Source: Candidatus Woesearchaeota archaeon (GTDB taxonomy: Archaea > Nanobdellota > Nanobdellia > Woesearchaeales > ARS49). From it: a stretch of DNA of 40,196 nt. The notes beneath the pieces were generated by a model. That model saw only the letters and a list, made by a program, of their open reading frames with translations, searched no databases and was not told the origin of the DNA. Where the stretch lies: contig JAWCLR010000001.1 of the NCBI GenBank assembly GCA_038850615.1, positions 93,053 through 133,248 on the forward strand, given 5' to 3'. Made by a program: the position numbers and the translations under genes. Of this stretch, positions 1 through 40,196 are shown piece after piece. Positions within the stretch are counted from its first letter, which is position 1; each line of letters opens with the position of its first letter.

Positions 1-564
1 AATCAAACATTCTTATGAATAGGTTGTATAATGCCTCATTTTTTACAGTGACAAAGCTTCCTGCTGTTACAAACGTTATGAGTGCTGACTGGAACAGCAC
101 CCCGCTCCTATGAGCACGAGATAATAGCAAAACCCCGTATTTGCAATGCTTATTTGCAGTTTTATCATTGCGTAAATTGTCAAAACCAGCCCGAATATTA
201 CTTCAATAAATCCATCCCAGTCAATTCCTGCTGCAGTGATGTAAAGCCAGGAATTGTACGGCTTTAGCAGGTATTTGTCAAAGTCCCCGCGTTCGATTGC
301 CTCTAATGTGACCCAAAAGAAGCCCATGCAGAGCGCGTGGCCTAGCCCGAACACGAGTATGAGCGTTCCTTGAAAGAGAAGGAACTGGTCAAGGGTCCAG
401 CCTGGAATTCCGACTGTTGTGCCATAAATTATCATTGCCATCAATGGCCCAATAAAGTCTCCAAGTGCCATTCCAATTATTGTTATGATGAAGTTTGTCT
501 TGTACGCAAATTCCTTGTTCAGCTGGACCTGCATCATTTTTCCGGCAAGCTTTGGGTATTTCAT
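1..564 (-). CDS. ABC-2 family exporter permease (COG3694-like), runs off the left edge; apparent 1-nt deletion at ~100-103
   Basis: Hydrophobic ORF with IERGDFDKYLLKP motif. ATG 564 overlaps the upstream stop (ATGA). Adding one G to the GGGG run restores ...GAGVLFQSALITFVTAGSF... open to the edge. Confidence 0.8.
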
Positions 565-1352
565 AATCCCACACTCACATAACGCCTTACGGCTTTTTTT
601 GACACGAAATAAATTATTGTGTAAAGCACAACAACCCATGCAAGCTGTGCCAGCAATGATTCTGCCAGCGGCGCGCGCTGAAGGTAAATCAGGATTGGCA
701 CTGACCTTGCGTATTGGAATGGAAGAAAGTGTGAAGCTGCCTGGACTGATTGGGGGAAAAATGCGATCGGAATGAAGCTTCCGCCGAGAAAAGCAACAAC
801 CATCCTTCTGACCCTTCTGAGGCCGTGTATTCTTTTCATCCAGAATGAGCCAAGACCGAGCAGGAATGCCATTCCGAAATATATGAGGAATGCAAAAACT
901 ATTGATAAAAGGAATCCGAGGAATGGCAGTATTGGGGCGATGTGGAGACCAAAAAACACAACACCTATCAAGAATACAGGAATCATTTGCGTGACTATGT
1001 TGTACGCATTGATTCCAATTTCAAAGCTAAGATACCACGGGATGAGCCCGACAGGCTTTAGCATTCCTTTTACGATCCATCCGTGGACAAGGTCATTTTC
1101 CACCCACTTGTCCACTTCTGATCAAGTAAAAAATCCAACCAGCATTGACAGGACATAATACTGCACCATTTCATTGAATGCAAACCCACGTATTGTTTCA
1201 GCGCCAGTATATGCAAAGACAGATTTCCACAAAAAGTAATAAATGATTAGCGTGATTGGGGTTGTGATTATTACCGCGATTGCCTCCCAGCGGTAGCGCA
1301 TTGCTGTCTTGATTCCCACCTGTGCTAGCCCGATTTGCTGGTTTAAGCTCAT
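561..1352 (-). CDS. ABC-2 family exporter permease (COG4587-like) with in-frame TGA at 1122-1124
   Basis: ORFs 1122-1352 and 561-1115 are in the same frame (...GFFT*SEVDKWVE...). Motifs MLKPV, LGGSFIPIAFFP, LPFQY. Confidence 0.8.
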
Positions 1353-2324
1353 GTTTTGTAAATTTTTGCAATGATTTCCTCAATTGGCGGGTCAGCCACT
1401 ATGATGTCTGCCACGTCAAAGTTTTCAGCAGATAATTGATAAGGTCCTGAACTTTTGCCTTCCTCGTATCAAGCTCTATTTCAAGGTCATATTCCTGCTG
1501 CCGTATCACCTTGCAGCCCTTGAATGAGAATTTTCCTGCTTTTTCTGCCAGCTTGACTTCTATGTGCTTGTCCGTAAGGTATTTCTGCCTGATTTCCTCA
1601 AGTGGACCGTCATATATTATTTTTCCATGGTTGATTATTATGACCCTCTCGCACAGGCGTTCTATGTCCTGCATGTCGTGGGTTGTGACTACGAATGTTA
1701 TTTTCTGCTCCTTGTTCAGTTTGAGTAAGAAGTCCCTGAGCTTTTCCTTTGCGATTATGTCAAGCCCGATTGTCGGTTCGTCAAGGAACACAAGCCGCGG
1801 GTTATGAAGCAACGCCTGTATTACCTCGCACCGCATTCTTTCCCCAAGGCTGAGGTCCCTGACTGGCGTCCTTGAGATTTGCTCAACTTCAAGCAGCTTG
1901 ATGAGTTTTTTCATCCTTGGCAGGAATTCATTTTGCGGTATGCCATAAATATCCCTGTTAAGGTAGTATGAGTCAATTGGCGGCAGGTCCCAGAACAGGT
2001 TTGATTTTTGGCCGAAAACAGCACCTATCTTAGCCACGTACTTTATTCTATCTTTCCATGGCTTCATGCCCATAACGTTTGCTTCGCCGCTGTCAGGCCA
2101 CAGAAGCCCGCAGAGTATTTTGAGCAATGTGCTTTTGCCCGCCCGTTCGGACCGATGAGTCCGACTATCTCACCTTCTTTTATGTCAAAGCTTATGCCTT
2201 TCAGTGCTTGTTTGTACTCTATCTCGGGCTTTACAAAGCTCTTGAATGCAGCAATGATTCCCTGTCCGCGCTTGATTGTCTTGAACTGCTTCTTCAGGTC
2301 CTTTACGTGGATTATTGTGTTCAT
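1349..2324 (-). CDS. ABC transporter ATP-binding protein (COG4586-like), two apparent 1-nt deletions (~2142-2144, ~1422-1425)
   Basis: Walker A GPNG(A)GKST restored by +1 G. Signature LSLGE, Walker B VFLDEPT, H-loop TTH. Adding one A restores C-terminus ...DPPIEEIIAKIYKT* ending in an ATGA overlap with the permease start at 1352. Confidence 0.85.
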
Positions 2325-2486
2325 GGTGTTTTGCCTCGTACGTGGCTTGTTAAACTTTTGCCATCCACAGCCAGGTTACACTGGGTGGAAAACGAAAAGA
2401 AAACTAAGCAAACCAAGCCAATGAGACTAAAGGTTGGTTGTCATAAGGGCAAGAAATGGCGCGTTATTCTTATGCTTTTCGGTTCT

Positions 2487-3383
2487 TTAGAGCTTTATCT
2501 TCATCAAGTCTTTTGCTGCTTGTGTGTTGTCAAAGATGTTTCTTGCGTCTTCCTCAAGCTCTGAGACATTCTTGTACCTTGCTGAGAAGTGTGTTAGTAT
2601 GAGTTTTTTGGCGTTTGCACTGGAAGCGAGCTGTGCTGCTTCTTGTGCTGTCATGTGCGCGTATTCGTGGGCTTCTTCTGTGCGCTCGCTTGTGTATGTT
2701 GCTTCGCAAATCACAATGTCTGCGTTCTCAGCAAGCTTTTGCGCACCTGTACAGACAACAGTGTCGGCGATGTAAGCTACCTTCTTGCCCGGAATTACTT
2801 CGCTGACCATGTCAGGGGTTATTTTCTTTCCGTCGACTGTCACGACATGTCCTTCCTGCAGTTTACCAACGAGAGGACCAATGGGCACGTTGTGTTTCTT
2901 GAGGAGTTTTACGTCCATTTTTCTCTTGTCGTTTTCAATGAATGCGTACCCAATTGTTGGCGCGCTATGCTTTAGTGGGGCGCATTCCACGCGGAAGTCT
3001 TTTGTTTCAAGGATTGTTCCTGACTTTACTTCATGGACTTTGATGTTTATGCTTCTGGCGCCTTCTATTGCGCTGAAAAGATGGCTAAGCCTTTCTCTTG
3101 TGCCGACGGGACCGTAAATTTCTATTGTTCCTGAAAAATTATATATCGTTAGTCCAAGGCTGAACAATAATCCAGGCAACCCAATTACGTGGTCTCCGTG
3201 CCAGTGCGTTATGAATATCCTCGTGACTTTTGACAAGGGTATTCCTGCTATTTTCATCTGCCTCTGGGTTCCTTCCCCGCAATCAAACAACAAGCCTTCT
3301 GCCTTGTACTTCAGGAATACCGCCATTACGTTCCTTTCCTTTGTAGGCATTCCGCCTGCAGTGCCAAGTATTGTTATTTCCAT
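2487..3383 (-). CDS. rnz: Ribonuclease Z (tRNA 3' processing)
   Basis: MEITILGT start, FDCGEGTQRQ, THWHGDH metallo-beta-lactamase motif, exosite GP, ADT, EATY, HFSARY. True start 3383. Confidence 0.96.
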   Translation of the reverse strand: MEITILGTAGGMPTKERNVMAVFLKYKAEGLLFDCGEGTQRQMKIAGIPLSKVTRIFITHWHGDHVIGLPGLLFSLGLTIYNFSGTIEIYGPVGTRERLSHLFSAIEGARSINIKVHEVKSGTILETKDFRVECAPLKHSAPTIGYAFIENDKRKMDVKLLKKHNVPIGPLVGKLQEGHVVTVDGKKITPDMVSEVIPGKKVAYIADTVVCTGAQKLAENADIVICEATYTSERTEEAHEYAHMTAQEAAQLASSANAKKLILTHFSARYKNVSELEEDARNIFDNTQAAKDLMKIKL

Positions 3384-3401
3384 AAATTCCCTTTTAAGAC
3401 G

Positions 3402-3419
3402 GAAGGTATTTAAACCTTC
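3402..3419. promoter_or_regulatory. Near-palindromic bidirectional BRE/TATA element for rnz and endA
   Basis: GAAGGT-ATTTAA-ACCTTC; TATA ~24 nt from each ATG (3383 and 3438). Confidence 0.7.
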
Positions 3420-3437
3420 TGCATTCAGTTTTCTGAT

Positions 3438-3968
3438 ATGGCAGCAATTGTGAAGGCATTGCTTGAGGGCGATGTTGTGAGGACAGAGAACACTGATGAG
3501 GCAAGGGAGCTTTTCAATAAAGCCAGCTTCGGAGGACTTCTTGATGACGGAAGAGTCCAGCTTTCGCCGATTGAGGCAGTTTATCTTACTGCCAAGAAGC
3601 GCATAAAAGTGCTTGATGAAAAGGGAAAAAACATCCCTGTTGATAGGCTTATTGCAAAAATCAGGAAGAAGGACAGGAATTTCTGGCCAAGATATTCTGT
3701 TTTCAAGGACTTGCGCGACCGCGGCTACATTGTTAAGACCGCCCTGAAGTTCGGTGCTGACTTCCGTGTTTATGAGCGCGGGATAAAGCCAGGCGAGGAC
3801 CATGCAAAGTGGGTTGTTTATCCCACAAGCGAGCACGAACGCCTGACCTGGCAGGAGTTTGCTGCAAGGAACCGGGTTGCGCACTCCACAAAAAAGAATT
3901 TGCTTGTTGGAATTGTTGATGACGAGGGTGACGTAAGCTACTGGGAAGTGCGCTGGCTCAAACCTTAA
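3438..3968 (+). CDS. endA: tRNA-splicing endonuclease (single-unit, 176 aa)
   Basis: LRDRGYIVKTALKFGADFRVY, catalytic His (EDHA), RVAHSTKK; Tyr/His/Lys triad present. Confidence 0.95.
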   Translation: MAAIVKALLEGDVVRTENTDEARELFNKASFGGLLDDGRVQLSPIEAVYLTAKKRIKVLDEKGKNIPVDRLIAKIRKKDRNFWPRYSVFKDLRDRGYIVKTALKFGADFRVYERGIKPGEDHAKWVVYPTSEHERLTWQEFAARNRVAHSTKKNLLVGIVDDEGDVSYWEVRWLKP

Positions 3969-4012
3969 AACTTCATAACCTATTTATACCACGTTCAAAT
4001 TGGGTTTTGCTT

Positions 4013-5005
4013 ATGGGCGCCCTTGATTATCGTGACAGGATTCGCGCAATGGTGGAGCAAAAGCCAGTCCAGCCCACTTTTGTTGCAAAAGCGTTGATGA
4101 CCAACTCTATGCTCTCGAGCGCAATGCTTTCAGAAATGAGTGAAAAAGGCCTTCTTAAGGTTTCGCATTTAAAAGTTGGAAGCTCTCCTTTGTACTATCA
4201 TCCGGACCATCCTGAGCACCTGCTTGACTATCTCCACTACTTAAGCGAGAAGGATAGGAAGACTGTTGTGACCTTGAAAGAAAAAGGCGTGATGCGCGAC
4301 ACCACCCTTGACCCGTTGACAAGGGTTTCGTTGAGGAACGTAAAGGATTTTGCAAAGCCGCTTGACGTCGCAATTGACGGCGTCAGGGAATTGTTCTGGA
4401 AGTTTTATCTTCTTACTGATGAACAAGCTGCTGATGCAATAAGGCAGTTGCTGCAAAAGAAAGCGGCAGCGCCCGAGCGGCATGCTGAAGCGCCGAAAGC
4501 CCAAAAGCCAAGGAAGCCAAGGAAGCCAAAGCTTGCTGTTGAGTCGCAGCAGGTTGTCCCAGAAGCACCCGCTGTCCACCCAACCGCTCCCCCTCTTGAA
4601 GTCCAGAAACCACAAGTGCCTGTTGCAGATGCTCTACATTCAGAAGAGCAAAAACCGATTGCTCCGGCAGAGGCTGCAAGCAAGGCATTAGGAAGCGACG
4701 ATCCTTTCCTGCAGAAGCTTATGGCATTTTTTGCCTCAAACAGCATCACCGTGCTTGAGCAGATTGCATTGAAGAGAAAGAATGAGTACGACTTTGTTCT
4801 CTCCCTCGCATCACCTGTCGGTCCACTGAATTATTATTGCAAGGCAAAGAACAAGGCAAAGATTGGGGAGGCAGATTTGAGCCATGCTTACGTGCAGGGG
4901 CAGTTGAAGAAGCTTCCAATACTTTTCCTTTCTCCTGGAACACTGACAAAGCCGGCCAGCGAACTCCTTAAGGAGCTAAAGGGATTGACTGTCAAGCAGG
5001 TGTAA
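4013..5005 (+). CDS. Hypothetical protein: putative N-terminal winged helix, Pro/Ala/Lys linker, C-terminal restriction-endonuclease-like domain
   Basis: Long ORF with upstream TATA (TTTATA ~3982). Domain calls from sequence pattern only (EYDFVL...YYCKAKNK). Confidence 0.75.
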   Translation: MGALDYRDRIRAMVEQKPVQPTFVAKALMTNSMLSSAMLSEMSEKGLLKVSHLKVGSSPLYYHPDHPEHLLDYLHYLSEKDRKTVVTLKEKGVMRDTTLDPLTRVSLRNVKDFAKPLDVAIDGVRELFWKFYLLTDEQAADAIRQLLQKKAAAPERHAEAPKAQKPRKPRKPKLAVESQQVVPEAPAVHPTAPPLEVQKPQVPVADALHSEEQKPIAPAEAASKALGSDDPFLQKLMAFFASNSITVLEQIALKRKNEYDFVLSLASPVGPLNYYCKAKNKAKIGEADLSHAYVQGQLKKLPILFLSPGTLTKPASELLKELKGLTVKQV

Positions 5006-5012
5006 TCAGAAA

Positions 5013-6041
5013 ATGGGTGTTAATCTCAAGGAGATTGTTGCAAAAAGAGAGATTTCATTTGAAGAGCTCAAGGGCAAAGTGCTTGCTGTCGACGCTTACA
5101 ACATACTTTATCAGTTCCTTACAACAATAAGGACTCCTGATGGAAGATTGTTGACTGACAGCAAGGGAAGGATAACATCCCACCTTATTGGCTTGTTTTC
5201 AAGGACTTCAAGCTTTCTGAAGCAAGGTTTGAAGCCGGTTTTTGTTTTTGATGGCGAGGTTCCTGAGCTTAAGCACAGGGAGCTTGAGAAGCGCGCAGAG
5301 GCAAAGCTTGAAGCCCAAAAAAAGTATGAAGAGGCTGTTGCTGAAGAAGATATTGAGGCAATGCAGAAGTATGCCGCAAGAACAGTCAAGCTCACAAAGG
5401 AAATGGTTGAGGATGCAAAAAGGCTTCTTGCTTTGATGGGCGTTCCTGTGATTCAGGCCCCATATGAAGGTGATGCGCAGGCAGCGTTCCTTGTAAAGAA
5501 TGGAGATGCTTGGGCTGTTGTGAGCCAGGATTATGATGCCTTGCTGCATGGCGCTGACAGGCTTATACAGAACTTGTCAATTGCTGGGAGGAGGAAAAAG
5601 ACAAGAGCCCTTGCCACGGTTGTTGTCAAGCCGGAGATTGTTGTGCTGAAGGACTTGCTGAACGAACTTGGCATCAATCAGGACCAGCTTATTTGTCTTG
5701 CAATCCTTGTCGGAACTGATTATCATCCTGGTGGCGTAAAGGGTCTTGGTCCAAAAAAATCGTTGGCGTTGGTAAAGGAGCAGAAGACTCCTGAAAAGAT
5801 ATTTTTATCTGCAAAATGGTCAGAACATTGCAGCATTCCTTGGCAGGAAATATTCAAGTTGTTCAAGGAAATGCCTGTAACCAAGGATTACAAGATTGTT
5901 TTCAAAGCGCCGGATGCTGATGGAATCAAAAAATTTCTTGTTGAGAAGCGTGATTTTGGTATTGAGCGTGTTGAAAAAACTCTTGCTGAGCTGAATGAGC
6001 AATACCGCAAGATGCAACAGAAGGGGCTTGGTGATTTTTGA
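5013..6041 (+). CDS. fen: Flap endonuclease FEN-1
   Basis: MGVNL start, AVDAYNILYQFL, FVFDG, EGDAQAA, SQDYD, GTDY..GVKGLGPK, C-terminal PIP box QKGLGDF. Confidence 0.97.
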   Translation: MGVNLKEIVAKREISFEELKGKVLAVDAYNILYQFLTTIRTPDGRLLTDSKGRITSHLIGLFSRTSSFLKQGLKPVFVFDGEVPELKHRELEKRAEAKLEAQKKYEEAVAEEDIEAMQKYAARTVKLTKEMVEDAKRLLALMGVPVIQAPYEGDAQAAFLVKNGDAWAVVSQDYDALLHGADRLIQNLSIAGRRKKTRALATVVVKPEIVVLKDLLNELGINQDQLICLAILVGTDYHPGGVKGLGPKKSLALVKEQKTPEKIFLSAKWSEHCSIPWQEIFKLFKEMPVTKDYKIVFKAPDADGIKKFLVEKRDFGIERVEKTLAELNEQYRKMQQKGLGDF

Positions 6042-6859
6042 TGAGGTTGAAGGAAGCACTCAAAGGAAAGCTCAGCGAAAAAGAACTTTCATTGTTAAGG
6101 GGGTTTGATGTTGTAGGCGACATTGCCATTCTTGAGATTGACCGTCGCTTGGAGAAAAAGAAAAAAATCATTGCAAAAACTTTACTTGGCTTGCTGCCTT
6201 ACATTAAGGTTGCTGTCAAGAAGAAAGGGGGTCATGTTGGCATATTCAGGAAACAGCCGCTTGAGATTCTTGCCGGCGAAAGGAGAAAAACCACAGTGCA
6301 TAAGGAGTTTGGTGTTGAGATTGCATTGAATGTCGAGACCTGCTATTTCTCACCACGGCTTGCCAATGAGCGTGAACGGATAGCAAGGCAGGTCAAGCCA
6401 GGGGAGGTTGTTCTTGTTATGTTCTCAGGTGTTGCGCCTTATCCTCTTGTGATTGCAAAATTGTCGCAAGCTTACAAGATTTACGGAATTGAAGCAAATC
6501 CTGAGGCGCACAAGTACGCTGTTGAGAATGTGAAGAGGAATAGGCTTGGTCATAAGATAATCTTAATTAAGGGTGATGCAAGAAAGGCAATTCCAAAATT
6601 TAAGTTTGACCGCATAGTGATGCCTTGGCCTCAGAAAGCAGAGAAGTTTCTTGATGTTGCCCTAAAGGCTTCAAAGAAGGGAACTGTGCTTCATTTTTAT
6701 GACTTTCAACCAGAAGACAAATGGAATGTTGCTGCTGAACTTGTAAAGCAAGCGTGCAAGAAAGCAAGAAAGAAGTGCAAAATCCTAAAAATTGTTGAGT
6801 GTGGTCAGGTGGGTGTCAGGCAGAACCGCGTTTGCGTGGATTTTGTTGTGCAGAATTAA
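6038..6859 (+). CDS. trm5: Trm5/TYW2-family tRNA G37 SAM-dependent transferase
   Basis: FDVVGDIAI, TVHKEFG, YFSPRLANERERI, MFSGVAPY, GIEANP, DRIVMPWP. Confidence 0.88.
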   Translation: MMRLKEALKGKLSEKELSLLRGFDVVGDIAILEIDRRLEKKKKIIAKTLLGLLPYIKVAVKKKGGHVGIFRKQPLEILAGERRKTTVHKEFGVEIALNVETCYFSPRLANERERIARQVKPGEVVLVMFSGVAPYPLVIAKLSQAYKIYGIEANPEAHKYAVENVKRNRLGHKIILIKGDARKAIPKFKFDRIVMPWPQKAEKFLDVALKASKKGTVLHFYDFQPEDKWNVAAELVKQACKKARKKCKILKIVECGQVGVRQNRVCVDFVVQN

Positions 6860-7998
6860 CCAAACATCTTGGTATAATCTTCATCATCCATAGGGTTTCC
6901 GCTTCTTACTTTTTCTATTGCCAATAATATGTCTTCTTCTGTGACTTTTGTCCTTCCTTCGCGGATTGCAAAGTATCCTGCTTCTGTCACGACTGCCTTT
7001 ATTTCTGCTCCTGAGAACCCTTCCATTGCTCCTATTACGTCATTTGTGTTTATTTTTGCAAGGTTGACTTCTTTTGTATGTATCTTGAATATCTCCCTTC
7101 TTCCATCAAAGTCAGGCAGTGGCACGTATATGCGTCTGTCAAGCCTTCCCGGTCTTAGTATTGCCGTGTCGAGAATGTCTCTTCTGTTTGTGCAACCGAT
7201 TATTTTGACATTGTCCAATGGTTTGAATCCGTCTATTTCTGCCAGTAACTGCATAAATGTCCTTTGTACCTCTCTTTCTCCTGATGTGCCGATGTCTATT
7301 CGTGTTGCTGCTATTGAGTCTAGTTCGTCGATGAATATTATGCTTGGCGCCTTTTCGCGGGCAAGCTGGAATATTTCCTTGACAAGTTTTGCTCCTTCTC
7401 CAATGAATTTTTGCACGAGTTCAGAGCCAACCACTTGTATGAATGTGCTGTTTGTGCTTGCCGCAACTGCCTTTGCCAAGAGTGTTTTTCCTGTTCCTGG
7501 CGGTCCGTATAGGAGTATTCCTTTTGGCGGCTGGATTCCAATCTGCTTGAACAATTCCGGCCTTTTCAGTGGTAACTCAATGACTTCCTTTATTTCCTGG
7601 ACCTGTTCTGAGAGCCCGCCGATGTCAGCCCACTTGATGTCTGGCTTTTCGAGGATTACGAATTTTTCTACGTCAAATTTTTTGCTGACTGGCATTTTTT
7701 TGAGTATTGTCAGGTTTTTTTGTTCTGCCAGCACGCTGTCTCCAGGCATTAGTTCGCCGCAGTTGGCTGCAATTTCGACAAGGAATTCGTTGCCGTTGGG
7801 AAGCCGTACAAGCGCCTTGTCTTCAAGGATGTCTCTTATCTCGCAGGCGATTAAGGGTGCCTTACGGAATTTTTCAAGTTCTTTTTCAAGGTTGTCAATG
7901 CTTTCCTTGAGGAACCTGTTTTCCTCTTCAAGCCCGCTCACGTTTGTTGCATAAGAATAACTGACGTCTTCTGTTTTTTCAGTGTTGCGTATCGCCAT
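6856..7998 (-). CDS. pan: Proteasome-activating nucleotidase
   Basis: Coiled coil plus OB region, WADIGGL, GPPGTGKT, IIFIDELD, REVQRT, LRPGRLDR, C-terminal MFG (HbYX-like). Confidence 0.96.
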   Translation of the reverse strand: MAIRNTEKTEDVSYSYATNVSGLEEENRFLKESIDNLEKELEKFRKAPLIACEIRDILEDKALVRLPNGNEFLVEIAANCGELMPGDSVLAEQKNLTILKKMPVSKKFDVEKFVILEKPDIKWADIGGLSEQVQEIKEVIELPLKRPELFKQIGIQPPKGILLYGPPGTGKTLLAKAVAASTNSTFIQVVGSELVQKFIGEGAKLVKEIFQLAREKAPSIIFIDELDSIAATRIDIGTSGEREVQRTFMQLLAEIDGFKPLDNVKIIGCTNRRDILDTAILRPGRLDRRIYVPLPDFDGRREIFKIHTKEVNLAKINTNDVIGAMEGFSGAEIKAVVTEAGYFAIREGRTKVTEEDILLAIEKVRSGNPMDDEDYTKMFG

Positions 7999-8059
7999 CG
8001 GGGTTCTTCTGACTCAAGGATTGTTTATAAATTTTGTGGCAAAGCTTTTAACGGGCTTT

Positions 8060-9136
8060 TCACCGCGTTATTTCAAAGCTTTTGACTTGTTCAAGCAGTT
8101 CTTTCGGTTTTCCCCTGCTGAAATGCTTTCTTACAGGTTCCAAGTATATGTTGATTGCTGTTGCAACTGCCTTTTTGAGGTCCATCGGGTGAAGTTTACC
8201 TGTAGAGTATGCCTTTGCCAAGTCTTCAAATCCTTTCAGCACAATTTCGCCGCCGAATTTTTCAGGTCTTTGTATCAGCAGTTCTTTTTGTTTTTCAAAA
8301 ATGATGTATTTGCAGTATTCAATTATTGGGTTTTCTTCAAGCTGTTTTGGAGGACAATATGCGTTTAGTATCTTGCGCTCAACATCGTTTGTTGTGTCAG
8401 TCATGAAAATTGCCGAGTCTGGGTTGCTCTTGCTCATTTTTAGCTCAATGGTTCGTTCTGTCTTGTCGCTACTTGTTGTTGCCGGCGGTTGCTTTAGTCC
8501 CATGAGCATATGGTGGTGGACTGCAACTGGCTTGTTCCAGCCGAGTTTTGGCGCAATTTCACGCGCGAGAATGTTCACCTTGCGCTGGTCCATTCCGAGC
8601 TGGCAGATGTCTGCATTCAATTGGAATATGTCTGCTGCCTGCATTGCGGGATAAAGTATTTGTGCTGCGTACTGCATTTCTTTTTCTTTTCTTCCCATTA
8701 TTTGCCCGCAACGGAGCATGCGTTGTATTGTTGTGTGCCTTGTTATTTGCACCACTTTTTTCCAATAGCCTTCGTTAGTGACAAATTCACTGCAGTTAAC
8801 GAATTTTACGTTGTCAAGGTCCATTCCTGTTGCTTTCCAGACCTCTTCAAAATACTTGCCGACTGTGTGTATTTTGTCAAGGTCTCCACCCATTTTGTTG
8901 TTCAACCATGCATGCCAATCTGCCACAAGCATTATGAATTTGCACCCTGCCTTTGTCATTTTGTTGACGTTTATTGCCCGTAGCAGTCCTTGTGCAATGT
9001 GTATTTTTCCAGACGGCTCAAAACCGTCATACGCTGTGGGGTTTTTCTTTTTTTAAAGAAACCCCATGAATTCTTGCTCTGTCAGGATTTCCTCCCCCAC
9101 TTGCCTTATAAGAGCCAGTCTTTCTTCGACATTCAT
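8060..9136 (-). CDS. tyrS: Tyrosine--tRNA ligase (archaeal type) with in-frame TAA at codon 28 (9053-9055)
   Basis: MNVEERLALIRQVGEEILT...FL*KKKNPTAYDGFEPSGKIHIAQG, ADWHAWLN, YPAMQAADIF, GMDQRKV, KMSKS. Confidence 0.93.
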
Positions 9137-9154
9137 GCATTGCCCAATTTCTCC

Positions 9155-9205
9155 GTCTTTATTTAAATCTTTCCCGCAGAACAAAAGAAAACATTTAAAT
9201 ACAAC
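9155..9205. promoter_or_regulatory. Divergent TATA boxes for tyrS and the PRC-barrel gene
   Basis: Two TTTAAAT boxes (~9162 and ~9194), each with a purine-rich BRE on the appropriate strand. Confidence 0.55.
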
Positions 9206-9242
9206 CTACACTCATTCGGAAGGAGTAAATAAGGGTGAACTG

Positions 9243-9509
9243 ATGGCAACTGCAGACGAAAAGAAATTCTCAAAACAACTGATGGGCAAAACCGTTGTCA
9301 GCAAGTCAGGCAAGCGGTTTGGTGAAGTTGGTGACATTGTTTTTGAAACAAAGTCAGGAGAGCTTATACACCTCGTCCTAAAGAATCCAACAACGTATAC
9401 CGAGAAGCTTGAGCTGGAAAAGGACAAGGCAGGCAATTTGCTTATTCCCTTCAGTGCAGTTATTGCAATGGGCGACTTTATGGTTGTTTCAGAGGAAGAC
9501 ATTGTCTGA
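9243..9509 (+). CDS. PRC-barrel protein, CdpB-like (archaeal FtsZ/SepF division accessory)
   Basis: LMGKTVVSKSGKRFGEVGDIVFETKSGEL...LLIPFSAVIAMGDFMVV; GGTGA Shine-Dalgarno before ATG 9243. Confidence 0.85.
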   Translation: MATADEKKFSKQLMGKTVVSKSGKRFGEVGDIVFETKSGELIHLVLKNPTTYTEKLELEKDKAGNLLIPFSAVIAMGDFMVVSEEDIV

Positions 9510-9560
9510 TTTCCCTAAATCTTTTTAAACTGGTGGCTTTTCGTGCTATCCGGGGGATTT

Positions 9561-10523
9561 ATGGCTGAAGAAAGTTCTGTAATCTGGACAGAGAAATATC
9601 GCCCCAAATCATTTGCAGAGGTCAAGGGCCAGGATGCAGTGGTAAGCAAGATAAAGTCCTTTGTTGAGCAGAAGAACATTCCACACTTGCTTTTTGCAGG
9701 ACCGCCGGGAGTTGGAAAGAGCACTTTGGCATTAGTTACTGCAAGGGAATTGTTCGGTGAAAACTGGCGACAGAACTTTCTTGAGCTTAATGCTTCTGAT
9801 GAACGAGGCATTGATGTTGTCAGGGTCAAGGTGAAGGACTTTGCAAGGACAAAGGCAATTGGCAATGTTCCCTTCAAGATCATCTTTCTGGACGAGTAAG
9901 ATGCCTTGACAAAGGAAGCCCAGCAAGCCTTAAGGAGAACGATGGAGAATTATACAAGCACTTGCCGTTTCATCCTTGCAGCAAATTATTCAAGCAAAAT
10001 TATTGATCCAATCCAGAGCCGTTGTGCTGTTTTCCGCTTCAAGCCATTGCCACAGGAGGAGATTTTTTGGATTATTGACAGGATTGCAAAACAGGAGGGG
10101 TTAAAGCTCAGTGCAGAAGCCAAAAAGGCATTGTATGAAGTTTCTGAGGGCGACTGCAGGCGCTTGGAAAACATCCTGCAAAGCTGTGCTGCAATTCAGG
10201 AAACTGTGACTCCTGAGCTTGTGTTTTCAATGGCTTCGATGGCTCAGCCAAAGGAGGTTGCAATGCTCCTAAAAACCGCACTGGATGGCGATTTTGTAAA
10301 GGCAAGGAATGTCTTGCTTGACACTATGCTCAAGTATGGTCTTTCAGGGCTGGACATAATTCGCCAGATTCAGAAAGAGGTCTGGAATCTTGACCTTGGC
10401 AACAGGGAAAAAGTGCGTTTGATTGACAAGTGTGGCGAGATAGAGTTCAGGATGGTAGAAGGTGCTGATGAATTCATTCAGTTGGAAGCCTTGCTTGCTT
10501 ATGTTTCTGCTGTGAAGAATTAA
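9561..10523 (+). CDS. rfcS: Replication factor C small subunit with in-frame TAA at 9897-9899
   Basis: [49 protein letters not shown]; both ORF halves are in one frame. Confidence 0.95.
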
Positions 10524-10880
10524 ATTGGATTCAGAATGTCGTTAATTAAATCGTCAAGTTTTCTTGACGGCTTTTGAGCACCGCAAAGTTTCCTGTTTTG
10601 AGCGTCCCAAATTTTTCGTGCTTTTTCTCTTGCTGAGGTGCCTTATGTTTACTGAAGCGTATTGTTTCAGAAGATGGTTTACGAGGCGGTAAAAATCCTT
10701 TTCATTTTTGGCACGGGCGCTTGAAATGTATTGTAAGTTATGCAGTATGCCTTCTTGCCAATTTCAACAAGCCATTTTTCATATTGGGGTTTGCGCCCAA
10801 TCAAAATGCTTGGGGGTCTGCAATTCTTGTTTTGGCAGTTAGAAAATAATGCTTGTTGTTCGTATTCAGTCAGTTTCTTC
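10520..10880 (-). pseudogene. Probable small (~115 aa) gene broken by at least two frameshifts
   Basis: Three protein-like segments in different frames (KKLTEYEQQALF..., YISSARAKNEKDFYRLVNHLLKQY..., ARKIWDAQNRK...[11 protein letters not shown]). The last stop overlaps the rfcS stop (TTAA). Confidence 0.4.
10552..10575 (+). terminator. Hairpin CGTCAAG-TTTT-CTTGACG followed by a short T run downstream of rfcS
   Basis: Perfect 7-bp inverted repeat between convergent genes. Confidence 0.3.
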
Positions 10881-11810
10881 CCCAGAACTCTTGACTGTCA
10901 ATTCTGTCTGCTTGTATTCTTCGTAGTCGTATATTGCTTCTATGCTTATCTGCTGTTCAAAGTCTGCCCTTGTGGTTATTGTTTGTGTACACGTGATTGT
11001 TTTTTTGCCTTCGTAAAGCGTTGCGAAGCCTTCAGCCTTTGTTCCTGCTGTGGTCAGCCCTGTGCACTGAAGTCCTGGCATTCCGGTGTCAACAATCACG
11101 TAAACCCTGTTTTCCTTTGCCCTTGTGCTTTTGTCGCAGAACGAACCCCGCTCATACATCTGCCCTGCGCCCTTGTTTGAGATTTCAAAGCTGAAGCTTA
11201 TCTTGTCCTTTCCACGTGCAGTTTCCTTTACGTTGCTCACCTGCACGGGTGCTCCTGAGTTCTTGGTTTCCTTGTCTTCATTGATTTCACATATTCCTTC
11301 AGGTTCTGGCGCCAAAAGGTTTTCGCGCACGCAAAGCTTGCTTACTGCCTTTGTAGAATACGTGTAACAGACGTCTGCACGCAACGGAAATGTAACCTGT
11401 GCTCCTGCTATTGGTGAGAAGTGGTTTAGCCCTATGAACTCAACAGTCGCCTGACCGCCCGCAATCACATTTCCTGTAGCGTCCTTCCGCACTGCGTAAA
11501 GCTCTTCTGCCGGGCTATTAATAAGGTCTTCCTCAAGTTTGCCGAATTCCGCGGGATTGATTCCTGAGAGCTTTACGCGCACGCGCTCCGGCTTCACTGT
11601 TGCTTCGCCCTTGTTTTCCAGCTTTATTATTACATCAAAAGGGTCCCTTCCACCGTCAAATACCACGCTGCGGAAATCAATGAATTCCGCAGAGAGCCCT
11701 GCCGTGCCTCCTGCAAATGGTGCACCAAGGTCAATTTTTTCTGCTTTCTTACCCGGCGCGCAGGCAGTAACAAAGGCGATCAGAATAACAACTGCAATTA
11801 TCTTTCGCAT
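10866..11810 (-). CDS. Uncharacterised lipoprotein, paralogue A of a Cys-patterned beta-rich family
   Basis: MRKIIAVVILIAFVTAC lipobox-like signal; motifs ADVCYTY..LCV..IC, SGAPVQV, ISNKGAG, C-terminal IYDY. Confidence 0.85.
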   Translation of the reverse strand: MRKIIAVVILIAFVTACAPGKKAEKIDLGAPFAGGTAGLSAEFIDFRSVVFDGGRDPFDVIIKLENKGEATVKPERVRVKLSGINPAEFGKLEEDLINSPAEELYAVRKDATGNVIAGGQATVEFIGLNHFSPIAGAQVTFPLRADVCYTYSTKAVSKLCVRENLLAPEPEGICEINEDKETKNSGAPVQVSNVKETARGKDKISFSFEISNKGAGQMYERGSFCDKSTRAKENRVYVIVDTGMPGLQCTGLTTAGTKAEGFATLYEGKKTITCTQTITTRADFEQQISIEAIYDYEEYKQTELTVKSSGEETD

Positions 11811-11832
11811 ATATCTTTGCCGAGAATAATTG

Positions 11833-11848
11833 TTATATAAACCTTTCG
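11833..11848 (-). promoter_or_regulatory. BRE+TATA (CGAAAGGTTTATATAA), leaderless promoter of paralogue A
   Basis: Consensus archaeal promoter ~24 nt upstream of ATG 11810. Confidence 0.7.
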
Positions 11849-11853
11849 CCGAC

Positions 11854-12783
11854 TTAAGTGATTGGCAGTATTTCCACATCTTGGAACAATGAGTTCCTGT
11901 AGCCGTACCTAAGCACAATCGTCATCGGGCTTACGTATGCCGCTTCCCCCCTTGGCCTGTCAAACTCGCAATACACAAGCCCGTGGTTGTTTGTCAGCCT
12001 AATGTGACCTCTATCAAGAGGTCTGCAGCTTCCTTTGATGGAGACGCCGCTGACAATCACGTCGGCAAGCTCTACGTAGTCAATCTCATCAAAGTCCAGT
12101 TTGGAGCCGGGTGCGCACTTGTTGAGTGTCTGTCCTCCTGAGCGGAAGACCTCTCCCCCTCCAACGTTCTGAACGTGAATCTTGAATCTTGTCTTGCCAG
12201 GGCTTGCGTCAACCTCAATAAGTGTGACTGCCACTGGCGCTCCCTGGCCTCCCCCAAGTCCAACATTCTGGGGCACGCACACCCGTTGCCTTATTCCCGG
12301 CGCGTAAGGGTCTGGGTCTATGCACACGTTTGCAGAGGCAATAGTCTCATAACCGTAGCATGCCGTTGCCAGCAACCGCACAGGATACCTGTCTCTAAGC
12401 ACCTTTGTCATTCCCCTGAACGTGACGGTGTCAAACCCCCCTTGCGTTATGAACTGGCTTCTGCCCTCAAGAACAGGTATTTGTTCTCCTGCAGGTGATA
12501 TGCCGCTGATTATGCTGGGGTCAAATCCTGAAAGGTATATCCTGTCCCCCGGTCCGCCAATGGTGTATGTGCCGCGGTTCTCAAGCTCAAGCGCAACTGT
12601 TAGCTCTTCACCTGAAAACAAGTGTGGTGGAGGTAGGTTTTGTGCAAACCTCATGTAAAGCCCTTGGCTTCCCTGCCTGAATTCTTGGGCGAATGCTGCA
12701 GATGTTTTTTCCTGTACTGCAGGCGTCTTGCAGCCCGCAAGAACAAGGAATAAGATCATGCCGAAGAGAACTGCCTTTTGCAT
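11854..12783 (-). CDS. Uncharacterised lipoprotein, paralogue B
   Basis: MQKAVLFGMILFLVLAGC lipobox; ATACYGY..VCID..VC, QGAPVAV, VQNVGGG, LRYGY. Start 12783 chosen from TATA spacing (alternative 12792). Confidence 0.85.
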   Translation of the reverse strand: MQKAVLFGMILFLVLAGCKTPAVQEKTSAAFAQEFRQGSQGLYMRFAQNLPPPHLFSGEELTVALELENRGTYTIGGPGDRIYLSGFDPSIISGISPAGEQIPVLEGRSQFITQGGFDTVTFRGMTKVLRDRYPVRLLATACYGYETIASANVCIDPDPYAPGIRQRVCVPQNVGLGGGQGAPVAVTLIEVDASPGKTRFKIHVQNVGGGEVFRSGGQTLNKCAPGSKLDFDEIDYVELADVIVSGVSIKGSCRPLDRGHIRLTNNHGLVYCEFDRPRGEAAYVSPMTIVLRYGYRNSLFQDVEILPIT

Positions 12784-12805
12784 ATGCCTCATCCGTTTTT
12801 TTGAA

Positions 12806-12822
12806 TTATATAAATGTTTGGT
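12806..12822 (-). promoter_or_regulatory. BRE+TATA (CCAAACATTTATATAA), promoter of paralogue B
   Basis: TTTATATA ~24 nt upstream of ATG 12783. Confidence 0.65.
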
Positions 12823-12824
12823 CG

Positions 12825-13745
12825 CTATGGCTTTATTATTTTTGTTTGTGTTCCAATGCTTGAAATGTATCCATATCCGAGTGTTATGGTGAGTGGCGCT
12901 GTGTAACTGCCAAGCCTTGAATCAATGCCTTCAGGGATTGTGCAGACAACCTTTGTTTCACCCTGTTGCTTTATTTTCACTAGTGTGGGCGCGCAGGTGA
13001 GGGGTGTGTCAGAAAGCATTGCCTCGACAGTCACAACATTCCATGCTTCTGGACCCAAGGCCCTGCCTGAACACGCTTCACGATAAAGCTCTTGTGCAAC
13101 AATCTCTCCTCGTCCAAGGTTTTTGATTGTGAGCACGAATTCAGGCCTGACTCTGTTTTCCTGCTTATGCGGAAGCATTTTTGTCTCAACTGTTGCTACT
13201 GCAACAGGCGCACCCTGACCCTGCGGAAATGCCTGCGGTGTAGGAACGCACACTTTTCCTGACGCCTTGCCTGTCAGGTCTGTATCAATACATGCTGTTA
13301 TTAATGCATTTGTCTTGTAGGGATAGCACGCTGTGAATGTAATTGTTGCAGGATAGCCTTGAAGCTGGGGCCCGAGGGGCTTTGTATCAAAATTGAATTT
13401 GAGAAGCCTTTCCTCTCCTTGCGGATTGAATATTGACTTTCCGCGGACATTGAACCTTCCTTGTGCCTGTTGTCTTGGTAGGTAGAGGTATTGTGGTTCA
13501 TAGCTCAGCGCGTAAATTCCTTCCTCAACATCTGTTGTTCCGAGGTTTGCGAGGTTTACGAGGAGCGCAAACTGGTTTCCTTCATATACTTCATGGGGTG
13601 GCGTGTTTTGCGCAAAAAACAATTCAACACCTTGTGTTCCGATGTTTACTTCTGGTATTTGCATTACGTCTTTCCGCTGAAAAAGTCCGTACTGGCATCC
13701 TGAAAGCACAAGTACGAGGGCTGCAAAAACCAGGATTTTTTTCAT
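12825..13745 (-). CDS. Uncharacterised lipoprotein, paralogue C
   Basis: MKKILVFAALVLVLSGC lipobox; FTACYPY..ACID..VC, QGAPVAV, IKNLGRG, LGYGY. Confidence 0.87.
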   Translation of the reverse strand: MKKILVFAALVLVLSGCQYGLFQRKDVMQIPEVNIGTQGVELFFAQNTPPHEVYEGNQFALLVNLANLGTTDVEEGIYALSYEPQYLYLPRQQAQGRFNVRGKSIFNPQGEERLLKFNFDTKPLGPQLQGYPATITFTACYPYKTNALITACIDTDLTGKASGKVCVPTPQAFPQGQGAPVAVATVETKMLPHKQENRVRPEFVLTIKNLGRGEIVAQELYREACSGRALGPEAWNVVTVEAMLSDTPLTCAPTLVKIKQQGETKVVCTIPEGIDSRLGSYTAPLTITLGYGYISSIGTQTKIIKP

Positions 13746-15226
13746 ACCTTCGTCTCCCGCACGTCAGTAATCACTGTGCGCTCAAGCAGGTACTTGTATT
13801 GCGCGCTGACCTTGAAGTTCTGTACCGCGACAGGCGCTTTTCCAAGTACCTGATCAGGGTTCGTGACTTCAAGCGGTATTCTGAAGTTTCTTGTTGCGCC
13901 GGGATATAGAGAATAAACATTCACAAGGCTGTCGTCGCATGCAGGCTGCTCCTCCTTCGGGATTGCTGCGCACGATGTCTGCTTGATGTCAATGCCCTCT
14001 ATTCGCGATATCTTGATTCCTTTTGGCACGAAGAAGTATAGCATTGAGAGTTCCTCAAGCTGGCCGTCCCACAGGTTTTCTACAGTGATCCCCCATGTTT
14101 GGAGCGCTTCCCCTGCCGCACCTATTCCGATTGGTTGTTGCCCAAGACTCATGCCTATGCGCACAGGTCCTGATGTGTATATTGTTACAGGTGTTTTGTC
14201 AGGGATGTTTGCGAGCGGGTCAATATTCTGCTTTCTGTATTCTCTCAGTCTGTCCCTGTCCATTATGTACGCCTTAATGTATGCTCTTGTCGTGAACTCA
14301 AATTCTGCCTTTATCCTGAGCTTATGCAGTCCTTTCTTTAGGACTCCTTTGTTCCAGACGCAGTCAATCTCGTGCTGTTCTGCAGTGATGATGTTGAATG
14401 TATTCTTTGGCCTTAATATGTTTGCAGGGATTGTGCCGTCTGCATCGCAGGCAACAGAAATGTCAAGTGGCTTGTCAAGGGTTTCTGCCTTCAGGGTTGC
14501 GTAAGCGCTAACAGGCGAGTTGTCATAAAAAAATGGTTCTGTCGGCCTGAAGTTTTCTATGTAAACTCCCAGCTGTTTTTTTGCTGCAGAATCAACCTGT
14601 CCTGTGTAATAATCGCCTTTTGCCGCCCTTATTGCTGTTTCGACCTCTGTTGCAACGAATTTTCCTGCTTCCTTTCCTCTTGTGTACATGTTCATTATTG
14701 CCCTTTTTGTCCAGCTTATGATTGCCTCGTAACTAAGCATTGGGTTGAAGCCGAGCTCAATGTTTTGTTCCTTTGCATAATTCACGAGGTTGCCGTATGT
14801 TACTGCCCAGAAGACAAGCCCAAATGTCCAGATTATGAAGTATATTGCGATTGTTTTTGAGGCAACCCCTCTGGTGAGGAAATAAAATATGAACAGCGGA
14901 AAATAAATTACTGCCATGGTTATTGCCTCAAGCACAACAGCTTGCTTCATGTATTTCGCAACAAGCCCGAGAAAGATTGGCACAAGCCACATTGCCAAAA
15001 ACCACAAGGTGAACTTCCAGTCTTTTTCCTTCATTATTCCTTTTGCGACCAGTGCCAAAAACGCGTAAACGCCGAACGTCACTGCCAGTATTGTGTATGA
15101 CACTAGCGCCTGGCGCCTTATGACAAGCAGGTCAAAGACGTGCCAGATTACTAGTAAAAATGCAAGGATAAAGACGCCCCAACCACTTGGTCTGTCTGCA
15201 CCCGGAATGGCTTCCGCCATTGTCAC
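13742..15226 (-). CDS. Membrane protein: ~5 N-terminal TM helices plus a divergent copy of the same extracellular family (paralogue D)
   Basis: Hydrophobic first ~145 aa, then LGVYI, AEFEFTTRAYI, SGPVRI, VENLWDG, AQYKY. Overlaps both neighbours by 4 nt. Start GTG 15226 or ATG 15220. Confidence 0.8.
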   Translation of the reverse strand: MTMAEAIPGADRPSGWGVFILAFLLVIWHVFDLLVIRRQALVSYTILAVTFGVYAFLALVAKGIMKEKDWKFTLWFLAMWLVPIFLGLVAKYMKQAVVLEAITMAVIYFPLFIFYFLTRGVASKTIAIYFIIWTFGLVFWAVTYGNLVNYAKEQNIELGFNPMLSYEAIISWTKRAIMNMYTRGKEAGKFVATEVETAIRAAKGDYYTGQVDSAAKKQLGVYIENFRPTEPFFYDNSPVSAYATLKAETLDKPLDISVACDADGTIPANILRPKNTFNIITAEQHEIDCVWNKGVLKKGLHKLRIKAEFEFTTRAYIKAYIMDRDRLREYRKQNIDPLANIPDKTPVTIYTSGPVRIGMSLGQQPIGIGAAGEALQTWGITVENLWDGQLEELSMLYFFVPKGIKISRIEGIDIKQTSCAAIPKEEQPACDDSLVNVYSLYPGATRNFRIPLEVTNPDQVLGKAPVAVQNFKVSAQYKYLLERTVITDVRETKV

Positions 15227-16392
15227 TCCACCCGCACTGTCAGGCTGATGACATTAAGGTCAGTCAGTGGCATTAGCCCGATGTAATTATTGCCATCCCT
15301 GACAACTGCAGAAATGTCGCGGACATACATAGGGTCGCGCTGGGAGAGCACGTCCAGCCTTCCGTTGACGTTTGTTTCTGCCTCCTTGAGCCTTCCATCA
15401 TCAACAAATTCAATCTCAAGGATTGCGTGTGCTTTTCCCGTGGCAATTGCTGTGAAAATGTCAGGCTCTATGTAGAAAAAGTCAGAGTATCCTTTTGTAG
15501 GCTTTACGAATGTTTTTATTTTTATGTTTTCTATGCGTGCCATTCCCGAACGTAGCCTGAAGCCAATTGTGTTCTTGCCCGATACAAAGTCCTCTTTGAA
15601 CAAATCTTGTCGCGCAGGGCTTTCGCATACAGGCACTGCTGAATAAATCAGCTTGTTGTTGAGCGTTATGTCAAGCACGCCGACGTTGTACTTGTCGCAT
15701 ATTGGGTAGTACTCGAGGTATGCTGACTCAATGTTCTGGTATTCAATGTCAGGGATGCCGAATGAATTTGCAGCAATCTGCTTTTTCACATCAGTTATTT
15801 CGCCAATTATTTTTATGTCAGCGAGCTGATACTGGCGCGAGAATATTAGTCCAAAGCCCCATACTTGGAATTCAACAGCGTTGTTTGCTCGTAGCAGACT
15901 CTTTGGTATTGGCACTGGTGGCGGGTTGTTTACGATTACGTTTCCCTCAAATACTTGTTGGCCGTTGACAAGGATTTTCAGTCTTCCTCTGCGGACTGGC
16001 GCTTGGAAGCTTAGCAAAACATTGTCAACTGTTTCAAGGTCAGGTAAGTAGAAGCTGATGTTTTTGAACCGCTTCCTGAACCAGCCTTTCTTGATCACGA
16101 AAGGGCTTGCTTCCGCAAGGACTTTTGCCTGGCGTTCCTCTGTCAGGAGTAGGTTTGGTATCAGGTGCGCGTATTCTGTCTGTTCCACATAAGTAAGTCT
16201 TCCCGGAGCCGCTTTGAAAATAACTTCGCCGCCTGGCGCAATTACCCTTGGCGGTAAAACACCCTCTTCCTCCATCAAGAGCTCCCTGCGCTCCTCTGGT
16301 GGAAGGAAGATTATGTAAAATATTATCAAGAGGGTTATCAACCCTATAAGTGTCGCAGCTGCGCTGCCTGTTGCCTGACCTCGTTTCTTCAA
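15223..16392 (-). CDS. Class III signal peptide (prepilin-like) beta-rich protein
   Basis: MKKRG/QATGSAAATLIGLITLLIIFYIIFL from TTG 16392 preceded by AGGTGA SD; TATA TTTATATA at ~16431-16438. Confidence 0.8.
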   Translation of the reverse strand: MKKRGQATGSAAATLIGLITLLIIFYIIFLPPEERRELLMEEEGVLPPRVIAPGGEVIFKAAPGRLTYVEQTEYAHLIPNLLLTEERQAKVLAEASPFVIKKGWFRKRFKNISFYLPDLETVDNVLLSFQAPVRRGRLKILVNGQQVFEGNVIVNNPPPVPIPKSLLRANNAVEFQVWGFGLIFSRQYQLADIKIIGEITDVKKQIAANSFGIPDIEYQNIESAYLEYYPICDKYNVGVLDITLNNKLIYSAVPVCESPARQDLFKEDFVSGKNTIGFRLRSGMARIENIKIKTFVKPTKGYSDFFYIEPDIFTAIATGKAHAILEIEFVDDGRLKEAETNVNGRLDVLSQRDPMYVRDISAVVRDGNNYIGLMPLTDLNVISLTVRVE

Positions 16393-16509
16393 AACCGTCA
16401 CCTTCTTTTCGTCCAAAGCGAATTCGTAAATATATAAATGTATTGCCTTGTTTTATCGCAAGCTTTTTAAGCACCCTTCACTACTTATTAGTTAATATTA
16501 GGGGTTTGT

Positions 16510-17022
16510 ATGAAAACGACAACGCTTGGGGCATTCATTGCGGCATTGATTCTTGCTTCATTCAGCGTTTCAGCGCACTTGTATGTTCTAGATTATTATG
16601 ATTATTATGGTAGGCCTTATTATGACGGCTACACAAGCGATTATTTCCGATCAAGCAGTTCTGAAAGTGTGAGCATTCGCGAGTCAGAATACGAGCACTC
16701 GTTGCAGAATTATGGCAGCTGGCGCGGTAGCAGGGTGAGTGACCATTATGATTATGGCCGTTCTCGGGAATTTGCGTTTTCAAGGAGCTCTGAATATGAG
16801 AGTTCAACAAGGACTTACGACGGAGGTTATCCTGTATGGCGTTATTCCTATGGCTACACTGATTATTCTTATCCTTATTATGATGTTGGCACTTATTACG
16901 GGTATGATTACAGGCCGTATAGTGATGATTACGAGTTGAGTTATACAAGCCCGTACTATAATCCTTATAGGTACTCACGGGTGGGTAAGTATGCTTCAAG
17001 GTATCGTCCATATGGGTACTGA
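16510..17022 (+). CDS. Secreted Tyr/Ser/Asp/Arg-rich low-complexity protein
   Basis: Sec signal ending SVSA; about 38 Tyr in 170 aa (hand count). Confidence 0.8.
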   Translation: MKTTTLGAFIAALILASFSVSAHLYVLDYYDYYGRPYYDGYTSDYFRSSSSESVSIRESEYEHSLQNYGSWRGSRVSDHYDYGRSREFAFSRSSEYESSTRTYDGGYPVWRYSYGYTDYSYPYYDVGTYYGYDYRPYSDDYELSYTSPYYNPYRYSRVGKYASRYRPYGY

Positions 17023-17024
17023 TT

Positions 17025-17660
17025 ATGAAAAATCTTTTAGCATTCCTCCTTGTTGCAATTCTTTGCCTTGAATTTGTTTCTGCAAGGATTTTGTATTATG
17101 CTGACGAAGTTGATTACAGAAATAATGTTGCTTATGCACTTCACAACCCTTATGATAATGCTGATCCTGATATTGCTGGCGATTTTGACAGATATGCGTG
17201 CATTTCCCTTGACGACTACAACAAGTTTGCAAACGCGGACAATTATGATTCTTATAAGTCATTGACTGCAAGGACAGCGTCAAGGAATGACCTGAAAAGG
17301 CTTAGAAGGGAAGACCAGCTGAAGATAATCAATGAAGATCCTTATGATGGCCTTGATGAGGCTGACATTGGTGATTACGAAGACTGGAACTGCTACACGC
17401 TGGTATACTATAATTCGCGTGCGAGCCGGAATGCGTATGACAAATGGAGGGTTGTTGACTTCACACACTTTGACGATATTTACGAGGTGCAGAAAATTGG
17501 AAAGTACAGGTACAATAATTTCTACACGCTTCCGGAGGACATTGCAAGATTCGATTTGCAATACACTCGCGCGCCAAAGCCATACTACGAACCGTACGCC
17601 GCAATGCGCACACAATACCCCCTCTATGGTTATGGAATAAGAAGAATTGAGGATTACTGA
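17025..17660 (+). CDS. Secreted Tyr/Asp-rich protein with an internal duplicated motif
   Basis: Signal peptide ending FVSA; NPYDNAD...GDFDRYACISLDDYN...NYD versus DPYDGLD...GDYEDWNCYTLVYYN...AYD. Confidence 0.8.
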   Translation: MKNLLAFLLVAILCLEFVSARILYYADEVDYRNNVAYALHNPYDNADPDIAGDFDRYACISLDDYNKFANADNYDSYKSLTARTASRNDLKRLRREDQLKIINEDPYDGLDEADIGDYEDWNCYTLVYYNSRASRNAYDKWRVVDFTHFDDIYEVQKIGKYRYNNFYTLPEDIARFDLQYTRAPKPYYEPYAAMRTQYPLYGYGIRRIEDY

Positions 17661-17700
17661 TGCTCTACTTTTTTAAATGCCGGTTTGTTCTTGTGCGTTT

Positions 17701-18744
17701 ATGAAACAGCTGGTATTCAAGCTCAAGCAGGGCGAGGCAAAAGTGCTGGTTGAGAATCCAGACGACTTGTGGTTTCTCAACAACATCATTGACAAGGGTG
17801 ACATCATCAAGGGAAAGACCCTCCGCAAGATGAAAGTTACAGAAGAAGCGTCTGCTGAGCGCAAAAGAGTTTTCCTTTCTATTCAGGTTGAAAAAGTCGA
17901 GTACGCTGCCACCGAGCTCCGAGTTTCCGGTAAAGTCACAGAAGGTCCTGAAGATGTTCCGCACGGTAGCTACCACACGTTCTCGATAGAGGTTGGAAGC
18001 ACAATCACGATAATAAAGCCAGAATGGCTGCGCTACCAGCTTGACTACCTAAAAGAAGCCACGACAGCCAAAGCGCCAAAGATTGTTGTTTGCGTTTTTG
18101 ATCGCGAAGAGGCGTTGTTTGCAAAGCTCACAAGGGACGGATACGAGATGCTGACGACAATAAAGGGCAGGGTTGCAAAAAAAGCAGTTCCTGAAAAGGT
18201 CAAGGAAACCTTTTATGGGAGCATAATCGACCAGCTTGAGCAGTACGATAAAAGGTTTGGTCTTGACAAGATAATCCTTGCAAGCCCTTCATTCTGGAAG
18301 GAGGAGCTTTACAAGGTGTTAAGGAACCAGGAGTTGAAGAAAAAAATAATACAGGCAACCTGCTCTGGCGTTGACGAGACAGCAATAGCAGAGGTCCTGA
18401 AGCGCAAGGAGACGCAGGAAGTGCTGAGGCAGGAGCGTGTTAGCAGGGAAATGGCCGTCATTGAGGATTTGTTCAGCAAAATCGCAAAGCAAGGTCCAGC
18501 CACTTACGGCATGAAGGAAACAGCCCTGGCGGCAGAGGCAGGCGCAATAGAACACCTCCTTGTTACAGACAGACTCATTCAGAAGCTCAGGGAGGAGAAC
18601 AAGTTTGCAGAGCTTGATGGCATGATGAAGCAGGTTGATCGCACAAAAGGAAGGGTCTGGATTATTTCAACAGAGCATGAGGGAGGAAAGCGCCTGCAGG
18701 GGCTTGGCGGTATCGGAGCAATATTGAGATACAAAATGTTCTAG
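17701..18744 (+). CDS. pelA: Pelota (ribosome rescue factor)
   Basis: ENPDDLWFL, GKTLRK, LRVSG..GSYHT, EHEGGKRLQGLGGIGAILRY. Confidence 0.95.
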   Translation: MKQLVFKLKQGEAKVLVENPDDLWFLNNIIDKGDIIKGKTLRKMKVTEEASAERKRVFLSIQVEKVEYAATELRVSGKVTEGPEDVPHGSYHTFSIEVGSTITIIKPEWLRYQLDYLKEATTAKAPKIVVCVFDREEALFAKLTRDGYEMLTTIKGRVAKKAVPEKVKETFYGSIIDQLEQYDKRFGLDKIILASPSFWKEELYKVLRNQELKKKIIQATCSGVDETAIAEVLKRKETQEVLRQERVSREMAVIEDLFSKIAKQGPATYGMKETALAAEAGAIEHLLVTDRLIQKLREENKFAELDGMMKQVDRTKGRVWIISTEHEGGKRLQGLGGIGAILRYKMF

Positions 18745-18774
18745 TGCTGTGCTCAAGCTTGTTCTCAAGCACAA

Positions 18775-18911
18775 CAATTATTATATACCTGTTAGTCAAA
18801 AAGCACTACTTAGGAGTAAATATCCCCCTTGTGCGGTGGTTAAAATCGCAACATTTTAATATCCACCTTGATTTACCCCAGCCCCATAACAACAAAAGGG
18901 GGGAGGTATGC
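18775..18911 (+). promoter_or_regulatory. TATA plus structured ~100-nt 5' leader of the TrmB gene
   Basis: TTATATA ~18781; inner inverted repeat 18835-18867; TCCCCCTTGT 18823-18832 complementary to the SD region 18892-18904. Confidence 0.5.
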
Positions 18912-19715
18912 ATGATTGTCAAAGAAGAATTTTTGAGCAAGCTCCGTCGGTATTTTTCATTGAACCTCTACGAGGTCAAGATTTGGACAGCCTTGCTCTC
19001 ACGGGGGGTCGCGACAGCAGGAGAGCTTTCTGACATTGCCAATGTTCCAAGGTCGCGAAGTTACGACGTTCTCGAGTCCTTGGAGCGCAAGGGTTTTGTC
19101 GTGATGAAGCTCGGCAAGCCCATAAAGTACATCGCAATTCCGCCTCAGGAAGTGCTTGAGCGCGTCAAGAAGAACATGAAGGAAGAGGCTGACGAGCGCG
19201 TCAAGCGCCTTGAGCAACTTAAGTCAACAGATGTCCTGAACGAGCTCAATCTTTTGCATACACAAGGCGTTGAACTTGTGGAACCGGCTGACCTTTCAGG
19301 GTCTTTGCGCGGAAGGCACAACCTTTACTCCCACCTTGAGCTGACAATCAGGAACGCAGAAAAAAGCGTTACAATAATGACCACATCGCAGGGATTCCTC
19401 AGGAAGGTTGAGGGGCTTAAGCCTGTCTTTGAAAAGCTCAAAAAGAAAGGCGTCAAGATACGCATTGCAGCGCCAATTACAAAGGAAACCAAGGACGCTC
19501 TGAAGGAGGTTTCCGAAGTGGCTGAGGTAAGGCACACCGATTCAAAGGCAAGGTTCTGCGTGGTCGACGGCAAAGACTTGGTGTTTATGATCCTGGACGA
19601 CAAGGAAGTCCATCCGACATACGATGTTGGTATATGGGTCAACACGCCGTTCTTCGCCAGTGCGCTGGAGAACCTGTTTGACACAGCCTGGAAATCAATG
19701 AAGCCCGCCAAATAG
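18912..19715 (+). CDS. TrmB-family transcriptional regulator / chromatin protein
   Basis: LNLYEVKIWTALL...ATAGELSDIANVPRSRSYDVLESLERKGFV wHTH, coiled coil, PLD-like C-domain (RFCVVDGK); GGAGG SD. Confidence 0.92.
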   Translation: MIVKEEFLSKLRRYFSLNLYEVKIWTALLSRGVATAGELSDIANVPRSRSYDVLESLERKGFVVMKLGKPIKYIAIPPQEVLERVKKNMKEEADERVKRLEQLKSTDVLNELNLLHTQGVELVEPADLSGSLRGRHNLYSHLELTIRNAEKSVTIMTTSQGFLRKVEGLKPVFEKLKKKGVKIRIAAPITKETKDALKEVSEVAEVRHTDSKARFCVVDGKDLVFMILDDKEVHPTYDVGIWVNTPFFASALENLFDTAWKSMKPAK

Positions 19716-19755
19716 GCGGTGTTTTCTTTCTTCCTTGTAATCTGCCAGGGCACAC

Positions 19756-21288
19756 ATGAACCTAGACAAGCTCGCTCAAAGCTTGCACCCGCTGGAACGA
19801 AAGGTGCTTCCAGTCCTAGAAAAGTACACAACCGTTCCTGTTATATGCAGCGCAACAGGACTTAAGGAAGTTGAAGTAGTCAGGGCTTTGCAATGGCTGG
19901 AGAACAAGAAGGCAGTCAAGGTTGATACTGAAACTTATGATGTTGTTGGCCTTGATGAGAACGGCGAGCTTTACAAAAAGGTGGGCTTGCCAGAAAGAAG
20001 GTTTTTGCAAGCGCTTGGCGATAAGGAGCTTCCGCTTGACAAAATCCAGGCGAAGGCAAAGCTTTCAAGGGATGAATTGAACATCTGCCTTGGACTACTC
20101 AGGAAAAAGGCTTTTATTCACATCTCGCACGACAAGGGGTTCAAAGTAAAGCTCACAGAACAGGGCAGGGCAGCGCTGAAAAAGGAATTTCCTGAAGAGG
20201 CATTCCTGCGCAAGAGTTTTCCTGTCCGCGCTTCAGAGCTCGTGCCAGAGGAAAAGGCAATCCTGCAGGCATTGCGCCACCGCAAGGCAATTGTCCGTGT
20301 TGACCAGCATAAACTGAAAAAAGTCGTATTGCTTCCATTAGGCAAGCAACTTGTCGAGATGGGTGTCAGGGATGAAGATGTAATTGATGCGATAACTCCG
20401 CAAGTAATCCTTTCCGGCGAGTGGAAAAAGAAGCCGATAAGGCGCTACGATGTTGCAGTCAATGTTCCAAGGATTTCAGGAGGAAGGAGGCACTTTGTTT
20501 CTGACGCAATAAATCGCATCAAGAAAATCTGGCGCGATATGGGGTTCAGCGAGATGACAGGCACCATTGTGCAGTCTGCCTTCTGGGACCTTGATGCGCT
20601 GTATGTTCCCCAAGACCATCCCGCAAGGGAAATGCAGGATACCTTCTACCTGAAAAAGCCGAACAGGGCGTTGCTTCCAAGGGAGTTTGTGAATGAGGTA
20701 AAGGCGGTACACGAGTATGGCGGGAAAACAGGAAGCACCGGCTGGCAGCAACCATGGTCAGAAGAAAAGGCAAAGGAGCTTTTGCTCAGGACGCACAGCA
20801 CAGTCCTTAGCGCGCAGGCAATATCACGGCTTGAGGAAAAGGACCTCCCTGCCAAATTCTTCAGCGTTGTCAAAGTATTCAGGAATGAAACCCTTGACTG
20901 GAAGCACTTGTTTGAGTTCTACCAGGTTGAAGGCATTGTTGTTGATCCTGATGCAAACCTCTGCCATTTGCAGGGATACCTCAAGGAGTTTTTCAGGAAG
21001 ATGGGTTTTGAAAAAATCAGGCTCAGGCCGTCCCATTTTCCTTATACGGAGCCTTCAATGGAAGTTGATGTCTGGCATCCTGTAAAAAACGAATGGGTTG
21101 AACTTGGTGGCACAGGAATCTTCCGTCCTGAAGTCGTGCAACCGTTATTCGGAAAGCCAATCCCTGTGCTTGCGTGGGGTCTTGGCATGGAACGCATCAT
21201 TACTGATTATTACAAAATCACAGACCTCCGCGACATTTACAAGAATGACATCCAGCAACTGCGCGAGGCAAAGCTTTGGGTGAAATAA
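19756..21288 (+). CDS. pheS: Phenylalanine--tRNA ligase alpha subunit (archaeal type)
   Basis: PQDHPAREMQDTFY, LLRTH, VFRNE..DWKHLFEFYQVEG, FPYTEPS, WGLGMER. Confidence 0.97.
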   Translation: MNLDKLAQSLHPLERKVLPVLEKYTTVPVICSATGLKEVEVVRALQWLENKKAVKVDTETYDVVGLDENGELYKKVGLPERRFLQALGDKELPLDKIQAKAKLSRDELNICLGLLRKKAFIHISHDKGFKVKLTEQGRAALKKEFPEEAFLRKSFPVRASELVPEEKAILQALRHRKAIVRVDQHKLKKVVLLPLGKQLVEMGVRDEDVIDAITPQVILSGEWKKKPIRRYDVAVNVPRISGGRRHFVSDAINRIKKIWRDMGFSEMTGTIVQSAFWDLDALYVPQDHPAREMQDTFYLKKPNRALLPREFVNEVKAVHEYGGKTGSTGWQQPWSEEKAKELLLRTHSTVLSAQAISRLEEKDLPAKFFSVVKVFRNETLDWKHLFEFYQVEGIVVDPDANLCHLQGYLKEFFRKMGFEKIRLRPSHFPYTEPSMEVDVWHPVKNEWVELGGTGIFRPEVVQPLFGKPIPVLAWGLGMERIITDYYKITDLRDIYKNDIQQLREAKLWVK

Positions 21289-21289
21289 A

Positions 21290-22942
21290 ATGTCGGAAAT
21301 AATTGTAAACAAGCATGAGCTTTTGCGCCTTGTTGGCAAAAAGCTCAGCGACAAGGAGATTGAAGACCGCCTATCAATGATGGGCGCTCCTGTTGATGCC
21401 GTTCTTGAAACAGAGCTTGAGGTAGACATCTCGCCCAACAGGCCTGACTGGCTGAGCGAGCAAGGGCTTGCGCGCTCACTAAGCTCTTTCCTTGGAATAA
21501 AAACCGGTTTAAGGCAGTACAAGGTTGCAAAAGAGCGCTTCCAAGTCGTTGTTGAGAGGGCTGTCAGTGCGGTCAGGCCTTTCACTGCCTGTGCCGTTGT
21601 CAGGGGACTGAAGCTTGACGATGAGAAAATCAAGGAAATAATCCAAGTGCAGGAAAAGCTGCACTCAACTTATTGCCGGAACCGGAAAAAAGCCGCGATC
21701 GGCATTTATCCTCTTGAAAAAATACGGTTCCCAATAACTTATACTGCGAAAAAGCCCCATGAAATAGTTTTCACCCCTCTTGAAAGCACGCGCGTGATGA
21801 ATGCAGCGCAATTGCTTACCCAGCACCCGACAGGCAGGGCGTATGCGCATTTGCTTGAGGGCCAGCCAAAATTTCCTGTGTTTATTGACGCCAAGGGCCA
21901 AGTGCTTAGCGTTCCGCCAATCATCAATTCAGAGGCAACCGGCAAGGTCGAAACCTCAACAAAGGACGTCTTTATTGAGTGCTCTGGCTTTGACTTGAGG
22001 GTTTTGAAAATCCTGCTTAACATAATAGTTACGATGCTTGCGGACATGGGGGGCAGGATTGTCGCTGTTGATGTGAAATACCCCAAAAAAATCACGACAC
22101 CAGACCTTACTCCAAGGAAGATGAAGGTTGACGTTAATGCTATTAGTAGGCTTCTTGGAATTGACTTGAAAGAGGCAGAAGTCAGAAAACTGCTTGAGAG
22201 AATGGGTTACGGTTATATAGCGGGGCAGGCGCTTGTTCCTGCATATCGCGCTGACGTGATGCACCTTGTCGATCTTGCAGAGGATATCGCGATTGCTTAC
22301 GGATACGAAAACTTTAGGCCTGAGATTCCGAAGGTTGCAACAATCGGCTCTGCTGATGACTTTTCTGAATTCCAGGAAACAATTGCAGGATTCCTCGTCG
22401 GACTTGGCATGCTTGAGGCAATGACTTACAACATTACCAATGTCGCCGTCCAGACAAAGGCAATGAATTGCCAGGTTGAGGTGATTGAGCTCGCGAATGC
22501 GCTGACTGTTGATTACAGTGCACTGAGGGCGTGGATGCTTCCTTCCTTGATGGAGGTTTTGAAGGCCAACAAGATGAAGGATTATCCGCAGAAGTTTTAT
22601 TCAATCGGCACTGCATTTTCAAGCGATCCCAAAACGCCGACTCAGGTAAGTGAAATTACAAAGCTTGGGATTGTTTCAGCCCATCCAAGGGCGGACTACA
22701 CCGAAATAAGGCAAGTGGTAGAATATTTGCTTAGGGTTCTCGGCCTTAATGCATCCTTTGAGGAGACAGAGCATCCAAGCTTTATTCCTGGTAGGGTTGC
22801 CCAGGTAAAGGTTGACAAGCAGGCGAGTGCCGTGATGGGCGAAGTGCACCCACAGGTAATTACGAATTTTGCTCTTGAAATGCCTGTCGCTGCGGCAGAG
22901 ATTGACCTGACAGAGTTATTCAATCATTTGAGGAAAGTTTAG
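21290..22942 (+). CDS. pheT: Phenylalanine--tRNA ligase beta subunit
   Basis: PNRPDWLS, QEKLH..RNRKKAAIG, SVPPIINS, YRADVMHLVDLAEDIAIAYGY, GEVHP. Confidence 0.97.
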   Translation: MSEIIVNKHELLRLVGKKLSDKEIEDRLSMMGAPVDAVLETELEVDISPNRPDWLSEQGLARSLSSFLGIKTGLRQYKVAKERFQVVVERAVSAVRPFTACAVVRGLKLDDEKIKEIIQVQEKLHSTYCRNRKKAAIGIYPLEKIRFPITYTAKKPHEIVFTPLESTRVMNAAQLLTQHPTGRAYAHLLEGQPKFPVFIDAKGQVLSVPPIINSEATGKVETSTKDVFIECSGFDLRVLKILLNIIVTMLADMGGRIVAVDVKYPKKITTPDLTPRKMKVDVNAISRLLGIDLKEAEVRKLLERMGYGYIAGQALVPAYRADVMHLVDLAEDIAIAYGYENFRPEIPKVATIGSADDFSEFQETIAGFLVGLGMLEAMTYNITNVAVQTKAMNCQVEVIELANALTVDYSALRAWMLPSLMEVLKANKMKDYPQKFYSIGTAFSSDPKTPTQVSEITKLGIVSAHPRADYTEIRQVVEYLLRVLGLNASFEETEHPSFIPGRVAQVKVDKQASAVMGEVHPQVITNFALEMPVAAAEIDLTELFNHLRKV

Positions 22943-22951
22943 TCCCCCCTC

Positions 22952-23389
22952 TCACGCAAGCTTCTTTTGTGCTGAAGGCGGTGATTTTTTTGTTGGCGCT
23001 TTGGGCGCAGTTTCACCACTCTTTGTAGCCGGCTTCTCCTTAACCGTATTTTTTAGAGGCGCCTTTGGCGCTGTTTCTTTTGCCGGTGGCTTTTGCCCTG
23101 CCAGCTTGCTCTTCCTTGCCTTTCGCGGTCTTGCAGTTTTGGGCTTCGCCTTTGCCGTCCGCACCGAATAACCAAGGCTCCCAAACACCTTTTCGACTTC
23201 TGCATGGCTTGCGCCTTTCTTTATATCGACTGTCTTGTCAAGCGGCTCAAGGTGCATTATGTTGCACTTCCTTCTCCTTGTTTCGCCGTCTATGAGGACA
23301 AAATTGTTATCGATAATTTCAACAACCACACATTTCTTTCCTGCATCTCTTCCTGCTGTTTTCACGCAAATCCTTCCGACATCAATCAT
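22952..23389 (-). CDS. rpl14e: 50S ribosomal protein L14e with Lys/Ala/Pro-rich C-terminal extension
   Basis: GRICVKTAGRDAGKKCVVVEIID.NFVLIDG..RRRKCNIMHLEP; GGAGG SD. Confidence 0.95.
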   Translation of the reverse strand: MIDVGRICVKTAGRDAGKKCVVVEIIDNNFVLIDGETRRRKCNIMHLEPLDKTVDIKKGASHAEVEKVFGSLGYSVRTAKAKPKTARPRKARKSKLAGQKPPAKETAPKAPLKNTVKEKPATKSGETAPKAPTKKSPPSAQKKLA

Positions 23390-23439
23390 TTTTATCCTCC
23401 GCTCTTCTTAATGGGCGCGTTGCCGTTAGCCCGAGAGCT

Positions 23440-23706
23440 TTATTGTCTTGCTTTTTGTATTATCTCGCGGCGCATGCATGCAGAACAAAGCACTCCGCCG
23501 TACGGTCTTTCAGGTCTTTTCTGGCATTTTGGCATTGAATGCAGGGCGCGTGGGTGGACTGCCTTTGCGCCATGGAGCACAGCACCGCAGCCAGAACAGT
23601 GCGGCCTGCCCTTCTTCATTTCCTTGTAATGTACAACGTTCCTTCCGCCAGGAGTCCTCACGTAGACCCTCCTCAACCTTCGCGAACGCCTTTTTCCTTC
23701 AACCAT
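23440..23706 (-). CDS. rpl34e: 50S ribosomal protein L34e
   Basis: RRVYVRTPGG, CSGCG..LHG, KRPERPYGGVLCSAC. Confidence 0.96.
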   Translation of the reverse strand: MVEGKRRSRRLRRVYVRTPGGRNVVHYKEMKKGRPHCSGCGAVLHGAKAVHPRALHSMPKCQKRPERPYGGVLCSACMRREIIQKARQ

Positions 23707-23781
23707 GTGCAAAACTTCCAGAGGGGTCTTTAAAAAGGTTTCGGAGCATATTTATTATGTCCTGCTTGTCTTTGCATTTCT

Positions 23782-24615
23782 ATGCCAGTACTTGTAAGGT
23801 ACGATGAAATCGGGATTAAGGGCAAAAACAGGGCGCGCTTTGAAAATGCGCTTGTGAAAAACATAGAGGCCAAGCTACGCGCTAACAACGTGAAATTTTC
23901 AAAAGCCAAACGCACATTTGGTAGGATATTAATTGATACAGATGATAACTGCGATTGCCTCAAAACAGTCTTTGGAATTTCCTCATTTTCACACGCATTT
24001 GACGCCGGAAAAACCATTGAGGAAACGTTCTCAGCCGTAAAGCAGCATTTTAAGCTGTCAGAAAAAGATTCCTTTAAGATAAATTGCCAGCGGCTTGACA
24101 AGGACTTTCCTATGGATTCAAGGATGGTCTGCGTAAGGCTTGGTGAAATGCTCAGGACTGCCACAAATGCAAAAGTGAAAATGGAAAATCCCTTGCTGGA
24201 AATAAATCTTGAAATCATCAGGGGCAGGATTTACATTCTGTCTAACCGCATCAAGGGTCCTGGAGGAATGCCTGTTGGGTGCCAGGGGACTGCCATTGCC
24301 TTGATTGAAAACAAAGCGTCAGTCGTTGCTGCAGTTATGGTAATGAAGCGTGGTTGCAAAATCATTCCAGTAATGCTTAACAATGTAGATATCAGCCTCT
24401 TGCAAAAATTTTCTTTTGAAAAACTTGCCCCTTTGAAAATAAATTTTCTTAGCGAGCTTGAAGATGTCTGCAAAAGGCATAACGTTGACGCCGTCGTAAT
24501 TAATGATACGTTCGGAAAAACGAGGGAGATAGCAGGAGGCGTGATTGTTCTGCGCCCATTGTCAGGAATGGATGAAAGTGAGATTGAAAATGAAAGGAAA
24601 AAGCTTGCCGGATGA
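23782..24615 (+). CDS. ThiI-like THUMP-domain protein with degenerate, shortened PP-loop domain
   Basis: VRYDEIGIKGKNRARFE, THUMP, GPGGMPVG, MKRGC, RPLSGMD; SGGxDS replaced by IENKAS. Confidence 0.85.
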   Translation: MPVLVRYDEIGIKGKNRARFENALVKNIEAKLRANNVKFSKAKRTFGRILIDTDDNCDCLKTVFGISSFSHAFDAGKTIEETFSAVKQHFKLSEKDSFKINCQRLDKDFPMDSRMVCVRLGEMLRTATNAKVKMENPLLEINLEIIRGRIYILSNRIKGPGGMPVGCQGTAIALIENKASVVAAVMVMKRGCKIIPVMLNNVDISLLQKFSFEKLAPLKINFLSELEDVCKRHNVDAVVINDTFGKTREIAGGVIVLRPLSGMDESEIENERKKLAG

Positions 24616-25468
24616 GAGATTCCTTGTTTCTGTTGAGGAAAAAGTCAGGAAAACAATAGCAAAATACAGCCTTTTTTCGAAAAAAGACAAGATTGCAGTT
24701 GCCGCCAGTGGCGGAAAGGACAGCACAACCCTTCTTTACGTGCTAAAAAAGCTCGGATACAATATTGAAGCAATCACTGTCGACTCCCACATTGGTTGCT
24801 ACACCAAGGAAAACCTTGAAAACCTTCGGGAAATCTGCAAGAAGCTCAATGTCCGGCTTTACGAAATCCCTTTCAGGAACATCTTCGGCGCATCATTGTG
24901 CTATTTGCGAAACAAAATAAAGCAAAGCAGGTCATGCGCCGTGTGCGGCGTCCTGAGGAGATATTTGCTCAACAGGAAGGCAAGGGAATTGAAAGCAAAA
25001 AAACTCGCGCTGGGTCATACTCTAGATGATGAAGCCCAATCAATCGTCATGAACCTGCTCAAAAACAGGCCTGAGCTGAACGCAAGGCTTGGTCCTGCAA
25101 GTAATTCCTTGAATGACGCGCTTTTTGTACCAAGGGTAAAGCCGTTGTATCATGTCAGTGAACAGGAAGTTGTCCGATACTCAAGAATAATGGGCTTTCC
25201 TGTCAAGTACTGCCGTTGCCCCTGTGCTGTTGATGGCTTCAGGTTTGTAGTAAGGGATTTTCTTGATACGCAGGAAAGGAAAAGTCCAGGAATCAAGGAA
25301 AACATCGTGAAAATATTCCTGAGAAACCGCGGCAATAAAAAAATAGCCCAGCGCACTTCTTTCTGCAGGAACTGTGGAGAGGTGTCAAACAGGGGGTTCT
25401 GCAGAACCTGCGAATTACTTGCTTTGGCCGGAAAGCCTTTGAAGGCCGGCAAGCTCAGCTCTTGTTAA
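24590..25468 (+). CDS. TtuA/Ncs6-family tRNA 2-thiolation protein
   Basis: SGGKDS, CAVCGVLRR, GHTLDDE, PRVKPL, CPC, C-terminal CxxC...CxxC. Start uncertain; N-terminal Zn finger not evident. Confidence 0.9.
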   Translation: MKGKSLPDERFLVSVEEKVRKTIAKYSLFSKKDKIAVAASGGKDSTTLLYVLKKLGYNIEAITVDSHIGCYTKENLENLREICKKLNVRLYEIPFRNIFGASLCYLRNKIKQSRSCAVCGVLRRYLLNRKARELKAKKLALGHTLDDEAQSIVMNLLKNRPELNARLGPASNSLNDALFVPRVKPLYHVSEQEVVRYSRIMGFPVKYCRCPCAVDGFRFVVRDFLDTQERKSPGIKENIVKIFLRNRGNKKIAQRTSFCRNCGEVSNRGFCRTCELLALAGKPLKAGKLSSC

Positions 25469-26125
25469 TTCCCTGCACGCGCCTGGTGGCAAATCATCAA
25501 GCGCAATGTTTGCAATCCGAGTTCTTTTCAGCCTTGCGACGGTGTATCCAAGCTTCCGGAACAACTGCTTTACTATGTGCTTCCTTCCTTCGTGTAATGC
25601 AATCTCAACGTGTGAAGGGGTGTGCACGATAACCTTGTCAAGCACCACAAGCCTTCCCCCGACCCGGACTCCCTTTTTCAGCCTGCGGACATCCTGCCTA
25701 TCAATTTCCCCCGTCAGCGTAACGTGGTATGTCTTTTCTGTCTTGTACCGCGGATGCATAAGCCTGTTTGCGAGCGTACCATCATTTGTCATTAAGACAA
25801 GCCCTTCTGCATCGCGATCAAGCCTTCCGACAGGATAAACTCTTGCGCCAGCAGGCACGAAATGCATAACAGTGAGCCTATTTTGCGGGTCGCTGACAGT
25901 GCTCACAACACCTCTTGGCTTGTTTAGGACATAATATTTTTTGGCTTCCTGCCTTGGGATACGTGAGCCGTCAACGCGGATGTCATCAACTGAAGCGTCT
26001 GCCTTATCGCCAAGCCGTATCGTTACGCCGTTCACGCTCACCCTACCCGCGGCTATCAGCTCCTCGCATTTTCTCCGGGAAGCGATTCCCGCCCTTGCAA
26101 GGATTTTTTGAACTCGCTCCTGCAT
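25415..26125 (-). CDS. RsuA/RluB-family rRNA pseudouridine synthase (bacterial type, S4 domain)
   Basis: ERVQKILARAGIASRRKCE S4, LNKPRG, YPVGRLD catalytic motif, LMTNDG, EGRKHIVK. Confidence 0.95.
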   Translation of the reverse strand: MQERVQKILARAGIASRRKCEELIAAGRVSVNGVTIRLGDKADASVDDIRVDGSRIPRQEAKKYYVLNKPRGVVSTVSDPQNRLTVMHFVPAGARVYPVGRLDRDAEGLVLMTNDGTLANRLMHPRYKTEKTYHVTLTGEIDRQDVRRLKKGVRVGGRLVVLDKVIVHTPSHVEIALHEGRKHIVKQLFRKLGYTVARLKRTRIANIALDDLPPGACRELTRAELAGLQRLSGQSK

Positions 26126-26140
26126 GCCTGACCGAGTGAG

Positions 26141-26162
26141 GCATAATCTTTAAATAACTATC
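26141..26162. promoter_or_regulatory. Shared TATA (TTTAAATA) between divergent pseudouridine synthase and Rpp30 genes
   Basis: Box ~23-24 nt from both ATG 26125 (-) and ATG 26179 (+). Confidence 0.5.
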
Positions 26163-26178
26163 TTCAGTCATGCGGTTC

Positions 26179-26772
26179 ATGATTGACATTGTTTTTCCTG
26201 AAAAAAACGAGAAGGAATTCTTTGCAGTAGCCCAAAAGATTGGCTATACGGGGCTTGTGCTGGTATATCCTTCAGTTGATGCCGCAAGAAACGCGCCAAA
26301 GCCACCAACAGGATTGAAAGTAAGAACTGCCTTGCTTGCAGATCCGAAAAGGGCGCACCACCTTCGTAGCAAGGGGTTTATGGTTTTTGTCAAGTGCTCT
26401 GACCAGGACAGGGTGGTTCTTGAACGCGGCTCTGCAGATGTCATCTTCAGCGCTGAAAGCACTCAGCCCAAGGATTACACCCATCAGCGGGGCTCTGGGC
26501 TGAACCATGTGCTTTGCGACCTTGCCAAAAAAAACAAGGTCGCAATCGGATTCAGCTTTTCAGACATCCTTGCATCAAGAGACAGCCAGAGGGTCCAGCT
26601 TATTGGCAGGATGATGCAAAACATAATGCTTTGTAGGAAGTACAAGGTACGGATGGTCATTGGCTCTTTTGCAAAAGACCCGTGGAAGATGCGTTCGCCA
26701 CACGACCTTAAGTCCTTCTTTATCGTACTTGGAATGCATCCAGAAGAAGCGGCATCTGCACTTAGCCTTTGA
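26179..26772 (+). CDS. rnp3: RNase P protein component 3 (Rpp30)
   Basis: SGLNHVLCDLAKKNKVAIGFSF, NIMLCRKYKV, SFAKDPWKMRSPHDL. Start 26179 (alternative 26170). Confidence 0.9.
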   Translation: MIDIVFPEKNEKEFFAVAQKIGYTGLVLVYPSVDAARNAPKPPTGLKVRTALLADPKRAHHLRSKGFMVFVKCSDQDRVVLERGSADVIFSAESTQPKDYTHQRGSGLNHVLCDLAKKNKVAIGFSFSDILASRDSQRVQLIGRMMQNIMLCRKYKVRMVIGSFAKDPWKMRSPHDLKSFFIVLGMHPEEAASALSL

Positions 26773-27328
26773 GGATGGCTATGCATTCCTCCCTGAGAAC
26801 TTCATTGCTGATTTTCCTGCAGTTGCGCTTGTCTTCGCTTTCAAGTGCGATTGTGTAAACCGCGAGCTGTTTGCAGTCCTCTTCCATCCTTAAGCCGGCA
26901 TACCCTGTATTTCCTACCAGTGTTTCCTCGCACGCAAACCGCTTCAAGTTCATTTTCTTGCACGCCTGTAGGTCTCCAAGCACCGCCTTGCATAACAAAT
27001 CATCTGCAGGGCACTGAGTCCTGTCATCAGTAGCAAGAGCGAGGCAGGACTGCTTAATGTCCGGCTCTACGGAATCGCAGACCCTTGTATCTTTGCTGAT
27101 GTGCGCCATGCATAACTTCATCATGACCACTGTCTGCTGGCCGCAAAGTGTGGTGTCATTTGACTTTGTTGCCTCCACGAACCTTACAAAGCTGCTGCTT
27201 TCCTGTATGCACGCATTGACGAATGACTGCATTTCCACCTCAGAAATACCAGCTGGCTGGAGGTAATACCATGCAAGCCCTCCTGCCGCTGCAAGCATAA
27301 CGACAAGGATTATTGCGGTTCCTTTCAT
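26762..27328 (-). CDS. Membrane-anchored or secreted Cys-rich helical-repeat protein
   Basis: N-terminal hydrophobic segment; repeated C...A....D...C units. Confidence 0.75.
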   Translation of the reverse strand: MKGTAIILVVMLAAAGGLAWYYLQPAGISEVEMQSFVNACIQESSSFVRFVEATKSNDTTLCGQQTVVMMKLCMAHISKDTRVCDSVEPDIKQSCLALATDDRTQCPADDLLCKAVLGDLQACKKMNLKRFACEETLVGNTGYAGLRMEEDCKQLAVYTIALESEDKRNCRKISNEVLREECIAILKG

Positions 27329-27429
27329 AACAGTTGCGAAAAAGGCTTGTTATATTTATCTTTCGGTAATATTAATGAGATAAGCTTTTTAAACCAAGAG
27401 TGCCAAATCGTTTAAAAAGAGGCGGTTGT

Positions 27430-29226
27430 ATGCAACGAACAGCAATAATACTAAGCATTCTCTTAGTTATTCTTAGCTGGCCTGTTTTTGCAATGCCTTT
27501 TGAAGTGCAACTTGTTGAGATGTACAGGACGACGGGCGGTGGCTGTTGCCCTTCGGGCAATGTTTTCTTCCGGATTAACAAGACTTTTGACAAGGTTGTT
27601 TTTTCACCTGTCATTGCGCATCACCACAATTGCGGCAATGTCCTTAGATTTATGCTCTTTCAGGGCAACACGCAGATTTACAGCACTTCTTGGGAGAAAT
27701 GCTCAACTTCAGAAAGTGGTGTTGTGTATGAACGCGACCTAGGAAGCGCTGTTGCAGAAAACTTCACTTATTCAGGATACCTTGGCAGCCACAGCAGTGG
27801 TTTTACCTTTCTGGAAGCAAGGATGGCCCCTTATGAAATTTGGGGCAGTGTTGAACGAAATGCTGACCCTGTTTCCCTTGGTACAATAAGCTCCTTGATT
27901 AATGTTTCCCCCTCATCAAACCTTTTCAGGATTTATTCAGGGATGCCTGGAGTGATTGCGTGGATTGAGAACGCAGAGACTGACGATTGGGATTACAAGC
28001 GCAATGAAACCCAAAAGCCTGATGATGAGCTTTTTGTCTGTGCCGACACGAACAGCAACCAAGTCTGCGATGTCAATGAGGGCGCCTACAGAGATTGCGA
28101 TGAAAAGGATGGCGACTGGTACAACGGCTATTGCTGTGGCATTAACTTCACAAGCTGCCAGTTTGTTGGCAAGATTCCATATAACACGAGTTACGTATGC
28201 ACTAAATGGGGTGTTCGGGGCTGTTCAGGATACCAGACTGTCATCAATAACATCACAATCAATGCAATCTGCGGTAAGAACATGAATGGCAAGTGGCAGT
28301 GGGTGCCGATGGCAGAGCTTGGCGAGATTCACGAAATGAGCTGTCCTGACGGTTCTGTTGTTTCAGACGGCAGTGCGTTTTTCAGCTGTGGCGGTCAGCT
28401 TGAGGGAGTAACCCAACCCTTAGGTGATTTCAAAACAGTCAGTTTCGGCAAGGTTTCGCATGAGTATTCCTGCGTCGACAAGGTTGTTTATGAGTGCGGT
28501 GGCAGGTCAGGGCCTTTCTCCTCACGTAATGGCATTGCGATGGGAAGGATAAACCCTTCTTTGGAGGATACTTATTATTGCGCTTCTGACGGCGACTGGA
28601 CAAAAGACCTCGACTCAAAGGACGAAATGAGCTGCACTGCTGCGGGCTACAGCTGGACAGGCACTTATTGTTGCAGTGAGGACGATGACATCAATGAATA
28701 CTACAACGACCCGGCTTATCCGAATGGGCTTGGCGGGTGCTGGAACAAGATCTTCATTCCGACAGGAGACTTTGTGCCTTACCTTCCCATCGGCGCTGAC
28801 CGCGTGATAAACTATAAGGGCCGGTTTTTTGGTTGCCGTATCCCTGCCTCCAGCCCGATTCTTCAGCTCAAGGATGTTTTCAGGCAGCCGCCGCATAACT
28901 TGCTTGTGAACAACAGCGTGACTCCCTGCGGTGCAGTCCTCACTAACATCCACGAAAGCACAAAGCCGCATGCCGTGTGTCAGCCGGACGGCAAGTGGGA
29001 ATTCACGAGCGAGCTTGCAGGAATGATTAACAAGAGCATAAAATGGCCTGTGCGTGCCGGCATGAAAGGCATATCTGTTACAGGTTGCTGTGCTTATGAC
29101 CAGTGCTGGAACGGCACTGCTTGCCAGCAGCTAAATTCATACTACAGGATTGGCGAGGAGGGCTTTGTCTGCAAAATGCCGAAAGAGAACGTTATTGTGA
29201 CTGGCCCGTCGCCAAAAACAGACTAA
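27430..29226 (+). CDS. Large secreted Cys-rich protein
   Basis: Signal peptide ending VFA; repeated W.G..CC motifs (WYNGYCCG, WTGTYCCSEDD, GCCAYDQCWNG); many N-x-S/T sequons. Confidence 0.85.
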   Translation: MQRTAIILSILLVILSWPVFAMPFEVQLVEMYRTTGGGCCPSGNVFFRINKTFDKVVFSPVIAHHHNCGNVLRFMLFQGNTQIYSTSWEKCSTSESGVVYERDLGSAVAENFTYSGYLGSHSSGFTFLEARMAPYEIWGSVERNADPVSLGTISSLINVSPSSNLFRIYSGMPGVIAWIENAETDDWDYKRNETQKPDDELFVCADTNSNQVCDVNEGAYRDCDEKDGDWYNGYCCGINFTSCQFVGKIPYNTSYVCTKWGVRGCSGYQTVINNITINAICGKNMNGKWQWVPMAELGEIHEMSCPDGSVVSDGSAFFSCGGQLEGVTQPLGDFKTVSFGKVSHEYSCVDKVVYECGGRSGPFSSRNGIAMGRINPSLEDTYYCASDGDWTKDLDSKDEMSCTAAGYSWTGTYCCSEDDDINEYYNDPAYPNGLGGCWNKIFIPTGDFVPYLPIGADRVINYKGRFFGCRIPASSPILQLKDVFRQPPHNLLVNNSVTPCGAVLTNIHESTKPHAVCQPDGKWEFTSELAGMINKSIKWPVRAGMKGISVTGCCAYDQCWNGTACQQLNSYYRIGEEGFVCKMPKENVIVTGPSPKTD

Positions 29227-29238
29227 AAAGGGGGAGTA

Positions 29239-30399
29239 ATGAAAACAAAACTGGCTTTGCTGATCGTTGCAGCGGCATTTTTGCCCGCAGTCCTTGCCGA
29301 CATTGGCGCAGACTGGCAGAAGGTCTCAGTAAGCTTTTCTTGGGACTTATCAATGGGCGGGCCCTGTGCCAACGAAACACAGTGCCTCCTGCACGTTCTT
29401 GGAAATGAAAGCTATGACGGCGATATTTCGCGGTGGTTTACAATTGACAATGAAAGGCTTTGGCCAAGGTGTGTTAACAATACCCAAAGCATTCTTGACT
29501 ATGTTTGTGAGAACGGAAACTGGACAACCCGCACAAAGCGGCTTGCATTCCAGCTCGCGCAGGAAACATCTCCGGATAACTACACTTTATTCTGCGATTC
29601 GTACGCGAGCGTGCTTAACAAGTATGATTACTTGGTGAAAAATGTCCTTGTAGAGGAATATCTTGGCAACACATGCAATATGGCTGGAAAGCAAGTGCCT
29701 TGCATTAACAGCATTTGCGTCCTCAAAACGCCCGCGACAATTGCTGTTGGCACAACCCTTAACGTGCCTGTCAACCACACCACGCGCTCATTCCTACTTG
29801 CACTTAACAAGAATTCAGACCTGTGTAGAAATGTCAATCCCGCAGCAACCGGCTTCGTCTCATGCGGCTCTGATGTCTGGTACAGTCCGTCGCTTAATGC
29901 GGTCGTTTACCTTCCAAATGGTTACCTTTCATTGCCGACAGCAGGCATTTCTGAAAAAATCTCAGGTCCTATGAACAATATGAGCTATTACGTAATGCAG
30001 ATACTGCATAAGCCTGGAAATCCTGGAATGAACTTTCTTTATTTCCCAAGGACGCGCCTCTTTAATCATATTTATTTTGCGCAGAACGGCAATAGGGCCG
30101 TGTTCGGCTTCCTTGAAAAAAACCTGAAGCCGGAATACACGATTCTGCCTTACAACGAATCAAGCCCCGTGCCAATTGACTACATCGGTGTGAGGTATTC
30201 AAACATCAACCTGGGCAAAGACCCTTGCCTTAACCTTGTCAAGGTGTATGACACGCGGGCATTCTGCGAAAACCAGACGGGCAGCGGCTTCAACATCATT
30301 GCAAGGCACAGGTGCGAGCCGGGATACGAGGGCGACTGCCTGGAAGCAAGCCCTATTGTTAAAGCATGGCCTGCCCTGACAGGAAAATTGAGACCATGA
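29239..30399 (+). CDS. Secreted Cys-containing hypothetical protein
   Basis: Signal peptide ending VLA; GGGGAG SD; DYVCENGNWTTRTK. Confidence 0.85.
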   Translation: MKTKLALLIVAAAFLPAVLADIGADWQKVSVSFSWDLSMGGPCANETQCLLHVLGNESYDGDISRWFTIDNERLWPRCVNNTQSILDYVCENGNWTTRTKRLAFQLAQETSPDNYTLFCDSYASVLNKYDYLVKNVLVEEYLGNTCNMAGKQVPCINSICVLKTPATIAVGTTLNVPVNHTTRSFLLALNKNSDLCRNVNPAATGFVSCGSDVWYSPSLNAVVYLPNGYLSLPTAGISEKISGPMNNMSYYVMQILHKPGNPGMNFLYFPRTRLFNHIYFAQNGNRAVFGFLEKNLKPEYTILPYNESSPVPIDYIGVRYSNINLGKDPCLNLVKVYDTRAFCENQTGSGFNIIARHRCEPGYEGDCLEASPIVKAWPALTGKLRP

Positions 30400-31697
30400 A
30401 AAAAGCACAACTTACGCTTACGATAATAATGGGCGTCATCCTACTGTTAGCCGCAGTAACGGTGATATGGCTTGGCACCCAGACTGCAACACTGCAGACA
30501 GAACCAGAGGCAGGAGAGCAAAGGCTAAGGCAGGTTGCTGTGCAGCCAGTAAGGGAATACATCCAGTCCTGCCTTGACATAACCACAATGGCAGGTCTTG
30601 AGCTTCTTGGAAAGCAGGGAGGGGTTTTGTACAAGATGCAGGGTGGCCTTACTCCTGATGTCCAGCCCATGGAGGAAGGCTCAAGGTATGTGGAATACGA
30701 AGGAATAAACGTGAGCTACGTTATTACTAGGCCCGTCCAGGACATTGGCACGCTTTATTACGCAGAGCCTGACGAGTATCCTTTCCCCTCATTCCCTTAT
30801 GTGTTCAACCAGACAACAGGGTCTGTCATAAAGGAGTTTTACGGCGGATACTATGGCAAATCGCTTCTTCCGCCATTGTTCAAGCCGGGTAAAGACTCAA
30901 TCCAGGAACAACTCGAATCGTATATTCGCTTTAATCTGCCAAAATGCACTGACTGGAAAACTTTTGCAGCGCAGGGGCTTTCAATCACTGCAGGCAGGCC
31001 AGATGTCAGCGTAATGATTGCAGAAAACATCACACAGATTGAAGCAGAGCAGTTCCTCACCGTGCTTGTCAAATGGCAAGTGAACATCACAGACCTTACT
31101 ACAAACAGAAACACAACCCTTGACCAGTTTTCGCTTAGTTACCCTGTCCACCTCGCAAAATTTTATCTTTTCGTGCAAGGCATTGTGCTTGGCGAAATCA
31201 GTGATGCAACCTTTGACCCTCGTAATGTCAGCACAACCGCAACGCCTGTGACTATCATAAAAAATGTTTACAAAAACAGCTTTGACCAAGGCACTGATGA
31301 CATAATTCTTGTCAGAGATGAGGAGTCAAGGTTGCGAGGCAAGCCCTTGGAATTCTGGATACTTAGGGCAAACAGGTATCCTGCTCTTGTGTGGATTAAC
31401 CAGACAGAACTTGATAGGCATGAATTCTATTCGCTTGGCACTTGCAAGCAGAAGCCTTCCATATTTCTGGCAGGCGATTTGCTTGAAATAAAATTCCCTG
31501 ATATATGGACTGCAAGGCTTAGGGCTGTTGATCCGGACGAGGACATTGTCGCTTTCAGGACAGAGCCTGCCTCTCCAGGACAGATCACCATGCCGCCGCC
31601 AGGAGAACCTTTCAGGATGCGTGTTTACGCTTCAGACGGTGGCAAGACAGAGGACTATCAGGTTTTGAAGCTCCGCGTTACGGGGTGTCCAGACTGA
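30396..31697 (+). CDS. Large class III signal peptide (pilin-like) protein with C-terminal cadherin/Ig-like motif
   Basis: MKKA/QLTLTIIMGVILLLA; YIQSCL...GKQGG; NRYP..., AVDPDED, ASDG. Confidence 0.85.
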   Translation: MKKAQLTLTIIMGVILLLAAVTVIWLGTQTATLQTEPEAGEQRLRQVAVQPVREYIQSCLDITTMAGLELLGKQGGVLYKMQGGLTPDVQPMEEGSRYVEYEGINVSYVITRPVQDIGTLYYAEPDEYPFPSFPYVFNQTTGSVIKEFYGGYYGKSLLPPLFKPGKDSIQEQLESYIRFNLPKCTDWKTFAAQGLSITAGRPDVSVMIAENITQIEAEQFLTVLVKWQVNITDLTTNRNTTLDQFSLSYPVHLAKFYLFVQGIVLGEISDATFDPRNVSTTATPVTIIKNVYKNSFDQGTDDIILVRDEESRLRGKPLEFWILRANRYPALVWINQTELDRHEFYSLGTCKQKPSIFLAGDLLEIKFPDIWTARLRAVDPDEDIVAFRTEPASPGQITMPPPGEPFRMRVYASDGGKTEDYQVLKLRVTGCPD

Positions 31698-34600
31698 TGA
31701 AAAAAATTTTATTTATTGCGGCGCTGATTGCGTTGTTGTACCCAGTGGCATTCGTGGCTGCTCAGCCAGGGTGCTGTTGCGACCCGATTGTTTTCAATGG
31801 CTCGCTTGTTTTTGACCGCGCTGACTGTGACGAGACATACTGGAAATTCACTTCTGAGCTTCCTGTTCTTGGAGAAAAATGTGATGATGTATGCGAGGCG
31901 GTATTCGCCCCTCCGATTTTCATTCCACAACCTGTCAGTTGCAACTCGCCTGATTACAAGCCAGCGCCACAAAATCTTGCGGTCCTTCCCGTCAAGGGCA
32001 AAAAGCATCTTAGAATAACATACTCGCTGCCCTGCCCTGCAGAAACATATTACGTGAACATTTCGCGGTGCAAGGGCGATGATTGCGACGATTTTACCCA
32101 TATCGCGCAGGCCACGCCTTCAGGATTTTACACAGACATTTCACCCGATCTTGAATGGAATAGCGACTACACTTACAAGCTAGTCTCGGCGTCAAGGGTT
32201 TCAGGAGCTTCAGAACCCGCTATTGCATCAGGCAGGCTTAATGACATTGAATGCTGGCACAAGGGGTATGAGCAGTTCTGCATTGGCGATTACTATTATG
32301 ACCTCTTTGAGCAATACCTGAAAACATACGGCTATGCAGGCATTACTCCTGCTGCTTTTGACGCTGATTTTTCCTCAGCAGTAATTGCGGCATTCCACGA
32401 AAAGTTCAATAGGGGGTGGGCGTGCGATGAGGCAAACACGCTTTACCAGAAGGCTCCCGCTGTCAATTGCAAGGCAGGCGAGCAGTGTGTTCTTGACGAG
32501 GATGGTATAATGTGCATAAGCCAAACCGCATGTGATAGGGGTGGGATGTTCGGTATTTATTCAACGCTTGAAAGCTGTGAGGGAAACGGAGAAAAATACT
32601 GCTTTTATGACCGCTCGCACAGCTCGATTGACGAATGCTATGCGTGCAACCCGAGAATGGCGTGCGCTGATTACAGGACAAAGGGCGCTTGCGAGAGGGA
32701 CAACTGCCATGCCGGAGTTTGCGAATGGCACGATGTGATTCCAAGCATTGGAATAGGTGTGTGCGTTGACAAAAGGTTTGCAAACTGTGCATGGTGCAAG
32801 GCAAAAGGCACACCAGGGTTCGAGAACAATGACGCTTATAATGATGTGTTTGACCAGTGCACTGCTGAAAAGTCAAAAGCACTGGCTGTTCCTGAATTTT
32901 TATGCATTTATGACAAGAACGCGCAGGAAAGCAACTCGTGCGATGCCGCAGCATGTATGGATTACAATGAAACCCAATGCGGCTCTCCTGCAGGCGGAAT
33001 CAAGCTCAATCCTGACAACTCAATTGCAGTGCCAAGCACAGACCCGTGCAACATAAAGGTCTGCCAGAACATTGCCGGAGCAGGATGCGTGAAAAACCAC
33101 GACGCAAACAGCATTCCTGACTGCGCATTAAAGGTGGCTGCTCCTGAAAGAAGGCAGTGCGAGCTTGATTATTTCCCGCCAAACACAACCCTGGTGCCGA
33201 CAACATTCCGGCCTAACAGAATTGACTGGCTTGCAGTCAAGATGCTTGACAGGCTGAATGCAACCGATGATGGTACGTTTATGGAAGGCAAACCTGGCTA
33301 CCGCCTGCGCGTGTGTGTTGTCGGAAGGGAAAACCCCTGCGCAAGCCCTTCTGATTTTGCCTCAACAAATTATTCAATGCTTAACTTCAATGACGTTTAT
33401 TTGCAAGGTGGTAGAGAAGTCCTTGCAACGATGAGGGTTGGAGAGAACACTTTGCGGTATTATGGTGTTGACCGCGCAAACAACCCTGAGATTATCAAGG
33501 AGATGGCGGTAGTTGCGTGCGACAAATGTCAAGGTCCGAAAGTGCTTGAAGTGACGGTTTCGCCAGGCAAACTTGTTAATGGCAAGTATTACACAACTGC
33601 AGACACCCCAATAATCACTGTGTCGTTCAACGAGCCCGCAACCCTGACTTCTGCAGCACTCTTGCTTGGCAATAAGGTCATGCCGGTTACTGCAAGCCCG
33701 TCAAGTGGCGCTAATTATGAGTACACATTCATCCCGCTCAGGCCGTTGCTTGACGGCGAATACACATTCACCTTCAACGCCAAGGACAACAATGGCATCT
33801 TTATGGATGATACAGGCAGCGTTTCAGTAATTGTCGACACCACCCCTGGCGACATAACAATCATTCCTGAAGACGGCGCAGTCATTGGCGTTGGTTCTGT
33901 TGACATCACAATCCGGTTCAATGAGCCATTAACCCTTCTCGCGGCAACACTCGAGAACGAAGTATGGGCATCAAAATATGCGGCAAAAAAAGTCACGACG
34001 AATTTGATGCCCCTTCTTGCAGCATCCGACGACGGCATGACTTACAGTGCGACTGTTGCGGGGCTTTCAGGCGGGAAGAAGAACATCAAGGTCCGGGCAG
34101 AGGACCTTGCCGGCAATCCTGCAATTGGCAGGTCAAGCTTCTGGGTTGACCTAGGACCAATGATGATGCGGCTCAAAGAACCAAGTTGGGGGGTCAGCGC
34201 CTCGTACGTGTTTGACATCGTTGTTGAGACCTCGCGCACAGCGGTGTGCAAGTATTCCTATGACTTGCCAGCGCCTCCTTCAGAGACCGCATTTGAGGAA
34301 TTCCTGTGGTCATTCCCAGAGGAAACCGCAGTAACACACAAAATCCCTGATTTTGACAGAATTGCAATCGGCGACCTGAAGACGCACAAGCTTTACGTCT
34401 ACTGCAAAGCAGGAAGCGATATCACAATGGAATCGTTTGAGCTGCGCGTTGACCCGACTCCTCCTGTAATCAAGTCTGCATATGCCTATCCTGACGTTAT
34501 CATAGAGCGACGCTTGCCAGGACAGGATATTTTCACTACGTCACTCAAAGTGCAGACAGACGATGATGGGTTCTGTAAGTATAGCACAGAGAACGTTCCT

Positions 34601-36775
34601 TTTGTGCTAATGGATGGAGTCTTCCCTGGCTTTGATGAAATCCCAAAGAAGTCGCATAATGCTGAAATCAACGTGACACAGGACGCAACAGAATACACGT
34701 ACTATGTTGCATGCAAGAACATTGCCGAAATGCCCTCGGCAACCGTCCCTGTAAGGTTCAGCGTTGACCTCAGCGTGCCTTTTGCTGCAACAAGCAACAC
34801 TCCGCCTTACTCAAACACCACTGAATTTGTGCTGCGCGTTGAGACAAACAAGCGTTCATTCTGCTACGTGAGCGAGACGATTGATGCAGAGCCTGTCCTG
34901 ATGGGTGGGTTCGGCTATGCCCATACTGCACCTGCAAATGTAACCGGTCCTGGCAAGTACAAGTGGTTTGTGAAGTGCAGCACGGGTGCGGGCAATGAGA
35001 TTGCAACCCTTGAGATTCCTGTTGTTGTTGACACGACCCCGCCTGAAATGTTGTTTGTTGATGACAGCTCAAACCTGCCAAATGAGCCGGAGTTCTCTTA
35101 TTTCCCTGACCAGCTCCGGCTTAATTTTCTTGGCGAGGACAACGAAACAAACATAAGCGCGTACTATTACAGATTGCTTACGTACCACGCCAACACTACA
35201 GTGCTCAACTGGACATTGAGCACAAACCTCAATGCGACCCCGTTCTATGTCACAGGGCTTAGCTTGGTGGATGGCAACAAGTACCGGTTTGAGGTCTATC
35301 CTGTTAACATTGTCGGTTTGCATGGCAACGCAATGGCAAGCAATGGAGTCACAATTGACTTTGAAAAGGCGCCGGCAATTTGCGAAAACGGCGTCAAAGA
35401 CGCCAATGAGACAGACATTGACTGCGGAGGCCAGTGCCCTGGTTGTATTGACGGCGCAGCATGCAGTGCAAACACGGACTGCCAGTCTGGATACTGCAAC
35501 AATGGGATATGTGCCCTTGCTGCCTGCGATGACGGCGTCAAGAATGCAAACGAAACAGACATTGACTGCGGCGGAGGGGTTTGTTTGCCTTGCGGAATGA
35601 ACAAGACTTGCATCCAAAATTCTGATTGCGCAAGCGGCAGTTGCAATTTTGGGTTGTGCACTAATCCTGACCCATGCGCTGATGGAATCCTTTCAGGCAC
35701 AGAGAGTGATGTTGACTGCGGAGGCTCGTGTCCGACAAAGTGCGGAGATGGCAAAAACTGCCTGTCCACGCTTGACTGCTCTGTTGGCCTTATGTGCATT
35801 GAGAGCACCTGCCAGCCCGAGCGCGACTCTGACAAGGACCTCGTGCCTGATGACAGGGACAAGTGCCCGAACACCCCGCAAGATGAGGTTACTGACGAGA
35901 ACGGCTGCTCACCTTCCCAAAGGTTCAGCTGCGGCGACGAGATTTCTGACGGCTGGCGCATAAGGCACTTTGGCAGCGTGCTGTGCATAGACAACGGCGC
36001 CCCTCACGCAGATCCTGACAAGGATCTGCTTACAAACCTTGAGGAATACCGGTATGGTACAAGTCCGACAAATTCCGATACGGATTATGACACGTGGAAT
36101 GACAAAATTGAGATTGAAAAGGGCACAAACCCCCTTGACGCATCATCGCACCCGCCAAGCAAGCTTAGGATGCTGCTCTGGGTGCTCCTCGTGCTCCTTA
36201 TCATTGGTGCAATAGGAATTGGTGGCTACATCGGCTACAAGTATTATCTTGAAATACGCACACACGCAGCGCCGCCACCACTTCCCACCAAGCCTTTGCC
36301 CAAGGCGCCCGTGAAAAAAATAAAGCCAGTGCCCCCTGTGATTGACAAGTTGCGTAGGATTGCCCGCAAGGAAGAGCCTGGTGTGACAGACCGCGAATGG
36401 GTTTCAATGGCCGAGCTTGCAGAGCGGCTCAAAAAGGAAAAAGTGCCTATGCCAGAGGACGTCTTTGACAGGCTTAAGGACTTACTAAGCGGCAGGATTC
36501 CAAGGAGAGAAGCCCCCAGCGTTCTTGCTGCAATACAAAAAGAGCCAGAGGCATTCAGGCTTTTGAGGAGAATTTCGTTTGAAAGGCTTACCCCTGCAGA
36601 AAAAGCGCTTGTCAAAAAGCGTCTCGCATTCCTGAAGGCAGGCAAAATTACCCCTGCAGAACTTGAAGAAATTCTTGCAAAGCTGCGCATCACTGCAGCG
36701 TATTACAAGACACACAAAAAGGAGCTTGAACGCGAACTCGCAGAATGGCTCAATGAAAGGAGGAAGAAAAAATGA
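31697..36775 (+). CDS. Giant (1692 aa) single-pass Cys-rich surface protein / adhesin
   Basis: Signal peptide; Cys-rich head; several Ig/FN3-like modules joined by VDxTPP; three C..G.....E(T/S)D(I/V)DCGG.C repeats; TSP3-like Asp-rich repeats; TM at ~36166-36245; Pro-rich then basic helical tail. Confidence 0.9.
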   Translation: MKKILFIAALIALLYPVAFVAAQPGCCCDPIVFNGSLVFDRADCDETYWKFTSELPVLGEKCDDVCEAVFAPPIFIPQPVSCNSPDYKPAPQNLAVLPVKGKKHLRITYSLPCPAETYYVNISRCKGDDCDDFTHIAQATPSGFYTDISPDLEWNSDYTYKLVSASRVSGASEPAIASGRLNDIECWHKGYEQFCIGDYYYDLFEQYLKTYGYAGITPAAFDADFSSAVIAAFHEKFNRGWACDEANTLYQKAPAVNCKAGEQCVLDEDGIMCISQTACDRGGMFGIYSTLESCEGNGEKYCFYDRSHSSIDECYACNPRMACADYRTKGACERDNCHAGVCEWHDVIPSIGIGVCVDKRFANCAWCKAKGTPGFENNDAYNDVFDQCTAEKSKALAVPEFLCIYDKNAQESNSCDAAACMDYNETQCGSPAGGIKLNPDNSIAVPSTDPCNIKVCQNIAGAGCVKNHDANSIPDCALKVAAPERRQCELDYFPPNTTLVPTTFRPNRIDWLAVKMLDRLNATDDGTFMEGKPGYRLRVCVVGRENPCASPSDFASTNYSMLNFNDVYLQGGREVLATMRVGENTLRYYGVDRANNPEIIKEMAVVACDKCQGPKVLEVTVSPGKLVNGKYYTTADTPIITVSFNEPATLTSAALLLGNKVMPVTASPSSGANYEYTFIPLRPLLDGEYTFTFNAKDNNGIFMDDTGSVSVIVDTTPGDITIIPEDGAVIGVGSVDITIRFNEPLTLLAATLENEVWASKYAAKKVTTNLMPLLAASDDGMTYSATVAGLSGGKKNIKVRAEDLAGNPAIGRSSFWVDLGPMMMRLKEPSWGVSASYVFDIVVETSRTAVCKYSYDLPAPPSETAFEEFLWSFPEETAVTHKIPDFDRIAIGDLKTHKLYVYCKAGSDITMESFELRVDPTPPVIKSAYAYPDVIIERRLPGQDIFTTSLKVQTDDDGFCKYSTENVPFVLMDGVFPGFDEIPKKSHNAEINVTQDATEYTYYVACKNIAEMPSATVPVRFSVDLSVPFAATSNTPPYSNTTEFVLRVETNKRSFCYVSETIDAEPVLMGGFGYAHTAPANVTGPGKYKWFVKCSTGAGNEIATLEIPVVVDTTPPEMLFVDDSSNLPNEPEFSYFPDQLRLNFLGEDNETNISAYYYRLLTYHANTTVLNWTLSTNLNATPFYVTGLSLVDGNKYRFEVYPVNIVGLHGNAMASNGVTIDFEKAPAICENGVKDANETDIDCGGQCPGCIDGAACSANTDCQSGYCNNGICALAACDDGVKNANETDIDCGGGVCLPCGMNKTCIQNSDCASGSCNFGLCTNPDPCADGILSGTESDVDCGGSCPTKCGDGKNCLSTLDCSVGLMCIESTCQPERDSDKDLVPDDRDKCPNTPQDEVTDENGCSPSQRFSCGDEISDGWRIRHFGSVLCIDNGAPHADPDKDLLTNLEEYRYGTSPTNSDTDYDTWNDKIEIEKGTNPLDASSHPPSKLRMLLWVLLVLLIIGAIGIGGYIGYKYYLEIRTHAAPPPLPTKPLPKAPVKKIKPVPPVIDKLRRIARKEEPGVTDREWVSMAELAERLKKEKVPMPEDVFDRLKDLLSGRIPRREAPSVLAAIQKEPEAFRLLRRISFERLTPAEKALVKKRLAFLKAGKITPAELEEILAKLRITAAYYKTHKKELERELAEWLNERRKKK
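35381..35815 (+). repeat. Three tandem Cys-rich coding repeats (units start 35381, 35525, 35675)
   Basis: ACAGACATTGACTGCGG identical in units 1 and 2; spacing 144 and 150 nt. Confidence 0.85.
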
Positions 36776-37299
36776 ATGGACGTGCACAGGTAATCGGCCA
36801 AGTTTTCGTGTTCATAATAGCAGCTATCGTTTTTGTCCTCATTCTCGGATACGGCTACAAGGCAATAGTGAACTTTATGGAGCGCGGCGAAGAGGTCCAG
36901 ATGATTGACTTCAAGAACGAGCTCAGCTCTGCAATAACAATAATCAAGCGCGATTATGGTAGCGTCCAACGCGTTGACCTGCGAGTCCCTTCAAGAACTG
37001 AAGAGGTGTGCTTTGTCACAACAGACCCTGCAGACGTGCGCGCGCCGGGGTGGGAGGAAGAACTGAAAAAAGACAGGCCGCTTATTTATTCCGCATGGGT
37101 TACAGGAAAAGAGAACGTGTTTCTTATTCCAAAACAACCCGCGCCTCTGCGCATTGACGACCTTGTTGTTGAGCCGGAAACAACAGGATATTTATGCATG
37201 CCTGTCGTGAACAACAAAGTCAGCATTCGTGTTGAAGGCACGGGAAACAGGGCAAAAATAGGCAGGTGGCCTCAGGCAAATGAGCAAACAGGGAATTGA
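36772..37299 (+). CDS. Class III signal peptide (pilin-like) protein
   Basis: MNGRA/QVIGQVFVFIIAAIVFVLILGYGY; two Cys in the C-domain. Confidence 0.85.
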   Translation: MNGRAQVIGQVFVFIIAAIVFVLILGYGYKAIVNFMERGEEVQMIDFKNELSSAITIIKRDYGSVQRVDLRVPSRTEEVCFVTTDPADVRAPGWEEELKKDRPLIYSAWVTGKENVFLIPKQPAPLRIDDLVVEPETTGYLCMPVVNNKVSIRVEGTGNRAKIGRWPQANEQTGN

Positions 37300-38359
37300 G
37301 CTTCAGTTCAACTGGATATTTATCCTGATAGCAGGCGCCATAATCCTTGCATTCTTTTTTAGCGTGGTGCAGAAACAGCGCGCCCTGAACGAAGAGCGGC
37401 TTTCACTGACGCTTTCTGCGCAGATGGATGCTGTTTTTGCGGGCGCGATTGAAAGCAAGGGCACAACCCAGGCAAACCTCGCAGTTCCGCGCTCCGGAAT
37501 CACGTTCTCGTGCACCAGCTTCTGCACCTGCAAGTATTATATCGGCAAAGCAACGACTGATTTCGGGGACAAGCTGCTTTTTGCTCCTGCATCAATAAAG
37601 GGGCAAAACGCCATAGCAAGCGCGGTTGAGTGGAAGTTCCCTTTCAGGATTGCAAATTTTTTGGTGCTCACAAGCCCTGCAATAAAATATTTCATAATTT
37701 ACGACAGCAGCAACCAACCATCTGTCCAGCTTTTCCGCCACGTCAACAAAATACTGCCGAGGGAAATCAGCCAGCAAACATTTTCCTCAGTATCTGCTGC
37801 ATATGAGGTTGCGCCAGAGGGCTACGACCACACAAGGTTTGTCTTCCTTGGTACCACAGAACCAGACCTTGGAAGGCTTAACCCGCAGTTTATGGAAGAA
37901 GACGTTTCGGGAGTTTGGATTGACCAGGACTTTTCAAAGGTGATATTTTACGAAAAAACAAGTGAGGGCACGCTCGACTTCAGTCGCTACCCGTCCTTGC
38001 TTGCCGGCGATGCGACAGCACTGGCTGCAGTGTTTGCAGCAGACCATGACATGTATAACTGTGTCATGAGGAATGCATTTGACAAGCTCAGCATTGTTGC
38101 AGCGGTTCAGGCTGCGCGGGCAAAAGCGCTCAAGACAGCAATGGAGGTAGAGGACAGGGTTGGCTGCAGCAGCGCGTACGCTGCCATAACCAGAGAGCTT
38201 GATGATATCGCATTAAAAGCCACAATATTGAAAAAGTCCTTCCCAGAGGGAAAAACGCCTGATGAGGCAGAGGCGCTCCGCAGCCTGATTTCAGTGCAAT
38301 CAAGGTTGCAGCAGCAGAACAAGGACTTGCTGATATCGAGCTGTCCGGAGCTTTACTGA
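37280..38359 (+). CDS. Class III signal peptide (pilin-like) protein, large
   Basis: MSKQG/IELQFNWIFILIAGAIILAFF; C-terminal SSCPELY. Confidence 0.82.
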   Translation: MSKQGIELQFNWIFILIAGAIILAFFFSVVQKQRALNEERLSLTLSAQMDAVFAGAIESKGTTQANLAVPRSGITFSCTSFCTCKYYIGKATTDFGDKLLFAPASIKGQNAIASAVEWKFPFRIANFLVLTSPAIKYFIIYDSSNQPSVQLFRHVNKILPREISQQTFSSVSAAYEVAPEGYDHTRFVFLGTTEPDLGRLNPQFMEEDVSGVWIDQDFSKVIFYEKTSEGTLDFSRYPSLLAGDATALAAVFAADHDMYNCVMRNAFDKLSIVAAVQAARAKALKTAMEVEDRVGCSSAYAAITRELDDIALKATILKKSFPEGKTPDEAEALRSLISVQSRLQQQNKDLLISSCPELY

Positions 38360-38847
38360 TGAAAAAAGCGCAGATAAAGATGTTTGAGACCATTGGCGTG
38401 CTTGTGATATTTTTCTTCCTGCTCGTTTCTGGCGCAGTGTTTTATTTCAAGATGCAGGAGTCTGCATTTCAGAAGGAGCTTGCAAAGCAGGCGCAGCTCA
38501 GAAGCCTTAAGGCGGCACAGCGCGCTGTCTTCTTGCCCGAGCTTGATTGTAGCCTTGTAAGTGTTCAGCGCGAAAACTGCTTTGACAGCATCAAGCTCTC
38601 GGCGCTCAGGGCATTGATTGAAGGCGACCAGCACGTTTATGATGAGTACTTCAGCACCTTCGGCTACTCCAATATCTCTGTGCGCCAAGTTTATCCACCA
38701 AATGATTTTGCAATGACGCTTTATCATCACCCGCCTGATGAGTACAGGCGTGCGCTGCAGTCAAAGCTGCCTGTGCTATTATACGACCCGGTATCAAGGG
38801 ATTACGCCTTTGGGCTGATGGAGGTCACCACGTATGCGCAGGCATAA
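38359..38847 (+). CDS. Class III signal peptide (pilin-like) protein
   Basis: MKKA/QIKMFETIGVLVIFFFLL; LPELDCS...NCFD; PVLLYDP...FG. Confidence 0.87.
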   Translation: MKKAQIKMFETIGVLVIFFFLLVSGAVFYFKMQESAFQKELAKQAQLRSLKAAQRAVFLPELDCSLVSVQRENCFDSIKLSALRALIEGDQHVYDEYFSTFGYSNISVRQVYPPNDFAMTLYHHPPDEYRRALQSKLPVLLYDPVSRDYAFGLMEVTTYAQA

Positions 38848-39310
38848 AGGGCAGATGGAAATAATGGGGCTTGCCATAATCATCATACTTGTCTCCCTTG
38901 GCCTGTTGTTCGCAGTCAGGTGGATGCTTAAGCCGCCTGTTGTTGAGCCACAGCGTGTGGAGGAATCTGTGCTTGCGGCAAACTTCCTAAGCACAATGCT
39001 TGGCACAACCACCGAATGCAACAAGCGGACTGTGCGCGACCTTTTGCAGGACTGCGCACTGACTCAAGGCGTGACAAAATGTGGAGGGCTATCATCATGC
39101 GATTATGCAAAGAAGATAATAGAAATTATGTTGGCAGAGACATTTGGCAAGTGGAAGCTTAATTATTATTTCTCAATAAGGGGCAATGCGCCGGTGATCG
39201 AGGGCATCAAGTTCGGCTCGCCCTGCCCTGGCGCTCGCGAAAAAAAAGAGCATCCTCTTCCAGTAACCCCTACTTTCGAGATCGTTATCTCCCTTGAAAT
39301 CTGCAGGTGA
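38834..39310 (+). CDS. Class III signal peptide (pilin-like) protein
   Basis: MRRHKG/QMEIMGLAIIIILVSLGLLFAV; six Cys. Confidence 0.87.
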   Translation: MRRHKGQMEIMGLAIIIILVSLGLLFAVRWMLKPPVVEPQRVEESVLAANFLSTMLGTTTECNKRTVRDLLQDCALTQGVTKCGGLSSCDYAKKIIEIMLAETFGKWKLNYYFSIRGNAPVIEGIKFGSPCPGAREKKEHPLPVTPTFEIVISLEICR

Positions 39311-39345
39311 AGATTTAAAAAAAAAGCCAGCTACTTAATGATTCT

Positions 39346-40196
39346 ATGAAGTTAGGGGAGAAGGTCAAGAGGTTCTTTCTTAAGCTTGGATTTCGGTACT
39401 TGCCATGGATTGTGTTTGGTACTCTGACGGCACTCATTTTTATTGACATCAAAAAGGAGAGCAATCTTGAAAGGGTTGTTGGAAGTTCGAATACCGATTC
39501 TTGGAACATTTCGCCTGATGCTAAGCGCATAGCGTTCAGCTCAAATAAGCTTAACGTGAAAAGAGATGCTGACGTGTATGTTTCAGGAATGAATGGCGAA
39601 AACATCGAATGCGTAATCGACAGTCCTGATGATGACCGCTTCCAAAGATGGTCTCCTGATAACAGTTCTTTTCTTTTTGGGCGCAAAAACGAACTTTATC
39701 TTTTTGACCTTAGATCACGCCAGGAACAGAAGGTTTCTGAAGGCCCTGTCTATTATGCAAATTTCTCGCCAGATGGTCGCATAATAACATTTTACCAGGA
39801 AGGAACACTGCATTTTTTTGACAGGGAAACACTGCAAACGCACAAATTTCCAAACGCAAAAACAGACTCTTTCATTCCGCAAATCAGATGGAACAACAGA
39901 ACTGCGCTTTTCAAGCATGGCGAAAGGCTTGCGTTGTTCTCGCTTGACAATCCAAAGCTGGAGAGGATTGTGTCAGAGCAGGTTTTGTCATTTGACTGGG
40001 CAGGAAATAATATTGCGTACTTAGCTAAAAGCAACACTTCTGTGCTTCAAATTTTGGATTGCGAATCAAGAAAAACAAGCCAGGTAAGACTCAATTTTCC
40101 TGGTTATGGACTGCTGGGCACTGACGGATTTGTTGCTGTCTTCTCCGAGGACAATCAAGTTTGTGTTGCTGATTGCGCCTCAGGTAGCGTGTCAGA
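39346..40196 (+). CDS. TolB-like (PD40/WD40-like) beta-propeller protein with N-terminal TM anchor; runs off the right edge
   Basis: Absent from the ORF track because it has no stop. Hand translation is open to the end with ISPDAKRIAFSS, RWSPDNS, NFSPDGR repeats. Confidence 0.85.
   Translation, partial: MKLGEKVKRFFLKLGFRYLPWIVFGTLTALIFIDIKKESNLERVVGSSNTDSWNISPDAKRIAFSSNKLNVKRDADVYVSGMNGENIECVIDSPDDDRFQRWSPDNSSFLFGRKNELYLFDLRSRQEQKVSEGPVYYANFSPDGRIITFYQEGTLHFFDRETLQTHKFPNAKTDSFIPQIRWNNRTALFKHGERLALFSLDNPKLERIVSEQVLSFDWAGNNIAYLAKSNTSVLQILDCESRKTSQVRLNFPGYGLLGTDGFVAVFSEDNQVCVADCASGSVS

Follow-up and report, generated by a model that had tools for sequence, protein, structure and literature searches.

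A conserved five-gene module of Woesearchaeales and related archaea, a candidate cell-surface platform

Described systems closest to the locus

Few uncultivated archaea are as widespread as Woesearchaeales and their relatives. Murein transglycosylases have been reported in Pacearchaeota and Woesearchaeota, with bacterial partners speculated on in the available portions of three papers (PMC8204110, PMC11537232, PMC12352652). The nearest precedent for the present locus comes from the same lineages: in the available part of Castelle et al. 2021 (PMC8204110), an extracellular SLT domain is carried by large membrane or secreted proteins of an otherwise unknown family, for which attachment to bacterial walls is proposed. 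Here we describe five genes—E, D, C, B, and A—in a window of 40,196 nucleotides, the whole stretch of DNA that was analysed, from a Candidatus Woesearchaeota archaeon. The D family often carries SLT (29 of 52 relatives scanned, which were picked for length), and this domain and the shared lineage are suggestive of identity with fam00969 of that paper; however, the D protein of the window has no SLT, and the available text describes neither a five-gene module nor lipoprotein paralogues nor a partner with a class III signal. Our literature search found no description of the five-gene module.

The Sulfolobales bindosome is another point of comparison. Like E, it includes a non-filament protein that joins a prepilin-type signal to a ligand-binding ectodomain, and class III-signal binding proteins are presented as widespread in archaea in the part of the source available (PMC13705601). 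E differs in having CBM-like jelly rolls and no solute-binding fold, and the surroundings of the module contain neither Bas-type assembly genes nor an ABC transporter. BcsB, the periplasmic subunit of bacterial cellulose synthase, is also distinct from E—an rmsd of 17.9 reflects another domain arrangement, and E has no synthase partner, an anchor at the opposite end, and no sequence similarity to BcsB.

The subunits of Bacteroidota type V pili (FimA/Mfa) each start out as a lipoprotein precursor whose two halves are beta-sandwiches, as A, B, and C are predicted to do. In contrast to those subunits, A–C have no sequence or specific fold match to the pili (no FimA/Mfa appears among the matches listed), the C monomer model is complete in itself, and the module adds one partner that spans the membrane several times and another with a class III signal, in a cell without an outer membrane. 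Macroglobulin (MG) and CARDB domains are closer in fold; however, A/B/C fall short of the CARDB (PF07705) gathering score, with one of 121 family members matching (E 0.0093), and a six-cysteine pattern and long strands at 130-153 and 281-304 are peculiar to the family.

The five genes and their products

All five ORFs of the original prediction were recovered on the minus strand, as were its 4-nt overlaps at E/D (using the GTG start of D) and at D/C; across 13 loci the D–C spacer ranges from -19 to +12 and measures -4 nt in six. A TATA-like box (ATTTATATA; minus strand, approximately 16428..16436) and a GGTGA can be read upstream of E. Together they favour a start of E at 16392, and the box is likely the promoter of an E-D-C(-B-A) unit. 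Scanning the window for Rfam families and tRNAs gave no matches, and bacterial-type promoter and terminator scans did no better than on shuffled sequence; no RNA runs are listed for this DNA, only DNA contigs from one hot-spring study.

Genes C (12825-13745; 306 aa), B (11854-12792; 312 aa), and A (10866-11810; 314 aa), all on the minus strand, encode true paralogues as judged from their sequences: C matches B at 29% identity (BLASTP E 7e-28) and A at 22% (E 9e-7). The original prediction had read an ordered motif chain from these three proteins, and its residues are invariant both in the three-way alignment and in 121 homologues—N67, G69, C140, Y141, Y143, T145, C152, C166, the G178-A-P-V181 block, N209, G211, G213, C251, C268, Y291, and Y293. 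Six cysteines follow the lipobox; C140, C152, C166, C251, and C268 are present in all 121 homologues and C225 in 99%. The lipobox-like starts hold up equally well. Each protein fits the pattern [LVI][ASTVI][GAS]C with an invariant Cys (TAC, within VTAC, in A; LAGC in B; LSGC in C), the lipobox Cys is found in 121 of 121 homologues, and the Pfam model LPAM_1 matches C (E 6.8e-5) and 18 of the 121 members. Among syntenic family ORFs 56 of 57 have a lipobox, and the 57th (A of locus L008) fits a loose pattern only. Lipidation of archaeal lipoproteins is by thioether-linked archaeol, dependent on AliA in Haloferax, according to the available part of a preprint (10.64898/2026.03.08.710431). The genome has just these three copies of the family; in a quick tree, the only phylogeny made, B is the sister of C, and A groups with the last-position module lipoproteins of other orders.

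The structure models, of C and E, have a pLDDT of 92. C (92.3) is modelled as a rigid, two-part, all-beta sandwich protein, with its best structural matches among MG/CARDB domains and not among pilins. A fold search of BFVD with C gave generic matches only (best E 2.3e-5, TMq 0.12), and therefore no sign of a viral origin. No significant internal duplication was detected in A/B/C (hhalign E 0.075).

D (13742-15226, minus strand) is 494 aa long from its GTG; an ATG at 15220 may be an alternative start and would give 492 aa. Five hydrophobic segments, all before residue 205, are followed by a conserved GDYYTGxVD motif and a Cys-containing ectodomain of about 295 aa. The membrane segments of the original prediction thus stand, and its reading of the ectodomain as a divergent copy of A/B/C is probable. 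BLASTP of D against A/B/C gave no match, nor did the A/B/C HMM match D proteins directly. Profile–profile comparison with hhalign aligned the D ectodomain to A/B/C over 164-165 collinear columns (E 0.012-0.015, score 27.2), better than all 81 controls: 40 of 40 column shuffles (maximum 21.7), 40 of 40 block shuffles (maximum 23.8), and a reversed profile (14.8). The D-ectodomain HMM picks up two bridging lipoproteins in other orders (2e-6 and 3e-7); the A/B/C HMM matches one of the two as well (1.9e-6). Because the score exceeds the controls and such bridges exist, the ectodomain is probably a distant member of the family, although the modest profile score falls short of proof. The D family numbers 1531 representatives at E<=1e-3; a homologue search with D returned 38 close relatives only, none with a Pfam domain.

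E (15223-16392, minus strand) is 389 aa long from a TTG at 16392, within a longest ORF that reaches 16416. The class III signal originally predicted is real at the level of the motif: E begins with MKKRGQ followed by ATGSAAATLIGLITLLIIFYIIFL, so that a charged N-region and a KKRGQ motif, of the [KR][GA] type, precede a hydrophobic helix (17-37 in the model). The form [KR][GA]Q stands directly before the hydrophobic core in 74 of 92 E homologues. A short second helix follows, and then three CBM-like or galactose-binding-like jelly rolls resembling the PNGase F N-domain, BcsB, and CBMs; CBM_35 and BetaGal_ABD2 match weakly, in single E orthologues only. The CBM-like and Ig-like folds of these models are generic extracellular modules, and sugar binding by E can only be suggested from them. 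E shows no relation to A/B/C in profile comparison (hhalign E 0.26; at least 0.13 for the E repeats against the two A/B/C halves). Peptidase_A24 is encoded in the same genome (G000:C25, 63 bits), and in four of 10 loci from other orders its gene lies 1-2.3 kb from E; it was not found near the module in 20 same-order loci or in five loci with split clusters.

Pfam and NCBIfam gave lipobox matches only across the five proteins, and PDB sequence profiles gave nothing below E 0.018 for A/B/C, E, or D. These searches support the earlier view that no characterised family claims any of the five products.

Conservation, synteny, and hydrolase fusions

Woesearchaeales and related orders have inherited the module vertically, as an ancient core. 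Of 401 phylum genomes sampled, 344 have the A/B/C family (338 of 395 once six genomes flagged as unpublished are set aside) and 57 gave no match; the own order usually has three copies. E was found in every one of the 14 own-order genomes and in 74 of 121 genomes of a class sample, and is mostly single-copy—62 of the 74 have one match, and some double matches stem from a single gene in two pieces. Twelve of 20 loci are colinear for Pelota | E-D-C-B-A | RFC, and one further locus has all five genes rearranged. In all five genomes checked that have B-A alone beside RFC, the same contig carries E and a C-type gene at a distance of 22-40 kb, the two separated by a 2-3 kb interval in which a gene matches the D HMM, weakly, in three of the five. 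Of 10 loci from other orders, eight have two or three lipobox proteins after E-D. The five genes are thus a conserved, co-inherited set. Five linked protein families, kept by nearly all relatives and without a characterised homologue, are now defined.

Murein hydrolase domains were found in 36 of 52 long D relatives, a sample picked for length from the best 150 (98 unscanned), so the fraction is not a family-wide frequency. All lie C-terminal to the ectodomain: SLT in 29, NlpC/P60 in three, Amidase_2 in two, and M23 only in two. Among syntenic D orthologues, SLT occurs in 2 of 14. The D of the window has no hydrolase domain, and SLT was not found in its genome (99.4% complete); the conserved core must therefore work without one. 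Mur_ligase_M was likewise not found in the genome, so any peptidoglycan target would be foreign. Through D, the module is physically tied to murein hydrolase domains, which earlier papers met only in isolated 'large SLT proteins'.

Possible functions of the module

The lipoboxes, the class III signal, the conserved cysteines, and the extracellular hydrolase domains that relatives carry on D lead to the prediction that all five products sit at the outer surface of the cytoplasmic membrane. We favour, at somewhat less than even confidence, an extracytoplasmic platform that contacts the walls of partner cells. E would be exported through its class III (prepilin-type) signal, stay anchored by the hydrophobic N-terminal helix, and expose three lectin-like (CBM-type) jelly rolls that may bind glycan. 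D would be held by several membrane helices and display an ectodomain of the A/B/C family, while A, B, and C would be lipid-anchored, rigid, two-part beta-sandwich proteins stabilised by disulfides. The D/A/B/C domains could then form the scaffold of one surface platform engaging the partner wall, with a murein hydrolase at the distal end of D opening bacterial peptidoglycan locally in many lineages. In this genome, where the hydrolase is missing, the role of the module would be limited to that of adhesin and scaffold.

A more specific form of this platform reading seems rather unlikely: that the module is the conserved core of an undescribed cell-contact machine of Woesearchaeales and Pacearchaeales, in which D and three lipoproteins make the platform, the lectin-like, prepilin-processed E is an arm docking to bacterial walls, and hydrolases are delivered in many lineages. 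If it is true, a large share of these DPANN archaea would have bacteria, not archaea, to live on. The host contact originally proposed gains indirect support from the hydrolases of D relatives, but not from the hydrolase-free D and SLT-free genome of this archaeon. These cells may use the module to interact with bacterial partners, and the E ectodomain and the hydrolase-bearing D orthologues offer concrete targets for the question of bacterial attachment.

A structural role in the envelope is just as compatible with near-universal, mostly single-copy, syntenic inheritance beside housekeeping genes. The five proteins might serve to construct or arrange a surface layer or pseudo-periplasm of the cell itself, with the D hydrolase fusions secondary in some lineages; the module would then be the first candidate envelope scaffold for the order Woesearchaeales. 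We regard this as somewhat unlikely. Typical S-layer proteins evolve fast, unlike these small (about 290-aa ectodomains) and well conserved proteins; murein hydrolases of four different families have been fused to D repeatedly and independently, which points outward to a foreign wall, and the A/B/C family was not found in the 57 sampled genomes noted above. It is improbable that the set is accessory to a type IV filament, with E as a large minor pilin or tip adhesin and D and A–C as membrane assembly or anchoring partners. The conserved class III motif and the adjacent Peptidase_A24 of some other-order loci fit such a role, as do a T2SSE-type ATPase beside an 8-TM protein elsewhere in the genome (C5) and many small pilin-like ORFs; however, no ATPase or platform gene is present in the module or its flanks at any of the 35 loci read, no T2SSF match was found in the genome, and the peptidase is not near the module in the same-order and split-cluster loci.

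More improbable still is an aid to uptake, in which E, behaving like the Sulfolobus bindosome's sugar-binding proteins with class III signals, captures glycans or wall fragments for import, and A–D form the surrounding structure. The pairing of a class III signal with CBM-like domains, and the wide spread of archaeal binding proteins with such signals in the available part of PMC13705601, would suit it, but the module has no transporter genes and E has a jelly-roll fold, not that of periplasmic binding proteins. Hardly credible is an autolysin complex that remodels a murein-like wall of the cell itself: hydrolase domains do occur on D of relatives, but the own genome yielded neither Mur_ligase_M nor SLT. 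We give equally little credence to a strand-exchange polymer like the type V pili, the analogy drawn in the original prediction, in which A–C would form polymers through donated terminal strands. The comparison is invited by lipoprotein precursors whose two halves are rich in beta structure and whose C-terminal strand is conserved, and one pilin fusion, CfaB, is among the Foldseek matches listed (E 1.2e-4, TMq 0.21). The analogy finds no support in the confident model of C, in which the C-terminal strand 281-304 is already paired inside the sandwich of a complete monomer.

Gene layout and conservation

Five extracytoplasmic, membrane-tethered proteins form a conserved set without a characterised homologue. 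Their ORFs all share one orientation on the minus strand—in transcription order E (a class III-signal protein), D (a membrane protein with an ectodomain), and the paralogous lipobox proteins C, B, and A—between the plus-strand genes for the RFC small subunit (9543-10523) and Pelota (17677-18744). The longest ORF for E is 15223-16416; however, a TATA-like ATTTATATA lies 5' of E and GGTGA shortly precedes the TTG at 16392, making the originally predicted coordinates the likely ones (15223-16392; 389 aa, MKKRGQ...). D occupies 13742-15226 from a GTG start (an ATG at 15220, giving 492 aa, is also on record), C 12825-13745, and B 11854-12792; A spans 10866-11918 as the longest ORF or 10866-11810 from the Met preceding the signal peptide. 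The predicted 4-nt overlaps are present at both E/D (with the GTG start) and D/C, and a D-C spacer of -4 nt recurs in 6/13 loci. Divergent from E are two plus-strand genes for secreted proteins (16510-17022 and 17025-17660), both with signal peptides and the first Tyr-rich; we place them outside the conserved module because their matches are confined to a same-genus locus (L004).

In a sample of 401 genomes from the whole phylum Nanobdellota, 344 have a match to the A/B/C profile (338/395 without six genomes flagged unpublished), almost always with three copies in Woesearchaeales, the order of this genome, and mostly one or two in the other orders of the class. E is mostly single-copy and occurs in 74/121 genomes of the class sample, including 14/14 Woesearchaeales. 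Homologues carry the source names 'Candidatus Woesearchaeota', 'Nanoarchaeota', and, once, 'Aenigmarchaeota'.

Among twenty 20-kb loci from 20 Woesearchaeales genomes, the order Pelota / E-D-C-B-A / RFC is colinear in 12, in one of which 2.3 kb of extra DNA separates C from B. The other eight comprise one locus with all five genes rearranged, one with E, C, B, and A and a 2.2-kb interval, with no gene assigned, where D is expected, and six with only B-A beside RFC. In the five of these six genomes that were checked (G110, G197, G160, G120, and G072; loci L009-L012 and L019 with L026-L030), the same contig carries E and a C-type gene at a distance of 22-40 kb, separated by a 2-3 kb interval whose gene gives a weak D HMM match in three. 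Two families of the order show this split, with E...C in one place and B-A still next to RFC, which suggests a module of two sub-units. In other orders, ten loci were selected by an E match: eight combine E with a membrane protein in the place of D (matched by the D HMM in five) and two or three lipobox proteins, and Pelota adjoins E in four of the ten.

The lipoproteins, D, and E

BLASTP relates C to B (29% identity, E 7e-28) and to A (22%, E 9e-7), and the three-gene profile matches only A, B, and C in their own genome (914 kb, 99.4% complete). The lipobox Cys, C140, C152, C166, C251, and C268 are invariant in 121 aligned homologues, and C225 is retained in 99%; the similarity and shared cysteines bear out the predicted paralogous family, and the pattern would fit three extracellular disulfides. 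The lipobox model is the sole Pfam match, and NCBIfam and PDB sequence searches with A/B/C gave no match. Modelled from the 121-sequence alignment, C is all-beta (pLDDT 92.3, pTM 0.82); two of its strands, 130-153 and 281-304, are very long. Tandem Ig-like proteins are among the Foldseek matches, at low TM scores, and the ESM Atlas lists, beyond the family itself, CARDB proteins (TM 0.31-0.37); we regard these as generic beta-sandwich matches and assign no function from them. The modelled monomer fold is complete, leaving the proposed type V pilus analogy unsupported. In a quick, midpoint-rooted tree of 74 sequences with SH-aLRT as its only support measure, A joins all six last-position lipoproteins of other orders and two first-position ones (support 98), and B and C are sisters (support 92); this probably makes E-D-lipoprotein-A the ancestral arrangement, from which C and B arose by later duplication.

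D has five hydrophobic segments ahead of residue 205, then the conserved motif GDYYTGxVD and a ~295-aa domain that contains Cys, read originally as a divergent copy of A/B/C. BLASTP finds no match between D and A/B/C, but hhalign aligns 164-165 collinear columns (E 0.012-0.015, score 27.2), pairing A.F.F.T.AY with ACY.Y.T.A, GPV.IGM with GAPV.V, N.W.G with N.G.G, and Y.Y with Y.Y. The score exceeds those of 40 column shuffles (mean 15.4, maximum 21.7), 40 block shuffles (mean 19.0, maximum 23.8), and a reversed profile (14.8). Two lipoproteins bridge the groups: L037:5869-7026, adjoining D in another order, is hit by the A/B/C HMM at 1.9e-6 and by the D-ectodomain HMM at 2.1e-6, and L036:9814-10671 is hit by the D HMM at 2.9e-7. 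Homology of the ectodomain to A/B/C is probable at the sequence level.

The class III signal predicted for E is upheld by [KR][GA]Q immediately before the hydrophobic core in 74/92 homologues. Peptidase_A24, the class III signal peptidase, is encoded in this genome. In other orders of the class its gene lies close to Pelota and E (E 4e-10 to 2e-15), 1-2.3 kb from E in 4/10 loci (L031:1159-2022, L032:2143-2991, L038:9497-10321, and L039:11445-12329); in the 20 same-order and five split-cluster loci, the module has none nearby. The E model (alignment of 92; pLDDT 91.7, pTM 0.68) has helices at 17-37 and 40-51 and is beta thereafter. Residues 95-205 and 206-312 are repeats (hhalign probability 97%, E 6.5e-11), which a third module resembles more weakly (E 0.011-0.058); the nested aligned ranges (61..397, 79..306, and 94..207) suggest three modules inserted into one another.

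Murein hydrolase domains and possible roles

Among 14 syntenic D orthologues, two have SLT at the C-terminus (best E 3.1e-17). A search of 1.84 billion proteins with the D profile yields 1531 representatives at E<=1e-3; the top 150 span 361-1470 aa, and 52 of these, picked for length, were scanned for Pfam-type domains. SLT occurs in 29, Amidase_2 in two, Amidase_3 together with SLT in one, NlpC/P60 in three, Peptidase_M23 in four (two together with SLT), PKD and DUF4112 in one each, and no domain in 14. In all, 36/52 have one or more murein hydrolase domains, always C-terminal of the ectodomain; this is not a family-wide frequency, because the 52 were chosen for length. Neither SLT nor Mur_ligase_M has a match in the 99.4% complete genome studied here.

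Four different peptidoglycan-cleaving families on the outer end of D, in organisms without murein synthesis, suggest a function directed outward, at bacterial walls; the lectin-like modules of E would fit glycan recognition, and we propose that the five proteins may physically assemble. The chief alternative, a housekeeping envelope scaffold, is supported by the near-universality of the module, by its constant place beside housekeeping genes, and by its occurrence in this genome without any hydrolase. Passages of PMC8204110, PMC11537232, and PMC12352652 describe murein transglycosylases from these lineages, with bacterial partners raised as speculation. 'Module 98', as outlined in PMC8204110, contains 51 lineage-specific families, most of them without a known function; those of the five-gene module may already be listed in its table.

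Assembly check and other surface genes

Contigs from three DNA runs of one hot-spring study match 33 of 41 pieces of the region at >=99% identity. All three have C instead of A at position 13853, changing Asp458 of D to Glu. An in-frame TAA (9897-9899) interrupts the Walker B motif (FLDE*DALT) of the RFC gene, the only small-subunit gene in the genome; in three relatives this codon is TGC or TGT, for Cys, and all three runs have G at 9898 and C at 9899, which gives TGC, so the stop is probably an assembly error or rare variant.

A second putative surface cluster (+; 30366-31697, 31685-36775, and 36772-37299) consists of a 1696-aa ORF with, on either side, an ORF that has a class III-type signal (MKKAQLTL... 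and MNGRAQVIG...). Outside the window, contigs C3, C5, and C10 of the same genome hold at least seven small ORFs with the pilin-like N-terminal sequence G(K/R)GVA(L/Y)AILGIVA... in common; four are consecutive on C10. T2SSF has no Pfam match in this genome; a T2SSE ATPase (757 aa) adjoins an 8-TM, 737-aa protein on C5.

Follow-up and report, generated by a model that had tools for sequence, protein, structure and literature searches.

What do eight tightly packed genes of a tiny hot-spring archaeon from the Nanoarchaeia build, if five of their products begin like prepilins and a motor is missing beside them? The genes lie on the + strand at positions 27430-39310 of a 40 196-nt stretch of genomic DNA (hereafter, the window). 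Our reading, to which we give a probability of roughly 0.6, is that the organism has a single type IV filament (T4F) system and that this operon encodes those components of it that are exposed at the surface and do not belong to the motor.

ORF reading of the window gave eight co-oriented ORFs, g1 to g8, that abut or overlap one another; the tight joining reported in the preliminary description is real, the successive junctions from g1 to g8 measuring +12, −4, −1, −4, −20, −1 and −14 nt. Genes g1 (27430..29226, 598 aa) and g2 (29239..30399, 386 aa) encode secreted, Cys-rich proteins with Sec signal peptides, while g3 (30396..31697, 433 aa) encodes a modular, pilin-like protein with a class III N-terminus. 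The next gene, g4, for a predicted giant type I membrane protein, has two possible starts: ATG at 31697, the likelier one (31697..36775, 1692 aa; g3/g4 junction −1), and GTG at 31685 (31685..36775, 1696 aa; junction −13). The products of g5 (36772..37299, 175 aa), g6 (37280..38359, 359 aa), g7 (38359..38847, 162 aa) and g8 (38834..39310, 158 aa) are all pilin-like. Upstream of g1, an AT-rich intergenic sequence (27329..27429, + strand) with TTATATTTATC and TTTTTAAA stretches is a candidate archaeal promoter.

The leaders of the five pilin-like proteins (slash, predicted cleavage site) are MKKA/Q in g3, MNGRA/Q in g5, MSKQG/I in g6, MKKA/Q in g7 and MRRHKG/Q in g8; they read exactly as first described, and each leads into a hydrophobic segment some 25-30 residues long. 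As a set, these proteins show the features of class III signals: a short basic leader, K/R at −2, G/A/S at −1 and ∼20 or more hydrophobic residues. The motifs are kept across orthologs (23-33 per family, from 36 loci), with [KR]-[GAS]/Q near-invariant in g3, g7 and g8. Among 23 orthologs of g3 we observed G/A/S at −1 in 22, Q at +1 in 23 and T/S at +3 in 23; the 29 orthologs of g5 have G/A at −1 (23), Q at +1 (19) and Q at +5 (22), and the 33 of g6 have K/R at −3 (32), F at +5 (30) and W at +7 (27). For g7, Q stands at +1 in 29 of 32 orthologs and E at +6 in 27; for g8, also with 32 orthologs, the counts are 31 for K/R at −2, 32 for G/A/S at −1, 32 for Q at +1, 32 for E/D at +3 and 30 for G at +6. 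The canonical Glu at +5 is indeed missing from all five leaders. Acidic residues are conserved at other positions instead: besides those just given for g7 and g8, Glu occupies +2 in 18/33 orthologs of g6.

A screen for class III N-termini, made with a crude rule of our own rather than with FlaFind on non-overlapping ORFs of at least 90 aa, flagged 29 of the 946 ORFs in the genome (3.1%), all five operon proteins included. At this rate the probability of five flagged proteins among eight neighbours is ∼1e-6 per position (our own arithmetic). The clustering of class III-type proteins in the operon exceeds chance. Many further candidate pilins are encoded elsewhere in the genome.

Beyond their N-termini the pilin-like proteins look unrelated, in agreement with the preliminary description: hhalign aligned g7 with g8 over the first 56 columns only (91% probability) and produced no significant alignment for the pairs g7-g5, g8-g5 and g6-g5. 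Pfam and NCBIfam include pilin and class III signal models; g3 and g5-g8 had no Pfam match at E ≤ 10 and no NCBIfam match at E ≤ 1, and pilin families compared with 58 relatives of g7 gave nothing above chance level. As a positive contrast, a 175-aa protein on contig C25 matches one of these models, TIGR02537, with E-value 1.7e-4. The lack of a pilin family match counts against the T4F reading. It also speaks for a rival in which the N-termini are uncleaved signal anchors and the eight proteins, independently of any T4F machinery, make up a complex in the membrane or at the surface that depends on Sec. We consider this highly improbable: nothing in a plain anchor calls for Q at +1 to be invariant, or for G/A/S at −1 and K/R at −2, yet these are kept at 25-45% identity; a Glu or Gln is conserved among the first six mature residues; and the helix modelled for g6 has the length of pilin alpha-1.

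This helix was seen in one of two AF2 structure models, those of g3 and g6. In the g6 model (MSKQG/IELQFNW; pLDDT 89.5, pTM 0.85) a continuous helix at residues 6-58 (53 residues) is followed by beta-strands (63-141), then by an alpha/beta region and, towards the C-terminus, by a region of three helices (256-352); the predicted shape is pilin-like, a long N-terminal helix and then strands plus further domains. The 88 homologs of g6 that we collected are all unnamed or 'hypothetical'. In the g3 model (pLDDT 80.7) the MKKA/QLT N-terminus and hydrophobic helix lead through a low-confidence linker (residues 27-40) to an alpha/beta domain opening with a long helix, to beta domains and, at the C-terminus, to a cadherin/Ig-like domain with a DPDED motif. 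The helix that is continuous in a classical pilin is broken in the g3 model; likeness of g3 to pilins is weak, and the linker between helix and head counts against the T4F reading. Conserved cysteines were found in the smaller proteins: the pair C80 and C142 in g5 (MNGRA/QVIGQVF), the pair C64 and C74 in g7 (MKKA/QIKMFET), and five invariant Cys, one of them the third-last residue, in g8 (MRRHKG/QMEIMGL). Judged from sequence, the conserved pairs would suit extracellular disulfides.

The preliminary description had the operon lack a motor and its assembly machinery encoded elsewhere, and both statements hold. In the scan for Pfam families T2SSE, T2SSF and Peptidase_A24, neither the 28 other window ORFs scanned nor the eight operon proteins gave a match, so ATPase, platform and prepilin peptidase are absent from the window. 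The window's AAA ATPase (6856-7998) is of the proteasome type. Elsewhere in the genome (completeness 99.4%) we found one gene for each component, all on contigs other than that of the operon. The only Peptidase_A24 protein (PF01478, E 2e-17), on contig C25, has both Asp motifs, D25 and GGGD87, and scores 1.2e-7 with the FlaK model versus 0.12 with the EppA model. Contig C5 carries the only T2SSE ATPase (757 aa, FlaI/TadA-like) and the only platform candidate (737 aa, GspF/TadC-like), the genes of which overlap. The platform candidate's own match to PF00482 is weak (E 0.23, below the Pfam threshold); the Atlas clusters closest to it bear the name GspF-domain proteins (scores 0.98, 0.96 and 0.95), and in two of them 21% and 16% of members carry PF00482. 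The genome therefore encodes ATPase, platform and prepilin peptidase. Absence of peptidase and ATPase, named at the outset as fatal for the T4F reading, is no longer at issue because both genes were found.

All five operon-bearing genomes tested have the peptidase and an ATPase frame of 754-770 aa, and the peptidase is present in 24/24 tested g7-positive genomes of other orders. As 14 of 16 genomes with no g7 match also have the peptidase, this co-occurrence is necessary but non-discriminating. Linkage lends no support to the T4F reading either, since the genome's ATPase, platform and peptidase had no match in the ORFs of 36 neighbourhoods of the block; nowhere among these were the pilin genes co-localised with ATPase and platform. 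Missing linkage counts against the T4F reading, and it is compatible, like the occurrence of the peptidase with or without detectable g7, with uncleaved signal anchors. Scattered pilin genes and adjacent ATPase and platform genes are described as the norm in DPANN (PMC13705601).

How widely the operon occurs was judged from two sets of loci. Of 18 related loci, 11 have all eight genes in unchanged order, even where identity has fallen to 25-45%; four of the remaining seven loci are cut by the end of the region or contig. Among 18 further, more distant loci, 14 of them from other orders of the class, the order and strand of g5-g8 are kept in 16. A g7 profile, which retrieved 1262 clusters at E ≤ 1e-3, matched 135 of 151 genomes (111/117 in the organism's own order or closer; 24/34 in other orders), with a single match in 129 of the 135. 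The genes g5-g8 are no accessory island: across the class they form a block that is near-universal and mostly single-copy. With a four-gene pilin core present in nearly every relative, the operon probably builds a cell-surface attachment device.

The two Cys-rich secreted proteins of the preliminary description were recognized as such: both have Sec-type signal peptides, and Cys makes up 5.0% of g1 (30 residues) and 3.6% of g2 (14 residues) versus 1.4% in long ORFs of the genome. The g1 protein, with 10 N-x-S/T sequons, yielded no noteworthy sequence match in Pfam, NCBIfam or PDB, and g2 has no Pfam or NCBIfam family and no PDB match. The position of g2 directly after g1 is kept in related loci; in 8 of 14 such loci carrying both, the two are a single ORF.

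The g4 protein has a signal peptide (hydrophobic segment 3-32), a GCCCDP motif and 76 Cys (4.5%). Its sequence further contains Ig-like domains (Big_13, E 1.4e-8; Lap Ig-like, E 1.8e-4), Cys-rich repeats, three in number, and Asp-rich repeats of the TSP3 type. A TM segment (1490-1519) precedes a C-terminal tail of ∼175-177 aa that is rich in K and E. A C-terminal TM with a tail of 111-254 aa is kept in 18 same-order loci, and g4 reads as a membrane protein of type I whose cytoplasmic tail is conserved. Of the 'giant adhesin' first proposed, the giant protein stands; simple secretion does not, given signal peptide, TM and tail. The TM and cytoplasmic tail make a membrane- or envelope-anchored partner a better fit than a pilus-borne tip adhesin; an anchor of this kind, unlike a filament-borne adhesin, counts against the T4F reading.

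One could speculate that g4 is an S-layer-like or envelope protein with g1 and g2 as partners, and that the pilin-like set mainly takes the T4F through this envelope or anchors it there, neither adhesion nor host contact being among its functions. In 18 same-order loci the gene immediately preceding g5 does encode a large Cys-rich protein with a signal peptide, a large protein (at least 1149 aa) has this place in 8 of 14 loci of other orders, and near-universal presence suits a housekeeping envelope part. Such an envelope module is, to our mind, very unlikely, as g4 is poorly conserved beyond the order: its HMM has no match to the large upstream proteins of other orders, and the C-terminal TM is absent upstream of g5 in most other-order loci. 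Furthermore, no S-layer family matched in Pfam or NCBIfam, and the genome encodes other giant surface proteins.

Known systems offer several parallels. Bacterial core minor pilins act with PilY1, as in fimU-pilVWXY1E of Pseudomonas and the PilY1/minor-pilin priming complex of Myxococcus. The operon shares with these 4-5 dissimilar pilin-like proteins with conserved N-termini, a fixed order together with a large non-pilin surface protein, separation from ATPase and platform genes, and lineage-wide conservation. It differs in having no detectable sequence similarity, archaeal-type signals (Q at +1, no Glu at +5) and neither outer membrane nor secretin; instead of the PilY1 beta-propeller there is a Cys-rich, Ig-domain g4, apparently a type I membrane protein with its tail in the cytoplasm. 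The pseudopilus tip of type II secretion, GspH-I-J-K, likewise consists of four consecutive small pilin-like subunits, one much larger (here g6, 359 aa), but homology was not detected and a single-membrane archaeon has no outer membrane to cross. That g1 and g2 might be secreted substrates of a pseudopilus-like system is a guess.

Under the T4F reading, g3 and g5-g8 would be synthesized as precursors bearing class III signal peptides, and the sole A24 peptidase would cut behind G/A/S, so that the mature proteins begin at +1 with Gln (Ile/Val in g6). The hydrophobic N-terminal helices could then be used by the sole ATPase/platform pair encoded on another contig. The mutually unrelated g5-g8 would together give a short stem of several subunits, either a pseudopilus in its own right or a complex of the minor-pilin, priming or tip kind. 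The g3 protein may contribute a cadherin-like module on a pilin-type anchor, and g4, kept membrane-anchored through the C-terminal helix and with its tail in the cytoplasm, would make up with the disulfide-rich g1 and g2 an associated envelope or adhesion partner. We infer cleavage, assembly of filament or stem, any major pilin that follows and binding among the parts from the genes; likewise, we infer roles in tip formation, priming and host recognition, and attachment to surfaces or host cells.

Would these proteins need to form a filament? A bindosome-like complex, in which processed class III proteins stay as a membrane scaffold for g4 and g1/g2 with no extended pilus, seems to us unlikely, though it has a documented precedent: the Sulfolobus bindosome, with pilin-like BasABC, is a T4F-dependent non-pilus structure (PMC13705601). 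The two have in common small class III proteins and a surface structure other than a long pilus, here a putative one. The anchor and conserved tail of g4, the flexible linker behind the g3 helix and an operon with no small major-pilin-like gene agree with this rival; the N-terminal match of g7 to BasB is weak and at chance level (E 0.03). On the other hand, the continuous 53-residue helix of g6 and the presence of four different small, conserved subunits recall the building blocks of a filament or stem, the other candidate pilins of the genome could lengthen the stem, and no link to a substrate-binding (including sugar-binding) protein or ABC transporter was seen in the operon.

The T4F reading also has archaeal parallels, described in PMC13705601. 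In the Epd pilus locus of Methanococcus maripaludis (T4F 'system 1'; system-1-type pilins are given for 1990 DPANN genomes), several minor pilins share an operon with a large adhesin-like protein; an A24 peptidase processes these minor pilins, and the gene for the major pilin lies at another site. The Epd operon itself encodes an EppA peptidase, an ATPase and two platform proteins, unlike our operon, which has none of them in a genome with one platform gene found. System 1 is marked by minor pilins arCOG05055/05053/06584 and a DUF2341 adhesin; DUF2341 had no match in the Pfam scan of operon and window ORFs. Subsystems 4B/4G of the same source combine several pilins with a large, Cys-rich 'S-layer-like' protein with a C-terminal TM and, as here, a separate signal-peptide adhesin or minor-pilin candidate; they adjoin ATPase and platform genes in Thermoproteota, whereas this block is detached and comes from Nanoarchaeia. 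With its N-terminal segment, TM 1490-1519 and 76 Cys, g4 has the features given for the 4B/4G protein and is likened to arCOG05471 by description. For Saccharibacteria episymbionts, also ultrasmall with reduced genomes, T4P are predicted to facilitate symbiotic interactions (PMC11623550); a host-contact role here would be a functional analogy, the bacterial system having unrelated proteins.

Tentatively, g5-g8 may be the archaeal counterpart of bacterial core minor pilins within a host-contact organelle that includes g4 and g3; we regard this as possible, if doubtful. If it is true, g5-g8 would be a priming or tip complex of four subunits, of ancient origin, mostly in single copy and near-universal in Nanoarchaeia, and with a lineage-variable giant Cys-rich protein and the modular g3 would form a cell-cell contact organelle by which ultrasmall archaea attach to hosts and perhaps signal across them, the cytoplasmic tail of g4 coupling outside contact to the cell interior.

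Across 401 genomes of the order, the N-terminal module of g3 (∼100-200 aa) turned up in 363, on frames of 400-1900 aa.

The eight genes g1-g8 were recovered as co-oriented ORFs of the + strand at 27430-39310, with junctions of +12, -4, -1, -4, -20, -1 and -14 nt, in agreement with the overlapping or near-abutting arrangement reported in the preliminary description; because of this spacing we consider the genes translationally coupled. The ORF calls and start choices are our own and crude. The genome (GCA_038850615.1; 914 kb in 29 contigs, 99.4% complete, with the window on the largest contig) carries archaeal housekeeping genes (eRF1, RFC, FEN1, a proteasome-type AAA ATPase and RNase P p30), and its close relatives are labeled Candidatus Woesearchaeota or Nanoarchaeia. 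An origin of the block from a mobile element or virus was weighed by two features alone, even GC content across the window (0.43-0.52) and class-wide conservation (see below), and was not adopted. A sigma-70 promoter/terminator scan was set aside as inapplicable to archaea. A read-archive lookup returned no RNA runs; the stretch was present wholly or partly in four DNA runs, all from a single metagenome study of a hot spring, and three of these runs contain at least half of its words.

Two flanking genes were seen as well. Just upstream of g1 and divergent from it, a gene at 26762-27328 (- strand) encodes a 188-aa secreted protein with 6.4% Cys, which is conserved at 72% identity in the closest relative and has weak counterparts in two others. 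On the 3′ side of g8, a gene at 39346-40194 (+ strand) that continues into the adjoining fetched region (L005) encodes a membrane-anchored beta-propeller protein (PD40/DPP IV N-terminal-like); as it adjoins the operon only in the closest relative, we place it outside the conserved block.

The five pilin-like proteins, g3 (433 aa), g5 (175 aa), g6 (359 aa), g7 (162 aa) and g8 (158 aa), start with the leaders MKKA/Q, MNGRA/Q, MSKQG/I, MKKA/Q and MRRHKG/Q, respectively (slash, predicted cleavage site), each followed by a hydrophobic stretch. We counted residues at N-terminal positions in 23-33 orthologs per family. The pattern was almost invariant in g8 (-2 K/R in 31/32, -1 G/A/S, +1 Q and +3 E/D in 32/32 each, +6 G in 30/32), g7 (-1 G/A/S 30/32, +1 Q 29/32, +6 E 27/32) and g3 (-1 G/A/S 22/23, +1 Q and +3 T/S 23/23 each). 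Counts for g5 were 23/29 for G/A at -1, 19/29 for Q at +1 and 22/29 for Q at +5; for g6 we observed K/R at -3 in 32/33, G/A at -1 in 25/33, E at +2 in 18/33, F at +5 in 30/33 and W at +7 in 27/33. The five class III-type leaders noticed at first reading are thus kept across orthologs. Gln at +1 is typical of substrates of the Methanococcus peptidase EppA. It is conceivable that the hydrophobic N-termini serve as plain membrane anchors; this reading is disfavored because the N-terminal pattern is kept while the remainder of the proteins drifts to 25-45% identity. A crude rule of our own flagged 29 of the 946 ORFs of the genome as class III-like, all five operon proteins included; five such proteins among eight neighbors is far beyond chance.

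The five proteins had been described as unrelated beyond the N-terminus, and hhalign comparisons upheld this: g7 and g8 alone align, over the first 56 columns only, and none of the five families showed a relation to another beyond the N-terminus. No curated Pfam or NCBIfam family covers the block. As families for g7, TadE and Flp1_like were rejected, since each matched 2 of 58 g7 relatives at E ∼0.04, i.e. at chance level. The nearest named Atlas cluster of g7 was DUF7287 (PF23958; score 0.92, TM 0.67), an assignment dropped as unproven; PF23958 was absent from the genome at E≤1 and matched none of the 58 g7 relatives, and DUF7287, DUF7288 and DUF7289 were mentioned in no paper found.

The AF2 model of g6 (52-sequence alignment, pLDDT 89.5, pTM 0.85) has a continuous helix at residues 6-58, which is followed by strands at 63-141, by an alpha/beta region and, at the C-terminus, by three long helices; the predicted N-terminal helix is as long as the alpha-1 of a pilin. 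A Foldseek search of the PDB with this model gave nothing at E≤0.001, and pilins were missing from the fold-search results, which the helical C-terminus dominated. In the g3 model (pLDDT 80.7) a hydrophobic helix (3-31) is followed by a linker of low confidence, and a cadherin-like domain carrying a conserved DPDED motif occupies the C-terminal residues 326-432. Alignments of g5, g7 and g8 show conserved Cys pairs, and g8 also has a Cys three residues from the C-terminus. A complex prediction for the globular parts of g5-g8 with g8 as partner scored 0.81; controls with replaced partners scored 0.00 and 0.00, and a control with g6 replaced scored 0.78, so that the prediction is given no weight for or against binding.

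Homologs at 52-88% identity were collected for g3 (n = 35), and 87 homologs for g6; the named ones are all called hypothetical. We examined the neighborhoods of g3 at 18 loci from other genomes of the order. Eleven of these carried the full set g1-g8 with order and orientation kept, the distant ones at 25-47% identity, and four more loci were cut by a contig or region end; synteny within Woesearchaeales, proposed earlier as a check, is therefore observed. The remaining three loci had no g1/g2 detectable with HMMs that, as for g4, were built from a handful of orthologs, and two of these three also lacked g5. The N-terminal 100-200 residues of g3 form a separate module: the g3 profile had matches in 363 of 401 genomes of the order (12 of the 401 flagged as unpublished), usually several per genome, in frames of 400-1900 aa.

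The firmest result came from the last four genes, g5-g8. Among 1.84 billion representative proteins the g7 profile matched 1262 clusters at E≤10−3, nearly all of 150-170 aa. In a phylum sample it matched 135 of 151 genomes, all within one class: 111 of 117 from the same order or a closer group, and 24 of 34 from different orders of that class. A single match was found in 129 of the 135; such samples are draws of related genomes rather than independent observations. A further 18 g7 neighborhoods, 14 of them from other orders, were searched with HMMs of g5, g6, g7 and g8. The series g5-g6-g7-g8 appeared in the same order and on the same strand in 16, with gaps of <1 kb in 14 and insertions of 2-4 kb in two; in the other two loci only g5 was missing, one of them lying at a contig end. 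A g3-like N-terminal module occurred a few kilobases upstream in nine of the 18. On this pattern of conservation, the ancient unit consists of a class III protein of modular build and a giant Cys-rich protein, followed by g5-g6-g7-g8; g1/g2 and the g4 membrane anchor are order-level features.

Both g1 (598 aa, 5.0% Cys) and g2 (386 aa, 3.6% Cys) have Sec-type signal peptides and are rich in Cys in comparison with the mean of 1.4% for long ORFs of the genome. PDB sequence searches with the two proteins gave nothing usable. At 8 of the 14 loci carrying both, g1 and g2 are a single ORF, which argues for their working jointly. The g4 protein (∼1692 aa, signal peptide, 76 Cys) has one significant Ig-like match, Big_13 (E 1.4 × 10−8), and its sole PDB sequence match is a weak one to an Ig-like stretch of a Lap adhesin (E 1.8 × 10−4). 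A transmembrane segment at 1490-1519 is followed by a K/E-rich tail of ∼177 aa; g4 is therefore a type I membrane protein, and the giant adhesin initially proposed is not one that is freely secreted. In the 18 same-order loci a large protein lies directly upstream of g5 (scored next to g6 wherever g5 went undetected), with 3.4-10.8% Cys, a C-terminal transmembrane segment and a tail of 111-254 aa; 17 of the 18 have a hydrophobic N-terminal segment. In other orders, 8 of 14 loci have a protein of 1149-1809 aa with an N-terminal hydrophobic segment upstream of g5; seven of these eight contain 4.2-5.3% Cys, and most have no C-terminal transmembrane segment. The g4 protein may be an adhesin, an S-layer-like envelope protein or a transmembrane coupler.

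The core machinery of a type IV filament (T4F) comprises an A24 prepilin peptidase, a T2SSE ATPase and a GspF/TadC-like platform. Neither the eight proteins of the operon nor any of the 28 further window ORFs that were scanned has a T2SSE, T2SSF or Peptidase_A24 domain, and the window is indeed without a motor. The search for the three components in the rest of the genome, suggested in the preliminary description, placed all of them on other contigs. A whole-genome search found one Peptidase_A24 gene (contig C25, E 2 × 10−17), with both catalytic-type Asp motifs (YSD25IRTREVPD and GGGD87) and with a 175-aa pilin candidate matching TIGR02537 located 1.5 kb away. One T2SSE ATPase (757 aa, best models TadA and FlaI) is encoded on contig C5, and the gene overlapping it encodes a 737-aa multi-pass protein. 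We take the latter as the putative platform protein, the least secure of the three assignments: a direct PF00482 search of the genome was negative, and the protein itself matched PF00482 weakly (E 0.23, profile positions 13-125 of 125). Its nearest ESM-Atlas clusters, however, are named GspF-domain proteins (scores 0.98, 0.96 and 0.95), and in two of them 21% and 16% of members carry PF00482. About twenty further class III-like ORFs are dispersed across the genome.

This layout agrees with the DPANN pattern described in the parts of a 2026 survey consulted here (PMC13705601), with ATPase and platform genes adjacent and pilin and accessory genes scattered; according to the same parts, an ordered T4F locus is rare in DPANN and most scattered systems detected there were left unassigned. 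The A24 peptidase and a long ATPase were present in five of five operon-bearing genomes examined, and the peptidase in 24 of 24 g7-positive genomes of other orders; co-occurrence of peptidase and g7 is non-discriminating, since 14 of the 16 genomes that gave no g7 match have the peptidase too. A phmmer search with the ATPase, platform and peptidase against ORFs of 36 neighborhoods gave no matches. In two operon-bearing genomes a second, weak Peptidase_A24-like stretch was seen near the operon: at G075:C9:95480-95833 (- strand; bits 26.2), inside the fetched region L024 and within a frame of 890 aa immediately upstream of g1; and at G123:C1:224905-225258 (+ strand; bits 23.9), ∼5 kb upstream. 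These stretches may represent a dedicated peptidase-like protein; no counterpart of this second stretch was found in the present genome.

The reading with the best support, at a probability of roughly 60%, is that the operon encodes minor-pilin-like subunits of the T4F superfamily (g3 and g5-g8) together with associated surface proteins; the one A24 peptidase would process the subunits, and the one ATPase/platform pair would handle them. Such g5-g8 subunits may prime or cap a long filament; or, in the manner of the bindosome, they may make up a short stem of their own. By analogy, the arrangement would work like the bacterial core-minor-pilin/PilY1 operon. Archaeal T4F accessory sets, in the consulted parts of PMC13705601, likewise combine several pilins with a large Cys-rich protein having a C-terminal transmembrane segment. 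The operon falls outside the locus definition of the Epd system. A literature search found no description of this block; tables S4/S5 and Figure S10 of PMC13705601, outside the consulted parts, may name some of its genes.

The analysis defines a concrete gene block outside Pfam and NCBIfam, near-universal and mostly single-copy in our sample. Woesearchaeales and other DPANN archaea have not been brought into culture; their genomes are tiny, and they are presumed to be dependent on other cells. Host recognition, suggested earlier, is a plausible candidate role in a DPANN archaeon, one that no result here supports. Should g5-g8 form a priming or tip complex, the bacterial ‘core minor pilin’ principle would reach archaea via an unrelated protein set, and the block would provide a marker and a target set for study of nanoarchaeal contact with surfaces or hosts. 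If the block were only an envelope scaffold, it would still be among the few conserved surface modules of the group.

Several other loci were seen in passing. A replication factor C small-subunit gene at 9543-10523 (+ strand) has an in-frame TAA at 9897-9899, inside Walker B (IIFLDE*DALT). A Cys codon (TGT or TGC) occupies this position in 4/4 congeneric genomes; the stop may reflect a misassembly, a variant within the population or a true nonsense mutation of an essential gene. A second surface locus at 10866-16416 (- strand) encodes a 397-aa protein with a class III-like N-terminus (KKRG/QATG), a 494-aa multi-pass membrane protein that matched no family, and three lipoprotein-like paralogs sharing 26-29% identity, of which one has an LPAM_1 lipobox match. 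On the same contig (C1), ∼3.5 kb beyond the window end, a 165-aa ORF (L005:3514-4011, + strand) has a bacterial-type N-terminal methylation motif (GFTLIELG; PF07963, E 7.6 × 10−5) that lies ∼68 residues in rather than at the N-terminus, and a further pilin-like ORF (MDKKA/QGLPITT) is cut off by the contig end at L005:4088.

A paralogous surface locus on contig C2 (8000-27999; L004) encodes two large proteins, of 724 and 658 aa, in which the N-terminal module of g3 recurs (42% identity over ∼80 aa). On their flanks are signal-peptide proteins of 1061 and 680 aa and one more Ig-like giant, and two small genes for pilin-like proteins lie nearby (199 aa, MNKKG/LELS; 210 aa, KKG/ALELS). Finally, contigs C3, C5, C10 and C13 encode at least six small proteins (105-207 aa) with the near-identical N-terminus E-E-G-[RK]-G/VALAILGIVAVIAVVGLVLLF, which may be major pilins or a further family of class III proteins.
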